Program-made: the position numbers and the translations under genes | Assembly (NCBI GenBank): GCA_013791675.1 | Contig: VMTI01000239.1 | Location: 1-50,902, forward strand | Length of the DNA: 50,902 nucleotides | Direction: 5' to 3' | DNA from: a bacterium | GTDB lineage: Bacteria > CG03 | The notes under the pieces: model-generated | What the model was told of the DNA's origin: nothing | What the model saw: the letters and a program-made list of their open reading frames with translations, nothing else | The model's database searches: none | Part shown: positions 1 through 50,902 of the stretch, in pieces | How the letters are laid out: each line of letters begins with the position of its first letter | Position numbering within the stretch: position 1 is the stretch's first letter

Positions 1-1
1 G

Positions 2-1000
2 CCCGCCGATTCCGCCGTGGCCATAGCTTTCGGCGCCGAGGGTATCGGCCTCACCCGCACGGAGCACATGTTCTTCGGCGGCGACAGGATACTCGCCGTG
101 AGGGAGATGATCCTTGCCGACGATGTCGCGGGAAGAGAAAAGGCTCTGGAAAAACTCCTTCCCATGCAGAGAGAGGACTTCGAGGGTATTTTTGAGGTGA
201 TGAACGGTCTGCCTGTCATCATCAGGCTGCTGGATCCGCCGCTCCACGAGTTCCTCCCGCACGAGGCCAAAGACCAGAAGGAAATGGCCGATGTAATGGG
301 CATTTCCGCGGAAGTGGTGAAACAGAAAGTTGACGCTCTCCACGAGTTCAATCCCATGCTCGGACACAGGGGATGCCGTCTGGGAATAACATATCCGGAA
401 ATAACGGTGATGCAGACAAAGGCCATCATAGAAGCCGCCTGCAATATGCAGAAAAAGGGGATAAAAGTCATTCCCGAGATAATGGTGCCGCTGATAGGCC
501 ACGTCAAGGAATACGTGAATCAGAGAGACGTTATCAAAAAAGTCGCCGATGAGACGATAAAAGAGAAGGGCGTCAAGCTCGAGTATATGATAGGCACGAT
601 GATAGAGGTGCCGCGCGCGGCTCTGACCGCTGACGATGTCGCGAAAGAAGCGGAATTCTTCTCATTCGGGACGAACGACCTTACGCAGATGACCTGCGGT
701 TTTTCAAGGGACGACGCGGGAAAATTCCTCGGCGATTATGTCGAGAAGAAGATCTACGCCAAGGACCCCTTCGCCTCGCTCGACCAGGACGGCGTGGGCA
801 GGATAATAAAGATAGCCGTTGACCTGGGAAGAGCTTCCAACAAAAAGCTTGAGATAGGCATCTGCGGCGAGCACGGCGGCGATCCGGATTCGGTCAAGTT
901 CTGCCACAGGGCGGGAATGGATTATGTCTCCTGTTCGCCCTACAGGGTGCCGCTGGCCCGTCTTGCTGCGGCCCAGGCAGTTCTGGAAGAAAAAAAATAA
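2..1000 (+). CDS. ppdK: pyruvate,phosphate dikinase, C-terminal PEP-utiliser TIM-barrel part (N-terminus outside window)
   Basis: Frame is open to the window edge. Motifs [27 protein letters not shown] and ICGEHGGDP are typical of PPDK/PEP-utilising enzymes. Confidence 0.9.
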
Positions 1001-1115
1001 TTTATTCCCGCGAAAAAATATTATTGCCTACTGTCGGTTTGGCTTTAACGGCAATTAAAGATTTTTTCGGAATTCTTTGTTCAGGCGGTTAGTTGAAAAG
1101 TAAGGGAGGGCGGTT

Positions 1116-1982
1116 ATGAATTACTTTTACCTGGTATGCGCTTTTTTTATTTTTTTGTGGGGCATAAGGATCATCAGGCCTACACAACGGGGTCTTATTG
1201 AACGGCTGGGAAAATATAACCGTTTTTGCAATCCCGGGTTTCACTGGATAATTCCGATAGTTGACTCTATGGTCAAAGTGAATATCACGGAGCAGATGAT
1301 CGACGCTGAGCCGCAGGAGATCATCACTAACGATAATCTCAATGCCAGAGTTGACGCGCAGGTCTATTTCAAAGTCAAAGATAGCGAGGTGGATATAAAA
1401 AATTCCCAGTATAATGTTAATGACTACCAATGGCAGATCGTCAATCTGGCACGGACAACTCTGAGAAACATAATAGGGACTCTGACACTCAAATCCGCAA
1501 ATAGCGAAAGAGGGAAGATCAACTCGGAACTGCATAACACATTGCGTGATGAGACAGGCAGCTGGGGAATTGAAATCGTCAGAACGGAATTAAAAGAGAT
1601 AGACCCCCCGAAAGATGTGCAGGAGACAATGAATAAGGTTGTAAAAGCGGAAAACGAGAAGATAGCCGCGATAGATTACGCCACCGCCGCTGAAACCGTG
1701 GCTGACGGGCAGAAAAGATCAAAGATAAAAGAGGCCGAAGGCGTAAGGCAGTCAAGAATCCTTCAGGCTCAGGGCGAAGCCGAGGCGATACAGCTTGTCA
1801 ATGAAGCCGCGAACAAATATTTCGTTGGCAACGCCCAGCTTTTGAGGAAATTACAGACCGTTGAGACATCTTTGAAAGACAATGCCAAAATAGTGGTGCC
1901 GGAAAACAGCGAACTGGTTAATGTTATAGGCGAGCTGGCCGGCGTGCTGCCGTTAACGCATAAGGCGGCGGCCGGAAAATAG
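1116..1982 (+). CDS. SPFH/band-7 (stomatin/prohibitin-like) membrane protein
   Basis: N-terminal TM helix, SPFH-like core, and an Ala/Glu-rich tail (AENEKIAAI...AEGVRQSRILQAQGEAEA). AGGGAGGG RBS lies just upstream of the ATG. Confidence 0.85.
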   Translation: MNYFYLVCAFFIFLWGIRIIRPTQRGLIERLGKYNRFCNPGFHWIIPIVDSMVKVNITEQMIDAEPQEIITNDNLNARVDAQVYFKVKDSEVDIKNSQYNVNDYQWQIVNLARTTLRNIIGTLTLKSANSERGKINSELHNTLRDETGSWGIEIVRTELKEIDPPKDVQETMNKVVKAENEKIAAIDYATAAETVADGQKRSKIKEAEGVRQSRILQAQGEAEAIQLVNEAANKYFVGNAQLLRKLQTVETSLKDNAKIVVPENSELVNVIGELAGVLPLTHKAAAGK

Positions 1983-1997
1983 CCGCCGGTTAATCAA

Positions 1998-3047
1998 ATG
2001 AAAAAGGCGGTTAAAGTCGGTGATATCGTCATGGGCGGGGGAAAGCCCGTCGTCGTGCAGGGCATGGTTAAAACGGCGCCCTCGGACGGGAAAACGGCCT
2101 TGTGGATAAATTCAATGGCGGAGGCCGGCTGCCGGATTGTGAGGATAGCCGTGCCCAACGCTTTTGAGGCTTCACATCTGGGCGGATTGAGGAAAAAAGT
2201 CAAAGTCCCCCTCGTGGCCGACATTCATTTTGACTGGGAACTCGCCGTCACAGCGGCGGCATCGGGAATAGACAAGATCAGGATAAATCCCTCAAACATA
2301 GGCTCCGTCAGCAAGGTGCGGGAAGTGGCCGCCGTCTGCCGCGAAAGAGGCATTCCCATAAGGGTGGGTGCTAACAGCGGTTCCGTAAAAACGCTCAACA
2401 AAGGCGATTCTCCGAAGGTGAAAGCCCGTAAACTGGCCGCGGCCGTGAAAAAGGAGGTCTCCGTCCTTGAAAAAGCCGGTTTTTACAATATTGTCGTATC
2501 CGCGAAAGCCGAAGATGTTGAAACGACGATCGAGGTCAACCGCATTCTGGACAGGCTCGCGTATCCGCTCCACATGGGCGTGACCGCGACCGGCCCCAGG
2601 AGCTCCGGCATCATCAAAAGCGCCATGGCTCTGGGCATACTTCTGAGGGAGGGAATAGGCGACACGATAAGGGTTTCTCTGCTTTCCGACCCCGTGGAAG
2701 AAGTTAAAGTGGCTTATTCAATTTTATCCGATATAGGTTTAATTAAAAGGAAAATCAATTTCATAGCTTGTCCGACCTGCGGGAGATGCGGGGTCAATCT
2801 GAGAACCATTCTGGACGATATCATGAAAGGCTTTCCGGATGCGGACACAGCCGCAGCAAAGACACTTAATGTGGCCGTCATGGGCTGTGAGGTGAACGGC
2901 CCGGGCGAGGCCAGGAACGCCGATCTGGGTATCGCTTTCGCCGGGCAGAAGGCCGTTTACTTTGAAAAAGGCAAAATCGTTAAAACGCTGATCCGGAGCG
3001 CGGCTGTGAAATTTATTACGAAGCAAATCAAAAAAAATCTTGTCTAA
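1998..3047 (+). CDS. ispG: 4-hydroxy-3-methylbut-2-en-1-yl diphosphate synthase (IspG/GcpE)
   Basis: Full-length 349 aa. Shows VRIAVP, PLVADIHFD, RINPSNIG, and the Fe-S Cys motifs ACPTCGRC and MGCEVNGPGEA. Confidence 0.93.
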   Translation: MKKAVKVGDIVMGGGKPVVVQGMVKTAPSDGKTALWINSMAEAGCRIVRIAVPNAFEASHLGGLRKKVKVPLVADIHFDWELAVTAAASGIDKIRINPSNIGSVSKVREVAAVCRERGIPIRVGANSGSVKTLNKGDSPKVKARKLAAAVKKEVSVLEKAGFYNIVVSAKAEDVETTIEVNRILDRLAYPLHMGVTATGPRSSGIIKSAMALGILLREGIGDTIRVSLLSDPVEEVKVAYSILSDIGLIKRKINFIACPTCGRCGVNLRTILDDIMKGFPDADTAAAKTLNVAVMGCEVNGPGEARNADLGIAFAGQKAVYFEKGKIVKTLIRSAAVKFITKQIKKNLV

Positions 3048-3448
3048 CCAGAGCCGGATGTCTAATGTCAAGACCTGACCCCAGAATAGAACAATAGGGC
3101 AACTGACAGAACAGCCGGAATAGCGCTTCCGCATTGCTTTACGCCGTATTCACTCTTCTCTTAAATTTGTAGGAAAGCGCTAATTAAGTTAGAATAATAC
3201 CAAGAGCATGAACAGAAATATTATTGATATTTTCTCGTTTTGCAGCGTCTTCGCGGCTGGGTGCACTATAACGACAGCGAGGGCACATATCTTACTATGA
3301 CATTGCCAATGCTGGCGGCGATAAATCAAAGCGTTGTGCTTGTTTCTTCCGATAAATTCGTATTATTTATTCCGGGGTATTTAAGCGTCGCTAAGTGTTT
3401 GAATGAATTTATTGAAGAAGGTGAAAGAATCTATTCGCTCTTGCTTCA

Positions 3449-5854
3449 ATGAAAATAAAATATCGACACAAAAGCATGGAAGTAGAGGGAAATAGCGTTT
3501 CTGTGCTGTTCTCTTATTCCGCCAGAGTATTTTTTTTCGGCGCATGTTTTATTATTTCCCTCGGAAGCTTGTCCGCTTCAACTTTTGTTCTCACTTTTGA
3601 TCAGGGAGATAAAGAGTCATATTATGACGCGGGCTGTTCATCTTTGACATGGAATCATGATGAGGGCTATTTGTGCCTTAGCGGCGGCGTTGAGCAAACA
3701 ATACTTATGAGCTCTTATCCGACCATGCCTGTGGTTAGTCCCCCGCAACCTACGGCGCAGTTGGGTTATGAATTTACAGTTCTTGAAAACTGTTATATCA
3801 GCGGATTTGCGCGTTTTGCCGGGGCTGAAGGCGGAAATCCGATTGTAAGGTTATGGACGGATGACACCGGAGAATTTTTGGGCGGCATACAATACCCCTG
3901 GATTGATATTGCCGTAGGCAATAACGCCGGCTGGTCTGAGAGGTCTATAGATTTCTATTCCCTCCTTTACCCTTTGACCAAGGGCAACATCTATTGGATC
4001 GCCAATGTCGCCGATGGTCAGGTTGGTCATCTTGTCGGAAATCTGGGCGCGTCCGCCGTTTCAGGCAGCGATTATTTGAATATAACAACGCCGTGGGGGT
4101 TCTGGTATCTTGACAACGACGAGCGCTCGCCGGGTAATGTCACCGATCCCACTGCCAACCTCATGTATATACCTTTCCTAGAGGGAGTGGCCGATTTGAA
4201 ATTGAACCGGTTTAACGCCGCGGGCTCAATTGTTACAAAAGCCATAGACCTTGGCGCAACAAAAATTGATATAAGCGCCTTTCAGGTAATATTTCAAACA
4301 GCAAATGCAGGAACCGGTTTTGATGAAATCCAGCAGACAGGTTTTCTCTCCTACGACATAATTTACGACGCTATCGCTTCCGTGGGATTAACGCCCCAAT
4401 GTTCGTCGGCTTTCGGTTTAGCGGAATCTGATGATAATATCGCTTATAGCGAATATTCGACATCAACGTTTTCTAATATCAGCAAGCGGTATATAAAATT
4501 GTCTTGCGAAATGAATACTCAGCACAGGGGAATAACGCCCATCTTAGATCAGGTCGTTATTGATTATAACGCTTATCCGGAAGCAATCGATTCATCAAGC
4601 GTATTACCATCCGATGGCAGTAGTATCAGCGCAGAAAATCCATGCTTCAGTTGGAATCCGGCCTTTGATTATGACGGAGATGCTGTCACATATACATTGT
4701 CGTTATCTGCCTCTCAGGAATTCGGGGATTTAGTCTTTTCAACCACAGTTGTCTCTATACCGTCATCAGCCGAGGTGGTAGTAAACTATATAGACCGCCT
4801 GAACCCCGTTACAAGTTATTACTTTAAGATAGACATGCAGGATGCTAATTCCGCAGTTGTGGCTGCTGATAGGGTTTATTCTTTCAGGACGCCGGATGTG
4901 ACTCCTAATTCTCCGGCGACTCCTGTTATTTTCTCGCCAAAGGATGAATTTGTCGCTGATCCCAATCCGCTGTTTTCATGGTCTGATTTTTATGACGCGG
5001 ATGGCGATTTCCAGTCATCCTTCTGGCTGCGAGTAAGATCCGCGACAGGGACATATTCTTCAGGGAATTCCATGGATAGCGGAGAGGTTTTGAGTTCGGA
5101 GAATGAATGGACGCCGACGGGCTGGGATCTGCCTTTCGGGAATACGTATTACTGGAGAGTCAGAGTGAGGGACGACACCGGATTTGATGATTCATGGTCT
5201 GAATGGAGCGCGGAACAATTGTTTATCCGGATACCGCAAGCTCCGTCGGGAGTGAGTATTAATTTACCGCAGGGTGAAACCCAGATAAAAAATAACGATA
5301 CAATCAGCATTACGGGCACGGCCGAAGAGGGAACATTTTGTGTAATCCTCATACGGGATCAAAACGGCAGGGCGCTGTATGACGGTATTACTTTTTCAGG
5401 CCTCAGCGTCGGGGCGGACGGCCTGATCGATGCGCAGGTTTCGTTAGGAAATATCGCGGTGAATTACCGCCTGGCGAGTCAAATTCGGGTTGAGGTTGTT
5501 CTAATCGATCCCGCCGGACACAGATCAGCCGCCGCAAGTTCAGCCTTTGTTGTTTTTAAAGCCGGGAAGGAACAGGCGACGATCTACGATAATTTAATGA
5601 CTCCTCCCGGAGTAAAACCGGTGACGATACGATACGAATTGCCCGCCGCGTCTAATGTGACGATAACGGTTTATGCCGGGAACGGGACATTGGTTAAAAA
5701 AATAACAGATAATCAATTCATGCCGTCGGGAGTTCATACAGCGGAGTGGTTTGGTAAAAATGCTTCAGGAAATCCTGTGGCAAGCGGTGTATATAGCATC
5801 CATATCAAAACGGATTCTTATAGCAAGCTGTTAAAGGCTATTGTGGTGAAATGA
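3449..5854 (+). CDS. large secreted protein with FN3/Ig-like repeats and a C-terminal FlgD-Ig / T9SS-CTD-like domain
   Basis: Hydrophobic signal-like N-terminus. Repeated F/W-S-W-x-x-x-x-D-x-DGD segments. C-terminal NVTITVYAGNGTLVKK...WFGKNASGNPVASGVYSIHIK. ATGA overlap with the next gene. Confidence 0.65.
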   Translation: MKIKYRHKSMEVEGNSVSVLFSYSARVFFFGACFIISLGSLSASTFVLTFDQGDKESYYDAGCSSLTWNHDEGYLCLSGGVEQTILMSSYPTMPVVSPPQPTAQLGYEFTVLENCYISGFARFAGAEGGNPIVRLWTDDTGEFLGGIQYPWIDIAVGNNAGWSERSIDFYSLLYPLTKGNIYWIANVADGQVGHLVGNLGASAVSGSDYLNITTPWGFWYLDNDERSPGNVTDPTANLMYIPFLEGVADLKLNRFNAAGSIVTKAIDLGATKIDISAFQVIFQTANAGTGFDEIQQTGFLSYDIIYDAIASVGLTPQCSSAFGLAESDDNIAYSEYSTSTFSNISKRYIKLSCEMNTQHRGITPILDQVVIDYNAYPEAIDSSSVLPSDGSSISAENPCFSWNPAFDYDGDAVTYTLSLSASQEFGDLVFSTTVVSIPSSAEVVVNYIDRLNPVTSYYFKIDMQDANSAVVAADRVYSFRTPDVTPNSPATPVIFSPKDEFVADPNPLFSWSDFYDADGDFQSSFWLRVRSATGTYSSGNSMDSGEVLSSENEWTPTGWDLPFGNTYYWRVRVRDDTGFDDSWSEWSAEQLFIRIPQAPSGVSINLPQGETQIKNNDTISITGTAEEGTFCVILIRDQNGRALYDGITFSGLSVGADGLIDAQVSLGNIAVNYRLASQIRVEVVLIDPAGHRSAAASSAFVVFKAGKEQATIYDNLMTPPGVKPVTIRYELPAASNVTITVYAGNGTLVKKITDNQFMPSGVHTAEWFGKNASGNPVASGVYSIHIKTDSYSKLLKAIVVK

Positions 5855-8595
5855 ACAGGGTTTTATGTACAGTAATCGCGGCGACAGTATTAACCGTTGA
5901 TCTTGCGCTGGCCGGTACAGGGGAATGCGCGGCTAACGAAATTTTAAACTCGAATTTAGGAGCTGGCGCGATGGGCAGCGGCGGTGCCGCCTCATGCCGC
6001 GTTGATCCATTGGGAGCGATACAGACAAATCCCGCGGGGCTTTCTTTTTTAACGAATTCTGAGTTTTTTACCTCATATAACAGAAACCTTTTTGAAACCC
6101 GGCACACATTTTTAGGTTTCGCTAAATCTTTTGCCCCGCGTTCCTCTGTCTGGGCGGTGAGCGCCGCGACATTATCTGATGAAACTATTTTGCTGAATTT
6201 AACAAATCCGGACGGTTCTTTAAAGGAAACACGCTCGGTGAGATCGAGGGATGATTATTTGCTGATTTTAAGTTATTCCCAAATGTGGGGAAAAAATGTT
6301 TCCGCGGGCTTGAACGCAAAATTGCTTCAGAGCACTTTAGCCTCGCAATACAAAGCGACGGCTTACGCCGTTGATACGGGCTTCTTGTTCCGGCCAGCCG
6401 GCAAGCGTATCAGTTACGGGCTGTCCGCCCGGAATTTAGGAACAGGGCTGAAATATATTGAGGAAGAAGATGATCTCCAGAGAGAATTCACCGCAGGGCT
6501 CGCGCTTCGTCTTTTGGAATCGAAGGCGCAGACACTCGCTCTCATGGGGGATCGTGTTATAAACGAAAAGAACAGGACTCATCTGGGTGCGGAATACACT
6601 TTCCATGAAAGACTGATTTTAAGGGCCGGATATAAATTCGGTTACGACCTTGATACTTTCACGGCAGGTTTCGGTATCAATTCCCGGAACATGGGCTTTG
6701 ATTACGCCGTTGTTAATAACAGGATTTTTGATAATTCGCAAGTTGTTTCTGTGAGAATGAAATTCGGAGATGTGTCTCATTATGATGCGGGCAGGAATTA
6801 TTTTAACAGGGGAATGTTTGAAAATGCTATAAGCGAATGGCTGAAAGTGCAGAACGGTCATCCCGATTTTAAAAAAGCGGCCGAGAGCGTCGATGAGGCT
6901 AAGAAATATATGCAGGCGGATGAACTCTACAAACAGGGTGAAAACTTTTTTCAAATAGAGAAATATGAGGAAGCTCTTGTGGAATTTGAAAAACTTGAGA
7001 AGATCCTTGAGGGATATAAAGATATACGGGAGAAAATCCAATTTATCAAAAACCTGCAGCCGGCGAATTTAAAAAACGCGATATTGGAAATGGAAAAAGA
7101 ACTGATAGAAGCGAGAAACATAGGATTTGACGTCGAGGAAGAAAGAGGCATAAGCTCGCGGGCTTTTGGAGCCTTTATGTGGAATAATTATAAATTAGCG
7201 AGAGAAAAAGTGGATCTATTCTGGGAAACTCTCAACGCGGGTTATAGAAGCGGCGCTGAAAAAGCCATCGCGGATGTTAATGCGGAGCAGCACAGGGCTG
7301 ATGAACAGGATATTGAGGTTCCTGACGCTTACAGAAGGTTTGGGGAAATAAAGAAAATATTCGCTGATGGTGAGTATAAATCAGCAAAGATAAAAACTAA
7401 TCAGTTAGGGATGCTCATCGCTGAGAGGCTGCGGCTGAACCAGGAGATGGAAAGCATCGTCGGGGCGGCTGTGAAGAGGGGAATTGAAGTAGAAAAGGTG
7501 GTAATTCTCGCGAAATCCCGCCCGATGGAGGACAAAATCGCCGCCGAGAAATTTTATGAGTGGCGATCCCGTGACTATCAGCCGGTGAAATATCAACAGG
7601 ACACGAAAGCCGCCACCGCCGGCGTCGGCTCAGTAAAGGAACACAAGGATCCCCCGTGGAAAATTCTCGCGGATAAGCGAAAGGCGCCGATCCCGCAGAT
7701 GCCGACAACGGAAGGCAAGACCCTGGCTGAAATAGAAAAAGAACTGGAAACAGCGGATGGTATAAGGCAAAAGCTGGAAAACTTGGGCGGTATATTCGGC
7801 GCTACTGTGAAGAGGGGGATAGAAATAGAGAGGGTCTCGATTCTCGCTCAGGCCCGTTCTTTGGGGTTTAAGGGAAAGAGCGTGACTGTCAGCGGCGAAG
7901 GACGGGAAATACTGCATAATATAGGAAAGCTCCTGACGGAGAGCCGGCCGGAACGAATCAGAGTGATAGGGCATAGATATGATATGGGTGACGCGGAATC
8001 AAACAAAAAAATCTCATTGGAACAGGCGGAAGCCGTAAGGGAACATTACATTGAAAAAGAAAATATAAGCGGTGAGATTATAGAGGCGACGGGCATGGGT
8101 GACACGCAAATGTTGGATGATTCGGCCGGCGGCCGTTTGGATCGTGTGGATACGGTGTTTTTAGCGGCAAGTGATGATTTACAGGTTTCAAAGCAGCTCA
8201 AAAAAATAACCCGTCGTGAGGATGTGTCGGTACAAAGGGTTGTGGAATCCGTTGAAACTATAATTTTCGCTTCTGAAAAAGCCGTATATTTTGAGCCGGA
8301 GAGCCTTGAGATAAAACAAAGCAGTCTGCTTTTACTGGACAGGATATGTGATGTTCTGGAAATATTGCCCGAGTGCGAGGTGAATATAATCACCGCCGGA
8401 AGCGATACAGCTGAGGATAATGTCCATTTGTTTTTTCAAAGAGCCGAAGAAGTGGTACAATATTTTGTGGATCACCGGAAACTTTCCGCTGAAAAGATCA
8501 GGGTGCGGCCGGCGGATTTTTGGGATCAGCCCGAGCTGAAGGGCAGGTTTAAGAACGATGAGCTTATCATCACTTTAAGATGGGAGTACCAATGA
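5851..8595 (+). CDS. PorV/PorQ-like outer-membrane barrel fused to a long helical region and two OmpA-C-like domains
   Basis: Signal peptide. The N-terminal block NLGAGAMGSGGAASCRVDPLGAIQTNPAGL parallels the PorV-like ORF at 27308. Lys/Glu-rich helical middle with an internal duplication (VKRGIEVEKVVILAKSR / VKRGIEIERVSILAQAR). C-terminal OmpA-like blocks (RIRVIGHRYDMGD..., VYFEPESLEIK...). Confidence 0.6.
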   Translation: MNRVLCTVIAATVLTVDLALAGTGECAANEILNSNLGAGAMGSGGAASCRVDPLGAIQTNPAGLSFLTNSEFFTSYNRNLFETRHTFLGFAKSFAPRSSVWAVSAATLSDETILLNLTNPDGSLKETRSVRSRDDYLLILSYSQMWGKNVSAGLNAKLLQSTLASQYKATAYAVDTGFLFRPAGKRISYGLSARNLGTGLKYIEEEDDLQREFTAGLALRLLESKAQTLALMGDRVINEKNRTHLGAEYTFHERLILRAGYKFGYDLDTFTAGFGINSRNMGFDYAVVNNRIFDNSQVVSVRMKFGDVSHYDAGRNYFNRGMFENAISEWLKVQNGHPDFKKAAESVDEAKKYMQADELYKQGENFFQIEKYEEALVEFEKLEKILEGYKDIREKIQFIKNLQPANLKNAILEMEKELIEARNIGFDVEEERGISSRAFGAFMWNNYKLAREKVDLFWETLNAGYRSGAEKAIADVNAEQHRADEQDIEVPDAYRRFGEIKKIFADGEYKSAKIKTNQLGMLIAERLRLNQEMESIVGAAVKRGIEVEKVVILAKSRPMEDKIAAEKFYEWRSRDYQPVKYQQDTKAATAGVGSVKEHKDPPWKILADKRKAPIPQMPTTEGKTLAEIEKELETADGIRQKLENLGGIFGATVKRGIEIERVSILAQARSLGFKGKSVTVSGEGREILHNIGKLLTESRPERIRVIGHRYDMGDAESNKKISLEQAEAVREHYIEKENISGEIIEATGMGDTQMLDDSAGGRLDRVDTVFLAASDDLQVSKQLKKITRREDVSVQRVVESVETIIFASEKAVYFEPESLEIKQSSLLLLDRICDVLEILPECEVNIITAGSDTAEDNVHLFFQRAEEVVQYFVDHRKLSAEKIRVRPADFWDQPELKGRFKNDELIITLRWEYQ

Positions 8596-10865
8596 AAAAT
8601 AAATTGATATTTTTTTTATTTTTTCTGTTTTCATGCGCAACTTTGCGGGGCCTTCGCGCGCCGGAGGCAAAACCTGACTGGTTTGTTAAAACACCGTCTG
8701 AAAACGGTTATTTGTTCTTTACCGGCGTGAAAACAGGAGCGCTTAGCCCGGAGGCGGGGAAGAGGGAGGCTGTCAATGATGCGTTCCGGCACATAGCCGA
8801 GTATTTCAGCGTGTCTATAAAATCGGAATATACGGAGCGGAAATCAACAGCTTCCTGCGATTTTATGAGTTTGCTCAGCGCCAAATCCCGCGCTCAAATT
8901 GATAAGGCGTACGTGGACAAAACTCATATTACGGAACGCTGTGACCCGAATCTTAAGAAAAACATCTATGATACATTCGTGCTGATTAAATACCCTCTCG
9001 ATGAAATTGAGAAAGAGAGAAAGAGGATAAAGCTGGAAAATGAGGAAAACGTTAAAAGGGCAAAGTATTATTTTGAGAGGGGCAGATATCATTCCGATAG
9101 CGTGGCGCTTGTAGAGGGTTTTCAGAATTTCGCCATAGCGCTGAAAATCCTTGAGGGCACCATCGGGGAAGATGTTTTAACGAATGAGATCGCGGGTTAT
9201 GCCGTCAAATGTCTTAAAAGAATAAAGCTGAACGGCTATCCCTGCGATCCGACGGGAAGTGCCGGCACGGGTTTGCTGAATCCGCTGAAGATCAAAGTCG
9301 TATATAAGGTCGGCGATAAAGAAATTGCCATAGCGGGAATGCCTCTTAATTTCGCTTTTCTGGAAGGTGGCGGTATTCTGGAACGGCAAGGCCTCACGAA
9401 TGATTCGGGTCTTGCGGAGTGCGCTGTCGCAGGAATAAGCAACACCGGACAGGAAAATCTTGTCATCGCGGTTCTTGCGTTAAACAGGGTGTTGAATACC
9501 GCTAATGAGCTTGTGCAAACCGAAGCTCAGAAAATGCAGGGGCTCCGCCACATTTTTGCTTTTCATTCCACCGGTGAGCCGGGTGATATCAAGAAACAGC
9601 CTATGATGGTAAAGATCTCCGATTTTGCTAACCTTACGGGAGATGTTGATCTGGCCTGGCTGGAACAGGCTTTAACGGATGGGATCGTGAACAAACTCAC
9701 TCGCATATCGAACTTGCATGTTGTGGAGCGGGGCGAAGATGTGCTTTTGGAAGGCTCTTTTCAAAAAAACAGCGGGAGAGTCAAAATCAATGTCAGGGTG
9801 ATCAAATCTATAGACGGCAGTGTTGTAAGTGTCGTCGTTGAAGAAGGGGAGATGGATAAAATCTTTGAAATTGAGGAGAACGTCGCAATTCAAATTGCCC
9901 GCCTGCTGAAAATTAAAGTAGCGCCGGATGAAATGAGATCCGTGAAATCGCGCGATACGAATAATACAGAGGCCTATGAGGCATACAACAGGGCTTTACT
10001 TGAGCACAAAAAGGGCAATCACAGCCAGGCTGTTAAAATGTACAAAAAGGCGCTCGCGCGGGATAATAAATTCGCGGACGCCTATAACAATTTGGGAGTT
10101 TGCTATTACAATATCAATTTGCTGGACGATGCGATAAGCTCATATCAAAAAGCAAAAATGATAGAACCTCTTAATGATGCTGTGACGGTAAATCTCGCCA
10201 CAGCGTATTTTAAGAAAGGCGCAAGGGTAAAAGCGCTGAATCTTCTTGAAGATTATGACAGCCTGGGGTCGCCGTCCGTCCGGGTTCTGCTCATGACCGG
10301 CGTGATTTACAACCGGATTGCCGAATATCAAAAAGCGAGCGAAGCTCTTGAGAGGGCAATAGAAATACAGCCCTCTGCTCCGGCTTATAATGAGCTTGGG
10401 ATCGTCTATGATAATAGGGGGCAATATGACCGTGCGATAATCATGTACACGGGGGCTGTGAAATTGAACCCCTCGTTTTATCAGGCTTTCAATAATATGG
10501 CGATCGCCTACATGGCTAAAGGAGAATATGAGCAGGCGCTTAATCCGGTTAATAAATCTTTGGCGCTCAACTATGAGTGCGGAGATACCTTTAATCTTAT
10601 GGGTTTGATTTTTGCTAATCAGGCGTCCTATTCAAAGGCGATAGCCGCTTATAAAAGAGCAATACATCTTTCGGGGTCACCGCAAGCATATTATAATCTC
10701 TCGTGCATTTACGCGCTTCAAAATGAGACTGATTTGGCCCTGCGGTTTCTTGATCACGCGATTGATTCCGGATTTAATGACATTAATTCCGTGAGCGCGG
10801 AGCCTGCGTTTAAAAATTTAATATCAGATAAGCGTTTTTCTGAACTGATAGAAAAAATCAGGTGA
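8592..10865 (+). CDS. TPR-repeat lipoprotein
   Basis: MKNKLIFFLFFLFSC lipobox-like signal. The C-terminal half holds many TPR units (AYNNLGVCYY, AYNELGIVYD, AFNNMAIAYM, AYYNLSCIYA). Start chosen at the ATG that overlaps the upstream TGA (ATGA); the ORF track starts at 8580. Confidence 0.8.
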   Translation: MKNKLIFFLFFLFSCATLRGLRAPEAKPDWFVKTPSENGYLFFTGVKTGALSPEAGKREAVNDAFRHIAEYFSVSIKSEYTERKSTASCDFMSLLSAKSRAQIDKAYVDKTHITERCDPNLKKNIYDTFVLIKYPLDEIEKERKRIKLENEENVKRAKYYFERGRYHSDSVALVEGFQNFAIALKILEGTIGEDVLTNEIAGYAVKCLKRIKLNGYPCDPTGSAGTGLLNPLKIKVVYKVGDKEIAIAGMPLNFAFLEGGGILERQGLTNDSGLAECAVAGISNTGQENLVIAVLALNRVLNTANELVQTEAQKMQGLRHIFAFHSTGEPGDIKKQPMMVKISDFANLTGDVDLAWLEQALTDGIVNKLTRISNLHVVERGEDVLLEGSFQKNSGRVKINVRVIKSIDGSVVSVVVEEGEMDKIFEIEENVAIQIARLLKIKVAPDEMRSVKSRDTNNTEAYEAYNRALLEHKKGNHSQAVKMYKKALARDNKFADAYNNLGVCYYNINLLDDAISSYQKAKMIEPLNDAVTVNLATAYFKKGARVKALNLLEDYDSLGSPSVRVLLMTGVIYNRIAEYQKASEALERAIEIQPSAPAYNELGIVYDNRGQYDRAIIMYTGAVKLNPSFYQAFNNMAIAYMAKGEYEQALNPVNKSLALNYECGDTFNLMGLIFANQASYSKAIAAYKRAIHLSGSPQAYYNLSCIYALQNETDLALRFLDHAIDSGFNDINSVSAEPAFKNLISDKRFSELIEKIR

Positions 10866-12979
10866 TGCCCAGAATAGAATTATTAGCTCCGGCGGGGTCT
10901 AAGGACGCTCTCGCCGCCGCCGTCAGGGCCGGCGCTGACGCCGTTTACATAGGCGCTCCCGGCTTCAACGCCCGGATGTCCGCCAAGAGCATCACTTTCT
11001 ACGATCTGGCGGTGCTCATGGATTACGCTCATGGGAAGGGCATCAAAGTTTTTGTGGCGATGAACACCCTCATCAAGCACGCCGAGATACACGGCGCCGT
11101 TAAACTCGTCGCGGGGATAAAGAAACTCGGCGCAGACGCCGTCATAATACAGGATCTGGGGCTTGCTGAGATCATATCCAAACATTTTGAGGATATAGAG
11201 ATGCACGCCAGCACGCAGCTTGCCGTCCACAACAGGATGGGCGTTGACATCCTCGCGGAAGCCGGTTTCAAGCGGGTGATCCTCGCGCGGGAGCTCTCAT
11301 ATCCCGAATTGAAGATAATCGCTAAGGGCTCTCCCGCGGAGCTGGAAGTCTTCTGCCACGGCGCTCTTTGTTTCTCCCTCTCGGGGCAATGCCTTTTCTC
11401 AAGTTTCATAGGCGGACACAGCGGAAACAGGGGTCTCTGCACGCAGCCCTGCCGGAGGATATGGCGTCAGGGAAAGAGGAAGGGATATCTCTTATCGCCG
11501 CGCGATATGCAGCTCGCCGAAGATATCAGGGAATTGAAAAAAATAAAGATAGCCTCTATAAAAATAGAGGGCCGCATGAGGAGCGCTGAATATGTTTACA
11601 GGACGGTGAAGGCCTACCGTATGCTGATAGACGCCTCCGAGGGGGATTTCCCGGAAGCGCTGGAGGAGGCGCGCGGCATTCTTTCAGCGGATTACGCCCG
11701 CGAAAAGACCTCCTGCCTTTTTTCTGGCCGTGACGAAAATATATTTGAGCCGGAAAAGGCGCAGTGCCTCGGAAACCGCATAGGGAAAGTGGAAGCCGTG
11801 ACCAAAGACAGCGTGGCAATAAAAATTTTTGACTGCGTGCCGGAAAATAAGTATCGAAAGTCAACCCCTGGCACCATTTCACGCGGCGACCGCCTGCGCA
11901 TCTCCAATCCCGCCGGCGACATTACCAGGGCCTTTAAGGTAAAGGATTTCACTTTAGACGGTGACAGATACACTTTTGCCCTCGATAAGGCGGATGACTT
12001 CTCAAAAGGCGACCCCGTCTTCAGGACAGCCGAAGCCCTCACGGATCAGAAAGATATAGAGAAAGAAGTGGACGCCATGTATAAGAACTATGCCCTGAAA
12101 AACAGGAGCAAAGTCGTCCGTGCCTATCAGGTGAGTCAGGACTACACATCGCTCATATCAAATAAATGGAACAGCGGGAAAAAATCATCGCCCGGGGCGG
12201 ACACGCTGTGGCTGAGATTCTCCGATGTCAAATGGATGGATTCACTCGGCGGCAGAAAAAGCCGCGCTGTTTTTTCGCTGACCCAGGAAAATATACATCA
12301 ATCCGGCGATATAATAGATAGGCTGGGTAATGAGACGGTGATGGAACTGCCGCCTTTTATAGGGCAGAGGGAAATACAGCTCTTCAGAAATCATCTGGAA
12401 AAATTGATAAGCGCCGGCGTGAAGAACTGGACGCTGAACAATATCTCCCACATAGGATTTTTCAAAGAAAAAGGGTGTTCTCTTTCCGCGGGCCAGTTCC
12501 TCTACGCCTGGAACGCCTACGCCGCGGCTTTTCTCGACGACAGAGGCATAAACTCTTTCAACATCTCATGGGAGGACGATTTTCTGAATATCAGGGACCT
12601 GACCGGACCCGTGGACGCCGCGCGCATGCTCATATATCTCTACGGCCATCCGCCTGTGGCGCGGTCGAGGATACTCACGCCCGGATACATCGGCGGCGAT
12701 CTCCTGATGGAGAACGACAGGGGCGATAAAAAATCAAAGGACGAGAACTCTTTTTATCCCGTTTCCGAATCCAAACTCACACTGCTGATCGCCGCGAAAC
12801 CTGTCTGCCTTTTTTCTTCAAGGAGAAAACTGCACGATCTGGGCATAAGCAATTTCGGCATTGACCTGAGCTATATCCCGCCTGACCGGAAACTTCTTAA
12901 AACTATATTTGATTCCTACGACACCGGAGAGAGTGTTCCCGGCTCAGTGCGATTCAATTTCAAGAGCGGCGTCAAATAA
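10865..12979 (+). CDS. peptidase U32 family protein
   Basis: The signature EVFCHGALCFSLSGQCLFS matches the U32 pattern. N-terminal IELLAPAGS...AVYIG. TGATG overlap with the upstream gene. Confidence 0.85.
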   Translation: MPRIELLAPAGSKDALAAAVRAGADAVYIGAPGFNARMSAKSITFYDLAVLMDYAHGKGIKVFVAMNTLIKHAEIHGAVKLVAGIKKLGADAVIIQDLGLAEIISKHFEDIEMHASTQLAVHNRMGVDILAEAGFKRVILARELSYPELKIIAKGSPAELEVFCHGALCFSLSGQCLFSSFIGGHSGNRGLCTQPCRRIWRQGKRKGYLLSPRDMQLAEDIRELKKIKIASIKIEGRMRSAEYVYRTVKAYRMLIDASEGDFPEALEEARGILSADYAREKTSCLFSGRDENIFEPEKAQCLGNRIGKVEAVTKDSVAIKIFDCVPENKYRKSTPGTISRGDRLRISNPAGDITRAFKVKDFTLDGDRYTFALDKADDFSKGDPVFRTAEALTDQKDIEKEVDAMYKNYALKNRSKVVRAYQVSQDYTSLISNKWNSGKKSSPGADTLWLRFSDVKWMDSLGGRKSRAVFSLTQENIHQSGDIIDRLGNETVMELPPFIGQREIQLFRNHLEKLISAGVKNWTLNNISHIGFFKEKGCSLSAGQFLYAWNAYAAAFLDDRGINSFNISWEDDFLNIRDLTGPVDAARMLIYLYGHPPVARSRILTPGYIGGDLLMENDRGDKKSKDENSFYPVSESKLTLLIAAKPVCLFSSRRKLHDLGISNFGIDLSYIPPDRKLLKTIFDSYDTGESVPGSVRFNFKSGVK

Positions 12980-13049
12980 TCGCGGTTTTACCAGCGCTCT
13001 TATGGTAAAATTTCAGTAAATGTTGTAACATCAAACGATTGGAGCGAAG

Positions 13050-13364
13050 ATGAATATGAAAAAAAATCTTACACAGAAAAAAGTGATCAGAGAACTCAAG
13101 GAAAACAGGGAAGTTTTAAAGAAATACACCGTTAAAAAAATCGGTCTTTTCGGTTCATTTGTTCAAAACAGGCAGAAAGTCAGCAGCGATATTGACTTTG
13201 TCGTTGAATTCAACAAACCGAGTTTTGATAATTTGATAGGTTTGATCGACTATCTGGAAAAATTATTTGATAGAAAAGTGGATGTGCTGACTTCGGAAGG
13301 GGTGAAGAATATCCGAGTGAAAAAAGTGGCAGAGGATATCAAAAGAAATTTGATCTATGCATAA
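13050..13364 (+). CDS. mntA: MNT-type nucleotidyltransferase antitoxin (type VII TA)
   Basis: Minimal NTase motif GLFGSFVQNR...SDIDFVVEF. Overlaps the downstream DUF86 gene by 8 nt. Confidence 0.8.
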   Translation: MNMKKNLTQKKVIRELKENREVLKKYTVKKIGLFGSFVQNRQKVSSDIDFVVEFNKPSFDNLIGLIDYLEKLFDRKVDVLTSEGVKNIRVKKVAEDIKRNLIYA

Positions 13365-13704
13365 ACGCGGCAATTTAGAATATTTGTATGACATGGAAAA
13401 TGCTTTGAATAGTATCTCGGATTATGTCAAAAAGTCAAGTTACAAGAAATTTATCAAGGATAAAAAAAGTCAGGATGCCGTGATTTATAATATCGGAATT
13501 CTTGGCGAAGCCGTCAAAAACATATCAAATGATTTAAGAAAAGCTGAACCCGATGTCGCCTGGAAAAACATCGCGGGGATGAGAGATAAAATCATTCATT
13601 TTTATTTTGGGGTAAATATTGACATCGTGTGGGATGTCGCCAAAAAGAAGGTTCCCGAATTAAAAAAACAGATAAGAACGCTTATTAAGGAATTGGAAAA
13701 ATAG
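13357..13704 (+). CDS. hepT: HepT (DUF86) RNase toxin
   Basis: Rx4HxY motif present (RDKIIHFY). Size and pairing with the MNT gene fit. Confidence 0.85.
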   Translation: MHKRGNLEYLYDMENALNSISDYVKKSSYKKFIKDKKSQDAVIYNIGILGEAVKNISNDLRKAEPDVAWKNIAGMRDKIIHFYFGVNIDIVWDVAKKKVPELKKQIRTLIKELEK

Positions 13705-13709
13705 GCGAA

Positions 13710-15107
13710 TTACTTCTTTTTGTAACTCTTGATGTCTTTTTCCGAGATCAGGCGGTCGGTCAATCTGAACCACTCTGTCATGAGCGACTTGAGCTCGACG
13801 GAGCGGAGTATTTTGCTGAATCTGTTCTCGTCCACGCGGTTTGACGCCTCAATAAAATCGTTCAATGACACTTTGCCGTAAGAATAGTTCTCCGTCTCGT
13901 CTTTCAGGATGGACTTGGCGAGCTTTATTTTTTCATCGGCTATCGCTATCAGCTCGCGCCCGGTTTCTATCTGAAGGATCAGTGTCTTCAGGTCCGTGCG
14001 GAGCTGGATATATTTGTTGGCGCCGGATAAGCGCGTCTTTTTCTCATTTATCTTTGACAGCTCCAGCGCGGCGCTGTTGGTCTGATCAGGGAAGGGCCAT
14101 GTCAGCGAAATGCCGGCGAAGACTTCGTCTTCCGCGTTGTTTATCCCCGTGCCGTTACCGGCGGTCTCATAACCCAGAAGAAGGTTTGTTGACGGCAGCA
14201 GGGCGTTGGCGTCTCTGGCCACCTGCAGTGAACTTTTATCTTCCAGCAGAGTCAGTATGCTGTATGTGCGGCTGTTTTGCGTGAAATCCCTGTAATCTTC
14301 CTCAAATGATATTTTTCTGTCGTCGTAGGCCATGGGATCGGCCGGCACGAGGCTCTCATTTTCGTCGTGCCGCAAGGCCTGTTTTATAAAGGTGAGCGCC
14401 GCGTCGTATTTCTCCCGAAGTTTCAGCAGGTTCTCTTTTTTCACCAGCACCTGTATGTTTATTTTATTGACATCTATGGGAAGGGCGATGTTATTCTTTC
14501 GGCGCTTCCTGATGTTATCTAAAAGCTCAAGATTCTGCCTGTATGACGATTCGCCTATCTTCAGGTTCTCGTAGGCCAGATACCAGTTGAAATAGGCCGT
14601 TATTATCCTCGCCAGATAGTCTTCGTATGCCTCCGCCACCTGATGCCTGATCACATCTATTTCCGCGCCTATTATTTTATCCTGAAGGCGCGTCGCTTTT
14701 CCGAAAGCGTTTTTCGCGACCGGCTGGGAGATGAGCAGGGTGACGGCCGAGCTGTCCGCGCCGGGGGTCGCCGACGGCACTGTCTTGTACTGGGCGCTGA
14801 CATCCGTGCCCGAGAACGGGAAAAGTTTGCTCAGCCCTATTGTCGCCGCGGGGCCGGATTCGTCATGGTCCAGGAAGAACTCGTACTGGCTTTTCACCGA
14901 CAGCACGATGTCGCGTGCCGGCAGGCCGAGGTCTTTTTTATATTGCAGTGTCATCTCGTCTATCAGTATCTCCTCAAAGCTCGTGTCTTTTGAGACGGCC
15001 GTCTTAATGAATTCATCTATGCCGACGACGCGGTTTTTTGTGTCAGCGTAAACGATGCCGCCCTGTATCACGGCAGCCGCGAATAAGAGTTTGATGATTT
15101 TTTTCAT
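13710..15107 (-). CDS. TolC-like outer-membrane efflux protein
   Basis: Signal peptide MKKIIKLLFAAAVIQGGIVYA and a long helical two-repeat architecture. It starts 1 nt downstream of the RND gene on the same strand. Confidence 0.7.
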   Translation of the reverse strand: MKKIIKLLFAAAVIQGGIVYADTKNRVVGIDEFIKTAVSKDTSFEEILIDEMTLQYKKDLGLPARDIVLSVKSQYEFFLDHDESGPAATIGLSKLFPFSGTDVSAQYKTVPSATPGADSSAVTLLISQPVAKNAFGKATRLQDKIIGAEIDVIRHQVAEAYEDYLARIITAYFNWYLAYENLKIGESSYRQNLELLDNIRKRRKNNIALPIDVNKINIQVLVKKENLLKLREKYDAALTFIKQALRHDENESLVPADPMAYDDRKISFEEDYRDFTQNSRTYSILTLLEDKSSLQVARDANALLPSTNLLLGYETAGNGTGINNAEDEVFAGISLTWPFPDQTNSAALELSKINEKKTRLSGANKYIQLRTDLKTLILQIETGRELIAIADEKIKLAKSILKDETENYSYGKVSLNDFIEASNRVDENRFSKILRSVELKSLMTEWFRLTDRLISEKDIKSYKKK

Positions 15108-15108
15108 A

Positions 15109-18100
15109 TTATTCCTTTATCGCCTCCGGGTGCAGAAGGAAACGGGTATCCTGGAGCAGCGCGAAGCTGCAGGGTATGAGCAGCAGCGTTATGAGCGTGG
15201 CAAACATCAGCCCCCACGCTATCGCCAGCATCATCTCCGCGAGCATCGCGTCGTAGCCGGCGAAGCCGTAGGCCGTAGGTATGATCCCCGCCACGGTCGT
15301 GAGCGTCGTCAGCATAACGGCGCGCAGCCTTGTCTTGCCTATATCCGCTATCTGAAAGTTTGAATCAGCCTTCCGCTTCCTGTCATCGTAATTTTCTGTC
15401 AGTTTGACGAGCATCAGTATTGAATCGTTCACGACGACGCCCGCCAGGCCTATGGCGCCTATGGCGGCGAAGAAACCGAACATCGTCTTGCCGTGGAGCC
15501 AGAAGGCGAGTATGACGCCCACCACCCCGAAAGGTATGGACAGCATTATTATAAGCGGTTTCACGAGCGAATCAAAAAGCAGTATCAGCACGACATAGAT
15601 GAGGAATATAACGGTTATGACAGCGTATTTCAGCTCGCCCTTTGACTCGCGGGTGTCCTGCACCTCGCCCTCAAAGATCAGCCTCGCCGACGGGTATTCG
15701 GATAAGATCTGAGGGAAGTCGTTTTCCTCAAAAAACCCGGCTATCTCAACAGGCGTCAGTTTGCTGCCCGGCTTTATGTCCGCGTACACTTTCGTTATCC
15801 GTTTGCCGTCCTTTCTTTCTATGGAGTTGGGCGAGAGGGTTTCGACGACATCCACGATGTCCCTCATCGGCACAAGGTAGTTGCCCCGGTTTTCAACGGG
15901 TATGCCCAGTATTTTTTCAATGTCGTTCTTCACGCTGTCTATCGTCGTGAAACGCACATCTATTTCCTCGTCGTCCGCCGGCAGGTTATATATGATGATC
16001 CCCTCTATGGCCGCGCGCAGCGTGGATGACACATCGGCGGGTGTGATAGAGAGCCGCCTTATCTTTTCTCTCTTCAGGCTTATTTTGTATTCGGGATTGG
16101 TCAGCGGCCGGGATATCTCCACATTCAGGAGCGCCGGGTGCTTTCTCATGGCCTCCGCCATTTTCTCGGCGACACTGTCTCTTATCCCGTCGTTGTTCAC
16201 CATAACGGCCAGCTCCATGGGGCTGCCGCTGTCGGAGCCCCAGCGGCTTTTTGAGAACCGCATGTCCCTAAGTCCCTCTATCTTCATTATCTTTTCTTTC
16301 CATTCATCCATCAGATCGTCGGCGGATTTTTTCCGCTTGTCCTTGGATAATATCTCGGCGTTCACGCGGAACTTGTCTTCTTCCACGGCTCTTCCGCGGT
16401 GGCTGCTGGCAATGCGCGTCCTGAAACCTATCACCTCTTTTCCCAGATATCCGGATAGTATGTTCTCTATCTGCTTTGTCTTTTCCGCCGTATCGTAGCG
16501 GCCGGCCTTTTCCCCGGCGCTGCCGCTTATTGTGATGTCCCTCGTCTCCTCGTTCGGAAACATTACGAACTTCATTTTTGTTTTTACGATGTATCCCGAA
16601 AAGACGAAAAGGATGATGAATGAGAGGAAGACCAGCCATTTGTAGGGAAGGACTTTTTCCAGCAAGCGGCCGTATCTGCCTTCTATCCTGTCAAACCAGT
16701 GCCCGTTATTAGGGGCCGCAGGGGGAATATCGCCGGATTTTCCGCGGCGAGTTTTAAATTTCGGGAACTCAAAACGCATGTGGCCCGGCAGTATTATCAG
16801 CGATTCCAGGAGGCTCGCCCCGAGCATACAGAAGATGATAGCGGGAATGTACTTGAGCATCTGGACGAATCTACCCTGAAAAAAGTAGAGCGGGAGGAAG
16901 GCCACGCAGGTGGTCAGTACGCTGGCCACGACGGGAAAAAAGACCGCGGCAGTGCCTTTGCATGCGGCGTCCCGCGCGGGCATGCCGCCTGCCTGAAGGC
17001 GTGAGATGTTCTCCGATACCACTATGGCGTCGTCCACTATCATTCCCATGACGATGATAACGCCTGCGAGCGTGATGTTGTTTATCGTGTAGCCCAGCGT
17101 CCAGATGCATATCATCGTAAAGAAGATGGTGAAGGGTATGCCCAGCGCCACCCACACGCCGGATTTGAAATTCAGAAAAACAAAAAGCAGTATGAGTATC
17201 AGCGTGAAGCCGAGTGAGCCGTTCGCCGCTATTAGATAAAGGCGGTTTTTCAGATCCACCGATTCATCGTCGAGCAGCGCCACCTCGATGTCCGTGCCCT
17301 TGAGATTGTTCCGGCGGTATCTCTCAACCTGTTTTTGCACGGCGTCAATCGCTTCCAGTATGCCGTATGAGCCGGATTTAACGACCCGGAGCATCACGGC
17401 TTCGTGGCCGTTGGCCTTGAAAATTGATTTGTCGGTCTTATAGGTCATCGCCACGTCGGCGACCTGTCCCAGTTTCACGACCTGTCCCTCAAAGCCCCCC
17501 TGTATGATGAGGCCGTTGAGTTTCTCTATGGTATCCAGTTCCGAAACCAGAGTGACGCTGGGTTCGCTCTTTATGTCTATCGTGCCCGCGGGCTGGCGGA
17601 CATGGTTCGCTCTGACTTCGCTCATGGCTGTGTTGAAGGGGATATTGAATTTGATCAGTTTCGCGGGGTCGGTCATTATGCGTATTTCTTCCCGAAGATA
17701 ATTGGTCCTGTCAATGCTGTTTACCTCGGAAAGGTTGAGCAGCTGGTTTTCAAGGGCGTGGGCGTAGGCCTGCAGATTCCGCCGGGACGCGACCGTGTGG
17801 AGATGAATTTTTTTGTCTATCAATACCACATCGATAATGGCCATCTGGCTGGTTTTGAACACCCTGACATTGGGGTCTTCCGTGACATCATCAGGCAGTT
17901 TCGCGTCCGAGACGGCATTCCTCACATCCATTATGACTTCGTCGCGGTTGGGCAGGTTTTGTTCCAGTTCCACCGAGACACTGGAGGTGCCGTTGCCGGA
18001 ATTGCTCGTGACCCTGTAAACGCCGTCGATCCCGCGGACTTTTTCTTCTATGGGTTTTGTGACGAAATGCTCCACCTCTTCGGCGGTCGCTCCGGGATAG

Positions 18101-18255
18101 CGCGCGCTTATGCGGACGAAATCAAATGTGACATTCGGCATCTCCTCTTTGCTCGTGTTCTTCCACGCGAAGATGCCGCCGATAAAGACAACGACGAATA
18201 CCAGGTTGGTCAGCAGATGCCGGTCAACGAAATAAGCTACGATTTTTTCTAACAA
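15109..18255 (-). CDS. RND (AcrB/CzcA-type) efflux transporter permease
   Basis: 1048 aa with 12-TM/two-large-loop topology. N-terminus FVDRHLLTNLVFVVVFIGGIFAW and the VIIVMGMIVDDAIVVSENI block are typical of the family. Confidence 0.92.
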   Translation of the reverse strand: MLEKIVAYFVDRHLLTNLVFVVVFIGGIFAWKNTSKEEMPNVTFDFVRISARYPGATAEEVEHFVTKPIEEKVRGIDGVYRVTSNSGNGTSSVSVELEQNLPNRDEVIMDVRNAVSDAKLPDDVTEDPNVRVFKTSQMAIIDVVLIDKKIHLHTVASRRNLQAYAHALENQLLNLSEVNSIDRTNYLREEIRIMTDPAKLIKFNIPFNTAMSEVRANHVRQPAGTIDIKSEPSVTLVSELDTIEKLNGLIIQGGFEGQVVKLGQVADVAMTYKTDKSIFKANGHEAVMLRVVKSGSYGILEAIDAVQKQVERYRRNNLKGTDIEVALLDDESVDLKNRLYLIAANGSLGFTLILILLFVFLNFKSGVWVALGIPFTIFFTMICIWTLGYTINNITLAGVIIVMGMIVDDAIVVSENISRLQAGGMPARDAACKGTAAVFFPVVASVLTTCVAFLPLYFFQGRFVQMLKYIPAIIFCMLGASLLESLIILPGHMRFEFPKFKTRRGKSGDIPPAAPNNGHWFDRIEGRYGRLLEKVLPYKWLVFLSFIILFVFSGYIVKTKMKFVMFPNEETRDITISGSAGEKAGRYDTAEKTKQIENILSGYLGKEVIGFRTRIASSHRGRAVEEDKFRVNAEILSKDKRKKSADDLMDEWKEKIMKIEGLRDMRFSKSRWGSDSGSPMELAVMVNNDGIRDSVAEKMAEAMRKHPALLNVEISRPLTNPEYKISLKREKIRRLSITPADVSSTLRAAIEGIIIYNLPADDEEIDVRFTTIDSVKNDIEKILGIPVENRGNYLVPMRDIVDVVETLSPNSIERKDGKRITKVYADIKPGSKLTPVEIAGFFEENDFPQILSEYPSARLIFEGEVQDTRESKGELKYAVITVIFLIYVVLILLFDSLVKPLIIMLSIPFGVVGVILAFWLHGKTMFGFFAAIGAIGLAGVVVNDSILMLVKLTENYDDRKRKADSNFQIADIGKTRLRAVMLTTLTTVAGIIPTAYGFAGYDAMLAEMMLAIAWGLMFATLITLLLIPCSFALLQDTRFLLHPEAIKE

Positions 18256-18335
18256 TTATATTCTCCTAATAACAGGCCTTCCGTAGATTTATTAGACGCT
18301 CCGCGGAGCCCATAAGTTACAAAATTAAGATAAAA

Positions 18336-18366
18336 AGGAAAATGGGAAAGGGGACGTTCATTAACT
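18336..18366 (+). repeat. copy A of GGAAAATGGG...GGGGACGTyCwTTAA element
   Basis: aaggaaaatgggaaaggggacgttcattaac. Related copies at 18396-18417 (partial), 18451-18485 (reverse) and 19961-19983. Confidence 0.6.
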
Positions 18367-18450
18367 TATTAACTTACGGCATATAGTCGCCTTAAAGGAA
18401 AATGGGGACGGTTCGGGTATTTTTTAAAGAGCACTGCCGTTTTTTATCAG

Positions 18451-18469
18451 TTTTATTAAGGACGTCCCC
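18451..18469. repeat. left arm of a 19-bp perfect inverted repeat flanking corA + DUF5661-like gene
   Basis: ttttattaaggacgtcccc is the exact reverse complement of 19965-19983. Confidence 0.85.
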
Positions 18470-18520
18470 ATTTCTCCATTTCTCCAATTTTTCCATTTTT
18501 CTCCATTTTTCCGTTTTTCT
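18468..18520. repeat. degenerate 8-10 bp tandem repeat (CCATTTyTCT-like, about 6 units)
   Basis: CCA recurs at 18468, 18476, 18484, 18493 and 18503 (CCG at 18511). Units are the reverse complement of the GGAAAATGG cores at 18338 and 18398. Confidence 0.6.
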
Positions 18521-18528
18521 TCGTTCTA

Positions 18529-18537
18529 TGTTATAAT
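18529..18537 (+). promoter_or_regulatory. extended -10 promoter element for corA
   Basis: TGtTATAAT lies 34 nt upstream of the corA ATG. The -35 is weak (ttccgt). GAGGAGG RBS at 18559-18565. Confidence 0.45.
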
Positions 18538-18570
18538 GAACGATGCCCGTAAGGGCTGAGGAGGGCGTAA

Positions 18571-19635
18571 ATGGCAGGATTTATCAAAAGGATATCAAAG
18601 ACAGCCGGGCATATCCCCGGCGAAATGATCTATGTGGGAGAAAAAAAGGAAGGAGCGGTGAGTGTATCCCTCATTGATTATGACGATAAGGCGCTCAGTG
18701 AGAAGGAAATCTCCGATGTTGAGGAATTGTTCCCGCTCAAAGAGACGCCTACGGTCAGCTGGATAAATATCAACGGCCTCCGCGACACGCGTCTTATTGA
18801 AAAGCTCGGCGGCCACTTCGGCATTCATTCTCTGACGCTTGAGGATATCGTCAACACCGCCCAGCGCCCGAAGTATGAGGATTTTGACTCTTATATCTTC
18901 GTGGTCCTGAAAATGCTCATGCTCGACGCTTCCGGAAAGGGCATAGTCTCCGAACAGGTGAGCTTGGTACTCGGCGCTAATTTTGTCATCTCCTTTCAGG
19001 AGAAAAAGGGAGATGTGTTCGACGCCATACGGGAACGGATACGGCAGAACAAGGGAAGGATAAGAAGGGCGGGGCCGGATTATCTCGCCTACAGCCTTCT
19101 GGACGCGGTCGTGGACAATTATTTTTCCATTCTGGAAAACACGGGCGAACAGATCGAGGAGATGGAAGAGAAACTGCTCGCCAACCCGTCGCCGCAAACC
19201 CTCCGGAAGATCCATGATCTGAAACGCGGCATAATATTCCTGAGAAAGTCCGTCTGGCCCCTGCGCGAAGTCGCCGGCAGCCTTGAACGCGGCGAGTCCA
19301 AACTCATTAAAAAGAGCACGGTGATATTTTTGCGCGACCTCTACGACCACACAATACAGGTCATAGACACCGTTGAAACTTTACGCGATATGCTTTCGGG
19401 GACACTGGATATCTATCTTTCCAGCGTGAGCAACAGGATGAATGAGATAATGAAGGTGCTGACGATATTCGCCGCCATATTCATCCCCCTGACCTTTCTG
19501 GCGGGTATCTACGGCATGAACTTTGAATTCATACCGGAACTGAAATGGCGCTGGGGTTATTTTTACGCTTTGGGCCTGATGGCCGCGGTAGGTTTCGGAC
19601 TGCTCATTTTTTTCAGGAGAAAAAAATGGCTGTGA
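18571..19635 (+). CDS. corA: CorA magnesium/cobalt transporter
   Basis: 354 aa with the YGMNF (GMN) motif between two C-terminal TM helices and a typical cytoplasmic N-domain. Confidence 0.92.
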   Translation: MAGFIKRISKTAGHIPGEMIYVGEKKEGAVSVSLIDYDDKALSEKEISDVEELFPLKETPTVSWININGLRDTRLIEKLGGHFGIHSLTLEDIVNTAQRPKYEDFDSYIFVVLKMLMLDASGKGIVSEQVSLVLGANFVISFQEKKGDVFDAIRERIRQNKGRIRRAGPDYLAYSLLDAVVDNYFSILENTGEQIEEMEEKLLANPSPQTLRKIHDLKRGIIFLRKSVWPLREVAGSLERGESKLIKKSTVIFLRDLYDHTIQVIDTVETLRDMLSGTLDIYLSSVSNRMNEIMKVLTIFAAIFIPLTFLAGIYGMNFEFIPELKWRWGYFYALGLMAAVGFGLLIFFRRKKWL

Positions 19636-19680
19636 ACAACACGCGGCGCTGTGCCCTGGGTGCAATAATGGAGGAAACTT

Positions 19681-19956
19681 ATGAGCGGTAAAAAACACTT
19701 TAGTTCAGAAGATGCGAAAACGATCGGAGAAAAGCTGGGCCTGAAATGGGACAAATTCGATGTTGAGCAGTTCCGCATGGGAATGGATGTTGAACTTGAA
19801 CACGGAACGACAGATCCTTCCACAAATGTAACCGGGGACGATCCCGTGGTGACTGGGAAAATAGCGCTGGCGCATCTCAATGAGTTCCCCGATTATTATA
19901 CGCGGCTTGAGAACATGGAAACGGAAGCCGAGGATTTTTGGGAAAAGCGCGACTGA
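19681..19956 (+). CDS. small conserved protein, DUF5661-like
   Basis: 91 aa. From memory, GMDVELEHG...TNVTGDD...GKIALAHLNEFPDYY resembles the DUF5661 family. GGAGG RBS upstream. Confidence 0.55.
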   Translation: MSGKKHFSSEDAKTIGEKLGLKWDKFDVEQFRMGMDVELEHGTTDPSTNVTGDDPVVTGKIALAHLNEFPDYYTRLENMETEAEDFWEKRD

Positions 19957-19964
19957 CAAGAAAA

Positions 19965-19983
19965 GGGGACGTCCTTAATAAAA
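19965..19983. repeat. right arm of the 19-bp perfect inverted repeat
   Basis: ggggacgtccttaataaaa is the reverse complement of 18451-18469. Confidence 0.85.
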
Positions 19984-20151
19984 TTACGTTTATTAACCCG
20001 TTAACTTGGAGAATGCTGCAAAAATAATCAGGAAAAATATTTTTCTCCGAAAATTAACCGGATAGTTGTAAGAATGGTAGTAGTGCATAATTCAGATTAT
20101 TGTTACGGTTTTCAACAACTCATAGAAACATTTCAGCTTTTAATTTTGCAG

Positions 20152-20180
20152 TTGACAGTAAAGGTTTTTCGCATTATATT
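20152..20180 (+). promoter_or_regulatory. sigma70-type promoter
   Basis: TTGACA, 17-nt spacer, TATATT, placed about 25 nt upstream of the riboswitch-like aptamer. Confidence 0.6.
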
Positions 20181-20203
20181 CATACTGTAGGGTAAATTGG
20201 GTT

Positions 20204-20306
20204 TTATCCGATAAAGGCAAACCCGCTGAAAGGCGGGGACGCAAAGCCACGGGGCTACCCCCTGCAGTATATCTGCAGGGCAAGCCAGCCAGGATGCCGA
20301 AGATAA
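20204..20306 (+). promoter_or_regulatory. c-di-GMP-I (GEMM-I) riboswitch aptamer
   Basis: GGCAAACC-CGCU-GAAA-GGCG-GGGACGCAAAGCC matches the conserved GEMM-I core (compare the Vc2 aptamer GGCAAACC...GAAA...GGGACGCAAAGCC). A second hairpin is CCCUGCAG-UAUAU-CUGCAGGG. Closing helix is UUAUC / GAUAA. Confidence 0.82.
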
Positions 20307-20340
20307 ACTTACCTTAAGTCAAACCTGACTGACCCGCTAG

Positions 20341-20398
20341 CCGGGCTACCGAAGATAGTAGAATTAAATTCTATGTATTTTTGGTAGCCCGGTTTTTT
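20341..20398 (+). terminator. intrinsic terminator (riboswitch expression platform)
   Basis: ccgggctacc (20341-20350) pairs with ggtagcccgg (20383-20392), followed by TTTTTT. It lies immediately before the RBS of the 20416 ORF. Confidence 0.75.
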
Positions 20399-20415
20399 AT
20401 TTGGAGGTAAAAGTT

Positions 20416-21471
20416 ATGGAAAATAAAAACAATTCTCTTTTAACACATCCTGTGTTAAAGTTGGCAGCGTTGTGCTTTCTATTAGCAACCTTCTTTGTTC
20501 CTGAGTTTCATGCAAGAGATATAAATCTAAAAGAATATGTTCTAGTAGCTAATGATGTTATAGAAATATCAGGTGCTTCTATCATATCCGGATGTGTTCA
20601 TTCGAATAATGCTGTTAAGGTCTTAGATAACCCGGAAATTAATGAGCGGGTATCTGCAGTTGGTAACATAGATATAATAGATCCTTCAAAGATAACAGTC
20701 TCACCAGAACACACATCTCATCTAAACGTCATTCCGAAAGTCAACATTTCCAAGTACAAGCAAATTAATAAATCCCTAATCCTTGAATATACGAAATTAA
20801 ACGGATGTTTTTTTGTCAATGGCGACGTAATAATAAAAGGGAAATTTAGCGGCAAAGTAAGTATAGTAGCGACAGGTAACATTGAGATAAATGGTGATAT
20901 GGATATAGAAACAATTAGTAATAACCCTGTATTATATACAGCGAAAGGAGAAATATCTATTAGTGGTAGTGGTGAAATAACAGGATTAATATATGCTAAC
21001 AAGATTAGTGTTTCAGGTACAGTAAAGTTAATACCGGTAAAAGCTCCTAGAAATATAAAAAGGGAAATGAAAGTTTTACTTCAATATATGGGCATTGGAG
21101 TTGCGGATGAAACACAAGCAGGGTCGGAAAGTTATGATGCTGAACAATTTAGCCGTCCAATAATGGCCCGGGGCACATCGAAAAATACCCATAAACGACC
21201 GACTATAGGCACAAATGTCAAGTATCGGCGTAATAAATCAGATACTAAAACTAAAGTGACAATTCTTACACAGGAACATGTGACTATTAGGCATTATATG
21301 ATTCCTCCAAGCAAGGAAAGGTTCAAAAAATTCAATGAAGTTGAGTTATGGGATGGGAAGGATTCTTCAGGGAGAGAAGTGCCTGACGGAACGTATTATA
21401 TTCTGTTGGATATTCAGCATCCTAAGGGACGAAAGGAAACAAAGACATTTCTTATAGAGAAGGGCAAATGA
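20416..21471 (+). CDS. secreted/anchored beta-helix-like repeat protein with a C-terminal FlgD-Ig-like domain
   Basis: GGAGG RBS 8 nt upstream of ATG 20416 (the ORF track starts at TTG 20401). Signal/TM segment LKLAALCFLLATFFVPEFHA. Short repeats of the form G-x-I-x-I-x-G. C-terminus WDGKDSSGREVPDGTYYILLDI. Confidence 0.65.
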   Translation: MENKNNSLLTHPVLKLAALCFLLATFFVPEFHARDINLKEYVLVANDVIEISGASIISGCVHSNNAVKVLDNPEINERVSAVGNIDIIDPSKITVSPEHTSHLNVIPKVNISKYKQINKSLILEYTKLNGCFFVNGDVIIKGKFSGKVSIVATGNIEINGDMDIETISNNPVLYTAKGEISISGSGEITGLIYANKISVSGTVKLIPVKAPRNIKREMKVLLQYMGIGVADETQAGSESYDAEQFSRPIMARGTSKNTHKRPTIGTNVKYRRNKSDTKTKVTILTQEHVTIRHYMIPPSKERFKKFNEVELWDGKDSSGREVPDGTYYILLDIQHPKGRKETKTFLIEKGK

Positions 21472-24400
21472 AATATTTAGTTTTTATAGCTATGTTTTGT
21501 ATTGTGGGTTATGCTGATGCTGTTAGCGTTAGTCATATTCCCCTATCTAACAGTCATTCTGACAATCAAATAGTAGAAATAAGTGCTGTGGTGACCGATG
21601 ACATCGGAGTAGCATCAGTTTGGCTGTATTATCGTGAAGCGGGAAAGATAGAATATGAAGTAACTTCAATGTTGTGCATTGCAGAAGATATTTATCAGGG
21701 TTGTATACCACAATCGTTTGTGTTAAATCTGAGAACTAAAAGAGTCGAATACTACATAGATGCAATTGGTAATAGTATAGGATATATATCTATAGGTCAG
21801 CCAGGAACGAAGGATAACCCTAATATTTTTCCTGTTTCGGATGTTACACTGCCCCAACCGCCCTGTTATGCAGAGAGTGGGGGTACATTTGACGGCAAGG
21901 TACAACTAAAATGGTATCACTCAACTTCAGCTGATGTAGCAAAATATAATATATATGGTGATAATGGTTCAGGAATTATTGATTATAGCAGGTGTATAGC
22001 CACAATTTTCTATCCTGATAAAACTTGGATATGTAATATAAACACACAAAATGATATGACTTACAAGTTTGTTGTCCGAGCAGTTGATAGTGCTGGGAAT
22101 GAAGAAAGTAATAATAAAATCTTAAATACGAATCTTATAATGGAGCCGTGGGAAGATAGTACCTCATTGCCTTTTTCACGACATGGTTATTTATCAGTTA
22201 TCAAAAAAAACAGGATATTCATAATAGGTGGTGGTCATACAGAAAACGAAAACCTTCGGCCGTGCGAACCAATAAGTCCTACCGTTACTGTATACTCAGC
22301 TCAGGTAAATAACAGTGGGACAGTAGGTGAGTGGAGAGAAGAAATAAATAGTTTGCCTGAAAAACGATGTTATTATGCAGGGGTGTCTTATAAGGATTAT
22401 GTATATGTTATTGGCGGACTATCATATGGTTATACCAACTATGCACAAAGAACAGTCTTTTTTGCCAGGATAAACGATGATGGGACAATGGGTAACTGGG
22501 AAACCACGACTCCCTTACCTTTAGAACTTGGAAGTAATTCTGCAGCTATAGTAGGTGACCACATTTATGTGGTTGGGGGATATTCAAAATATAGTAAAGA
22601 GAAAGTTGTATTGTATACAAAAGTTAACGCTGACGGTACTTTAGGGAACTGGAAGAATACAACTCAATTGCCCAGCTGCAGATTTTTTCACAGTACTGTA
22701 AGCAAGGATAAAAAGATATATGTTTTAGGTGGATTTGACGCTAATAATGGTGTTTGTGATACAGTCTTAATGTCCACAGTCAATGATGATGGCACACTCA
22801 ATTCATGGGAATGTACTACACCCCTTCCAGTTCCCCGCGCATCAGGATCTGCTGCAATTGTGGGCAATAAAATATATTGGACTGGTGGGCTTAATCCATT
22901 TATTTCTTATAGTAACTATATTAATTCCGGGGAGACAAGGGATACTGTCTGGTACACTTCAGTCAATGAGAATGGTCATTTGGGTTCATGGAATGGCACT
23001 GCATGTATGCCGTCAGACCGTATGTCTATCCAAATTTCGAATTACAACAGTAATTTATATATTGTAGGTGGACAAAAACAGCATGCAGATCTGTTGGAAA
23101 CGGATCCAGACATATTATATATATCAAAACACACGAATGTGTGGCATGCTGATATTTCCCGCATGTTCTCTCCAGTATTAGATCAAGCTCCTCCTACAAT
23201 CTCAATATCAGTAACTCCGAAGGAAGTTAAAGAAGTCGGCGAAATCACAGTAACAGTGACCGGAATGGATGATAAGGACTTATCGGCAATCTGGTGGTGG
23301 GGAGTGAACGCCGGAGATACTGAACTCGATAAGGCTCACTGGTACAACTGCAGTGGAACTTCAGCAACCAATATGTGGACAATAGATACAAGTAGTCTTG
23401 CCCCGGGAACTTACAAATTAGGTGCGAATGCTAGAGATAAAGCATATCCGGTACTTGGGGAACCGCATCAGGCATCTGAGGGTGATGGGATTGCATATAC
23501 TACATTTGAAATAAAAGATACAACACCTCCGCAAGTATCAATTACTAGTCCTGAAAACGGGGCTGTTTTACAGGACAAGGTTAACATAGACTCTATTGCA
23601 ACGGATAATTGTGGAATAGAGAAAGTTGAATTATATCTTGATTCTTCAACTTCGCCGGTTAACATAAGTACAACATCGTCTTGTGAATGGGAATGGGACA
23701 CAAAGGCATCAGAGAATGGAGAATATACCATCAAAGCTGTTGCCTATGATAAAGCTGGTAGCAGTGCTGTTTGTTTTATTAAAGTTACTGTTGAAAACGA
23801 TGTAACCTGTCCTGTTATATCTGAAGTTGCTTCCAATGATGTTACGGGAACTTCATCAAAGATTATCTGGAAGACGGATGAACCAGCGACAAGTGAAGTT
23901 GAATACGGCACTAGTACATTATATGGATATACAAGTACAAAGAGTACATTCCTAGTTACCGGACATGAAGACGGTATAGATGGTCTTACTCCGGATACAA
24001 TTTACTACTTCAGGGTGAGATCAGGAGATAAATATGGTAACTCGACAATAAGCGATAGCTACAGTTTTAGAACGCTGGATACAATTGCACCGGAAGCAGT
24101 TACTTCATTAAAAGTATCAGCAACAGGAACCGGGGATTCAATCCTGCTCTTGTGGACTACTTTATCAAGTGATGATGTCGTAGGATATAATGTTTACAGA
24201 GATGAAGGCCTAATAGATTCCACAACTGCACTTAACTATATAGATAATAAGGTAAAGGAAGGAGAAAAATATACTTACAGTCTTTCATGTAATGATGAAG
24301 CAGGAAACGAATCAGAGAAGATATCAGTAGAAATAACCCCGAATATTGCTCCTGAAAAAGTCAGTGGATTAAAAGTAGAAGTATTTCTGGAAGGCAGCGA

Positions 24401-27311
24401 GCTTAATTTATCATGGACTGCAAATACAGAATCAGATTTAGCAGGATACAGAATATACCGTAAGACCGCTGGAACAGCGTATGGTTTTATAAATATATCG
24501 AGTTCAACATATTTTACAGATATGGGGTTAGTAGATGGAACTACCTGCTATTATCACGTATCAGCAATAGACAAGCTTTCTAATGAAGGAAAAATGTCGA
24601 ATATTATTTCTGGAGTGCCCTTTGACACAATTTTTCCTGAACCTGTAAGCGATTTTAAAGCGACATCGATAGCGGAAGGAAAAATAAAATTATCATGGAA
24701 GATTTCTCCTTCAAAAGATATAGGAAAATATCTTATTTTTTGTGATAACGCAACAGGTGCAATAGATTATGATAAGCCTTTTGCTACGATATGTCATTCT
24801 GAGAATACGTGGTTTTCAAAATGTTTGACCAATAATAAAACTTATAAATTTGCCTTAAGGGCACAAGATAAATCCGGCAATATTGAAAAAAACACGCATT
24901 TAATTGCAGAAGTTTTAACTGATGCAACACCACCTATTTCCGGGTTACAGATCTTTATAAAAGATACTGGATGGTCCAACTACTTTGGGTATGGTTTTGA
25001 ATCAGTGCTAGGTACAGCAAAAGATTCTATATCGAGTATAAATAAAGTTGAAATTTGTATTAAGGATACAACAAATAACACATATTCTCTTGGTTGGGGG
25101 GGGTGGAGTGGTTCAGAATTCTGGTTGACAGTTACGGGTAAAGAGAAGTGGGCATATGATGCATATGGTTTAAATTGGAAACCCGGACATACATATATGG
25201 TTCAATCAAGGGCGATTGATAATGCGGGGAATATTGAGAAACCTACATCTTTGGGCAGTAAGTTGAATTGGAAAGTCCAAGCTTCCATGCCGACATATCG
25301 TTGGGGTTTTGGAATTGGTGTTGTTGATGGAAAGATATATTCAATAGGTGGCTATGGAGGCTGGGGTGGTGAAGCTTTAAATGTAGTTGAAGAATATAAT
25401 ATTAAAACGAATACTTGGGTTAAAAAAGCTCCTATGCCGACAAAAAGAGGAGCGCTTACTGTTAGTGTAGTTAATGGTAAGATTTATGCCATAGGAGGGA
25501 AAAAAGACATCAATTATAATGTCTGTAATGTTGTAGAAGAATATGACCCCATAAAAAATAAGTGGATTACAAAAACACCGATACCTGCAATGTGCGAAAG
25601 TATGACCAGTGCGGTAGTAAATGGCAAAATATATGTAATCGGAGGTAGTCTTATAGAAGGGCATTACTATAATGATCAAACAGGAATAACTATGGTTGAG
25701 GAATATAATCCTGTGACTGACAGATGGTTGCAAAAGTCGCCTATGCCGTCTGGCAGAGAGTGGGCAGGTAGTGCTGTTGTAAATGGGAAAATATATATTA
25801 TTGGGGGTTACGATAGAGGGAAAATTCCTCCAGAACTAAATATATATGATCCAGTTTCAGATGCTTGGAGTATTGGCTCAGATATGCCAAACCCTCGGTG
25901 GGCATTGGCTTGTGTTTCAGTAAATGGGAAAATTTATGCGATTGGTGGGCGTGGACATAAAAGCCATGCACACAGTACGGTAGATGAATATGATCCAATT
26001 AAAGATATTTGGATTTCAAAAAGTACGCTTTCTAAAAGAAGAAGTTATCTATGCGCAGCAGTTGTCAACGACAAAATCTATGCTATTGGTGGAATGCTTG
26101 CAAATATTACTGAAGTGGCAGATATAGAATTAGCTCAATTAGCACATGAGGATGAAGTTGATGTTAGTGAACAATTAGACAGAGCCGGTGCGTGGATTAA
26201 AGTTCCTAAAAATAAAAAAAGAATCCGGGGAAATGCTGTGACGGTAATGGCTGAAGCAACGGAGAATACAAAGGGGGTTCTTTTTCAATATAAGGCGCCG
26301 GATAGTGATGAATGGATAAATATTACCGGCATTGATGAGAAATTTCCCTATGCTGTTTATTGGAATGTCAGCGCTATTGAAAATGGAGAGTATTTCCTTA
26401 GAGCAGTTGCCTATAATTCGGATGGTTTAGCCGATATATCGGCGGAAGCAATTACTGTTTTTATTGATGATGGTAATTCAGATATTGTGGAAGACGGGAA
26501 TCCTGATGTGGATCCCAATAATGAACATCGAAAACGTGAAAAAATAGAAACGACTCAAGATAATAATGCTGTTATAAGGGAAGTTATGGTAGCGGATGGA
26601 ACCAGCGCCGCTATTGCCAGTAATCTATTGGAAGAAACAACAATACTGGAAATCACGCTTTTAAAACAGGAAACAATAGCCAGTATCTTACCTCCGCCAA
26701 ATTCCAATTTAAAGGCGACAGGAGTTTTTCGGGAATATAAACTGGAGAATGGGCAGAGGCATTTCTCAGAGGAAATTAACCTGAATCTTCCCTATTCTGA
26801 TGAGAATGAAGATGGAATTGTAGATGGGACGGACATTCGAGCTGAGGAATTGAAGGTGTTTTATTTTAATGAAACTATTAGAAAATGGGAGGAAGTCAGG
26901 GAAACAGAAGTTATCTCTCAACGAACTCGCTTGAGAGCGATATCTCAAAATGGTTATTTATACACGGGGAACAGTGTTTCGGCACAAGTCAACCATTTTT
27001 CTATTTTTGCGCTGATGGCATATAGGCCGGCCACAACTTTATCTAACGTTGATATTTATCCGAATCCTCTTAAACCCGATAGAGGTAACGATATTACTTT
27101 CGATAATTTGCCCGACCATTCAACGATAAGAATTTATGCGATTTCAGGTCGTCTGATCAAGGAACTTAAAGTAACAGCCGCCGATGGCGGACAGAAAGTA
27201 TGGGATACTAAAAATAATTCAGGGGATAAAGTTTCTTCAGGAGTGTATATATATCTGATAACGAATGACGTCGCAGGTAAGACCAGTGGCAAACTGGCAA
27301 TTATAAGATGA
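21468..27311 (+). CDS. giant (1947 aa) surface protein: two 6-bladed Kelch propellers, FN3 and Ig-like domains, T9SS-CTD/FlgD-Ig-like C-terminus
   Basis: Two Kelch blocks (NRIFIIGG...SNLYIVGG, and GKIYSIGG, GKIYAIGG x3, GKIYVIGG, GKIYIIGG, DKIYAIGG). FN3-like units (YNVYRDEG, YRIYRKTAG). C-terminus DIYPNPLKPDRGNDITF...WDTKNNSGDKVSSGVYIYLI. ATGA overlaps at both ends. Confidence 0.8.
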   Translation: MKYLVFIAMFCIVGYADAVSVSHIPLSNSHSDNQIVEISAVVTDDIGVASVWLYYREAGKIEYEVTSMLCIAEDIYQGCIPQSFVLNLRTKRVEYYIDAIGNSIGYISIGQPGTKDNPNIFPVSDVTLPQPPCYAESGGTFDGKVQLKWYHSTSADVAKYNIYGDNGSGIIDYSRCIATIFYPDKTWICNINTQNDMTYKFVVRAVDSAGNEESNNKILNTNLIMEPWEDSTSLPFSRHGYLSVIKKNRIFIIGGGHTENENLRPCEPISPTVTVYSAQVNNSGTVGEWREEINSLPEKRCYYAGVSYKDYVYVIGGLSYGYTNYAQRTVFFARINDDGTMGNWETTTPLPLELGSNSAAIVGDHIYVVGGYSKYSKEKVVLYTKVNADGTLGNWKNTTQLPSCRFFHSTVSKDKKIYVLGGFDANNGVCDTVLMSTVNDDGTLNSWECTTPLPVPRASGSAAIVGNKIYWTGGLNPFISYSNYINSGETRDTVWYTSVNENGHLGSWNGTACMPSDRMSIQISNYNSNLYIVGGQKQHADLLETDPDILYISKHTNVWHADISRMFSPVLDQAPPTISISVTPKEVKEVGEITVTVTGMDDKDLSAIWWWGVNAGDTELDKAHWYNCSGTSATNMWTIDTSSLAPGTYKLGANARDKAYPVLGEPHQASEGDGIAYTTFEIKDTTPPQVSITSPENGAVLQDKVNIDSIATDNCGIEKVELYLDSSTSPVNISTTSSCEWEWDTKASENGEYTIKAVAYDKAGSSAVCFIKVTVENDVTCPVISEVASNDVTGTSSKIIWKTDEPATSEVEYGTSTLYGYTSTKSTFLVTGHEDGIDGLTPDTIYYFRVRSGDKYGNSTISDSYSFRTLDTIAPEAVTSLKVSATGTGDSILLLWTTLSSDDVVGYNVYRDEGLIDSTTALNYIDNKVKEGEKYTYSLSCNDEAGNESEKISVEITPNIAPEKVSGLKVEVFLEGSELNLSWTANTESDLAGYRIYRKTAGTAYGFINISSSTYFTDMGLVDGTTCYYHVSAIDKLSNEGKMSNIISGVPFDTIFPEPVSDFKATSIAEGKIKLSWKISPSKDIGKYLIFCDNATGAIDYDKPFATICHSENTWFSKCLTNNKTYKFALRAQDKSGNIEKNTHLIAEVLTDATPPISGLQIFIKDTGWSNYFGYGFESVLGTAKDSISSINKVEICIKDTTNNTYSLGWGGWSGSEFWLTVTGKEKWAYDAYGLNWKPGHTYMVQSRAIDNAGNIEKPTSLGSKLNWKVQASMPTYRWGFGIGVVDGKIYSIGGYGGWGGEALNVVEEYNIKTNTWVKKAPMPTKRGALTVSVVNGKIYAIGGKKDINYNVCNVVEEYDPIKNKWITKTPIPAMCESMTSAVVNGKIYVIGGSLIEGHYYNDQTGITMVEEYNPVTDRWLQKSPMPSGREWAGSAVVNGKIYIIGGYDRGKIPPELNIYDPVSDAWSIGSDMPNPRWALACVSVNGKIYAIGGRGHKSHAHSTVDEYDPIKDIWISKSTLSKRRSYLCAAVVNDKIYAIGGMLANITEVADIELAQLAHEDEVDVSEQLDRAGAWIKVPKNKKRIRGNAVTVMAEATENTKGVLFQYKAPDSDEWINITGIDEKFPYAVYWNVSAIENGEYFLRAVAYNSDGLADISAEAITVFIDDGNSDIVEDGNPDVDPNNEHRKREKIETTQDNNAVIREVMVADGTSAAIASNLLEETTILEITLLKQETIASILPPPNSNLKATGVFREYKLENGQRHFSEEINLNLPYSDENEDGIVDGTDIRAEELKVFYFNETIRKWEEVRETEVISQRTRLRAISQNGYLYTGNSVSAQVNHFSIFALMAYRPATTLSNVDIYPNPLKPDRGNDITFDNLPDHSTIRIYAISGRLIKELKVTAADGGQKVWDTKNNSGDKVSSGVYIYLITNDVAGKTSGKLAIIR

Positions 27312-28306
27312 TGAGTAAAAGTAAACATATTGCATCTGAGAATCTAAGGCAGATTCTGTTGAAAATTTCACTTGTGCTGATTCTATTTTCATATTCATAT
27401 GTATTTGCAGCCGGCAGGACACGGGCAGAATTTCTACGCATTGATACCGGAGGGAGGCCGGCGGGGATGGGCGGAGCATTTTCTGCAGTGAGCGACGATA
27501 TTAACAGTATTTTTTATAACCCGGCTGGCTTGGGCTGGATAGAAGGAACAGAAGTAACATTTTTACATAATGCCTGGCTTGAAGGTATTTCTCAGGACTA
27601 TTTAGCCGGAACGCATAATTTGGGCTGGGGGAGTATAGGAGTCAGTATTAATTATTTTGATCTGGGTGAAATAACGGGTAAAGCATCTCAGATTGATAAG
27701 CCGTATAGTTTCACAGCCCGCCAAACGGCAGCAACTTTGTCTTTGGGTGGACGGATAAAGACAAATATGGCGGTGGGAACAAGTCTGAAGCTAATTCAGG
27801 AAAAGATAGAGAATGAAAATTCTTCCGGCTGGGCGGTAGATTTCGGAATTATAAATCAAATTGATGAATACCGTTTTGCTGTTAGCGCGCAGAATTTAGG
27901 CCCCAAAATAAAATTCATAGATGAAAAAGAGGAAATTCCCACTTTATTTAAATTCGGTATTGCCCGCCAATTAGAAAATTTAACTATAGCTTTTGATGTC
28001 AATGTTTTATTGAACAGTTCTCTGTATAATTGTTTCGGGGTTGAATACAAACTGAATAATATGTTGTCATTAAGGGCTGGTTATCAGATGGATGAAGATT
28101 ATGATTCAAACATTGGTCTCACCGCCGGCCTCGGTGTATTATTAGGTGATTATAGGCTGGACTATGCGTATATGCCTTTTGGGGAGATTGGAATTACCCA
28201 CCGTATTTCTATCATTTACTCATTTGGGAATTATCCCGTACTTAATGATTTTAAATCTTACTCAATGAATTATGACGATTGGTATAGTAAGTATGGAACC
28301 AACTGA
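27308..28306 (+). CDS. PorV/PorQ-family-like outer-membrane beta-barrel
   Basis: Signal peptide. RAEFLRIDTGGRPAGMGGAFSAVSDDINSIFYNPAGLG matches the family N-terminal signature from memory. Alternating beta-strand pattern with an aromatic C-terminal region. Confidence 0.65.
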   Translation: MMSKSKHIASENLRQILLKISLVLILFSYSYVFAAGRTRAEFLRIDTGGRPAGMGGAFSAVSDDINSIFYNPAGLGWIEGTEVTFLHNAWLEGISQDYLAGTHNLGWGSIGVSINYFDLGEITGKASQIDKPYSFTARQTAATLSLGGRIKTNMAVGTSLKLIQEKIENENSSGWAVDFGIINQIDEYRFAVSAQNLGPKIKFIDEKEEIPTLFKFGIARQLENLTIAFDVNVLLNSSLYNCFGVEYKLNNMLSLRAGYQMDEDYDSNIGLTAGLGVLLGDYRLDYAYMPFGEIGITHRISIIYSFGNYPVLNDFKSYSMNYDDWYSKYGTN

Positions 28307-28392
28307 ATTGTTTCGGATACTTTCTTTCCATTCAAACATGCAAGTATAAAATCACCAATGAGAAGTGCTCATTTTTGGAGTTATAGTGAGTG

Positions 28393-28421
28393 TTGACATT
28401 TGTATGCGTTTGTATTACACT
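28393..28421 (+). promoter_or_regulatory. sigma70-type promoter of the RHH/RelE operon with a direct-repeat putative operator
   Basis: TTGACA, 17-nt spacer, TACACT. The spacer contains TTTGTAT-GCG-TTTGTAT. Confidence 0.5.
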
Positions 28422-28440
28422 TTGAAGTGAAGGGGGAAAT

Positions 28441-28662
28441 ATGTCAAAAATAACAACGATACGCCTGCCGGAGCAGATGAGGGAGCAGCTTGAGACGCAA
28501 GCCCGCCTCGAGCACAGGTCTCTTTCACAGCAGATAAAGGAAAATTTGAAAATAGCTCTTGCCGCCACGGCAAATCCCGATCTGCCGCTCCAGTTTATCC
28601 GGGACATATTGGAGGCCAAGGCCGAAAAAGAGACAGGCGGCGCCGTGCCCTTTGAAATATAG
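28441..28662 (+). CDS. ribbon-helix-helix (CopG/Arc-type) antitoxin
   Basis: 73 aa. N-terminal TTIRLPEQMREQLE...A..EHRSLSQQI is an RHH pattern. Its stop overlaps the start of the toxin gene. Confidence 0.75.
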   Translation: MSKITTIRLPEQMREQLETQARLEHRSLSQQIKENLKIALAATANPDLPLQFIRDILEAKAEKETGGAVPFEI

Positions 28663-28943
28663 TGTATGAATTAAAAGCCCTGCCGAAGTTTTTACGGCAG
28701 TTCGGCAAGTTCTCTCCGGCGGACCAGAACAGGGTAAGAGAAGAACTCCGCAAGATCGCGGCGGATCCGTCCGCGGGCCATGTCAAAAAAGGCCCCCTTG
28801 CCGGAATAAGGGTTCACAAATGGAAATTGAAACATCAGTTATATCTTATCGCGTATGAGACGGATAAAAAAGCGAAGACCATTTTCATTTACGCCCTATC
28901 CACCCATGAGGGTTTTTATAAAGCTCTGCAAAGATATGTGTGA
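28662..28943 (+). CDS. RelE/ParE-family type II toxin
   Basis: 93 aa with a RelE/ParE-like layout (KFLRQFGKFS...R..EEL..IA.DP......L.G....HKWKL..YLIAYE). Paired with the RHH gene. Confidence 0.7.
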   Translation: MYELKALPKFLRQFGKFSPADQNRVREELRKIAADPSAGHVKKGPLAGIRVHKWKLKHQLYLIAYETDKKAKTIFIYALSTHEGFYKALQRYV

Positions 28944-29064
28944 TCATTCGGGGTTACGGACGCTGATCCCCGCCTGACTTGACTTCCGGGCAAGCGCGAA
29001 AGCCGTAATAATGCTATAATGCGGAAAGTAACAGTTGACTAAAATATCAACAAAAGGAAAATTT

Positions 29065-30378
29065 ATGAAATTCAAAGATTTTGATTTGGATCCCCGTCTT
29101 AATGAGGGGATCAAGCGCTCCGGTTATGATGAGCCGACGCCCGTTCAGGAGAAAGTCATCATTCCGGCGATGGAGGGGCGCGACATCATAGGCAGCGCCC
29201 AGACGGGCACGGGAAAGACCGCGGCCTTCGTCCTGCCCATTCTGCACAGGCTTCTGAAGGAACAGCGCTCTTATGTGAGCGTCCTCATCGTCACCCCTAC
29301 GAGGGAGCTGGCGGAACAGATAAACGAGAACATTGACATCCTCAAATCCGGCACGGGAATACGCAGCGCCACCATTTACGGCGGCGTGGGAGCCAATCCC
29401 CAGATAAGAGCCCTGCGGGAGGGCGTGGACATAATCGTGGCCTGCCCGGGAAGGCTGCTGGACCTGATAAACCAGGGCTATGTGAAACTGGACAAGGTGG
29501 AGACGCTGGTGCTGGATGAGGCGGACCGCATGCTGGACATGGGCTTTCTCCCCGATATAAAACGCATAATCACATATCTGCCGGTGAAGAGGCAGACGAT
29601 GCTCTTCTCGGCGACATTCGCCCCGGAAATAGAAGCCCTCGCGAAAAATGTCCTTCACAATCCCAAGCGCATAGCCCTGGGCCTCAGCGGCCCGGCTCAC
29701 ACCGTCTCTCACGCCTTATATCCCGTGCCCCAGCATCTGAAAGGGGCCTTGTTATTGAAAGTGCTGGAGCACACGGACACGAATTCCGTCCTCATATTCA
29801 CGCGCACGAAATACCGCGCTAAAAGCCTGGCCAGGAAGATAGAAAGTAATAAGTATACCGTCACCAGCCTCCACAGCAACAGGACTCAGGGACAGAGGCA
29901 GGCGGCGCTCAAAGGCTTTAAGGACGGGACATATCATATAATGGTCGCCACTGATATCGCGGCCAGAGGGCTGGATGTGGAGAACATCTCCCATGTGATT
30001 AATTTTGATATGCCCGGCACCGCCGATGATTATATTCACCGCATAGGGCGCACGGGCAGGGCGGAACGCTCGGGCGACGCCTTCACCTTCATCACGGCCG
30101 ACGACGAGGACCTGATACGGAAACTGGAAAAGATAATGGGGAAGAGGATCCCGCGTAAAACAATGGACGATCTGGATTATAACGCCCCCAAACCCAAACA
30201 CACGGCGCCGCCAAGAAGCCCCGGCCGTTCTCCCCGCCGCTTCGGAAGCCCCAGGCCTTCAGGCGACAGAAAGCCCTCCGGCGACAGAAAATCCTCCGGC
30301 GACAGAAAATCCTCCGGCGACAGGAAGCCCTCCGGCGACAGGAAATCCTCCGCTCCCAAGCGTCATTATCGCCGTTAA
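29065..30378 (+). CDS. rhlE: DEAD-box ATP-dependent RNA helicase with a repetitive basic C-terminal tail
   Basis: Q motif GYDEPTPVQ, then AQTGTGKT, PTRELA, DEAD, SAT and HRIGRTGR. ATG 29065 has an AAGGAAA RBS (the ORF track starts at TTG 29035). Confidence 0.9.
   Translation: MKFKDFDLDPRLNEGIKRSGYDEPTPVQEKVIIPAMEGRDIIGSAQTGTGKTAAFVLPILHRLLKEQRSYVSVLIVTPTRELAEQINENIDILKSGTGIRSATIYGGVGANPQIRALREGVDIIVACPGRLLDLINQGYVKLDKVETLVLDEADRMLDMGFLPDIKRIITYLPVKRQTMLFSATFAPEIEALAKNVLHNPKRIALGLSGPAHTVSHALYPVPQHLKGALLLKVLEHTDTNSVLIFTRTKYRAKSLARKIESNKYTVTSLHSNRTQGQRQAALKGFKDGTYHIMVATDIAARGLDVENISHVINFDMPGTADDYIHRIGRTGRAERSGDAFTFITADDEDLIRKLEKIMGKRIPRKTMDDLDYNAPKPKHTAPPRSPGRSPRRFGSPRPSGDRKPSGDRKSSGDRKSSGDRKPSGDRKSSAPKRHYRR
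30262..30351 (+). repeat. 5 x 18-bp in-frame tandem repeat (ggcgacagRaaRYcctcc) encoding (GDRK[PS]S)5
   Basis: Units at 30262, 30280, 30298, 30316 and 30334, read directly from the sequence. Confidence 0.95.
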
Positions 30379-30424
30379 GCCCGCCTCGCCGCTACCGAAC
30401 TGAAAAATCTTAAAACCGGCAGCC

Positions 30425-30453
30425 TTGAAAAAAAACTGTTCCTCAAGTACAAT
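30425..30453 (+). promoter_or_regulatory. sigma70-type promoter
   Basis: TTGAAA, 17-nt spacer, TACAAT, upstream of the small-ORF + NTase pair. Confidence 0.5.
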
Positions 30454-30535
30454 TGAAATGGAAGTAAAGCTCGATCAGCAGGATTTAGCGCATTTTGGAA
30501 ACGATGGAAAAGGAAAAAAACGGTAGCAAGGAATT

Positions 30536-30676
30536 ATGAAGAAAGCCAAAGTGAAAGCAAACATCGTAAAAACGCCCCAGGGCAAAACTCCTGTCCAGTT
30601 ACTTACCCTCAGCTATAAACGGGCAAGGGCTATCCGGCATCTTCAAAAGATCAATAAGGCAATTCCAAAACAATGA
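30536..30676 (+). CDS. small basic ORF (46 aa), possible partner of the downstream nucleotidyltransferase-like gene
   Basis: Not in the ORF track (too short). Sequence MKKAKVKANIVKTPQGKTPVQLLTLSYKRARAIRHLQKINKAIPKQ. AAGGA RBS. ATGA stop/start overlap with the 30673 ORF. Confidence 0.4.
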   Translation: MKKAKVKANIVKTPQGKTPVQLLTLSYKRARAIRHLQKINKAIPKQ

Positions 30677-31239
30677 GGCCCATAGCAGAGATACAAAAGT
30701 TAAAACAGGTCATACGTAACCTTGGCGAAATAGATTATGTGCCGGTTCTCATAGGGGGAAAAGCATTGGCGCTTTTCGGATCGCCCCGGCTGACTTTTGA
30801 TACCGATATTGTCATTCCCTCAATTAAAGACTTGGCAGCGGCCAAGCTATTAACTAATGCTATGCGCAAAGCTGATTTTTATTATGTGAATAAATTAGAT
30901 GATGAAGGAAATCCGATAGGCTGGATCGATGCGCCGAATGCTGCTGCGTCAAGGATAATGATTGATAAGCCGAAAACTATATTTTTTTGGAATCCGGACT
31001 TAGAAATGAAGATAGATATCCTTTTAGATTTTCCGTTAAAAACATCAGAGCTGCTGGCGACCGCCGAGGATAAAATGCTTGATAAAACAACGATTATAAA
31101 GGTAGCGTCGTTAAAGAACCTCAAAAAGATGAAAGAGATCGCCTTTAAGGATCGTAAGAAATCTACTGATGCTCAGGACTTGGAGTTTATAGCAAGGATT
31201 ATGAGATCAAAGCGAAAGAACAAAAGCAAAGAGCTATGA
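30673..31239 (+). CDS. nucleotidyltransferase-fold protein (minimal NTase, toxin/antitoxin-like)
   Basis: The segment VPVLIGGKALALFGSPRLTFDTDIVIP is a GG...G.x.R.T.DxD NTase-like motif. Confidence 0.5.
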   Translation: MRPIAEIQKLKQVIRNLGEIDYVPVLIGGKALALFGSPRLTFDTDIVIPSIKDLAAAKLLTNAMRKADFYYVNKLDDEGNPIGWIDAPNAAASRIMIDKPKTIFFWNPDLEMKIDILLDFPLKTSELLATAEDKMLDKTTIIKVASLKNLKKMKEIAFKDRKKSTDAQDLEFIARIMRSKRKNKSKEL

Positions 31240-31291
31240 GATCCTTTTTGCCGATAATGTACAACATTATTGAAGAGGAGTATCATCCCCA

Positions 31292-31900
31292 GTGCTGATC
31301 GAATATTTTAAAAAATATTACAGCAGCGACAGCAGGACCGGCGCTTATCAAATCGAGATATCTTTAGATAAGTACACGGATGTTTTTAATGAATGGGACC
31401 CGGCGCCTTTTAAAAAAAGGGACATCGACCCCGCTTTCGAGGACTATCTGAAAGGATGTTCTTCCGATATCCCTCTGAAATATAAGATCGAACTATTTTT
31501 ATGCCTGCCTGAGGATCAGTATGATATTCAGAAAGAAGGCATAATAAAGGAAGGTATCAAAACCTACTTTCAGTCAAAAACCGAAATTATTAAAAAAACC
31601 ATCCAAGTCATGAACAAAAACACAGGAATATATGCTCTGGTTTCAGTTGTTTTTCTTATACTGGCGTTATCACTGGAAACTTCTTCAACCAGTAATGTTT
31701 TTATAAATCTATTGCTTCAGGGTTTGTTCATCGGCGGCTGGGTCTTTTTATGGGAAGCTTTAAATATATTTGTTTTTCATAAAAGTACAATAAAATATCA
31801 GTACAGAGTGTATGAAAGACTTTTGCGCTCGGATATAGAATTCAAATATATCAGCTTAGCTTGCCCCAGGCCGTTAGCCAACACCCCTGATCTGCTATAA
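31292..31900 (+). CDS. hypothetical membrane protein (soluble N-domain + 2 TM), paralogue 1
   Basis: GTG start. 202 aa. Differs from the 33348 copy at 7 residues, all between about aa 48 and 105. Confidence 0.6.
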   Translation: MLIEYFKKYYSSDSRTGAYQIEISLDKYTDVFNEWDPAPFKKRDIDPAFEDYLKGCSSDIPLKYKIELFLCLPEDQYDIQKEGIIKEGIKTYFQSKTEIIKKTIQVMNKNTGIYALVSVVFLILALSLETSSTSNVFINLLLQGLFIGGWVFLWEALNIFVFHKSTIKYQYRVYERLLRSDIEFKYISLACPRPLANTPDLL

Positions 31901-31979
31901 CAACTGCCGACACCCCGGACCTTTACTTTTGGGCTATACTTGTTAAAATTTACGAATGTAGCGATCAGGGAGGATATGA

Positions 31980-32171
31980 ATGAAAGCTAAAACTATTGCC
32001 GTGTTTGTTATGGCGGGGCTGGTATTGATTATTCTTCTGCAGAATACGAAGGTCATTTCTGTGCGGTTCTTCTTCTGGGAATTGAGCATGTCGCAGGTTA
32101 TTTTATTGCCTTTGATCATGTTAGCCGGCTTTCTCGCGGGTTATTTTGTCGCCCGCCTCCGCCGGAATTAA
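31980..32171 (+). CDS. small 2-TM protein, LapA/DUF1049-like, paralogue 1
   Basis: 63 aa with two hydrophobic helices and a basic C-terminus. GGGAGGA RBS. Confidence 0.55.
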   Translation: MKAKTIAVFVMAGLVLIILLQNTKVISVRFFFWELSMSQVILLPLIMLAGFLAGYFVARLRRN

Positions 32172-32234
32172 GGCCAGGATATTGCTAAAAGCCAGGGAAC
32201 TGAACAGAGAAATGTTTGATAAATTTATAAGCAA

Positions 32235-32546
32235 ATGAGAAAAAATCAGCGCAATCCACAAAAAAATAATTCTATGAAAGAATATACGGAACCTATTCTA
32301 GTCATAGATGAGACGATAGATCTTCATAGAACATCCTCGTGGCTCATTGAAAACAAAATAGAGGCTTTTCTGGATGCCGCGGTAGTCAAACACAGGAAAA
32401 GATTGCTGATCATCCATGGTATTGGCAGAGGTGTATTACGGCAGATCACCTGGGACTATCTTTCAACAAGCCCTTATAAATCCAGATATTATTATGCCAC
32501 GCGTTCCTATGGCGGCTACGGCGCAACCGTCGTCGAGTTGTTATAG
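32235..32546 (+). CDS. Smr (small MutS-related) domain protein
   Basis: IDLHR...LLIIHGIGRGVLRQ is the Smr domain signature (HG.G.G.L). Confidence 0.7.
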   Translation: MRKNQRNPQKNNSMKEYTEPILVIDETIDLHRTSSWLIENKIEAFLDAAVVKHRKRLLIIHGIGRGVLRQITWDYLSTSPYKSRYYYATRSYGGYGATVVELL

Positions 32547-32554
32547 GTAATGGC

Positions 32555-32580
32555 GGGGCAATCCCCGTGCCCCTTTTTTT
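32555..32580. terminator. intrinsic terminator between the convergent smr and tpx genes
   Basis: ggggca - atccccg - tgcccc, followed by TTTTTTT. Confidence 0.65.
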
Positions 32581-32611
32581 ACAAGAGCTTCTTTCATAAA
32601 ATCAGAAGTAT

Positions 32612-33127
32612 TCACACCATCGCCCTTAATTTAGATAATGCCGCATCGTAATTAGGCGCATGAGTTATATCGTCAACATATTCTACATATTGTACTGTCT
32701 GCTCTTTGTCTATTATAAATATAGCCCGGGCCAGCAGACGGTGTTCTTTGATCAAAACTCCGTACTTCAGTCCGAAATCTATATCTTTATGGTCGGAATA
32801 TGTTTTCACTTTTTTTATACTGTTGACCTTGTTGAAACGTGCTTGCGCAAAGGGAAGGTCCATACTGATAAATATGATAATTACATCCTTTGATAAAGCA
32901 GCGGCTTCGTCATTGAATCTTTTTATCTCAAGTTCGCATATCGGAGTATCAAGGGAGGGAACCGAGGCTATAACTTTTATTTTCTTGTCAAACTTAGAAG
33001 AATCCACAATATTCAATTTGTCGTCAAGCACATTAAATTTCTCGCTTTTACTGCCCACCGTGATTTGATTGCCTACAAGCGTAATGGATTGACCATTCAT
33101 AGTAACAATATTTTTTGTTTCTTTCAT
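32612..33127 (-). CDS. tpx: thiol peroxidase (atypical 2-Cys peroxiredoxin Tpx)
   Basis: 171 aa. SVPSLDTPICE peroxidatic Cys motif and a second Cys-region layout typical of Tpx. Confidence 0.88.
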   Translation of the reverse strand: MKETKNIVTMNGQSITLVGNQITVGSKSEKFNVLDDKLNIVDSSKFDKKIKVIASVPSLDTPICELEIKRFNDEAAALSKDVIIIFISMDLPFAQARFNKVNSIKKVKTYSDHKDIDFGLKYGVLIKEHRLLARAIFIIDKEQTVQYVEYVDDITHAPNYDAALSKLRAMV

Positions 33128-33347
33128 AAAAACTCCTTTTTCTCTTTATCCTGCTTTTTTGATCGCCATCCATTGTAATAAATACAGGAGTTTCTGTCAC
33201 AAAGAGGGAACAGGGACGGTTCTGCCCGCAGTCTCCAAAATTTAAGGCTCTCCGCAGCCTTTGTCTGCGGCGGCTTTTCCTTTTCAGGCAAAAACTATTA
33301 TAATGTAGTCCAATGTACAATATTATTGAAGGGGAGTATCATTCCCA

Positions 33348-33956
33348 GTGCTGATCGAATATTTTAAAAAATACTACAGCAGCGACAGCAGGACCGGCGC
33401 TTATCAAATCGAGATATCTTTAGATAAGTACACGGATGTTTTTAATGAATGGGACCCGGCGCCTTTTAAAAAAAGGGACATCGACCCCGATTTCGAGGAA
33501 TATCTGAAAGGGTGTTCTTCCGATATCCCTCTGAAATATAAGATCGAACTATTTTTATGCCTGCCTGAGGATCAGCATGATCTTCAGAAAGAAAGCATAA
33601 TAAAGGAAGGTATCAAAACCTACTTTCAGTCAAAAATCGAAATCATTAAAAAAACCATCCAATTCATGAACAAAAACACAGGGATATATGCTCTGGTTTC
33701 AGTTGTTTTTCTTATACTGGCGTTATCACTGGAAACTTCTTCAACCAGTAATGTTTTTATAAATCTATTACTTCAGGGTTTGTTCATCGGCGGCTGGGTC
33801 TTTTTATGGGAAGCTTTAAATATATTTGTTTTTCATAAAAGTACAATAAAATATCAGTACAGAGTGTACGAAAGACTTTTGCGCTCGGATATAGAATTCA
33901 AATATATCAGCTTAGCTTGCCCCAGGCCGTTAGCCAACACCCCTGATCTGCTATAA
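33348..33956 (+). CDS. hypothetical membrane protein, paralogue 2
   Basis: 202 aa. The C-terminal 97 aa are identical to paralogue 1. Confidence 0.6.
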   Translation: MLIEYFKKYYSSDSRTGAYQIEISLDKYTDVFNEWDPAPFKKRDIDPDFEEYLKGCSSDIPLKYKIELFLCLPEDQHDLQKESIIKEGIKTYFQSKIEIIKKTIQFMNKNTGIYALVSVVFLILALSLETSSTSNVFINLLLQGLFIGGWVFLWEALNIFVFHKSTIKYQYRVYERLLRSDIEFKYISLACPRPLANTPDLL

Positions 33957-34035
33957 CAACTGCCGGCACCCCGGACTTTTACTTTTAGGCCATACTTGTT
34001 AGAATTTACGGGTGTAGCGATAGGGGAGGATATGA

Positions 34036-34227
34036 ATGAAAGCTAAAACTATTGCCGTGTTTGTTCTGGCGGGGCTGGTATTGATTATTCTGCTGCAGAA
34101 TACGAAGGTCATTTCTTTGCGGTTCTTCTTCTGGGAATTGAGCATGTCGCAGGTTATTTTATTGCCTTTGATCATGTTGGCCGGCTTTCTCGCGGGTTAT
34201 TTTGTCGCCCGCCTCCGCCGGAATTAA
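34036..34227 (+). CDS. small 2-TM LapA/DUF1049-like protein, paralogue 2
   Basis: 63 aa with 2 substitutions versus the 31980 copy. Confidence 0.55.
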   Translation: MKAKTIAVFVLAGLVLIILLQNTKVISLRFFFWELSMSQVILLPLIMLAGFLAGYFVARLRRN

Positions 34228-34507
34228 GGCCGGGATAATTAAGAACTACGGGGAACAAGTCACGAAGATTCCGTCCTGATCAACGCTTGGCAGCAATTGG
34301 TCCATTCTTCATTGGCTATTTTTTGTGTTTTGTGGTAGCATAATAGAGCAAAGATATACTTACTTGATATGTTTTACTGAACATTGCGTTTTGCATACTT
34401 GTTTATTGTTGATTGAATAAAGTGTGTGGGAGGTTTAAGTCAATATGAACACAAATTCTCAAATCAGAACCTGCCCCGTTTTGCATGTGTTGGACCAGGA
34501 CATGGTG

Positions 34508-34536
34508 TTGATAAAAGATAGATAATGAATTAAAAT
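34508..34536 (+). promoter_or_regulatory. sigma70-type promoter, probably giving a leaderless mRNA
   Basis: TTGATA, 17-nt spacer, TAAAAT. The -10 ends only 6 nt before ATG 34543, and there is no RBS. Confidence 0.5.
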
Positions 34537-34542
34537 ATCACC

Positions 34543-35055
34543 ATGCAAGATAACCATGAAAAGCAGATACGTGTAACTCATTACGTTCTCTGGTTTTTAC
34601 TTAATATATTTCTTGGGATTATACCATTTGTAACACCTTTTTTTTCTCCATTAAGAGATGTGAACCAATTGTTTTCAAGTTTTATAGCTTATGCATTTAC
34701 TCTAATTATTATTAACGCTTATCTCTTCGATACATTCGTCAGAACATCCAACGAAATTGTTAAATTTGAAAGAATATGGTTTTGGTTTGCTGTTATCATT
34801 TCATTTATTCTGATTATTTTTTTTGTGTTGTTTAACGTTCTTATGCTTGTATGGAATTTCCCGCAGGCACTGGTGTTATGGGCGTCTTTCTTTCTATTTG
34901 TGTTTACGATTGGATATACATTTCTTTTAAATAAGCCATTGATTCAAAGGGATATAAAAAATGAAATTAATAAATCCATAATAAAGGAAGTTGAAGATAT
35001 AAACAATAACATGTCTGCAATGAAGAAAAAAATAATGGAAAAAGGAACTTGGTAA
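34543..35055 (+). CDS. hypothetical 4-TM membrane protein with a charged C-terminal tail
   Basis: 170 aa with four hydrophobic segments and a Lys/Glu/Asn-rich C-terminus. Lies 14 nt upstream of the DGQHR gene. Confidence 0.6.
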   Translation: MQDNHEKQIRVTHYVLWFLLNIFLGIIPFVTPFFSPLRDVNQLFSSFIAYAFTLIIINAYLFDTFVRTSNEIVKFERIWFWFAVIISFILIIFFVLFNVLMLVWNFPQALVLWASFFLFVFTIGYTFLLNKPLIQRDIKNEINKSIIKEVEDINNNMSAMKKKIMEKGTW

Positions 35056-35069
35056 ATATAGGTGATACA

Positions 35070-36425
35070 ATGATTGAAGAAATAATTAATAAAAATGGCA
35101 AAGAATATTTAAAAGTTGAATTAATACAAATAACTCAAAAAAATAAAAAATTTTATATATCAAAAATATCAGCAAAAAGATTTCTAAAGATATATACTGT
35201 CGAACCAGCCGAGTATGATATTGAAAGACAAGCAAATTTTGCATCTAGTTTTGAAGATGATAGAGAATATTATGAGCATTTAATGAATAATGACAAAGAA
35301 AGAATTAATAAAAAATCATTCCAAAGACCTTCAAATGATACAAGAGTTTCAGAAATCAAAAATTTTTTAAATACTAATGAAATAGGACTTTTTCCTAATT
35401 CAATAATAGTAACTTGTGATTTACTCAACGATAAAATAGGTGAATGTAATATTGCATTTAATGAAGTAGATTCTTTTGAAAACAGGCCAAAATCCGCATA
35501 CCTTGAGGAAATTGATAATAATATATTTTTATATATTCCATATCAAAAAGACTCGGTGCTAGTTATAGACGGGCAACATAGATTGTTAGGTCTAAAAGCT
35601 GCAAGCAAAGAGGTAACAGAAGATTATGAGCTGATTATTACTTTTATTATCGGTTTCGATAGATCAATAGTAGCGAATTTATTTTATACAATAAACTACA
35701 CACAAAAAAGTGTCAATAAATCAGTTTTATATCATCTAATGGGTGAGTTTTCAAGAGAAATAGACAAAATGGCATTTATGCACGGCACAATAAAAATATT
35801 GAACGAAATAGAAGAATCGGCCTTATACAAAAGAATAAAAATGTTAGGTAATGTGCCAAAATCTTTATCCAACGAAGTGCGAAAACAAATGACAATTTCG
35901 CAAGCATTTTTAATAGATTATTTAATTGGATACATATCAAAAGAAGCTAAAAACAGTATTCATCAACCTATTTTCTATTACTATTATAAAAGTGAGAATA
36001 TGAGAATAGAAATTATACAATTTTTATTGAAATATTTTGATAGCATAAGAGAGGCATTACCAGAACAATGGGATAATGTGGATGAATATATTTTAACAAA
36101 AACCGTAGGCCTTGGCGCATGTATAAAATTACTTCCGTTTTTGTATGTAAAAATGTTTATTGACGAATATCAGATGGATCCAAAAAAAATAGTACAAATC
36201 AATGTAAATACACTGAAGAATCATTTAAAAGGAATTGAAACTATCAATTTTTCAAAATCAGGCGAATATGGAAGTGTGGGAAGTGCCGGGAGTTTAAACA
36301 AGTTAAAAAAGCAACTTATTGAAAATATAGATTTCTTTCAGGCGGATAATTATGAGGATTTTTTGAGAGTATTTAAAGAGAACTATCTTAGTAAATACAA
36401 AAAGTGGCTAACTAAATATCTATAG
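35070..36425 (+). CDS. DGQHR-domain protein (DndB/DpdB-type ParB/Srx-fold)
   Basis: Literal VLVIDGQHRLLGLKAA motif plus the downstream FYTINYTQKSVNKS block. ATG 35070 preferred over TTG 35049. Confidence 0.8.
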   Translation: MIEEIINKNGKEYLKVELIQITQKNKKFYISKISAKRFLKIYTVEPAEYDIERQANFASSFEDDREYYEHLMNNDKERINKKSFQRPSNDTRVSEIKNFLNTNEIGLFPNSIIVTCDLLNDKIGECNIAFNEVDSFENRPKSAYLEEIDNNIFLYIPYQKDSVLVIDGQHRLLGLKAASKEVTEDYELIITFIIGFDRSIVANLFYTINYTQKSVNKSVLYHLMGEFSREIDKMAFMHGTIKILNEIEESALYKRIKMLGNVPKSLSNEVRKQMTISQAFLIDYLIGYISKEAKNSIHQPIFYYYYKSENMRIEIIQFLLKYFDSIREALPEQWDNVDEYILTKTVGLGACIKLLPFLYVKMFIDEYQMDPKKIVQINVNTLKNHLKGIETINFSKSGEYGSVGSAGSLNKLKKQLIENIDFFQADNYEDFLRVFKENYLSKYKKWLTKYL

Positions 36426-36624
36426 GAAAAATGGGAACGTATTGGATATTAACTGGCCGAGGGCAAATTTTAGATTTGTTATAGTCCTGTTTTTTTTAGT
36501 GGTCGAGATTTACAAAATAGAATTTCGACAACTAAGCAATATCTCAGTTTTTTTTATTGGAATGTAACTTATATATATTGTTGATCTTATTTCAAGAGGG
36601 TTGATTATCGAATGGAGAATTATT

Positions 36625-37014
36625 ATGGATGGTGTGAAACTAAATCAGAATGAAAAGCATGAATTGCTAAGATTAATTAACAGTTATGCTGACAAAGTAT
36701 CGGAAGATGATATAAAAGAAATAGAGAAAAAAATAAATCAAAAGATTAAAATAATAAAAAAGAACAAAAGATATCCATCGTATGTAAAGCAAATGATACG
36801 TCAGGTGAAATGCTTATATGCCTTATTAAAATCACCCGATATATCCAAAGAAAGATTAAATAGAGTCATATCTGCATTACATTATTTTGTTTTGGCAGAA
36901 GATATGATACCAGATTATATACAAGTTCGGGGTTATCTAGATGATGCATTTGTAATAGATGTTGTATACCAAGAAATGAAAAAAGATATAAGAGAATTAG
37001 AAGGATGTGATTAG
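36625..37014 (+). CDS. DUF1232 (YkvA-like) domain protein
   Basis: C-terminal LHYFVLAEDMIPDYIQVRGYLDDAFVIDVV matches the DUF1232 signature (D.IPD.iP..GY.DD). GGAG RBS 8 nt upstream of ATG 36625. Confidence 0.65.
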   Translation: MDGVKLNQNEKHELLRLINSYADKVSEDDIKEIEKKINQKIKIIKKNKRYPSYVKQMIRQVKCLYALLKSPDISKERLNRVISALHYFVLAEDMIPDYIQVRGYLDDAFVIDVVYQEMKKDIRELEGCD

Positions 37015-37039
37015 AAATTGATAACTTATAGGAGGGGAT

Positions 37040-37585
37040 ATGGAAATTAAATTGATATCTGTCGATGAAATTGAATTAGACAAAACCAATCCAAGGATTG
37101 CTAAATATCTTGAAATGTATGGGAAAGATATAACAGCAGAACAAATATCGCTAGCATTAGGTGTGGGAGATAGTCAGGTAGCTGAGAATGGAACCACATT
37201 TCAGTCATTAAAAGCATCAATAAAAACAAATGGTGGTATAATACATCCAATAATTGTCAATAAAAGATCAGATGGGATTTATAGAGTAGTTGAGGGTAAT
37301 ACAAGGTTAGCTATATATAAAGAATTTAGCAAAGATGAACGCACACATGGCACTTGGAATGAAATACTCACGGTAGTGCATGACGATTTATCTAATGAAC
37401 AAATTGATGCCATCAGACTTCAGGCACATTTAGTAGGACCCCGACCATGGGACCCTTATTCAAAGGCAAAGTACTTGGATTATCTCTATAACTCTGAAAA
37501 TTTACCAATGAGTCAAATAGTTGATTATTGCGGTGGTAGAAAAAATGAGGTGATATCTTATATTGAAGCCTATAAAATGATGTAA
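37040..37585 (+). CDS. ParB/Srx N-terminal-domain protein, N-terminal 181 codons (ends at an in-frame TAA)
   Basis: ELDKTNPR and VVEGNTRLAIYKE motifs. Paralogous to the 39943 ORF. GGAGGGG RBS. Confidence 0.75.
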   Translation: MEIKLISVDEIELDKTNPRIAKYLEMYGKDITAEQISLALGVGDSQVAENGTTFQSLKASIKTNGGIIHPIIVNKRSDGIYRVVEGNTRLAIYKEFSKDERTHGTWNEILTVVHDDLSNEQIDAIRLQAHLVGPRPWDPYSKAKYLDYLYNSENLPMSQIVDYCGGRKNEVISYIEAYKMM

Positions 37586-37648
37586 TCGCACTATCGGCCT
37601 CAATTATCAAGTGATGATGAATTTGATACAACAAGGTTTTCTGCTTTC

Positions 37649-38053
37649 GTGGAGTATCAACACCCTAGAATTAAAGAAGCAATTGTAAGAGCTGGTTTCA
37701 ATGAAGATGATTTTTCTCAATGGGTGAATGATCATAAAATTCATCCTTTATGGACAGTTCGCAGAATACCAAACATATTAGAAAATCCTCGCAGTAAAGA
37801 GGTGTTTCTCACTCATGGTAGAGGTTCAGCAAGAGAAGCATTAAAATTATTAGATAAGCCTTCTGGAGATAAAGTTCTTAAAGACACATCTATGATACAA
37901 TTAGCTCGGGAATTATTGGAAAGAATTTTGGCTTTGCCATATGGGGAAGTTCAACGTTTAAAATCAGATTCATCAAGTGATGAAGTTTTTACATTTTTAG
38001 AAGTGCGAGACCAATTAATTGAATTATGCAGGGATATTCGTAATGAAGAATAG
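37649..38053 (+). CDS. C-terminal continuation of the ParB/Srx-like gene (same frame as 37040)
   Basis: Same reading frame as 37040-37585, and the 63 nt between them have no further stop. Combined length of 337 codons matches the 334-aa paralogue. Confidence 0.6.
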   Translation: MEYQHPRIKEAIVRAGFNEDDFSQWVNDHKIHPLWTVRRIPNILENPRSKEVFLTHGRGSAREALKLLDKPSGDKVLKDTSMIQLARELLERILALPYGEVQRLKSDSSSDEVFTFLEVRDQLIELCRDIRNEE

Positions 38054-38056
38054 GGT

Positions 38057-38464
38057 ATGAGAGAAACAAAAATTCATTCGCAACTGGTTGCATTTACAAA
38101 ACAATGGATAGAAAAGGAGTATGTAAGTAAGAGAGTGGAGATCATTGGAGTAGATTCAGTTACAGAAAATTTTCAAGTATTACCAAATATAAATGGTTTT
38201 ATCCCGGATATTTTCGCTAAATGCTTGGTTAATAATTTACAAATAATTGGCGAGGCAGAATCTTCTAAGGGACTAAATTCCCAACATACAGAACAACAAC
38301 TTAAAGCATTTATCAGATATTGTTTTCTAAACAATGCACATTTAATAGTAGGTGTGCCTTGGGATTTAGTGCCTTATGCTAGGAAATTAATAAAGTTTTA
38401 TATTAGTGAGTGTAAGGCTGAAGGCGTGATTGTGATTATCCCTGACAATATGGCAGTAGGATAA
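38057..38464 (+). CDS. hypothetical 135-aa protein, possible PD-(D/E)xK-like nuclease fold
   Basis: GFIPDIFAK ... QIIGEAESSKG resembles a PD...E-x-E...K arrangement. Weak call. Gaps to the neighbouring genes are 3 nt and 1 nt. Confidence 0.35.
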   Translation: MRETKIHSQLVAFTKQWIEKEYVSKRVEIIGVDSVTENFQVLPNINGFIPDIFAKCLVNNLQIIGEAESSKGLNSQHTEQQLKAFIRYCFLNNAHLIVGVPWDLVPYARKLIKFYISECKAEGVIVIIPDNMAVG

Positions 38465-38465
38465 A

Positions 38466-39956
38466 ATGAAAATATTCTTAAAACAGGAACCAAATTATTT
38501 ACCTAAATATAGTTCTTTTTCTTATCAAGAAGAAGCTGTTAAAGCTATTCAAGATTTAGAATATGCCGCAATATTCCATGAGCAGGGACTCGGGAAAACT
38601 AAAATAGCTATAGATTTAATTTTATATTGGTTCGAGAAGAAGGAAGTAGATACCGTTTTAATTGTAGCGAAGAAAAGTTTAATTAATAACTGGATCAATG
38701 AGTTGGGTGTTCACACGCACATTAAGCCACGAGTGCTAACGCAGAACAAGAAAGCTAATTATTATGTTTTTAATAGCCCTGCAAAAATAATGTTAATAAA
38801 TTATGAAGTTATGAAATCTGAGAATACGAGGATGGAGCTTTTTTTAAAGACTCGAGATGTTGCTGTGATATTGGATGAATCAACGAAAATAAAAAATCCA
38901 GAATCAGATTTAACACAGGAATATTTAAGATTATCAAAATTTTTTAAAAAAAGAATCATTATGACCGGCACACCAGTTGCAAATAGGCCGTATGACATAT
39001 GGTCACAAATATGGTTTCTTGATCAAGGCAAAAGCTTAGGTAATGATTTCAATAATTTTAAAAAAGACTTTGACTTAGCAAACACTTTATACAAGGATAC
39101 TGATTTAAGAGAGAACTTTGAATCACAAATTTCTTTAATTGAAGATAAAATATCAAAATTTACTGTAAGAGAAACAAAAGCTAGTGGGGTATTAGATTTG
39201 CCTGAAAAAATTATTAAAATTATAAAAACAAAATGGGAGATACATCAACGGGAATTATACAACCAAATCAAAGATGAAGAAAAGGCCTTCGTAATTAAAA
39301 ATGGAATTCCCACTGAAGATGATTCCAAAATTATTGTAAAACGACTCTTGCGTTTAGTGCAAGTGGCATCTAATCCAAAATTAGTAGATGACAGTTATAA
39401 GCAGTCTCCCGGAAAGCTGAATTCATTGATTACTATATTAGATGATATAAAAAGGAATGATGAAAAGTGTATCATCTGGACATCTTTTACAGCTAACGCA
39501 GATTGGCTTAAAACGAAGCTTGTAGAATATGGGACGTGTAAGGTACATGGTAAAATACCCATAGATATTAGGAACAGAACAATTAACAATTTTTTGACAG
39601 ATAAAAAATATAGAGTTTTAATAGCCACGCCAGGGGCAGCGAAGGAGGGATTAACCTTAACAGTTGCAAATCATGTAATATTCTATGATAGAAGTTTTAG
39701 TTTAGATGATTACTTACAAGCGCAAGATAGAATTCATAGATATTCACAAAAACGGAAATGTTATGTATATAATTTAATCATGGAAGACTCCATTGACGAA
39801 CTACTTGAAATTATGTTATCCAGTAAACATCTTGCTGCACAATTAACACAAGGGGATATTTCATTAGATTTTTATAAGAGTAAGATTTCTTACAAATATG
39901 GAGAAATAATAAAAGAAATTTTGGGAATTAAGGAGGATGATTATGACAGAGGATGA
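38466..39956 (+). CDS. SNF2-family ATPase/translocase
   Basis: GLGKT (motif I), ILDESTKIKN (II), MTGTPVANRPYDIWSQIWFLD (III), LIATPGAAKEGLTLTVANHVIFYD (V), QAQDRIHRYSQKR (VI). Confidence 0.88.
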   Translation: MKIFLKQEPNYLPKYSSFSYQEEAVKAIQDLEYAAIFHEQGLGKTKIAIDLILYWFEKKEVDTVLIVAKKSLINNWINELGVHTHIKPRVLTQNKKANYYVFNSPAKIMLINYEVMKSENTRMELFLKTRDVAVILDESTKIKNPESDLTQEYLRLSKFFKKRIIMTGTPVANRPYDIWSQIWFLDQGKSLGNDFNNFKKDFDLANTLYKDTDLRENFESQISLIEDKISKFTVRETKASGVLDLPEKIIKIIKTKWEIHQRELYNQIKDEEKAFVIKNGIPTEDDSKIIVKRLLRLVQVASNPKLVDDSYKQSPGKLNSLITILDDIKRNDEKCIIWTSFTANADWLKTKLVEYGTCKVHGKIPIDIRNRTINNFLTDKKYRVLIATPGAAKEGLTLTVANHVIFYDRSFSLDDYLQAQDRIHRYSQKRKCYVYNLIMEDSIDELLEIMLSSKHLAAQLTQGDISLDFYKSKISYKYGEIIKEILGIKEDDYDRG

Positions 39957-40941
39957 TTGGGTAAAAGATACTATTACTCTTCGTGGCGAAGAAATCCCGG
40001 TTAGAGTAGGATATTTAACACAGGCAGAATTAAAATTTTATCCTGAAAATCCTCGGGTTTATACAATATTATCAGCAGGCACAAAAGAGCCGACACAACA
40101 AGAAATAGAAATCCAATTATTGGCAAGAGATAACGTAAAGCAATTGGTGCAATCGATTAAAGCAAATGGGGGATTAACAGACCCCGTTTTTGTATTAGAT
40201 GGCTCAAATATTGTGATAGAAGGCAATAGCCGTTTAGCTGCTTATAGAGCTTTAGCCAGGTCAAATCCAATTCAATGGGGAAAAATTAAATGTAAAGTGT
40301 TACCCAAAGAGATAGATGAGGATAAGATATTTTCATTGTTAGGGGAATATCATATTATAGGCAAGCAAGATTGGATTCCTTACGAACAAGCAGGTTATTT
40401 ATACAGGCGCTGTATATTTCATAAAGTTAAGCCAGAATTAATAGCAAAAGATTTAGGACTAACTGAGTCAAAGGTCAATCACCTAATAGGCGTGTATACT
40501 TTCATGGTAGCAAATGAAGATAATGCACCAGATAGATGGAGTTATTATGACGAGTATATGAAGTCAAGCAAAATAAAGAAAATAAGAAAGAAATATCCGG
40601 AATTTGATGAGATAGTAGTGCAGAAAATAAAATCGCAAGAAATTCCTAAAGCTATCGACGTAAGGGAAGGTTTGAAAAAAATTGCAAATTCAAATGACAA
40701 AATAGTTAAGTCTTTTATAAACGGGAAAGCTGATTTTCAAGAATCTATGGAACATGCAATAAGTGGCGGTTCTGATACGAATTGTTATCAAAAAATCCAA
40801 AAATTTAGATTGTGGTTTGTCGATCCTAAAACAAGAAAAGAAGTATCGAATATGTCTGAACAAGTAACTAAGAAATGCATATATGAGCTTAAAAAAATAA
40901 AACAAGGATTAGAATTTTTACTAAACAGACTGGATGCCTGA
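39943..40941 (+). CDS. ParB/Srx N-terminal-domain protein (intact paralogue)
   Basis: YPENPR and VIEGNSRLAAYRA motifs. AAGGAGG RBS 6 nt upstream of ATG 39943 (alternative ATG at 39937). Overlaps the SNF2 stop. Confidence 0.78.
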   Translation: MTEDDWVKDTITLRGEEIPVRVGYLTQAELKFYPENPRVYTILSAGTKEPTQQEIEIQLLARDNVKQLVQSIKANGGLTDPVFVLDGSNIVIEGNSRLAAYRALARSNPIQWGKIKCKVLPKEIDEDKIFSLLGEYHIIGKQDWIPYEQAGYLYRRCIFHKVKPELIAKDLGLTESKVNHLIGVYTFMVANEDNAPDRWSYYDEYMKSSKIKKIRKKYPEFDEIVVQKIKSQEIPKAIDVREGLKKIANSNDKIVKSFINGKADFQESMEHAISGGSDTNCYQKIQKFRLWFVDPKTRKEVSNMSEQVTKKCIYELKKIKQGLEFLLNRLDA

Positions 40942-40953
40942 TTTTATTAGATT

Positions 40954-42264
40954 ATGAGTAAAAAGATATTATTGATTGAGCCTTCATATAAAAATAAGTA
41001 CCCACCATTGGGCTTAATGAAGATTGCTACATATCATAAAAGCAAAGGGCACGAGGTGGTTTTTTTTAAGGGATGTTCTCCAAATTTAAAATTGCAGGTA
41101 TGGGATAGAATATATATTTCAACACTTTTTACATTTTATTGGGCTAAAACAATTGAAACAATTGAATATTACAGCAATAGCGTAAAAAAAAGTTCTAATA
41201 TTTATGTTGGAGGAGTGATGGCTACATTAATGAAAGATGAAATTAAAAAGCATAGTAATGTAACCGTTATATCAGGTTTATTGAATCAGAATGGTAAATT
41301 AGGGTATAAAGATGATGGAACAATAGACTACTTAACGCCAGATTATTCTATAATTGATCAAGAACATAACCCATTACTAGATTATGTCTATCCTCAGGGA
41401 GATTCATATATTGGATATGCGACTAGAGGATGTATTAGGAAATGTAAATTTTGTGCAGTACCAATCATTGAGCCGGAATTTATGAATGGGCTTTCAATAA
41501 AAAAACAAATAAATTCTATTAAAAAACATTTTGGCGAAAAACGCAATTTACTTTTATTAGATAATAACATTTTGGCATCAGATAGGTTCGAAGAAATAAT
41601 AGAAGAGATTAAAAACCTTGGGTTTGAAAAAAATGCACAATATTCGACAATTAGGAATAATAGAACCGTGTATTTAAAAAGATACGTAGATTTTAATCAA
41701 GGCATAGATGCTAGATTATTGACTAATTCAAAAGTTCAAAAATTGAGTGAAATTGCAATTCAGCCTATCAGAATAGCTTTTGACGACATTAAATTTAAAG
41801 ATATTTATGTTCAAAAGGTTAGACTAGTGGCAGAATATGGAATAAAAGCATTATCAAATTATATACTTTTCAATTTTAATGATACGCCAGAAGATTTTTA
41901 TGAGAGATTAAGAATTAACGTAGAATTAAATTGCGAATTTGAAAACAAAGGATATGCAAGTAGGATATGGTCATTCCCAATGAAATATTCCCCCATTTTT
42001 GGCCCCGAGGCTAAAAATAGAAAGCATGTAGGGAAATATTGGAACAAGGAATATTTACGAGGAGTACAGTGTATACTATTAGCAACACATGGTTTAGTTG
42101 GTCCCAAAATGAAATATTTTGATACCGCCTTTGGTCGCAATTTTGCAGAATTCAAAAAAATTATTACAACACGGCCTGAAGAAAAAATTTTATATAGAAC
42201 TAAAGAATGGCTCAATAGACCTTTTATTCCAAGGCGTCTATTCATAAAAGAGAAGGAAGTGTAA
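40954..42264 (+). CDS. radical SAM protein with an N-terminal B12-binding-like (Rossmann) domain
   Basis: CX3CX2C cluster motif in GYATRGCIRKCKFCAVP. The N-terminus KILLIEPSYKNKYPPLGLMKIATYHKSKGHEVVFF resembles class-B rSAM N-domains. Confidence 0.8.
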   Translation: MSKKILLIEPSYKNKYPPLGLMKIATYHKSKGHEVVFFKGCSPNLKLQVWDRIYISTLFTFYWAKTIETIEYYSNSVKKSSNIYVGGVMATLMKDEIKKHSNVTVISGLLNQNGKLGYKDDGTIDYLTPDYSIIDQEHNPLLDYVYPQGDSYIGYATRGCIRKCKFCAVPIIEPEFMNGLSIKKQINSIKKHFGEKRNLLLLDNNILASDRFEEIIEEIKNLGFEKNAQYSTIRNNRTVYLKRYVDFNQGIDARLLTNSKVQKLSEIAIQPIRIAFDDIKFKDIYVQKVRLVAEYGIKALSNYILFNFNDTPEDFYERLRINVELNCEFENKGYASRIWSFPMKYSPIFGPEAKNRKHVGKYWNKEYLRGVQCILLATHGLVGPKMKYFDTAFGRNFAEFKKIITTRPEEKILYRTKEWLNRPFIPRRLFIKEKEV

Positions 42265-42375
42265 AACTCGCCTCGGACATTTACTTAATATACTGATTGA
42301 ATAGAAAAATTGTAAAGTGCCGGGACTGGGCGGAAAATTGATGTTGATGTGCGTATGTGAATATGGAGGGAGAAA

Positions 42376-43080
42376 ATGAATAAATTGGAAATGTTTTGTA
42401 GGAGAGGGTTTTTTATTGCAATTTTATTTTTATGCAGTTGCGCTATGATAATGCAACAGCCCAGAACGGCATATGAATTAAAAATAAATGCGCAATCAAA
42501 AGCAGAACTTGAAAAACATGGTTTAACGGTGGCTGTTCAGCCGATAATTTTAGAAAATTGTAGTTCGTTTCCGGAAATTTATGCAAAAACAACATATAAA
42601 ACCAGCGAAGGCGAAGTTAGAAATATAGAATTTTCAGTAATAGATATTCCGGCGTTTGCAATTTCAATTACCAATAAGACGGGTGATGTGGTTAAGTTTG
42701 ATAAATGTAATATGAATTTGGAAGATGATTTGGGAAAAAGTTATCAGTCGCAGGACGAACAGGAATTAAATCAAGAAATTGATCAGTTTTTTGCCGATTT
42801 TAATGTCAAGGGATCTATTTTGAATAAGGGGCCTATCGAATCAAAAATTGAGGCATTAAAACTTATGGATAAAAAGTTGATTATATTGCCGAATAAGACA
42901 GAGGATGTGTTTTTAGCGTTTAATGTTATATCGGCAAATATAGAATCTTATATGGAGTTTTTATCAGGGAAAAAATATTTAAAAGTTTCGCTAAACAATA
43001 TTGCAATAAAATCGGATAAGCATATTGGGAGCAATGAAACTGTGAATTTTGAATTTATCTTTGATGTAAATCAATTGTGA
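42376..43080 (+). CDS. hypothetical lipoprotein
   Basis: Signal with a lipobox-like LFLCSC. GGAGGGAG RBS. No recognisable domain. Confidence 0.6.
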   Translation: MNKLEMFCRRGFFIAILFLCSCAMIMQQPRTAYELKINAQSKAELEKHGLTVAVQPIILENCSSFPEIYAKTTYKTSEGEVRNIEFSVIDIPAFAISITNKTGDVVKFDKCNMNLEDDLGKSYQSQDEQELNQEIDQFFADFNVKGSILNKGPIESKIEALKLMDKKLIILPNKTEDVFLAFNVISANIESYMEFLSGKKYLKVSLNNIAIKSDKHIGSNETVNFEFIFDVNQL

Positions 43081-43272
43081 GGCCGCCTAAGTTTCATTTC
43101 CCATTTTAGTACAATATTTGGAATAGAGTTTGTAGAATGATAAAAGATGTTGGAAAGTGTCTCATGTTTTTAGGCGCAAAGCGTCCAATTGTTTTTGAAG
43201 ACATACAATGAGGTGAAAATTATCGGAGAGCTTGTTAAAGTTCTTACTGTAAATTAGAAAATAGGAGGCAAA

Positions 43273-44238
43273 ATGCCGAGAAAAACATCTAAACGTTCCA
43301 ATGATCCTGAATTCCATCGGAAAAATTTGCGGGAATATTTAGCACAGCAAAAAAAAGAAAATTATGAGGCTGGTGTGAATTTAGAAATGTTCATTGAAAA
43401 ATTGTTAACACTTTTTTCAGATACTCCTCCCATAACTTGGCGGTTTCGATTAACAACTTATAAAAATCCGGTGTTTCGTATATATAATCAATCAACACGG
43501 AGATCAGGAGATTTTCTACTCATAACAAACCGCGGATTAACTATTATGCACAAATATTTTGATAAGAGATTCAGAAATCTTTTTCCTAAAAAGAAGACTT
43601 TTTATGGTAATGGGGACACTGCTCGAATAGATTATTCTGTGTTTGATCAAGTAACAAGAAAAAAATATTATGATGCTATAAAATCAATGGTGACAACTAA
43701 TAAGGACTGGGGAATTAACTTCCCGGGTGTTATGGTAGATAGTTTAAGCGAGCAGGATAGTAAACCATATAACGATTTACCCACTACGTATGACAATGGC
43801 GCTAAAGATGATAGTGATTTTTATCAGATTCTAAGATCAAAAATAAGAAAATGGGCCGCGTCAAAAAAAGGTAAGAATAATAAGTGGGTAGAATTTATAC
43901 TTTTGGCTCCAGATTTATTTCATTTATTATGCAAGTTAGTTATAGATGATGACGTTTCATTAGAGGATAAAGTTAAACTCGCACTGGTAATAGTGTATTT
44001 TGTATCCCCGTTAGACTTGATCCCCGAGGGGATACTGGGCCCTATGGCTTATGTTGACGATATCGCTCTGTCGGTGTATGTTTTGAATCGGATTCTTAAC
44101 AATACTAGCCCCGAAGTTCTTAGAAGGCATTGGGTTGGGGAAGAGGATATTTTGACTGTTATAAAACAGATACTTAAAGTTGCTGATCAAATGGTCGGCT
44201 CTGGACTGTGGTCGAAGTTGAAAGGAATGATTAGGTAA
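43273..44238 (+). CDS. protein with a C-terminal DUF1232 (YkvA-like) domain
   Basis: ALVIVYFVSPLDLIPEGILGPMAYVDDIALSVYVLNRIL. AGGAGG RBS. Confidence 0.65.
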   Translation: MPRKTSKRSNDPEFHRKNLREYLAQQKKENYEAGVNLEMFIEKLLTLFSDTPPITWRFRLTTYKNPVFRIYNQSTRRSGDFLLITNRGLTIMHKYFDKRFRNLFPKKKTFYGNGDTARIDYSVFDQVTRKKYYDAIKSMVTTNKDWGINFPGVMVDSLSEQDSKPYNDLPTTYDNGAKDDSDFYQILRSKIRKWAASKKGKNNKWVEFILLAPDLFHLLCKLVIDDDVSLEDKVKLALVIVYFVSPLDLIPEGILGPMAYVDDIALSVYVLNRILNNTSPEVLRRHWVGEEDILTVIKQILKVADQMVGSGLWSKLKGMIR

Positions 44239-44328
44239 ATTTTAATACGGTGATACTGTGGCAGGTATTTTAAATGAGGAAAGTTAGACGGTTCCCAGTT
44301 TTATCGTTATAAAAAGGAGGTGTAAGGT

Positions 44329-45309
44329 ATGGCTGTTCAAAGGTGTGAGTGCTGTCACGAACAGATAGCGCCTTATGCAAAATACTGCAATTGGTGCGGG
44401 TATGGACCAAGGAAAAGAAAGCCAAAAGCAGGAGAATATTATTGTAAGCAGTGTCATGAGATGGTGGGGAAAGAGTTCTCATACTGCCCATGGTGCGGAG
44501 AAGACTTTAAGGACGATTACGCCTGGGAACCAGATGATGGGGAGCTTACACCCGCGGTGAAAAGATTTAACTTTGATATTAAATGTCCACAATGTAAATA
44601 CGGTTGTTGTGCTACCATGGATTACTGTCCTTGGTGCGGTACAAAGCTTTCCGATTACAAATTTATTGGTTTTAGTAATTGCGTCGTGTGTGGTAATTCT
44701 GGCCTTGGAAATTGGCAGCATTGTGTTTTTTGCGGAGCATTCTTACAACAAGTCGTACGGCTTTCAGAAAAGAAACGTGTGAGCTTGTCTAAAGAAGCAC
44801 TTTTTTTTCTTACAAGCGCTACAGTGGAAAGGCTAAAGGAAGTGAGGCCTGGGAAATGGTTCTGGAACTCTGACTTGAAGGGTTTTGAGACTCTCGGATT
44901 CCTATTTGGGGAAAAAACTGCCACAGCATATAAGGTTACACACATCTTTCCGATGGCTTCAGCTGAATCTAAGCAGGATAGTGTTGGTTGGAATCCGGAC
45001 GCTTTAAAAGGATTAGTAAACCATATGCAGTTGGAATTGCCTCGAGGTTTAAATCTGATTGGGGACTTTCATAGCCATCCAGATGATAAGAATCCTTCTC
45101 CGAGCATTGTCGATTACAAAGGCACCTTGGGTGATATGGTCTCTATCATTGTAGCGCTCCATAAAACTACAAAAAAGTCTTTCCGCTGGAAGTTTAATAA
45201 GAAAATTGGCATGCTTGAGGGAGTTAAGGGTGGTGTGTATTTTCGCATATGTGCTTATCATAGAAATAAGAAAGGTGTTGCCGAATTGTTGAATATCGTC
45301 GGGGCGTGA
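44329..45309 (+). CDS. four zinc-ribbon repeats fused to a JAB/MPN (JAMM) metallopeptidase-like domain
   Basis: Four CxxC...C(x)WCG units in the N-terminal half. ETLGFLFGE plus GDFHSHPDDKNPSPSIVD gives an E...HxH...S..D JAMM-like pattern, with one extra spacer residue. Confidence 0.7.
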   Translation: MAVQRCECCHEQIAPYAKYCNWCGYGPRKRKPKAGEYYCKQCHEMVGKEFSYCPWCGEDFKDDYAWEPDDGELTPAVKRFNFDIKCPQCKYGCCATMDYCPWCGTKLSDYKFIGFSNCVVCGNSGLGNWQHCVFCGAFLQQVVRLSEKKRVSLSKEALFFLTSATVERLKEVRPGKWFWNSDLKGFETLGFLFGEKTATAYKVTHIFPMASAESKQDSVGWNPDALKGLVNHMQLELPRGLNLIGDFHSHPDDKNPSPSIVDYKGTLGDMVSIIVALHKTTKKSFRWKFNKKIGMLEGVKGGVYFRICAYHRNKKGVAELLNIVGA

Positions 45310-45397
45310 TTTAAAGTTCTCAGCAGAGACGCAGAGGGACGGTGCTTTACAATATGACAACAAAAAATATGAGTAGCTCGCAAAAGTTTCAATAATT

Positions 45398-45673
45398 ATG
45401 AGTGATGAAAAAAACACGAAGTTGCCGGAGACGGTGGATGAGGCAGTATCTCAGATCCTCGACGGAATGAGCGCGGATGATAAAAAATCGCTAAAGAACA
45501 CCCAAAAAAAGGATTTAATAAAGTTTCATTTCGGATGGGGAATGGGAATAAGGAACGGTTTCGGCCTATGGAACCCGGATTCTCCTCTCTTGAAATCTAT
45601 GGGGGAAGTACATCCGGATGATGCTTCAGGTGTAATAATTGAAGCGGTCTGGAAGAAACTTCAAGAAAAGTAA
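45398..45673 (+). CDS. hypothetical 91-aa protein
   Basis: ORF with backbone-like composition. No motif recognised. Confidence 0.45.
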   Translation: MSDEKNTKLPETVDEAVSQILDGMSADDKKSLKNTQKKDLIKFHFGWGMGIRNGFGLWNPDSPLLKSMGEVHPDDASGVIIEAVWKKLQEK

Positions 45674-45772
45674 AATAATTGGCGCCGGTACTTTACACTA
45701 AGACAGAAACTTGCAAAAATCAAAATGGACTGGAGAATTAATGATAAAAATAAAGACGGTGAAAGCGGGCGT

Positions 45773-46291
45773 ATGAGAATAGAGATAATACAGGCGGATA
45801 TAACGCGGCTTAAGGTTGATGCCATCGTCAATGCGGCAAATAAGACTTTGTGCGGGGGCGGCGGAGTGGACGGCGCGATTCACAGAGCCGCCGGAGCCCG
45901 GCTGCTGGCGGAGTGCAGGGCCTTAAACGGCTGTGAAACAGGACATGTGAAAATAACAAAGGGATATGATCTGCCGGCAAAGTGTGTGATCCACGCTGTC
46001 GGGCCCGTGTGGAACGGCGGCAACAGGGATGAAGAAGCTCTGCTGGCCTCCTGTTACAGGGAAAGCATTCTGCTGGCGGATGAGCACAAGCTGAGATCTA
46101 TTGCTTTTCCGGCGATCAGCTGCGGTGTTTACAGGTTCCCGATAGAGAAGGCGGCTGACATCGCAATAAGGTCAACATTGGAGACAGCGGAAAACACTTC
46201 GATCGAACACATCATCTTTGCCTGTTTTGAGGACAGGATCGAGAAAGCTCTCAAGGACAGTTTGTATAATGCGGGACATGAGGAGATATAA
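45773..46291 (+). CDS. ymdB: macro-domain protein (O-acetyl-ADP-ribose deacetylase / ADP-ribose hydrolase type)
   Basis: [34 protein letters not shown] and [11 protein letters not shown]. Internal ATG 45773 gives the family-typical N-terminus (the ORF track starts at 45725). Confidence 0.85.
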
Positions 46292-47050
46292 ATGGGAAAC
46301 TGGTCAAAATTCATAGGGGCGGGATTAGGTTGGGCTCTTGGAGGGCCTATCGGCGCTGTAGCGGGGTATTTTATCGCCGGAGCAATGGATCCGGACGCCG
46401 GCGCTGAACTTCATAACCCTGCCAATCGCGGACACATAGTCTTTACAAATCTCATCGCCTTTATGGCCCTGATTGTTAAGGCGGATAATAAGATCAAAGA
46501 GTCGGAAAAGAAAAGCGCTATGGATATACTGTCCCAAATGTTTAAGCTGGATCATCAGGATCAGGCGTTAAGCAGACAGATGTTTACGAAGTTTCTGAAC
46601 GAACACATAGATGTGGATGAACTCTGCGCCGGTTTTAATAAGATCGCTGACGGGGATATGAAGATTGTTCTTATGGAAATACTTTTTAAAATAGCGTTGA
46701 GCGATATGGAATTTCATCCGTTGGAAGAAAAGCTTATAGACGATATCGCCTCGCAACTTGGTTTCAGCGAATATGAGATCCGTTCAATGAAGGTTTCTTA
46801 TACATCGGCGCACGGGGATGGAGCCAAAACCGCCGGCGGCGCTCAGGATATAAAAAAGTATTATGACATATTGGAACTTCCGTACAACGCTTCTTTGGAC
46901 GAGATTAAAAAAGCTTACAGAAAACTTATGCTGAAATATCATCCGGACAGATTCGCCGGCATAGATCCTGTCGCCCATGAATTAATAAACGCAAAAGCCG
47001 CCGAGATCAACGAAGCGTATAATAAGGTGCAGAGCGCAAAACAGAATTAG
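46292..47050 (+). CDS. djlA: DjlA-like co-chaperone (TM + TerB-like domain + C-terminal J domain)
   Basis: C-terminal [31 protein letters not shown] with HPD. N-terminal Gly-rich TM. Its ATG directly abuts the macro gene's TAA. Confidence 0.72.
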
Positions 47051-47103
47051 ACAATAGGCCTGAGACATTTCAGGGCCGGCAAACTTAAGCGGCCCGACAC
47101 ACA

Positions 47104-47129
47104 TTACGGGCGCTTGACAAGTATATCAC
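47104..47129 (+). repeat. 26-bp perfect direct repeat, copy 1 (contains TTGACA)
   Basis: tacgggcgcttgacaagtatatcaca is identical to 47335-47360. Confidence 0.95.
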
Positions 47130-47142
47130 AAGGATTTGATAG

Positions 47143-47227
47143 CAGTAATTTATGGAATATGCGTAAATTCTATCAGACGTATCCAATTCTCGACGCAGTG
47201 CGTCGAGAATTAAGCTGGACACACTTT
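47143..47227 (+). pseudogene. frameshifted fragment of a DUF1016/YhcG-type gene (N-terminal region)
   Basis: Reads SNLWNM|RKFYQTYPILDAVRRELSWTHF only if one extra G at 47160-47161 is skipped. The family motif recalled from E. coli YhcG is NLWRMRQFY....SWSH. Confidence 0.5.
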
Positions 47228-47229
47228 TG

Positions 47230-47301
47230 CGCAACATCAGGCAATTTTATCTTTCCTATCCAAAATGTGACGCACTGCGTCACGAATTAAGCTGGATGCA
47301 T
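47230..47301 (+). pseudogene. second, diverged fragment of the same DUF1016/YhcG-type region
   Basis: RNIRQFYLSYPKCDALRHELSWMH, in a different frame and directly in tandem with fragment 1. Confidence 0.5.
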
Positions 47302-47334
47302 TCCGCATCTCGCTGTCCGCCGCCATCGCACTCG

Positions 47335-47360
47335 TACGGGCGCTTGACAAGTATATCACA
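47335..47360 (+). repeat. 26-bp perfect direct repeat, copy 2
   Basis: Identical to 47104-47129. Confidence 0.95.
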
Positions 47361-47372
47361 TTGTGATAAAAT
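47344..47372 (+). promoter_or_regulatory. strong sigma70-type promoter
   Basis: TTGACA, 17-nt spacer, TAAAAT, with an extended -10 TG. AAGGAGGG RBS before ATG 47402. Confidence 0.65.
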
Positions 47373-47401
47373 ACAGCAAAGGAAGAAAAAAGGAGGGCAA
47401 T

Positions 47402-47590
47402 ATGAAATATGAAGTTAAGCTGGAACGAGACAAGAGGGAATCAGCAGTAATAACTGTCGACGCTAAAGATGAAGATGACGCCAGCGAAAAAGCTTTGGAT
47501 ATTGCCGGGCCGTACGGGAGCTGTGTTGATTTTGATAATGAGGGAAGTTGTCCAAGAGTTTATGTCAGTGATATAGAGGAACTGGGGTAA
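47402..47590 (+). CDS. small acidic hypothetical protein (62 aa)
   Basis: Strong RBS. TAATG overlap with the downstream DUF1016 gene. Confidence 0.55.
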   Translation: MKYEVKLERDKRESAVITVDAKDEDDASEKALDIAGPYGSCVDFDNEGSCPRVYVSDIEELG

Positions 47591-48717
47591 TGAAACCAAA
47601 AAAGAAATCCGGACAAGCCGTGATTAAAGCTACCAAGTCCCCAGTAATAGGGTATAGCTCAGTTCTTAAAAATATTCTTGAAATTATTAATGATGCCCGG
47701 CGATATTCCGCGAAATCAATTAATGCTGTTATGACGGCAACTTACTGGGAGATAGGCAGAAGGATTGTTGAACTTGAGCAGGCCGGAAAGAAAAGGGCAG
47801 AATATGGGAAGGGATTGATTAATAAACTTTCTGCTGATTTAACAACCAAATTTCGCCGAGGGTTTGGCGTGGATAATCTGCAAAGAATGCGTCTTTTTTA
47901 TACATATTTTCAAGGAGACTTAATTTACGCGACACTGTCGCGTAAATCTATTCTTAATATTCAGGATGCAGTCAAGTATTTTCCTCTCCCCTGGTCGGCA
48001 TATGTTGCCTTGCTGTCTGTGAAAAATGACAGTGCCCGGAAATTTTATGAAGACGAAACCCTCCGATGCGGCTGGTCAATCCGCCAGTTAAACAGACAGA
48101 TCAATTCAATGTTTTATGAGCGAACGGCGCTGTCCCGCAATAAGGCAAAGATGCTTCAAGAAGGGGCTATTGCCTTAAAAGAAGACATTGTAAGTCCTGA
48201 AGAAGAGATAAAAGATCCATGTGTTCTGGAGTTTCTAAGTCTTAAGGATGAATATTCCGAAGGCGCTCTTGAAGAAGCTCTTGTTTTACATTTGGAGAAA
48301 TTCCTTCTTGAACTAGGAGAAGACTTCGCGTTTATAAGCCGTCAAAAACGTTTACGAATCGGGGATAAGTGGTACAGGGTTGACCTCTTGTTTTTTCATA
48401 GAAGGTTAAAATGCCTTGTAGTTGTTGACTTAAAAGTCGGGGAATTCACACACGCTGATGCCGGGCAGATGCACATGTATCTGAACTATGCGAAAGAACA
48501 CTGGACAAATACCGGTGAAAATCCTCCTGTCGGATTGATCCTTTGCGCTCAAAAAAATGAATCGCTTGCGAAATATGCGCTTAAAGATTTACCGAACAAA
48601 GTTATGACTGCGGAATATAAGACTGTTTTACCGGACGTGAGATTACTTGCCGGAGAATTAAAGAAAACACAAAAAATGCTGGAAGGACGTAAATCATTAG
48701 AAGAAAAGGAGGATTGA
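47590..48717 (+). CDS. DUF1016/YhcG-family PD-(D/E)xK nuclease-like protein
   Basis: 375 aa. NLQRMRLFYTYF ... LPWSAYVALLSV N-domain, and a C-terminal D...VVVDLKVG (D-x-K) nuclease core. Confidence 0.75.
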   Translation: MKPKKKSGQAVIKATKSPVIGYSSVLKNILEIINDARRYSAKSINAVMTATYWEIGRRIVELEQAGKKRAEYGKGLINKLSADLTTKFRRGFGVDNLQRMRLFYTYFQGDLIYATLSRKSILNIQDAVKYFPLPWSAYVALLSVKNDSARKFYEDETLRCGWSIRQLNRQINSMFYERTALSRNKAKMLQEGAIALKEDIVSPEEEIKDPCVLEFLSLKDEYSEGALEEALVLHLEKFLLELGEDFAFISRQKRLRIGDKWYRVDLLFFHRRLKCLVVVDLKVGEFTHADAGQMHMYLNYAKEHWTNTGENPPVGLILCAQKNESLAKYALKDLPNKVMTAEYKTVLPDVRLLAGELKKTQKMLEGRKSLEEKED

Positions 48718-48718
48718 A

Positions 48719-49132
48719 ATGAGAAAAGGTGGCAATGAAAAAAAGAAAAGAAAATATTTGTCGGTGTACTTCCCGCTGATAGACGGGGACGGGAAGCGGC
48801 ACACGAAGAATTTGTGCATCGCGTTCAATGATGAGGAAAAACCGCTGTTTGAAAAGCTGGAAAAGTTAAACTCGCAGGAGATTAAAAAAGCCATAGGGAT
48901 ATTCACTTACAAGCGGCTCATGGAACTTTCAGAAAAAGAAAACAGAAAGCCCACGGAATTGATTAAGATAAGACTGGCGGAAAAGTTAATTCATCGGGGC
49001 CGGCGCGTCAAAAGGAATATTGAAATTAATCCGGCCATGATAAAAAAATGGGTCGGCGTTTTAAACAAGAGCGATAATAAAATCTACGGCGACATCGCGG
49101 AATTTTTAGAAAGCTTAATAGCGCCGGAGTGA
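48719..49132 (+). CDS. hypothetical 137-aa protein
   Basis: The ORF starts 1 nt after the upstream stop. No motif recognised. Confidence 0.45.
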   Translation: MRKGGNEKKKRKYLSVYFPLIDGDGKRHTKNLCIAFNDEEKPLFEKLEKLNSQEIKKAIGIFTYKRLMELSEKENRKPTELIKIRLAEKLIHRGRRVKRNIEINPAMIKKWVGVLNKSDNKIYGDIAEFLESLIAPE

Positions 49133-49151
49133 ATACCACCCTGAGGATTTT

Positions 49152-49262
49152 ATGTTTAAATTATCAAATAACGAAAAAGATGAACTGGTCGCAAATTGCG
49201 ACCAGTTCAAAAGTTTGAAGCACTCAACTGCAAATCCTCAAGGAGAATGGGTTTTTGATTAA
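49152..49262 (+). pseudogene. 36-codon fragment resembling the middle of ORF6N-family proteins
   Basis: From memory, EKDELVANCDQFKSLKHSTANP resembles the ...LV.NCD.F..LKHS...P(yAFTEHG) segment. It is truncated before the AFTE motif and contains a 21-nt perfect palindrome. Confidence 0.3.
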
Positions 49263-49281
49263 CAGAACAAAAGGAGAGAAA

Positions 49282-49491
49282 ATGAAAAAGAAAATCACGG
49301 AAGCGAAAGACGAACGAAAACCTATCATTATTCTTGGAGTGGCGATAGACCCTATCTCAATGCCCCGGCTTTACCGTAGAGCCGCTAAAGATCCGGGCTG
49401 GGTGGAAATGCGGGTCAAGGGAATGATGAAGGCGCAGGGCTTCAAAAGGCCCGGCATGCCGATGGCGATACTGGACAGCGATCTACATTGA
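49282..49491 (+). CDS. small hypothetical protein (69 aa)
   Basis: AAGGAGAG RBS before ATG 49282. The C-terminal ...GMPMAILDSDLH is repeated as a fragment at 50431-50481. Confidence 0.4.
   Translation: MKKKITEAKDERKPIIILGVAIDPISMPRLYRRAAKDPGWVEMRVKGMMKAQGFKRPGMPMAILDSDLH
49432..49482 (+). repeat. 51-bp repeat, copy 1
   Basis: gcgcagggcttcaaaaggcccggcatgccgatggcgatactggacagcgat. Copy 2 is at 50431-50481 with a few mismatches. Confidence 0.85.
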
Positions 49492-49589
49492 AAAGCAGGG
49501 ATCTTCATCCCGCATTGACGCGACTGCCCACTTGACAAAACATCCCTAAAGCTATACACTTATCAATAAGTGTATAGGATTAGGGAATT

Positions 49590-50189
49590 ATGGAAAAAGA
49601 AAAAAAACTGATCAATTATCTGCGAAACAAGGGCGGCATAGCAAGTTACGCCGAAATCATAGAGGCGGGGTTTAATAAAATCATCATCAGGGACACGCTG
49701 AATTCAGGCCGGATACAAAAGATAAACAGGGGCCTATATAAGCTGTCGAGCGGCATAACACTTTCAAATCCTGATCTTGTATCAGTCGCTCTTGAAGCGC
49801 CGGAGGGGGTTATCTGCCTGCTTTCCGCTCTTTCATACCATGAACTGACAGACGAGATCCCGAAATATGTTGATGCGGCTATTCCGCGCGGCCATCACGC
49901 TAACATAATAAAATATCCGCCGGTGCATTTTTACCGTTTCTCGTCAAAAACCTGGTCGGCGGGTATAACAAAATATGATATAGGCGGGCACGAGGTCAAA
50001 ATTTACAATATAGCTAAAACGATCGCCGACTGCTTTAAGTTTCGTAGTAAGATAGGCATTAATGTCGCCCGGGAAGCGCTTAAAACAGCTGTGCGGGAAA
50101 AAGGAGAGAAACCTGCCCGGATAATGAAATATGCCAAACTTTGCCGGGTTACGGCTATTGTTCAGCCCATTCTTGAGGCCATGATATGA
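49590..50189 (+). CDS. AbiEi-family type IV antitoxin / transcriptional regulator
   Basis: The N-terminal L..YLRNKGGIASYAEIIEAGF....I.....SGRIQKINRGLYKL pattern matches the AbiEi N-domain. 4-nt overlap with the downstream AbiEii-like ORF. Confidence 0.75.
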   Translation: MEKEKKLINYLRNKGGIASYAEIIEAGFNKIIIRDTLNSGRIQKINRGLYKLSSGITLSNPDLVSVALEAPEGVICLLSALSYHELTDEIPKYVDAAIPRGHHANIIKYPPVHFYRFSSKTWSAGITKYDIGGHEVKIYNIAKTIADCFKFRSKIGINVAREALKTAVREKGEKPARIMKYAKLCRVTAIVQPILEAMI

Positions 50190-50380
50190 AGAATGAGATC
50201 ACAAATATAAAGGCTTCTGTGCGAGCCCGTCTTCAGAACAAGGCGAGGGAAACGGGCAAACCTTTCGCGGAAATCCTTCAATATTATGGGATGGAAAGAT
50301 TTCTTTACAGATTCAGCTGTTCCGAATATGTCAATAAATTTATTTTAAAAGGCGCGCTCATGTTCACTGAAGTTGGATAA
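50186..50380 (+). pseudogene. AbiEii/AbiGii nucleotidyltransferase toxin, truncated to 64 codons
   Basis: SVRARLQNKARETGKPFAEILQYYGMERFLYRFSCSEYVNKFILKGALMF is the family N-terminus. The frame stops right after it, and full-length members are several-fold longer. Confidence 0.7.
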
Positions 50381-50430
50381 GTGCTGGAGCGCGCGGGGTT
50401 TTTGGAAATAAAAAATTATCAGCCGCCGGG

Positions 50431-50481
50431 GCGCAGGGTTTTAAAAAGCCCGGCATGCCGATGGCGATACTAGACAGCGAT
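50431..50481 (+). repeat. 51-bp repeat, copy 2 (orphan C-terminal gene fragment)
   Basis: It would translate to AQGFKKPGMPMAILDSDL*, matching the end of the 49282 ORF. Confidence 0.85.
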
Positions 50482-50534
50482 TTATAGATTTTGTCTCTTG
50501 ATGTTTGGGCGGGGCAATTGGTATTATAAAGCAA

Positions 50535-50804
50535 ATGAAAAAGCTCAAAGGTATGTTAATTATTCGGCCGGATGGGAAGAGCGCTCCTGTGACTGGGAAA
50601 GCGGAGTTAGAATACAATGTGGCAAATGCGCTGTCATCCTCGCCCACAGAAAGATTCAAGCAGTTGAATGAGTTCCTTAAGCTCGCTGCCACCTTCAAAA
50701 AAGTTAAAAAAAACTGGCCGACCGGTGTTTTTAAATTCAAAACCTTTAAGGATGCTGATAAATGGCGATTCAAAATAATCACAGGGGCAAACCGCGCTTG
50801 CTAA
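50535..50804 (+). CDS. hypothetical small protein upstream of an NTase-like gene
   Basis: ATG 50535 (the ORF track starts at TTG 50505). No motif recognised. Confidence 0.4.
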   Translation: MKKLKGMLIIRPDGKSAPVTGKAELEYNVANALSSSPTERFKQLNEFLKLAATFKKVKKNWPTGVFKFKTFKDADKWRFKIITGANRAC

Positions 50805-50902
50805 CAACAAAAGATTTAGTTTTTCTTTGTAAAAAACTAAACGATTCCGGTGTCAAATATGTCCTGATTGGCGGTTTTGCCGTTAATTACTACGGTTTTT
50901 CC
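50762..50902 (+). CDS. partial nucleotidyltransferase-fold protein (runs off the window)
   Basis: Not in the ORF track. The frame is open from ATG 50762 (or TTG 50798) to the window end. VKYVLIGGFAVNYYGF resembles VPVLIGGKALALFGS of the 30673 ORF. Confidence 0.4.
   Translation, partial: MAIQNNHRGKPRLLTTKDLVFLCKKLNDSGVKYVLIGGFAVNYYGFS

Follow-up and report, generated by a model that had tools for sequence, protein, structure and literature searches.

Riboswitches of the c-di-GMP-I (GEMM-I) family, RF01051, such as Vc2 of Vibrio cholerae, fold into a three-helix aptamer with a GAAA tetraloop on P2 and reside in the leaders of cell-surface genes. They share the conserved core GGCAAACC...GGGACGCAAAGCC...GCCGAA and the canonical nucleotides G20, A47, and C92 (Vc2 numbering), which, from published crystal structures, we take to be the ligand contacts. 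In the pilM ON riboswitch of Geobacter, the aptamer 3' strand is also part of the terminator, the two structures are mutually exclusive, and the ligand prevents termination (PMC9262584). In the Cd1 OFF riboswitch of Clostridioides difficile, a complete aptamer and a separate terminator coexist, and alternative pairing decides the outcome (PMC9262584). In the Bc1 c-di-GMP-I riboswitch, a single aptamer is followed by a long expression platform in which two hairpins, both terminators, come one after the other; the first is reported to respond to the ligand, yet the riboswitch was unresponsive to c-di-GMP in vitro because its downstream terminator stayed folded (PMC11218506).

The leader described here lies in the window, by which we mean the whole 50,902-nt stretch of DNA analysed, and several NCBI records place the proteins encoded downstream in Candidatus Omnitrophota MAGs. 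Its features are listed in Table 1. The first-pass annotation had recognised the promoter, and the match to the consensus bears this out; transcription probably starts near 20187. A homologous leader, L006, keeps a promoter of the form TTGACA-17-TATACT, as read by eye. The ATG at 20416 is the gene start chosen by gene callers in public assemblies. A homology search with ORF1 retrieves no homologue besides the protein itself, and the names in NCBI are T9SS type A sorting domain protein for ORF2 and PorV/PorQ family protein for ORF3. Each of the three ORFs downstream overlaps the next by 4 nt, so that the natural reading, and the one we predict, is control of read-through into the whole operon, as had been proposed from the sequence at first sight.

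Table 1 Features of the leader and of the operon that follows it (positions in the window)
Feature	Position	Strand	Description and basis
Sigma-70-type promoter	20152–20180	+	TTGACA-17 nt-TATATT; matches the consensus at 11 of 12 positions
5' hairpin a':a	20196–20212	+	AUUGGGU-UUU-AUCCGAU; anti-P1 element that would sequester the P1 5' strand; predicted MFE structures
P1 5' strand and junction	20203–20216	+	a (20203–20210), then AUAAAG, including G20216; covariance-model alignments, pair tables
P2 hairpin	20217–20244	+	GAAA tetraloop, GAC bulge, then A20243 and A20244; covariance-model alignment
P3 5' strand and apical P3	20245–20283	+	b (20245–20255), UACC/CAA internal loop, apical hairpin 20260–20280; covariance-model alignment
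Proximal copy of aptamer 3' half	20284–20307	+	c; P3 3' strand, AG bulge, G20296, C20297, P1 3' strand; RF01051, direct repeat, pair table
Spacer strand	20313–20331	+	c'; core CCUGACUG (20324–20331); pairs with c to give the c:c' hairpin; predicted structure
Distal copy of aptamer 3' half	20336–20358	+	d; GCU, AG bulge, CCGGGCU, A20348, C20349, then CGAAGAUAG; RF03167 alignment spans the insertion
Intrinsic terminator	20339–20402	+	26-bp hairpin (20339–20394), T6 (20393–20398), then ATTT
Terminator 3' arm	20376–20394	+	e; partner of d
RBS and start codon	20403–20418	+	GGAGG (20403–20407), ATG (20416); read from sequence
Three-ORF operon	20416–28306	+	ORF ends overlap by 4 nt each; translationally coupled
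ORF1	20416–21471	+	Secreted beta-helix protein, orphan
ORF2	21468–27311	+	1947 aa; Kelch, Big_7, and fn3 domains; T9SS type A sorting domain
ORF3	27308–28306	+	PorV/PorQ-like barrel

Judged by covariance models, the element at 20206–20301 is a genuine canonical c-di-GMP-I (GEMM-I) riboswitch aptamer, RF01051. When the Rfam scan is restricted to 20195–20310, RF01051 matches 20206–20301 with 75.7 bits, far above its gathering cut-off of 35, and the L006 homologue scores 75.6 bits. The first-pass annotation had assigned this class by eye from an aptamer core string, which is found in the sequence, and the covariance-model scan confirms the assignment. In a scan of the whole window, a match to the c-di-GMP clan at 20207–20354 is the only one above cut-off; its best E-value (9.6e-14) goes to RF03167, the c-di-GMP-I-GGC variant, with 66.9 bits against a gathering cut-off of 59, and the alignment carries an insertion of ~80 nt in P3. 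The RF01051 and RF03167 matches have a common 5' half and different 3' ends. The second match within the clan is hidden in the whole-window scan because related models compete.

The model alignments equate G20216 with G20, A20243 with A47, and C20297 (proximal) or C20349 (distal) with C92. From these pocket nucleotides and the covariance-model match, the aptamer is predicted to bind c-di-GMP. We take the GGC variant to be defined by a G that replaces the intercalating A47; the RF03167 consensus does have a G at the position of A20243, whereas the canonical RF01051 consensus has an A. Since the pocket contains A20243, RF01051 scores higher in bits, and several plainly canonical relatives are also labelled GGC by Rfam, we regard the RF03167 label as an artefact of clan competition. 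The c-AMP-GMP (GEMM-Ib) type has an A at position 20, the role of which is described in PMC9481103, and is excluded by G20216, which lies directly 5' of the G-C pair of P2. A tandem riboswitch with two complete aptamers is excluded as well: only one GGCAAACC...GACGCAAAGCC 5' half is present in the leader, and the 3' half alone is duplicated. The GAAA tetraloop that caps P2 occupies 20228–20231. At the position of its receptor the window has UACC/CAA, compared with the consensus CUAAG/UAUG in the RF01051 alignment; relatives in Elusimicrobia have the near-consensus receptor CUAAA/CAUG.

The duplication, which is absent from the first-pass annotation, is a direct repeat of 22 nt (20284–20305 and 20336–20357; 82% identity) that presents the aptamer 3' half twice. 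Each copy supplies the 3' strand of P3, a bulge of two bases of which the second is G, a C that would pair with the ligand, and the 3' strand of P1. For convenience, the strands are lettered as in Table 1. When copy c closes the aptamer, the non-standard pairs C20250.A20291 and G20246.A20294 are left in the lower P3. When copy d closes it, every pair with a and b is standard, and d is simultaneously the 5' arm of the terminator. Predicted folding further pairs 20196–20202 (a') with 20206–20212, the apical P3 hairpin folds at -15.0 kcal/mol, and the c:c' hairpin is predicted at -8.4 kcal/mol in isolation. In the Elusimicrobia leaders, an analogous conserved strand, UUCGACAGCC, forms a hairpin of ~12 bp with c. 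A pseudoknot between CCCGCU (20333–20338) and the P2 3' strand was considered and rejected, as it is not kept in relatives. A G-to-A change at 20254, at first taken to be compensated in both copies, was downgraded, because U, its partner, accepts G as well as A.

The terminator, an inverted repeat in the sequence, combines a stable G+C-rich hairpin (-35.7 kcal/mol; z = -8.55 against shuffles) with a U-run, as expected of a Rho-independent terminator, and both are conserved in five leaders. The hairpin contains a perfect 10-bp G+C core, CCGGGCUACC/GGUAGCCCGG. A simple terminator scan overlooked it because the stem is long and interrupted. The terminator and its T6 run were thus correctly called in the first-pass annotation, but the stem of 10–13 bp given there is too small. 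Across the five group-A leaders introduced below, GTAGCCCGGTTTTTTAT, which comprises e and the T-run, is essentially invariant, as is TAGCCGGGCTACCGAAGA within d.

A shorter repeat had been proposed as the switching element, namely the octamer GGGCTACC, which occurs in the aptamer (20252–20259) and in the terminator 5' arm (20343–20350) and could compete from both places for one 3' partner. The repeat is real. The complement lies at 20383–20390, the three matches in the 50.9 kb (0.77 expected) all fall within the leader, and the match extends to 11 nt at 91% complementarity between 20249–20259 and 20383–20393. The octamer is repeated, however, because the lower P3 is near-palindromic (AGCC(A)CGGGGCU), so that the P3 5' strand resembles its own 3' partner, and it is lost in the Elusimicrobia leader L016, which has GGGACUAA. 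Moreover, pairing of the P3 octamer with the terminator 3' arm would yield 8–11 bp over a distance of 123 nt, which cannot rival the 26 bp of a hairpin formed locally. The octamer is therefore a by-product and not the switching element; the conserved competitors are the two full copies of the 3' half, the anti-P1 hairpin, and the strand directed against the proximal copy.

Relatives of the leader were sought by protein homology and by DNA pattern. Five public copies of the contig carry leaders that are 100% identical and so give no covariation signal. L006 was reached through a 62%-identical homologue of the PorV-like ORF3, not through the DNA pattern; its leader is ~90% identical to that of the window and has the same duplication and a shorter terminator with different inner pairs. 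It lies directly upstream of a gene for a 2643-aa FG-GAP/Big_7/fn3 protein and a PorV-like gene. The pattern search, which required two TRCCGAA motifs after the aptamer core, found three copies in one Elusimicrobia MAG (L016, L021a, and L021b); the genes that they precede encode a 1294-aa lectin-like/Big_7/CARDB protein, accompanied by a PorV-like gene, and a CsgG-like protein. Together with the window and L006 they form group A. The search also found group B, a GC-rich lineage (L009, L011, and L013) in which the leader lies upstream of a prepilin-type gene and the apical P3 loop is a further partner of the spacer, through an 8-bp helix with one compensatory change (A-U to C-G).

Because the pattern required TRCCGAA twice, the conservation of this motif in the two copies carries no independent weight. 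Three properties recur that the pattern does not force: the complementarity of the distal copy to P3, a conserved bulge G, and the overlap with the terminator. The bulged G, which is expected to form a tertiary pair between P2 and P3, is kept in both copies in all eight leaders, while the adjacent bulge base varies. Other pattern matches were set aside, either as chance matches in coding sequence (L007, L008, L012, and L015), as different or unclear architectures (L017, L018, L010, and L014), or as the classical design with the copy in the terminator 3' arm (L019 and L020). No riboswitch was found at more distant PorV-like or giant-protein loci (L022–L036), and scans of viral contigs gave only chance matches in coding sequence.

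Pairing was counted in the five group-A sequences, which represent about three lineages, as the percentage of cells that form a standard pair. P2 is 100% paired and the terminator helix 95%. Closure by the distal copy leaves P3 100% and P1 95% paired, and three pairs of the distal P1 are changed on both sides (A-U to U-A, U-A to C-G). Closure by the proximal copy leaves P3 92% and P1 84% paired, the latter being nearly lost in L021b. When one strand is slid out of register, at most 51% of the cells are paired. In addition, the AG bulge of the distal copy is invariant in the five leaders, and a hairpin equivalent to a':a is predicted in all five with covarying sequence (UGGAAGA:UCUUCCG in L016). 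The counts and the compensatory changes support the distal closure as the better preserved one, though they fall short of proof, given how few the sequences (five) and the lineages (about three) are.

From aptamer identity, duplication, conservation, and pairing, as observed above, we infer the sign of regulation and the closure that binds the ligand. We lean, by a modest degree of confidence, towards a c-di-GMP-I riboswitch that controls the intrinsic terminator as an ON switch through the distal closure. Two 3' halves that are nearly identical, c and d, could each close the one aptamer 5' half (a, the P2 hairpin, and b). Without ligand, a':a, c:c', and d:e would form as local hairpins, so that, according to predicted folding, the terminator would form and transcription would stop before the operon. 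With c-di-GMP, a and b would be locked onto d, the terminator would be blocked, and the polymerase would read into ORF1–ORF3. The locked form would cover A20348 and C20349, the only unpaired nucleotides at which the terminator 3' arm could start to invade. In the middle of the terminator, a long weak segment, which has G.U where the distal P1 has G-C, would delay the decision and favour the distal P1 locally. The proximal copy may, speculatively, be a transient placeholder or competitor that forms first and is pulled off by c', after which the 5' half is handed to d.

The predicted energetics bear on the sign. The full-length MFE structure (-89.3 kcal/mol) contains a':a, P2, a short self-hairpin of b, apical P3, c:c', and the terminator d:e; the distal-closed form is predicted at -59.7 kcal/mol. 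In the energy model, the terminator state is the ground state in all leaders folded, by 18–30 kcal/mol. Estimated along direct paths, and thus as upper bounds, the barriers from the unliganded distal closure to the terminator are 0–3.9 kcal/mol in group A and 4.6–6.7 kcal/mol in group B. With barriers this low, the secondary-structure model gives no ligand-free antiterminator. The hairpin a':a would weaken the ligand-free distal closure further by withholding P1. Ligand-dependent regulation is then possible only if the ligand removes d from the terminator, and the simplest route, a and b locked onto d, would make an ON switch.

The regulated genes fit the ON switch. c-di-GMP usually turns on adhesin, curli-type, and pilus functions, and the genes downstream of the leaders encode giant adhesin-like surface proteins, a CsgG-like protein, and a prepilin-type protein, which supports the same direction. 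So does the ensemble predicted for the moment before the terminator 3' arm appears, in which the distal closure is dominant in the Elusimicrobia and group-B leaders (probability 0.26–0.94). Several points count against the ON switch. In the window itself, nearest-neighbour energies do not favour the distal closure at that stage (-55.7 versus -55.1 kcal/mol; pairing probability 0.03–0.04). Tertiary structure, which the energy model ignores, could turn the unliganded distal closure into an antiterminator that works. The ON switch offers no compelling reason for keeping the proximal copy, and the proximal closure is uninterrupted, has the higher Rfam score, forms first, and has the longer window for ligand binding. 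If the proximal closure captures c-di-GMP, d is free and the terminator forms, and the sign is the opposite.

An OFF switch of this kind is rather unlikely in our estimate, yet it deserves to be set out. The proximal closure of a and b with c would be the sensor; the ligand would lock it, and d would pair with the terminator 3' arm, giving termination. In the ligand-free state, c' would strip c, and d would pair with a and b to form an aptamer-shaped antiterminator, so that the operon is transcribed. The proximal closure is indeed the canonical uninterrupted aptamer (75.7 bits with RF01051), and Rfam picks it in L016 and L021 too. Every strand would have a role, and the scheme explains both why d resembles c and why d pairs better, with G-C where c gives G.U or G.A. 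The same succession appears at predicted equilibrium in L021a, from the proximal closure (0.77) to the c:c' hairpin to the distal closure (0.91), and in the same order in L013, whereas in the window neither closure is favoured.

Against the OFF switch, the unliganded distal closure barely resists the terminator (0–6.7 kcal/mol), which is 18–30 kcal/mol more stable, so that an antiterminator could hold against it only by virtue of tertiary structure, which lies outside the energy model. The conserved a':a would strip P1 from the unliganded distal closure and expose the 3' part of d to invasion. In L021a and L021b, c' begins only ~6 nt past c and the proximal P1 is nearly lost, which would leave a very short sensing window. 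It would be unusual for c-di-GMP to repress adhesins and pilins, and long, very stable terminators with a weak middle suit an ON design. In favour of the OFF switch, its strand scheme matches that of the Cd1 OFF riboswitch (PMC9262584), except that the switching strand pairs here with the aptamer 5' strand instead of the 3' strand.

The bulged G kept in both copies of all eight leaders would also suit a device in which both closures bind the ligand, giving two sensing windows. In one version, a ligand-locked proximal aptamer would free c', c':d would antiterminate, and transcripts that missed this step would be sensed again through the distal closure, for an ON response; in the other, early capture by the proximal closure would lead to termination and the response would be non-monotonic. 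A c':d hairpin is predicted whenever the aptamer holds c, and it raises the barrier to the terminator to 8.8–11 kcal/mol in L021a and L016, where either closure could give read-through. It is weak in the window and L006 (-5.6 kcal/mol; barriers of 0 and 3.9 kcal/mol) and in L021b (3.1 kcal/mol). This is the most complicated reading, it takes ligand binding by either closure from prediction, and we consider it improbable.

Still less credence goes to a terminator that c-di-GMP does not control, the duplication being a remnant of a tandem 3' half plus terminator and termination being constitutive or governed by another signal. The thermodynamic ground state is always the terminator in the model, and the second terminator of Bc1, reported to be insensitive to c-di-GMP in vitro (PMC11218506), is a precedent. 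The arrangement is, however, conserved in three lineages with compensatory changes in the distal P1, and a constitutive terminator of -35.7 kcal/mol between a near-consensus promoter and an 8-kb operon would make little sense.

A broader proposal, which we put forward tentatively and rather doubt, is that the leaders form a sub-family in which, as transcription proceeds, two 3' halves take turns at closing one 5' half: first the proximal half, which c' then removes, and next the distal half that is also the terminator arm. If true, this strand-exchange relay would set early pre-folding, or early capture of the ligand, apart from a regulatory decision taken later, and it could give the switch two sensing windows.

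The locus sets control by a second messenger immediately in front of giant T9SS-type surface proteins of uncultured Omnitrophota and Elusimicrobia. Large surface proteins of these groups are thought to mediate attachment, and the riboswitch offers a testable handle on the timing of their production. The duplicated closing strand is a natural case of competing, nearly isoenergetic aptamer closures and thus a compact system for the study of co-transcriptional strand exchange. It also carries a warning for annotation, as a covariance-model match may settle on either closure, and on either the canonical or the "GGC" model.

The leader can now be compared with the described systems. A shared 5' half is not among the tandem and dual architectures reviewed in PMC9481103, and we found no description of it in the searchable literature. 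Relative to other RF01051 riboswitches, the window has the 3' closing half twice, a non-canonical UACC/CAA receptor, and a Candidatus Omnitrophota MAG as host. The GGC variant RF03167 differs by the consensus G in place of A20243 and by its lower score in bits. In its predicted logic the leader matches the ON switch of Geobacter pilM, with an aptamer 3' strand that is part of the terminator, but pilM senses c-GAMP and has a single 3' strand (PMC9262584), and the window adds a proximal copy and its partner strand, both of which lie between the aptamer 5' half and the 3' strand that is functional. In Cd1, the partner of the switching strand is the aptamer 3' strand (PMC9262584), whereas in the window the terminator 5' arm is a copy of that strand and pairs with the 5' half. 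In Bc1, the second terminator is reported to be insensitive to the ligand (PMC11218506); in the leader described here, the first hairpin, c:c', is without a U-tract, and the 5' arm of the second can itself close the aptamer. The riboswitch class itself is well known; what appears new is a shared 5' half with two alternative 3' halves.

On a single Elusimicrobia contig (L021), the duplicated-strand riboswitch is present in two copies, spaced 5.7 kb apart. Downstream of one copy lie the genes for a lectin-like giant protein and a PorV-like protein; the other copy is positioned upstream of a gene encoding a CsgG-like (curli secretion) protein. The same duplication of the 3' half is found in the GC-rich lineage comprising L009, L011, and L013, where it lies 5' of a prepilin-type (N_methyl) gene. 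In this lineage, the spacer makes an extra pairing with the apical P3 loop. In addition, the two aptamer closures of L009, and likewise those of L013, share a C.A mismatch at one P3 position, as does the proximal copy in the window.

A conserved 5' hairpin in the window leader is predicted to sequester the 5' strand of P1 and would thereby serve as an anti-P1 element. In the five group-A leaders, which comprise that of the window and those of L006, L016, L021a, and L021b, the upstream arm of the hairpin covaries with P1, and its distance is variable, with loops of 3 to ~16 nt.

Coordinates of the features
Feature	Location	Description
Duplicated-strand riboswitch, two copies	L021 684-792 and 6387-6498	single Elusimicrobia contig
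Putative anti-P1 hairpin	window 20196-20212	
ORF1	window 20416-21471	351-aa secreted protein
ORF2 C-terminal ~400 aa	window 26121-27308	residues 1552-1947
Diguanylate cyclase gene	L034 1839-2846	GAF-GGDEF
Second surface-protein cluster	window 3449-10865	
Defence-like gene run	window 35049-48717	
Tandem GEMM-I-like aptamers	L020 152-267 and downstream	

What the giant surface protein ORF2 has in common with the L006 and L021 giant proteins is its C-terminal ~400 residues (67% and 41% identity, respectively), which have only six relatives in the database. This region could serve as a lineage-specific module for anchoring, in partnership with the PorV-like barrel. Separately, at the distant locus L034, the diguanylate cyclase gene lies directly 3' of the gene for a protein with the conserved C-terminal 400 residues of ORF2. 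ORF1 combines a bactofilin-like beta-helix with a weak match to a T9SS C-terminal domain. Among 5.8 billion proteins, no homologue other than ORF1 itself is found, and ORF1 is missing from the L006 and L021 operons, which are otherwise homologous to that of the window.

One product of the second surface-protein cluster of the window (801 aa) carries an Ig-like domain as well as a FlgD_ig (T9SS-type) C-terminus; the cluster also codes for an OmpA-domain protein (914 aa) and a TPR protein (761 aa). Upstream of the cluster, no riboswitch is detected. The defence-like run includes genes for a DndB-like protein, a SNF2-family helicase, a radical SAM protein, a protein combining a double zinc ribbon and a JAB domain, and a YhcG PDDEXK nuclease, and several ORFs within it have no family match.

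Rfam assigns the label of the c-di-GMP-I-GGC variant model (RF03167) to several aptamers with the canonical GACGCAAAGCC core (L016, L021, L011, L014, and L010). In practice, this model is without discrimination when E-values choose between related models. The GEMM-I-like aptamers of L020 form a tandem pair, in which A rather than G precedes the P2 G-C pair (AAUAGCAAAC), a signature associated with c-AMP-GMP sensing, and their terminators are of classical design.

What the first reader, a model, noticed from the sequence alone, without database searches (positions are those of the whole stretch)
36625..42264. Candidate undescribed DNA-targeting system: operon of DUF1232, ParB/Srx-like, small nuclease-like ORF, SNF2 ATPase, second ParB/Srx-like and radical SAM
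**Seen:** the co-directional ORFs are packed as one unit. Gaps are 25 nt, then a 63-nt in-frame stretch, then 3 nt, 1 nt, a 14-nt overlap and 12 nt.

- Two paralogous proteins of about 335 aa with ParB/Srx N-domain motifs (KTNPR + VVEGNTRLAIY; ENPR + VIEGNSRLAAY) flank an SNF2 ATPase. The ATPase shows GLGKT, LDEST, MTGTPVANRP and QAQDRIHRYSQKR.
- The last gene has a canonical radical-SAM CX3CX2C motif (RGCIRKCKFCAV) behind a B12-binding-like N-domain.
- A 135-aa ORF has a possible PD...ExE..K signature.

**Established:** ParB/Srx-fold modules (DndB, DpdB, DUF262 of GmrSD/SspE/BrxU) and SNF2 translocases (Dpd, DISARM) recur in DNA-modification-based immunity.

**Missing here:**
- no methyltransferase or restriction endonuclease;
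- no dndACDE or sspABCD;
- no dpdA/TGT or preQ0 genes;
- the rSAM does not have a viperin-like layout.

**Inference:** this is a new combination. The rSAM may write a DNA/nucleotide modification or make a nucleotide product. The SNF2 plus ParB-like proteins may scan or clamp DNA, and the small ORF may act as effector.
Basis: partly seen in the sequence, partly recalled or inferred. Interest (0 to 1): 0.9.

Follow-up and report, generated by a model that had tools for sequence, protein, structure and literature searches.

The report
Undescribed ParB–SNF2–nuclease–radical SAM gene system
The gene cluster is real and recurs, in the same gene order and always beside the same radical SAM enzyme, in dozens of unrelated bacteria and on plasmids, so it is very probably a widespread, still undescribed DNA-targeting immune system, although the copy in this window carries a stop codon in one gene.

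Summary
All ORFs, spacings and motifs are confirmed.

- **Conserved core.** ParB-like 1, a 135-aa restriction-endonuclease-fold protein, a compact SNF2 ATPase and ParB-like 2 keep the same order in every related locus where it is visible.
- **Link to the radical SAM (rSAM) enzyme.** 88 loci were retrieved with ParB-like 2 alone. An rSAM homologue is adjacent in 67 of the 68 that hold enough DNA to judge.
- **Two modules.** The rSAM gene changes position and strand and does not co-vary with the core. Elsewhere it sits with other nuclease or ATPase modules.
- **Frequent partners.** These are a GHKL ATPase, absent from this window, and a DGQHR/DndB-like protein. The window has the latter at 35049-36425, outside the reported range.
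- **DUF1232.** It is not a core gene.
- **No known system fits.** PADLOC, Pfam, NCBIfam, sequence searches of solved structures and ten literature searches gave no match.
- **Best reading.** An R-M-like system in which a cobalamin-type-fold rSAM marks DNA and the ParB/SNF2/nuclease module attacks unmarked DNA. This is inferred, not shown.
- **Local copy.** ParB-like 1 has a real GAA→TAA nonsense codon, and the rSAM lacks its C-terminal tail.
- **Test material.** An intact seven-gene version lies on Rhizobium leguminosarum WSM1325 plasmid pR132505.

The parts
37040..38053 (+). ParB/Srx-like protein 1, first gene of the conserved four-gene module. Here it is interrupted by an in-frame TAA at 37583-37585 and split into 181 + 134 aa.
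   Evidence: Translation shows the stop. Homologues have Glu at that position. The same stop is present in independent assembly L026. Pfam ParB_N 1.1e-3 and PADLOC PDC-M38A 5e-10. The profile matches Noc 1.4e-4, SbnI and Spo0J. N-P-R and E-G-N-x-R are invariant.
38057..38464 (+). 135-aa stand-alone protein with a minimal PD-(D/E)xK (restriction-endonuclease) fold; the putative nuclease.
   Evidence: 340 representative clusters, all about 135 aa. Invariant H7, P50-D51, G65-E66-A67 and Q81. Position 68 is K in 39 of 45 sequences and E in 6, including this one. AF2 pLDDT 93.3 with α-βββ-α-β-α topology. Foldseek hits are weak (best E 8.6e-3) but are Hjc resolvases, MunI, McrC, Cas4-like and TnsA.
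38466..39956 (+). Compact SNF2-family ATPase/translocase of 496 aa with no accessory domains.
   Evidence: Pfam SNF2-rel_dom 1e-30 and Helicase_C 2e-18. PADLOC ZorD 8e-51 and DpdE 4e-37, over the helicase core only. PDB Sth1 1e-27 and SSO1653 6e-26.
39937..40941 (+). ParB/Srx-like protein 2, a paralogue of protein 1. Gene callers start it at 39943.
   Evidence: 1807 homologues. hhalign against the ParB1 profile gives 99.9%, E 1e-33. PADLOC PDC-M38A 7e-10. Sources name homologues 'ParB N-terminal domain-containing protein'.
40954..42264 (+). Radical SAM enzyme with an N-terminal Rossmann-like (B12-binding-like) domain. It forms a separable second module. Here it lacks the C-terminal tail of about 50 aa seen in most homologues.
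   Evidence: CX3CX2C (C160/C164/C167) is invariant. The family has at least 7999 members; the closest 120 are 57-72% identical across phyla. AF2 pLDDT 88.9. Foldseek: MgmA 1e-12, MtaB, TsrM, MiaB, AprD4, OxsB; viperin only 5e-4 with TM 0.29. The tail is absent and no frameshift remnant is visible.
35049..36425 (+). DGQHR/DndB-like (ParB superfamily) protein, a recurrent accessory partner of the rSAM module. It lies outside the finding's range.
   Evidence: NCBIfam DGQHR 7e-41, Pfam DndB 1e-8, PADLOC DpdB 3e-17. It is homologous to the ~335-aa gene that lies between ParB2 and the rSAM in other loci (hmmsearch 4e-27, hhalign 98.5%). 11 of 140 neighbour proteins are DpdB-like. RefSeq names 'DGQHR domain-containing protein' next to the rSAM on Rhizobium and Novosphingobium plasmids.
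34543..35055 (+). 170-aa multi-pass membrane-like ORF that overlaps the DGQHR start by 7 nt. It belongs to the same low-GC block; whether it belongs to the system is uncertain.
   Evidence: ORF and overlap. No family hits. No homologue in the 120+ related loci. A promoter-like site lies at 34508-34536.
36601..37014 (+).
   Evidence: Pfam DUF1232 1e-7. A homologue sits in the same position in L070 only, 1 of 88 loci.
42376..44238 (+). Two downstream genes in the same low-GC block: a 234-aa ORF with no family, and a 321-aa protein with a C-terminal DUF1232. Probably cargo of the same transferred island rather than part of the system.
   Evidence: GC is 23-36% from 34.5 to 44.2 kb against about 40-55% in the flanks. 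No homologues in related loci.

Best explanation
A two-module immune system aimed at foreign DNA, built on restriction-modification logic.

**Module R** is ParB-like 1, a small PD-(D/E)xK nuclease, an SNF2 ATPase and ParB-like 2, always in that order. I infer that it is a DNA-surveillance and cutting machine. The two paralogous ParB/Srx-type NTP-binding proteins would load on or clamp DNA. The SNF2 motor would translocate. The 135-aa restriction-endonuclease-fold protein would cut.

**Module M** is the radical SAM enzyme. In fuller versions it is flanked by a DGQHR/DndB-like protein and a GHKL ATPase. I infer that it writes a covalent mark on the host's own DNA by radical chemistry, so that module R spares self DNA. 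The DGQHR protein would help it as DpdB helps DpdA.

**Shown here:** gene content, folds and motifs; strict co-occurrence of the two modules; their independence from each other; horizontal mobility.

**Inferred:** defence function (about 0.7); the rSAM acting on DNA as the writer (about 0.4); the individual roles within module R.

In this window the system sits on a recently acquired low-GC island. It may be crippled by the nonsense codon in ParB-like 1.
For: 1. **Conservation.** The order ParB1, small ORF, SNF2, ParB2 is the same in every locus where it can be seen, and the flanking genes are unrelated.
2. **Obligate link.** Of 88 loci found with ParB2 alone, 67 show an rSAM homologue. That is 67 of the 68 informative loci.
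3. **Two modules.**
   - The rSAM lies directly downstream in 22 loci with no GHKL gene in the held DNA (several of these contigs end soon after the rSAM), downstream with a co-directional GHKL in 22, downstream with a GHKL in convergent orientation in 12, and upstream in 6.
   - Identity of ParB2 to the window tracks SNF2 (Spearman 0.59, p 2e-6) but not the rSAM (-0.18, not significant).
4. **The asymmetry expected of writer and reader.** Module R almost never occurs without the rSAM. The rSAM does occur without module R, beside other nuclease or ATPase modules:
   - ParB + Mrr_cat (L003);
   - a PbeC/DndD-like ATPase (L002);
   - GHKL + a 283-aa protein (L001);
   - a four-gene Bacteroidota/Bacillota operon;
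   - a GHKL paralogue + PIN_8 on pNL1.
5. **The DGQHR partner** parallels DndB and DpdB, both attached to DNA-modification modules.
6. **Phage homologues.** Phages carry solo distant rSAM homologues. In Clostridium phage phiCT453B the gene lies among replication and recombination genes, much as phage orphan methyltransferases do.
7. **rSAM fold.** It matches cobalamin-type methylases and methylthiotransferases, some of which act on RNA, and not viperin.
8. **Defence context.** Neighbours include pAgo + TIR-APAZ, PD-T7-1, PD-T7-5, QatC and PDC candidates. The system lies on conjugative plasmids and on IMG/VR contigs. Here it sits on a 10-kb low-GC island.
Against: - There are no functional data of any kind.
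- The rSAM substrate is unknown. Nothing here shows that the enzyme touches DNA rather than a nucleotide, a protein or a peptide.
- Structural matches of the small nuclease are individually non-significant (best E 8.6e-3). In the window the canonical Lys is Glu, although 6 of 45 homologues share this.
- The ParB-like proteins lack the GERRxR motif of CTP-dependent clamps; they have EGN[T/S]R.
- One well-flanked locus type (L115, L114) has module R plus a DndB-like gene but no rSAM.
- The neighbour census was not compared with a background rate.
- The local copy has a nonsense codon and a truncated rSAM, so it may not work.
Confidence: 0.4

Rival explanations
1. A defence system in which the rSAM is the effector or signal maker, not a self-marking writer. 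Module R, or the GHKL/DGQHR proteins, would sense invading DNA. The rSAM would then damage DNA or make an inhibitory nucleotide-type product, following viperin-like or abortive-infection logic.
For: - The only radical SAM defence enzyme named in a February 2026 review is viperin, which makes nucleotide analogues.
- The rSAM is the constant element joined to many different ATPase and DNA-binding modules, which could be alternative sensors.
- No separate methyltransferase or other writer is needed in this reading.
Against: - Fold and architecture differ from viperin (TM 0.29, and there is an extra N-terminal domain).
- The partner modules themselves carry nucleases (PD-(D/E)xK, Mrr_cat, PIN_8), so an effector is already present.
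- Solo homologues in phage genomes are easier to explain as protective writers.
Confidence: 0.2
2. The rSAM acts on a protein or peptide rather than on nucleic acid. It might mature or activate a partner protein, or a small peptide encoded nearby.
For: - The best structural match, MgmA, methylates a protein.
- A conserved ORF of about 90 aa lies between ParB2 and the rSAM in L038, L041, L076, L087 and L113. A 56-aa ORF lies there in L030.
Against: - In the window, and in most loci where the rSAM directly follows ParB2, there is no room for such an ORF. The gap is 12 nt here and -39 to about 100 nt elsewhere.
- No precursor-like gene is universal.
Confidence: 0.12
3. It is not an immune system. 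It would be a maintenance, partition, entry-exclusion or DNA-repair module of mobile elements that happens to travel with defence genes.
For: - ParB-family proteins are classic partition and plasmid-conflict factors.
- Copies lie on conjugative plasmids and on contigs classed as viral.
Against: - No ParA-type partner was seen among the annotated neighbours.
- Many copies are chromosomal, with housekeeping genes in the flanks.
- The nuclease + SNF2 + ParB-like/DGQHR content and the neighbouring defence genes fit immunity better.
Confidence: 0.1
4. Whatever the family does, the copy in this window is a decaying, non-functional remnant.
For: - A GAA→TAA nonsense codon in ParB-like 1 is present in two independent assemblies.
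- The rSAM lacks the C-terminal tail of about 50 aa.
- The island is a recent low-GC acquisition.
Against: - The other four genes are intact and keep every invariant residue.
- The missing tail is the least conserved part of the rSAM, and the 364-aa homologue in L030 also lacks it.
- The N-terminal 181 aa of ParB-like 1 still hold the whole ParB/Srx domain.
Confidence: 0.45

Closest known systems
Dpd system (7-deazaguanine DNA modification and restriction, dpdA-K)
   Same: A multi-gene system with a DGQHR ParB-superfamily protein (DpdB) that assists a DNA-modifying enzyme, plus SNF2-like helicases (DpdE) on the restriction side. The window's DGQHR hits PADLOC DpdB at 3e-17 and its SNF2 hits DpdE at 4e-37.
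   Different: No DpdA/TGT, DpdC or other Dpd model hit among the ORFs scanned. NCBIfam scores are far below the equivalog cut-offs: DpdB 51 against 300, DpdE 38.5 against 500. The candidate writer is a radical SAM enzyme.
Dnd / Ssp / Pbe phosphorothioation systems
   Same: They carry a DndB-type DGQHR protein and join a portable modification module to interchangeable restriction modules. One rSAM homologue (L002) sits beside a PbeC/DndD-like ATPase (8e-168).
   Different: No DndA, DndC, DndD, DndE or SspABCD in the island. DGQHR_dnd_1 scores 117 against a cut-off of 450. No other Pbe proteins are present in L002.
Cobalamin-type (class B) radical SAM methyltransferases and methylthiotransferases (MgmA, TsrM, MiaB, MtaB, RimO)
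   Same: The same two-domain layout of an N-terminal Rossmann-like domain followed by a radical SAM barrel. Foldseek E values are 1e-12 to 5e-8 with TM about 0.5. MiaB, MtaB and RimO act on RNA or ribosomal protein, so the scaffold can handle macromolecular substrates.
   Different: Sequence identity is 11-16%, and a profile search of solved-structure sequences finds nothing. The N-domain has no conserved three-Cys auxiliary cluster. Cobalamin binding is untested.
Prokaryotic viperins
   Same: Radical SAM enzymes used in antiviral defence.
   Different: The structural match is weak (E 5e-4, TM 0.29). Viperins have no N-terminal Rossmann domain and act as single-gene systems that make ddhNTPs.
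Translocase-coupled nucleases with SNF2 motors (Zorya ZorD, DISARM DrmD)
   Same: An SNF2 core motor paired with a PD-(D/E)xK-type nuclease. The best PADLOC hit of the SNF2 is ZorD, 8e-51.
   Different: The match covers the helicase core only. There is no ZorA/B/C, no DrmA/B/C and no methyltransferase. The nuclease is a separate 135-aa protein and two ParB-like proteins are added.
PADLOC candidates PDC-M38 (protein A) and PD-Lambda-5 (protein A)
   Same: The N-terminal ParB-like region is related. The window's ParB proteins score 5e-10 and 7e-10. The ParB next to Mrr_cat and the rSAM in L003 scores 2e-43.
   Different: Only the first 230-300 positions or so of a 715-position model match. None of the rSAM proteins submitted to PADLOC (the window's, L006's, L030's) hits any model, nor do the small nuclease or the L006 and Rhizobium GHKL proteins. 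The make-up of PDC-M38 could not be checked.

Membership tests
Radical SAM superfamily | CX3CX2C motif that binds the [4Fe-4S] cluster, in a partial TIM barrel | tested here: met
   C160, C164 and C167 are invariant in 30-33 homologues. Pfam Radical_SAM scores 29.6 bits against a cut-off of 29.5. The model has pLDDT 88.9 and matches many rSAM structures.
Class B (cobalamin-dependent) radical SAM enzymes | N-terminal Rossmann-like cobalamin-binding domain, and bound cobalamin | tested here: inconclusive
   The domain fold is present (matches to MgmA, TsrM and OxsB). Pfam B12-binding reaches only 1.7e-3, 18.6 bits against 32.1. Cofactor binding cannot be tested with these tools, and AprD4-type enzymes share the fold.
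Methylthiotransferases (MiaB/RimO/MtaB) | Second [4Fe-4S] cluster held by three conserved Cys in the N-terminal domain, plus a C-terminal TRAM domain | tested here: not met
   No conserved Cys triad in residues 1-150. NCBIfam RimO scores 19.7 against 357. No TRAM hit.
Prokaryotic viperin | Single-domain viperin fold and sequence family | tested here: not met
   No PADLOC hit for the rSAM. Foldseek to viperin gives E 5e-4 with TM 0.29.
ParB/Srx superfamily (ParB-like 1 and 2) | N-terminal ParB/Srx domain with a conserved Gly-x-x-Arg phosphate-binding motif | tested here: met
   The ParB1 profile matches Noc 1.4e-4, SbnI 4e-4 and Spo0J 0.018, and aligns EGNTR with GERR. ParB1 against ParB2 gives 99.9%. 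NPR and EGNxR are invariant. Pfam ParB_N is below its cut-off for ParB1 (19.3 against 26.3) and absent for ParB2.
CTP-dependent ParB clamps (ParB, Noc, KorB) | GERRxR motif, a parS-type site, and a ParA partner for the partition ParBs | tested here: not met
   The motif is EGN[T/S]R. NCBIfam Noc scores 16 against 315. No ParA-like gene appears among the annotated neighbours.
SNF2 family ATPases | SNF2-type helicase motifs in two RecA-like lobes | tested here: met
   SNF2-rel_dom 1e-30 and Helicase_C 2e-18. Sth1 1e-27 and SSO1653 6e-26. GLGKT, DEST and QAQDR are present.
PD-(D/E)xK nucleases (135-aa ORF) | αβββαβ core carrying D ... (D/E)-x-K | tested here: inconclusive
   P50-D51 and E66-A67 are invariant. 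Position 68 is K in 39 of 45 sequences and E here. The topology fits. Foldseek hits are to restriction-endonuclease-fold proteins, but the best E is 8.6e-3. No Pfam hit for the window protein.
Dpd system | DpdA (TGT-like), DpdB and DpdC, plus preQ0 synthesis genes | tested here: not met
   Only DpdB-like and DpdE-like similarity, both far below the NCBIfam cut-offs. No DpdA or DpdC hit among the ten ORFs from 34.5 to 44.2 kb.
Dnd / Ssp / Pbe systems | DndC or SspD PAPS-reductase-like enzyme, with DndD/E or SspB/C | tested here: not met
   No such hits in the island. Only a generic DGQHR domain is found.
Classical restriction-modification (types I-III) | A SAM-dependent DNA methyltransferase subunit | tested here: not met
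   No methyltransferase among the island ORFs. Only 1 of 140 neighbour proteins in related loci is a type II MTase.
Zorya (ZorD) and DISARM (DrmD) | ZorA/B/C, or DrmA/B/C with a methyltransferase, alongside the SNF2 protein | tested here: not met
   Only the SNF2 core matches. NCBIfam ZorD scores 97.7 against 1500 and DrmD 47 against 950. No partner genes are present.

The most novel reading that the evidence does not exclude
A new class of DNA-modification-based immunity. A cobalamin-type-fold radical SAM enzyme, helped by a DGQHR protein and a GHKL ATPase, writes a so far unknown covalent mark on DNA by radical chemistry. This portable writer is shared by at least five different nuclease-bearing reader modules. 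The ParB / restriction-endonuclease-fold / SNF2 / ParB module seen in this window is one of them.
Probability: 0.35. Interest if true: 0.95.

Novelty: new variant of a known kind. Interest (0 to 1): 0.8.

Why it matters
- **Scale.** The radical SAM family has at least 7999 members in the protein collection. The ParB-like 2 family has 1807 members, and 536 metagenome stretches encode a relative. All of it is tied to nuclease and ATPase modules.
- **Status.** Nothing checked here describes it: PADLOC-DB v2.0.0 (2023), a Pfam-A copy whose newest models date from 2025, NCBIfam release 20.0 (June 2026), or the paper library searched (to mid-2026).
- **If the writer reading is right.** It would reveal a new enzymatic DNA modification and a new self/non-self marking chemistry. 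Viperin would then no longer be the only radical SAM enzyme known in bacterial immunity.
- **If the effector reading is right.** It would be a new antiviral radical SAM activity.
- **It is testable now.** Cultured strains carry intact versions: Rhizobium leguminosarum WSM1325 pR132505, Novosphingobium aromaticivorans pNL1, and Mesorhizobium, Bradyrhizobium and Agrobacterium plasmids.

Tried and rejected
- **Known-system calls.** PADLOC, Pfam and NCBIfam on ten island ORFs gave only domain-level or sub-threshold hits.
- **Literature.** Ten full-text searches found no description: radical SAM with SNF2, ParB, DndB, GHKL, MORC, defence islands or antiphage; PDC-M38; DGQHR. The Dnd reappraisal paper, the MORC paper, the NTP-dependent conflict-systems paper (PMC7159879), the 2013 defence-systems review, the ProPhylo paper and a 2026 review do not mention the combination either.
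- **Sequence searches of solved structures.** Nothing for the rSAM profile, the ParB2 profile or the DGQHR protein, and only chance hits for the small ORF.
- **First context test.** Plain tblastn of the window proteins against 25 genome loci found with the rSAM suggested no co-occurrence. That result was misleading. Those loci carry other partner modules. The co-occurrence appeared with profile searches of loci retrieved with ParB2.
- **Word-indexed homologue search for the small ORF.** It found only itself. The exhaustive search was needed.
- **Frameshift in the short rSAM.** No remnant of the tail is visible in any frame.
- **Other checks without a useful result.** Foldseek against viral structures, the promoter/terminator scan, the repeat scan and the tRNA scan added nothing decisive. 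A search for other Pbe components beside the L002 rSAM found none.
- **DUF1232 as a core gene.** Rejected: 1 of 88 loci.

Full report
**1. Observation**

Domain searches confirm DUF1232, a full SNF2 core, and a radical SAM domain that sits just at Pfam's cut-off with a weak B12-binding match.

The ParB assignment is weak in Pfam: 1.1e-3 for protein 1 and nothing for protein 2. Profile searches make it solid.
- A profile of ParB-like 1 homologues matches the ParB-family proteins Noc (1.4e-4), SbnI and Spo0J. It aligns EGNTR with their GERR motif.
- The two paralogue families match each other at 99.9% probability.

One correction is needed. The '63-nt in-frame stretch' follows a genuine TAA at 37583-37585, at a position where intact homologues have Glu. 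An independent assembly that differs by 7 SNPs over 18 kb carries the same stop, so it is not an assembly error.

**2. Conservation**

The rSAM has a very large family. At least 7999 proteins scored below 1e-3, which is the cap of that search. The closest 120 are 57-72% identical although they come from Atribacteria, Thermodesulfovibrio, Spirochaetota, Bacillota and other groups.

Contigs that carry the closest relatives show the same five genes, ParB1 / small ORF / SNF2 / ParB2 / rSAM, between completely different flanks.

I then tested the link without bias towards the rSAM, by searching with ParB-like 2 alone.
- The family has 1807 homologues.
- 536 metagenome stretches encode a relative. 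The best 80 were kept, and 8 IMG/VR loci were added.
- A profile census of these 88 loci found the four-gene order unchanged wherever it was visible.
- 67 loci had an rSAM homologue. That is 67 of the 68 loci in which either the rSAM was seen or at least 3 kb lay on both sides.
- The one clear exception type (L115, L114) keeps a DndB-like gene after ParB2 but has an unknown 276-aa protein in place of the rSAM.

**3. Two modules**

The rSAM is not fixed in the operon.

| Position of the rSAM relative to ParB2 | Loci |
|---|---|
| Directly downstream (<300 nt), same strand, no GHKL seen in the held DNA (the window's type) | 22 |
| Downstream with a co-directional GHKL (HATPase_c_3) ATPase | 22 (13 of them separated from ParB2 by 300 nt or more) |
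| Downstream with a GHKL, convergent orientation | 12 |
| Downstream after a gap of 300 nt or more, no GHKL seen | 5 |
| Upstream of the module | 6 |

- In several of the loci counted as lacking a GHKL gene the contig ends within about 1-3 kb of ParB2, so a GHKL gene could lie beyond the held DNA. The count is an upper bound.
- In about a dozen loci the gap between ParB2 and the rSAM holds a gene of about 335 aa. This gene is a DGQHR/DndB-like protein, homologous to the window's ORF at 35049-36425 (hmmsearch 4e-27, hhalign 98.5%). DpdB-like proteins are the commonest PADLOC hit among neighbours, 11 of 140.
- Across loci, identity to the window's ParB2 correlates with identity to its SNF2 (Spearman 0.59, p 2e-6). 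It does not correlate with identity to its rSAM (-0.18). For example, L030 and L032 share 69% rSAM identity but only 28-33% ParB2 identity.

The four-gene block and the rSAM block are therefore exchanged independently of each other.

**4. The rSAM in other company**

Of 25 loci in reference genomes found with the rSAM as query, none has the four-gene block.

| Locus | Genes beside the rSAM homologue |
|---|---|
| About 18 Bacteroidota/Bacillota loci | ~395-aa unknown, ~555-aa ATPase-like, GHKL, then a long rSAM |
| L001 | GHKL, a 283-aa protein |
| L003 | ParB, an Mrr_cat nuclease |
| L002 | PbeC/DndD-like ATPase (8e-168), a small ORF |
| N. aromaticivorans pNL1 | PIN_8 protein, GHKL paralogue, DGQHR, rSAM, GHKL |
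| R. leguminosarum pR132505 | The full ParB1 / small / SNF2 / ParB2 / DGQHR / rSAM / GHKL set, then the PIN_8 + GHKL-paralogue pair |

- RefSeq names for these genes are all generic.
- Phages carry solo, distant homologues at 25-35% identity. In Clostridium phage phiCT453B the gene lies among replication and recombination genes. In Marinitoga camini virus 1 it lies beside HerA and an exonuclease gene.

**5. The individual proteins**

*rSAM*
- The model is confident (pLDDT 88.9).
- It is closest to two-domain enzymes with a Rossmann-like N-domain: MgmA, MtaB, TsrM, MiaB, AprD4, OxsB and RimO. E values run from 1e-12 to 5e-8 with TM about 0.5. Viperin is far behind.
- There is no conserved auxiliary Cys triad.
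- A profile search of solved-structure sequences finds nothing.

*135-aa protein*
- It has 340 representative clusters, all stand-alone and about 135 aa.
- H7, P50-D51, G65-E66-A67 and Q81 are invariant. Position 68 is Lys in 39 of 45 sequences and Glu in 6, including this one.
- The model is confident (pLDDT 93.3) with α-βββ-α-β-α topology.
- Its structural neighbours are restriction-endonuclease-fold proteins (Hjc, MunI, McrC, Cas4-like, TnsA), but none reaches significance.

*SNF2*
- It is an ordinary SNF2 core without extra domains.

**6. Setting in the window**

- The genes lie in a block of 23-36% GC from 34.5 to 44.2 kb. The flanks are about 40-55% GC and carry housekeeping genes such as AcrB, an outer-membrane efflux protein, CorA and a DEAD-box helicase.
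- The block also holds the membrane-like ORF fused by overlap to the DGQHR gene, two DUF1232 proteins and a 234-aa ORF. Of these four, only the small DUF1232 recurs in related loci, and only once, in L070.
- The rSAM lacks the poorly conserved C-terminal tail of about 50 aa, and no frameshift remnant is visible.

**7. Interpretation**

The strongest clue is an asymmetry. The ParB/nuclease/SNF2/ParB block is almost never found without the rSAM. The rSAM, however, is found with several alternative nuclease-bearing blocks and alone in phages.

That is the pattern of a modification (writer) module and interchangeable restriction (reader) modules, as in Dnd, Ssp, Pbe and Dpd. Phage orphan methyltransferases show the same pattern. 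The DGQHR partner strengthens the parallel with DndB and DpdB. I therefore favour an R-M-like mechanism with a radical SAM writer.

Nothing here shows that the enzyme acts on DNA. An effector role, a protein or peptide substrate, and a non-immune role in mobile elements all remain open. I rate defence at about 0.7 and the writer model at about 0.4.

**8. Novelty**

- None of the rSAM proteins submitted to PADLOC-DB v2.0.0 hits any model, and neither do the small nuclease or the GHKL proteins tested.
- NCBIfam release 20.0 gives only sub-threshold hits.
- Ten literature searches and the papers read give no description. A 2026 review names viperins as the radical SAM defence enzymes.
- The logic resembles known modification-based systems, so I class it as a new variant of a known kind. 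The more radical reading is given separately as the novel case.

Noticed in passing
window 31256-32171 and 33312-34227: A direct duplication about 97% identical over the 300 nt compared. Each copy carries a 202-aa ORF and a 63-aa LapA-domain membrane ORF. The copies are 2056 nt apart, just upstream of the low-GC island.
   Followed up: partly
window 30241-30352: Five tandem 18-nt units encode SGDRK(S/P) repeats in the C-terminal tail of the DEAD-box helicase ORF at 29035-30378.
   Followed up: no
window 44329-49132: Downstream of the island lies a run of genes of a stress or conflict type: a zinc-ribbon + Prok-JAB protein, DUF6794, a Macro domain protein, a DjlA/TerB/DnaJ protein and a YhcG-type PD-(D/E)xK protein. 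A sister contig (L027) carries an AbiEii-like gene further on.
   Followed up: no
window 20401-28306: A second lower-GC stretch (36-41%) holds a 1947-aa Kelch/Ig/fn3 repeat protein, flanked by a bactofilin-like ORF and a UPF0164 ORF.
   Followed up: no
L004-L025 (e.g. L006, Dysgonomonas macrotermitis DSM 27370, 5572-11953): A separate conserved four-gene operon is present in about 18 Bacteroidota/Bacillota genomes: a ~395-aa unknown, a ~555-aa protein with weak mad8/HerA similarity, a GHKL ATPase and a ~655-aa rSAM homologue with an insertion and a C-terminal extension. It has no PADLOC system call either.
   Followed up: partly
L125 12212-15728 (R. leguminosarum pR132505) and L126 4084-7637 (N. 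aromaticivorans pNL1): A pair made of a PIN_8-domain protein (638-651 aa) and a second GHKL paralogue (~531 aa) sits next to the DGQHR / rSAM / GHKL triad on both plasmids. It may be an alternative nuclease module.
   Followed up: partly
L038 1767-2051, L041 5654-5956, L076 11070-11342, L087 4383-4658, L113 1242-1517: A conserved ORF of about 90 aa (ISIYF...D.T.AF...LY.K...GS...NYIK) lies between ParB-like 2 and the rSAM in some loci. It has no counterpart in the window.
   Followed up: no
L103 6010-9979: In one related locus the SNF2 gene is split by an insertion of about 2.4 kb that carries two opposite-strand ORFs of 253 and 494 aa. It looks like a mobile-element insertion.
   Followed up: no
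L030 and L031, minus strand just after the cassette: One contig carries the five-gene cassette and, convergent to it, a second shorter rSAM homologue (364 aa) with a 599-aa GHKL ATPase. That gives two rSAM paralogues side by side.
   Followed up: partly

Follow-up and report, generated by a model that had tools for sequence, protein, structure and literature searches.

A radical SAM enzyme family linked to DNA-tracking and nuclease modules on mobile DNA and its possible role in DNA modification

Which substrate does a radical SAM enzyme act on when its gene closes an operon with DNA-binding and translocase genes? This question is raised by the open reading frame at 40954..42264 of the 50,902-nucleotide stretch of bacterial DNA analysed here (the window), which is a real gene and the last of its operon. 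A preliminary description had regarded its product as an orphan, class-B-like radical SAM enzyme that may act on DNA or nucleotides. The protein proved to be no orphan but a member of a large conserved family, and an action on DNA or nucleotides is still the best-supported reading, with a presumed DNA substrate and a presumed use of cobalamin.

The radical SAM family and its fold

By motif, sequence and fold, the window protein is a member of the radical SAM superfamily. Its translation contains the CX3CX2C motif (C-IRK-C-KF-C) that had been noticed about 160 residues into the protein, formed by C160, C164 and C167, as well as the N-terminal stretch KILLIEPS...PPLGLMKIATYHKSKGHEVVFF at residues 4-38. 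The protein is composed of a Rossmann domain that resembles B12-binding domains (approximately residues 1-120), a barrel from about residue 150 onwards and a truncated C terminus. The Pfam model Radical_SAM (PF04055) was matched with an E value of 9e-7 and 29.6 bits, at a cut-off of 29.5, and 57 of 57 aligned family members matched it as well. The match to the Pfam B12-binding model (E 1.7e-3, 18.6 bits) was below the cut-off of 32.1, and such sub-threshold matches were present in 31 of the 57 proteins.

In an alignment of 113 diverse members, C160, C164 and C167 were found to be 99-100% conserved. The family signature, conserved to at least 93%, comprises the Rossmann GG, CX3CX2C, D-N-N and D-F-N-Q-G-x-D motifs as well as R273/D277, N307/D310, P-M, R356, W363 and R369. 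These residues serve as the working definition of family membership, and every one of them is found in the window protein. No conserved cysteine outside CX3CX2C was detected among the 113 members; C41 of the window protein corresponds to other residues in several close homologs. The family is basic throughout, with a median pI of 9.3.

A C-terminal tail of about 50 amino acids that is seen in homologs is missing from the window protein. Neither tblastn with the tails of homologs nor translation in three frames revealed this tail in another frame downstream, and a frameshift was rejected as the cause of the loss. The 436-aa allele was found again in assemblies from three samples and is thus not an assembly error. 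Some family members carry C-terminal extensions of 200-370 amino acids, which are helical, group together as a separate family and match neither a Pfam model nor any partner protein. A single protein, P0198, has a weak DGQHR-like N-terminal extension that is similar to the C-terminal region of DGQHR proteins (E 1e-7).

The family was found at no fewer than 552 loci in species-representative genomes, corresponding to 419 clusters at 50% identity; it is spread over numerous bacterial phyla and also occurs in one archaeon and in phages. The window protein shares 60-72% identity with its best 120 homologs. A full ortholog of the window operon is present on plasmid pR132505 of Rhizobium leguminosarum WSM1325, and the cassette also occurs on pNL1 of Novosphingobium aromaticivorans DSM 12444. 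Cassettes have been found on conjugative plasmids, in a temperate virus and, in the window, within a low-GC island. Neither NCBIfam nor PADLOC has a specific model for the family, whose members are labelled "radical SAM protein" or "cobalamin-binding domain-containing protein". No published description of the family or of its gene linkage was found in full-text searches, the scope of which excluded the first paper on CxC systems, reportedly that of Krishnan et al. in 2020.

The AlphaFold model (pLDDT 91.3, pTM 0.87) consists of the Rossmann domain and the barrel. All Foldseek matches with E<1e-6 were radical SAM enzymes. The best ones (E 4e-13 to 7e-7, TM of about 0.5) were MgmA, which ranked first (E 4e-13, TMq 0.56), MiaB/MtaB/RimO (E 1e-10 to 7e-7), AprD4 and TsrM, at an identity of only 11-16%. 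A confident assignment to a known radical SAM subfamily with a non-DNA substrate, which would have spoken against the earlier inference, was not obtained: no named subfamily was detected above threshold in NCBIfam, Pfam or PADLOC. The best NCBIfam match, RimO, was very weak (19.7 bits at a cut-off of 357), and the B12-radical SAM models (HpnJ, PhpK, ladderane, TIGR04013 and others) scored 15-17 bits (E 2e-3 to 9e-3) against cut-offs of 251-600. There was no PADLOC match at E<=0.01, viperin models included, and no sequence relative in the PDB, by single sequence or by a 57-sequence profile.

Like the class B enzymes MgmA/QCMT and TsrM, the window protein has an N-terminal Rossmann domain followed by the radical SAM barrel. 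The classic B12 motif includes SxL...GG, which S56-x-L58 and G86-G87 of the window protein resemble. However, the relationship to class B enzymes is undetectable by sequence, the identity is low, and the NCBIfam B12-radical SAM scores are far under their cut-offs. The N-terminal domain had earlier been likened to that of cobalamin-binding radical SAM enzymes; structure prediction recovered the Rossmann fold, and a putative cobalamin binding is suggested only by fold resemblance. The Rossmann domain of the family may not bind cobalamin, because AprD4, which fits the model in Foldseek as well as MgmA and TsrM do, combines the same Rossmann and radical SAM architecture with no bound cobalamin (PMC12931638). 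The overall two-domain fold is also shared with MiaB, MtaB and RimO, which act on nucleic acid or ribosomal protein, but their N-terminal (UPF0004) three-cysteine site for an auxiliary [4Fe-4S] cluster is absent from the family, and no TRAM domain was matched by Pfam in the window protein. Sulfur insertion of the Dnd or MiaB type was considered and rejected as a lead idea, since auxiliary-cluster cysteines and a desulfurase or PAPS-reductase partner are missing.

The operon in the window and its conserved neighbourhoods

The flanks of the island that harbours the operon (Table 1) code for chromosomal functions, e.g., an RND efflux pump and T9SS-sorted surface proteins. The operon codes for a membrane protein, a DGQHR protein, a DUF1232 protein, a ParB-like protein, two small proteins, an SNF2 protein, a second ParB-like protein and the radical SAM enzyme. 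This gene content agrees with the earlier statement that the enzyme has no peptide precursor, cofactor, lipid or tRNA-modification partners. The DGQHR (DndB/DpdB-like) gene had not been named before. A promoter-like site at 34508-34536 constitutes weak evidence, as such matches are no commoner than in shuffled sequence; the same applies to the terminator scan, and both scans are hence uninformative.

Table 1. Location of the island, the operon genes and the cluster motif in the window
Feature	Position	Strand	Remarks and basis
Low-GC island with operon	34300..44300 (approximate)	.	About 31% GC versus 45-50% in flanks; composition profile
Predicted membrane protein	34543..35055	+	170 aa; operon gene 1; overlaps DGQHR start by 7 nt
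DGQHR-domain protein	35049..36425	+	458 aa; ParB/Srx superfamily, DndB/DpdB-like; intact IDGQHR
DUF1232 protein	36601..37014	+	137 aa; Pfam DUF1232 1e-7
ParB-like protein 1	37040..37585	+	181 aa; motif VEGNTRL; Pfam ParB_N 3e-4, under cut-off
Conserved small protein (unk134)	37649..38053	+	134 aa; no match in Pfam, NCBIfam or PADLOC
Candidate small PD-(D/E)xK-like nuclease (unk135)	38057..38464	+	135 aa; homolog alignment
Minimal SNF2-family ATPase/translocase	38466..39956	+	496 aa; Pfam SNF2-rel_dom 1e-30, Helicase_C 2e-18
ParB-like protein 2	39937..40941	+	334 aa; motif IEGNSRLAAYR; PADLOC PDC-M38A 7e-10
Radical SAM enzyme	40954..42264	+	436 aa; ATG start; ORF list and translation
CX3CX2C codons	41431..41454	+	C160, C164, C167, [4Fe-4S]/SAM cluster ligands; translation

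The membrane protein had no match in Pfam, NCBIfam or PADLOC, and its pairing with the DGQHR gene was found again in a metagenome locus (L127). The DGQHR protein matched the TIGR03187 DGQHR model (7e-41, 140.7 bits, cut-off of 58.9), Pfam DndB (1e-8) and PADLOC DpdB (3e-17), but stayed under the equivalog cut-offs for DpdB (51 versus 300 bits) and DGQHR_dnd_1 (117 versus 450). A homolog of the DUF1232 protein with 53% identity occupies the same position in another locus (L107). ParB-like protein 1 matched the PADLOC models PDC-M38A (2e-7) and PD-Lambda-5_A (1.5e-5) and is conserved among the type-A loci (27-67% identity). Syntenic homologs of unk134 are present in most ParB-SNF2-ParB loci, and the protein is fused to ParB-like protein 1 on R. 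leguminosarum pR132505. An index search with unk135 returned only the protein itself, and its single-sequence model reached a pLDDT of only 44; its tentative classification as a PD-(D/E)xK protein comes from the alignment with 51 distinct homologs. Conserved positions in these are H7, D33, P50-D51, G65-E66-A67-K68 (96%), D72 (96%), H77 and Q81; the codons of the window gene, read directly, specify E-A-E in place of E-A-K (K68E) and G in place of D72. In PADLOC, the SNF2 protein matched ZorD (8e-51), DpdE (4e-37) and, at only 5e-9, PbeA. N38-P39-R40 and E95-G96-N97-x-R99 are invariant in the family alignment of ParB-like protein 2 (A3).

A linkage to SNF2 and ParB confined to this one contig would have counted against the earlier inference. 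Instead, the linkage was found again across phyla, whether the search started from the enzyme or from ParB. At least one known partner (ParB, DGQHR, SNF2, CxC-ABC [PbeA+PbeC], GHKL, PD-lambda-5_A or BglII-type nuclease) is encoded within 7 kb of the enzyme in 74 of the 80 genome loci, which come from more than 15 phyla. Conversely, the enzyme is present in 47 of the 55 metagenome loci that were anchored on ParB-like protein 2, and no other enzyme was found in its slot in the ParB-SNF2-ParB modules of these 55 loci. Contig ends within intervening DGQHR/GHKL modules, an IS insertion and island edges account for most of the loci that lack the enzyme; these causes do not apply to L157, where the 8 kb of downstream sequence hold nothing but a GHKL pair on the opposite strand.

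The radical SAM gene overlaps or adjoins those of its operon partners, with gaps of -1 to -77 nt. A DGQHR gene is located directly upstream in 22 of the 80 genome loci (median gap of -77 nt), and about 20 loci other than the window have both PbeA and PbeC beside it; roughly a quarter of the family loci are PbeA-PbeC cassettes with the radical SAM gene as the last one. The partner modules are those of validated systems, as shown by matches of 3e-216 for PbeA, 4e-164 for PbeC and 2e-62 for PD-Lambda-5_A. Three loci have a BglII-type restriction endonuclease directly upstream of the enzyme, which in one of them (L045) replaces the second ParB. Most partner modules contain a nuclease, namely PbeA (HKD), NurA, a BglII-type, a PD-(D/E)xK or a PD-lambda-5_A protein; two-gene forms composed of the enzyme and either GHKL or DGQHR have no recognisable nuclease. 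Dam, beta-class N6/N4 and C5 methylases were present in only 4 of 80 cassettes, in a screen limited to five methyltransferase families. The radical SAM enzyme is the sole constant enzyme across all cassette types, and no single partner protein is universal. It is much better conserved than the partner proteins and has been exchanged without regard to them (Spearman rho of 0.76 for SNF2 versus ParB and of -0.22 for the radical SAM enzyme versus SNF2), as would be predicted for a module whose substrate stays the same.

Links to known defence and DNA-modification systems

Parallels exist between these cassettes and the Dpd systems, in which 7-deazaguanine DNA modification by DpdA, DpdB and DpdC is combined with restriction by DpdD-K, and in which DpdB pairs with DpdA. 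In both cases, a DGQHR ParB-like protein, an SNF2 helicase and one DNA-directed enzyme are encoded in a single operon on mobile DNA, and the DGQHR gene often adjoins the enzyme gene. However, DpdA (a TGT-like transglycosylase), DpdC and preQ0 genes are missing from the window operon, where the enzyme is a radical SAM protein and the DGQHR protein is far from the DpdB cut-off; no TGT-like gene was detected in the ORF list or by Pfam, PADLOC or NCBIfam. The same three databases gave no evidence for DndA, DndC, DndD or DndE, and the operon differs from Dnd/Pbe systems in having ParB and SNF2 proteins in place of an ABC ATPase, PbeA and PbeC. According to Rakesh, Aravind & Krishnan (2024), a scanning core recruits phosphorothioation genes or cytosine methylases as DNA modifiers, and that study brings up radical SAM solely in connection with DndC (PMC10853773).

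Another link is that with PD-lambda-5. A full-length PD-Lambda-5_A homolog adjoins the radical SAM gene in Lachnospiraceae loci, and the ParB-like proteins of the window match the PD-Lambda-5_A model weakly, although the window lacks a strong match. PD-lambda-5 itself pairs this protein with a Dam-like methylase and not with a radical SAM enzyme; a Dam-type protein (C15) matched PD-Lambda-5_B at 4e-15. PD-lambda-5 was described as RM+Abi, with one predicted methylase, "methyltransferase" as a top domain match and an mrr-deleted host (Vassallo et al. 2022, PMC9519451).

The window enzyme also shares with viperins, QueE and OpnA its apparent place in an anti-phage gene cluster. None of these three is known to have an N-terminal Rossmann domain, and the window protein has no PADLOC viperin match. 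Immunity-related radical SAM enzymes had been thought to be limited to viperins and QueE. This background was incomplete, since spore-photoproduct lyase is also a radical SAM enzyme and acts on DNA. Moreover, Ophion is a validated defence system in which the radical SAM protein OpnA is paired with PHP and PRTase proteins (bioRxiv 10.1101/2025.09.30.679545). These partners are unlike those of the family described here.

Phages carry true homologs of the window protein. The phrog_9298 group ("radical SAM domain protein"), with examples in Clostridium phage phiCT453B and Bacteroides phage LoVEphage, matched residues 3-327 of the window protein at 3e-49 and has the Rossmann domain, CX3CX2C and the DNN and DFNQG motifs in common with it. 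However, these proteins are only about 300 amino acids long, ending near residue 305-327 and thus lacking the C-terminal third, and they are encoded among phage DNA methyltransferases instead of ParB/SNF2 partners. DNA methyltransferases of three families were present within 5 kb in 31 of 62 phage loci, a count that has no background control and comes from regions that are methylase-rich anyway.

Possible substrates of the enzyme

Considering fold and gene context together, we infer a DNA substrate, the type of chemistry, a possible use of cobalamin and a role in defence. Gene context gives roughly even chances that the family consists of DNA-modifying enzymes in restriction-modification-like immunity. 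Several observations argue for this reading: the linkage is conserved in both directions (74 of 80 and 47 of 55 loci), the nuclease and ATPase modules of validated systems partner DNA modifiers, and the radical SAM enzyme occupies the place that Dnd genes or DNA methyltransferases have in related systems. Further arguments are the BglII-type endonuclease upstream in three loci, the rarity of methylases (4 of 80) in cassettes whose partner modules mostly hold nucleases, the adjacency of DGQHR and radical SAM genes in 22 loci, which parallels the DpdB-DpdA pair, and the extension of P0198. The position of the phage homologs among DNA methyltransferases, the conservation and independent exchange of the enzyme, its basic nature and the location of the cassettes on mobile DNA point in the same direction.

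The radical SAM enzyme would then supply the catalytic core of a system that is modular, resides on mobile DNA and resembles restriction-modification. Using a single [4Fe-4S] cluster, SAM and possibly a Rossmann-bound cobalamin, it would place a covalent mark on DNA, most likely by C-methylation or by some other radical functionalisation of a C-H bond in a base or sugar. DNA-tracking NTPases, in the window probably the DGQHR protein, the two ParB-like proteins and the SNF2 translocase, would deliver or regulate it, and a partner nuclease would attack unmarked DNA; this could be the small PD-(D/E)xK-like protein in the window and PbeA, NurA, BglII-type or PD-lambda-5_A proteins elsewhere.

Alternatively, the enzyme may be an effector. 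After DNA recognition by ParB, DGQHR, SNF2, ABC or GHKL proteins, its 5'-deoxyadenosyl radical would abstract hydrogen from deoxyribose or base and so damage or cleave foreign DNA, or a toxic or chain-terminating nucleotide would be made as by viperins. We consider this somewhat unlikely. The enzyme is the one constant catalyst, the two-gene forms have no recognisable nuclease, the cobalamin-free dehydratase AprD4 ranks high among the structural matches, and viperins and Ophion, both validated radical SAM defences, act via nucleotide or nucleic-acid interference. ParB-superfamily NTPases, which have been discussed as possibly tied to nucleotide pools, would also suit an effector (PMC10853773). 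On the other hand, most partner modules already own a dedicated nuclease, and a cassette with a nuclease but no modifier for self-protection would poison its own host; phage homologs among anti-restriction methylases sit badly with an anti-phage toxin, and the lack of a viperin match weighs on the same side. The nuclease-less loci count against DNA marking for restriction in that they fit an effector or an epigenetic role just as well. An action on RNA or protein, such as tRNA/rRNA methylation or methylthiolation or the maturation of a partner, with the DNA-related neighbours reflecting co-residence in defence islands, is very improbable. MiaB, MtaB and RimO also rank high among the structural matches, RimO is the best if very weak NCBIfam match, and a basic protein would suit RNA binding equally, but the three N-terminal cysteines of methylthiotransferases and any extra conserved cysteine are absent and TRAM went undetected. 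Moreover, the short operon gaps and the reciprocal linkage are far tighter than island co-residence, and a dedicated protein maturase is unlikely given that no partner is universal.

Whatever the family does elsewhere, the window operon itself might be a decaying, non-working remnant. It may be impaired, as its radical SAM enzyme is tail-less, with a tail that no frameshift can restore, and its candidate nuclease has lost the putative catalytic lysine and D72 at positions that are 96% conserved. A remnant is nevertheless improbable: each of the nine ORFs is complete and the genes lie close together, the enzyme retains its catalytic core along with all residues conserved across the family, and the same allele was kept in three samples. 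In addition, phage homologs work without the tail region, and a lysine three residues downstream in unk135 (SSK) could replace the lost one.

Returning to DNA modification, it is possible, though still tentative, that the family produces a new radical-derived mark on genomic DNA, such as methylation or other functionalisation of an unactivated carbon of base or deoxyribose. At least six different nuclease/ATPase modules would use this mark to recognise self DNA, and phages (phrog_9298) would have copied it as anti-restriction. If so, defence-associated DNA modification would gain a fourth chemical class, in addition to SAM-dependent methylation, phosphorothioation and 7-deazaguanine exchange. 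Radical SAM chemistry on DNA would join modification-dependent immunity in hundreds of species, on conjugative plasmids and in phages, and a function would be provided for the orphan variants of Pbe/CxC, PD-lambda-5_A, DGQHR and ParB-SNF2 systems in which both methylase and Dnd genes are missing. The presence of the cassette in cultured, genetically tractable hosts makes this directly testable. Furthermore, radical SAM enzymology would gain a new substrate class, and a new DNA mark would be able to confound or enrich methylome analyses.

The rSAM enzyme and its family

The radical-SAM (rSAM) gene located by the preliminary description is borne out as an ORF with an ATG start encoding 436 aa. 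Its CX3CX2C motif (C-IRK-C-KF-C) lies where it had been placed, at C160/C164/C167, and the N-terminal segment KILLIEPS...PPLGLMKIATYHKSKGHEVVFF is present at residues 4-38. In Pfam, Radical_SAM is matched at its gathering threshold (29.6 vs 29.5 bits), and B12-binding, over residues 12-99, remains below threshold (18.6 vs 32.1 bits). An AlphaFold2 model based on an alignment of 57 homologs (pLDDT 91.3, falling below 50 for residues 415-424 only; pTM 0.87) predicts a Rossmann-type alpha/beta domain followed by a barrel. When this model was compared with the PDB using Foldseek, the matches at E<1e-6 were exclusively two-domain rSAM enzymes. MgmA (9ccb) was matched at 4e-13 with a TMq of 0.56; other matches were MtaB/MiaB, AprD4, TsrM and RimO, and identity was 11-16% for all, including MgmA.

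The enzyme had been regarded as an orphan, which is incorrect since it belongs to a large family. When 1.84 billion representatives at 50% identity were searched exhaustively with a profile, 419 clusters reached E<=1e-30 and 1470 reached E<=1e-10; a scan of one genome per species gave at least 552 loci. The loci listed include Nitrospirota, Bacillota, Chloroflexota, Planctomycetota (including Brocadia), Desulfobacterota, Spirochaetota, Bacteroidota, Patescibacteria, Alphaproteobacteria and one Thorarchaeote. In a word-index search, the best 120 of at least 8000 scored candidates were 57-72% identical to the rSAM enzyme, had ~471 aa and were named just 'hypothetical' or 'cobalamin-binding domain-containing protein'. 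The searches gave no assignment to a known rSAM subfamily with a non-DNA substrate: every NCBIfam model was far from its cut-off, PADLOC produced no match, and no solved structure was related by sequence, even by profile.

Residues conserved in 113 members with identities as low as 37% comprise G86-G87, CX3CX2C, D203-N-N, D246-F-N-Q-G-x-D252, R273/D277, N307/D310, P342-M, R356, W363, R369 and R415. These members share no further conserved cysteine, so an auxiliary Fe-S cluster like that of MiaB/RimO is unlikely. The family is basic, with a median pI of 9.3.

The window enzyme departs from the family past approximately residue 405 and is devoid of the ~50-aa helical tail of nearly all homologs. 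No downstream frame encodes the missing part, so this is not a frameshift, and the tail-less allele was found again in assemblies of three samples. In the family representatives P0144, P0146, P0157 and P0173, the tail has grown to 200-370 aa and forms a helical family of its own that has no Pfam match. P0127, P0129-P0133 and similar representatives (620-680 aa) carry ~140 extra residues and match the profile in three stretches. P0198 (791 aa) has an N-terminal 312-aa extension weakly similar to DGQHR C-terminal regions (E 1e-7, ~21% identity) and may be a natural DGQHR-rSAM fusion.

The window operon and its surroundings

The rSAM gene is the last of a compact nine-gene operon in an island of 31% GC, surrounded by chromosomal DNA of 45-50% GC.

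Features of the operon and its surroundings in the window
Position (nt)	Strand	Feature	Remarks
29035-30378		DEAD-box helicase gene	
30241-30352		Five tandem 18-nt repeats	TCCGGCGACAGAAAATCC-like
30673-31239		AbiEii-like protein	Weak; upstream of operon
31256-32171, 33312-34227		Direct duplication	~0.9 kb
34543-42264		Nine-gene operon	
		Gene 1, membrane protein	
		Gene 2, DGQHR protein	TIGR03187 7e-41; PADLOC DpdB 3e-17; IDGQHR motif intact
		Gene 3, DUF1232 protein	
		Gene 4, ParB-like protein 1	Motif VEGNTRL
37649-38053		Gene 5, unk134	
38057-38464		Gene 6, unk135	
		Gene 7, SNF2 ATPase	SNF2-rel_dom 1e-30; ZorD 8e-51; DpdE 4e-37
		Gene 8, ParB-like protein 2	Motif IEGNSRL
40954-42264	+	Gene 9, rSAM enzyme	
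41431-41454	+	CX3CX2C of rSAM	
42150-42264	+	C-terminal end of rSAM, residues ~405-436	Tail absent vs homologs
within 43273-50200		321-aa protein	C-terminal DUF1232
44329-45309		Zn-ribbon + JAB protein	PADLOC JAB 6e-7
45725-46291		Macro-domain protein	
46292-47050		TerB-DnaJ protein	
47590-48717		DUF1016/YhcG nuclease-family protein	

When 51 distinct homologs of the small protein unk135, drawn from related loci, are aligned, PD...(G)E-A-K is invariant and H7, D33, D72, H77 and Q81 are conserved, a signature that reads as a PD-(D/E)xK nuclease-like motif. An index search returned no relatives of unk135, and a single-sequence model (pLDDT 44) left the putative nuclease fold unconfirmed. The window protein has E-A-E in place of E-A-K (K68E, codon 38258-38260; Lys in 96% of the homologs) and Gly at position 72 (D72G); this putative nuclease may be inactive or use a shifted Lys ('SSK'). 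The pair of membrane and DGQHR proteins (34543-36425) was seen again right after ParB-like protein 2 in the metagenome locus L127 (1382-3067) and therefore looks like a unit.

The direct duplication lies just upstream of the low-GC island and may mark its boundary; its copies are 2056 nt apart, start-to-start, and 97% identity is reported over 300 nt. Within each copy there are two ORFs, one for a 202-aa membrane protein and one of 63 aa (annotated as LapA_dom in the database for locus L161). The 18-nt repeats, at the 3' end of the helicase gene, would encode a repetitive C-terminal tail. Downstream of the operon, the region 43273-50200 looks like a defence island.

Partner modules in genomes, plasmids and phages

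ORFs were called and clustered within 7 kb of the rSAM gene at 80 genome loci, and at least one partner from cassettes A to G was present at 74. Cassette A, the window type, has the order ParB-(unk134)-unk135-SNF2-ParB-(DGQHR)-rSAM (~20 loci). Cassette B, also at ~20 loci, consists of a ~1000-aa protein, PbeA (3e-216), PbeC (4e-164, with a 'CICG' CxC motif) and a 148-aa protein, followed by rSAM. A DGQHR gene (~340 aa, or a long form of ~757 aa) lies immediately upstream in cassette C (22 loci, median gap -77 nt), and rSAM adjoins a GHKL ATPase (HATPase_c_3 1e-9) in cassette D (20 loci) and a full-length PD-Lambda-5_A homolog (2e-62) in cassette E (6 loci, 4 with a DpnII R-M cassette alongside). 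Cassette F combines NurA/HerA-like genes with GHKL (L072, L076 and four viral contigs); annotated HerA/NurA also adjoin the rSAM homolog of Marinitoga camini virus 1. In cassette G (three loci), a BglII-type restriction endonuclease (3.5e-13) immediately precedes rSAM, and at L045 it replaces the second ParB.

The ParB/SNF2 linkage, which might have been peculiar to this contig, thus recurs in the window-type loci, and it is reciprocal: an rSAM homolog was present at 47 of 55 metagenome loci anchored on ParB-like protein 2 whose downstream sequence extends for 1.5 kb or more. Most of the 8 exceptions involve a contig end inside the intervening DGQHR/GHKL module, an IS insertion or the island edge; at L157, a GHKL pair on the opposite strand is all that the 8 kb downstream contain, and rSAM is absent. 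At none of the 55 loci did another enzyme occupy the rSAM slot. A divergent rSAM subclade (34-41% identity, ~530 aa, Rossmann domain with an N-terminal insertion) takes this slot behind near-identical ParB-SNF2-ParB modules (metagenome loci L086-L089, L099, L101, L102, L105, L118 and L133), which suggests interchangeable rSAM 'alleles'. Over 63 type-A loci, identities to the window co-vary for SNF2 and ParB (Spearman 0.76, p 4e-13) but not for rSAM and SNF2 (Spearman -0.22); the rSAM gene has therefore been exchanged independently of its partner module.

Among plasmid sequences, tblastn located full-length members (42-43% identity, 97% coverage) in Rhizobium, Mesorhizobium, Bradyrhizobium, Agrobacterium, Roseomonas and Novosphingobium. 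On the conjugative plasmid pR132505 of R. leguminosarum WSM1325, the whole window operon has an ortholog comprising a ParB1+unk134 fusion (56% and 37% identity), unk135, SNF2 (53%), ParB2 (48%), DGQHR and rSAM (43%); a GHKL ATPase follows it. The conjugative plasmid pNL1 of N. aromaticivorans has DGQHR-rSAM-GHKL and a long DGQHR gene. A gene pair for a PIN-like domain protein and a second GHKL-type 'ATP-binding protein' flanks the cassette on both plasmids (12212-15728 of pR132505 locus L243 and 4084-7637 of pNL1 locus L244); it could be an additional module of the system or represent a defence system of its own.

PHROG 9298 ('radical SAM domain protein') matches residues 3-327 of the window enzyme (3e-49). 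A short form of ~300 aa was found at 62 loci among those fetched from IMG/VR and in isolated phages including Clostridium phage phiCT453B, Bacteroides phage LoVEphage and Phocaeicola phage PV4-TP1. In raw counts without background comparison, a DNA methyltransferase (PHROG 363, 67, 954) lies within 5 kb at 31 of the 62 loci and within two genes at 21. In the IMG/VR loci L168 and L174 (~5000-10600), four conserved genes without assigned function (V94-V97) precede the family member, which is followed by a different B12-rSAM-like gene (411-415 aa, 'ARGCPYACHYC').

Functional interpretation

What we infer on function starts from the observed fold, single cluster motif, family size, operonic linkage and identity of the partner modules. 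All partners are DNA-tracking NTPases (ParB/Srx including DGQHR, SNF2, CxC-ABC, GHKL, HerA) or nucleases (PbeA-HKD, NurA, BglII-type, PD-(D/E)xK-like, PD-lambda-5_A). The rSAM enzyme is the sole constant enzyme across cassettes, and Dam, beta-class and C5 methylases occur in merely 4 of the 80. Among the known relatives of such modules, a DNA modifier takes the place of the missing partner. DpdB works with DpdA. The CxC/DndDE core is coupled with genes for phosphorothioation or with cytosine methylases (PMC10853773). PD-lambda-5 was described as 'RM+Abi' and cloned in an mrr-deleted host (PMC9519451); its A protein is paired with a Dam-like methylase, as seen from the full-length match of PD-Lambda-5_B to a Dam-type protein (4e-15). 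Together with the phage homologs, kept among anti-restriction methylases, these features make a DNA-marking enzyme the most economical reading of the family, to which we give an about even chance. A scanning/restriction module would then be paired with rSAM as the DNA modifier, and the earlier proposal of a class-B-like rSAM that may act on DNA or nucleotides is the best-supported one, having withstood both of the tests put forward to refute it.

A role as effector, in which rSAM would damage foreign DNA or produce a toxic nucleotide, is possible but clearly less probable: two-gene forms without a nuclease and the precedents of viperin and Ophion agree with it, but most modules already contain a nuclease and homologs are borne by phages. 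An RNA or protein substrate, suggested by the structural likeness to MiaB/RimO, is quite improbable, given that the defining auxiliary-cluster cysteines and TRAM domain are absent and that the linkage is operonic and reciprocal. Whichever role applies, the window copy is unlikely to be a decaying remnant; the lost tail and both unk135 substitutions would fit decay, but every operon ORF is intact, rSAM retains its full catalytic core and the allele recurs unchanged in three samples.

As to the chemistry of a DNA-marking enzyme, cobalamin-dependent C-methylation would be one option if the Rossmann domain binds B12, with which the MgmA and TsrM matches, the PF02310 hits below threshold (31 of 57 members) and a spacing resembling SxL...GG are consistent. 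Cobalamin-free radical chemistry would be the other; AprD4 has the same architecture without cobalamin (PMC12931638).

The apparent likeness to Dpd, Dnd/Pbe and PD-lambda-5 lies in the combination of a scanning/restriction module with a modifier. The window operon belongs to none of these systems; it is devoid of DpdA, DndA/C/D/E and PbeA/C, misses every equivalog cut-off and has no strong PD-Lambda-5_A match. The rSAM enzyme resembles class-B enzymes in architecture but falls outside every curated subfamily. A 2024 reappraisal of Dnd names radical SAM solely for DndC (PMC10853773), and a full-text literature search, whose scope did not extend to Krishnan et al. 2020, returned no description of the family or its linkage. 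With about even odds, these modules are defence systems of the modification type that use a new class of enzyme. The family is widespread, has no name and can be tested directly in cultured hosts.
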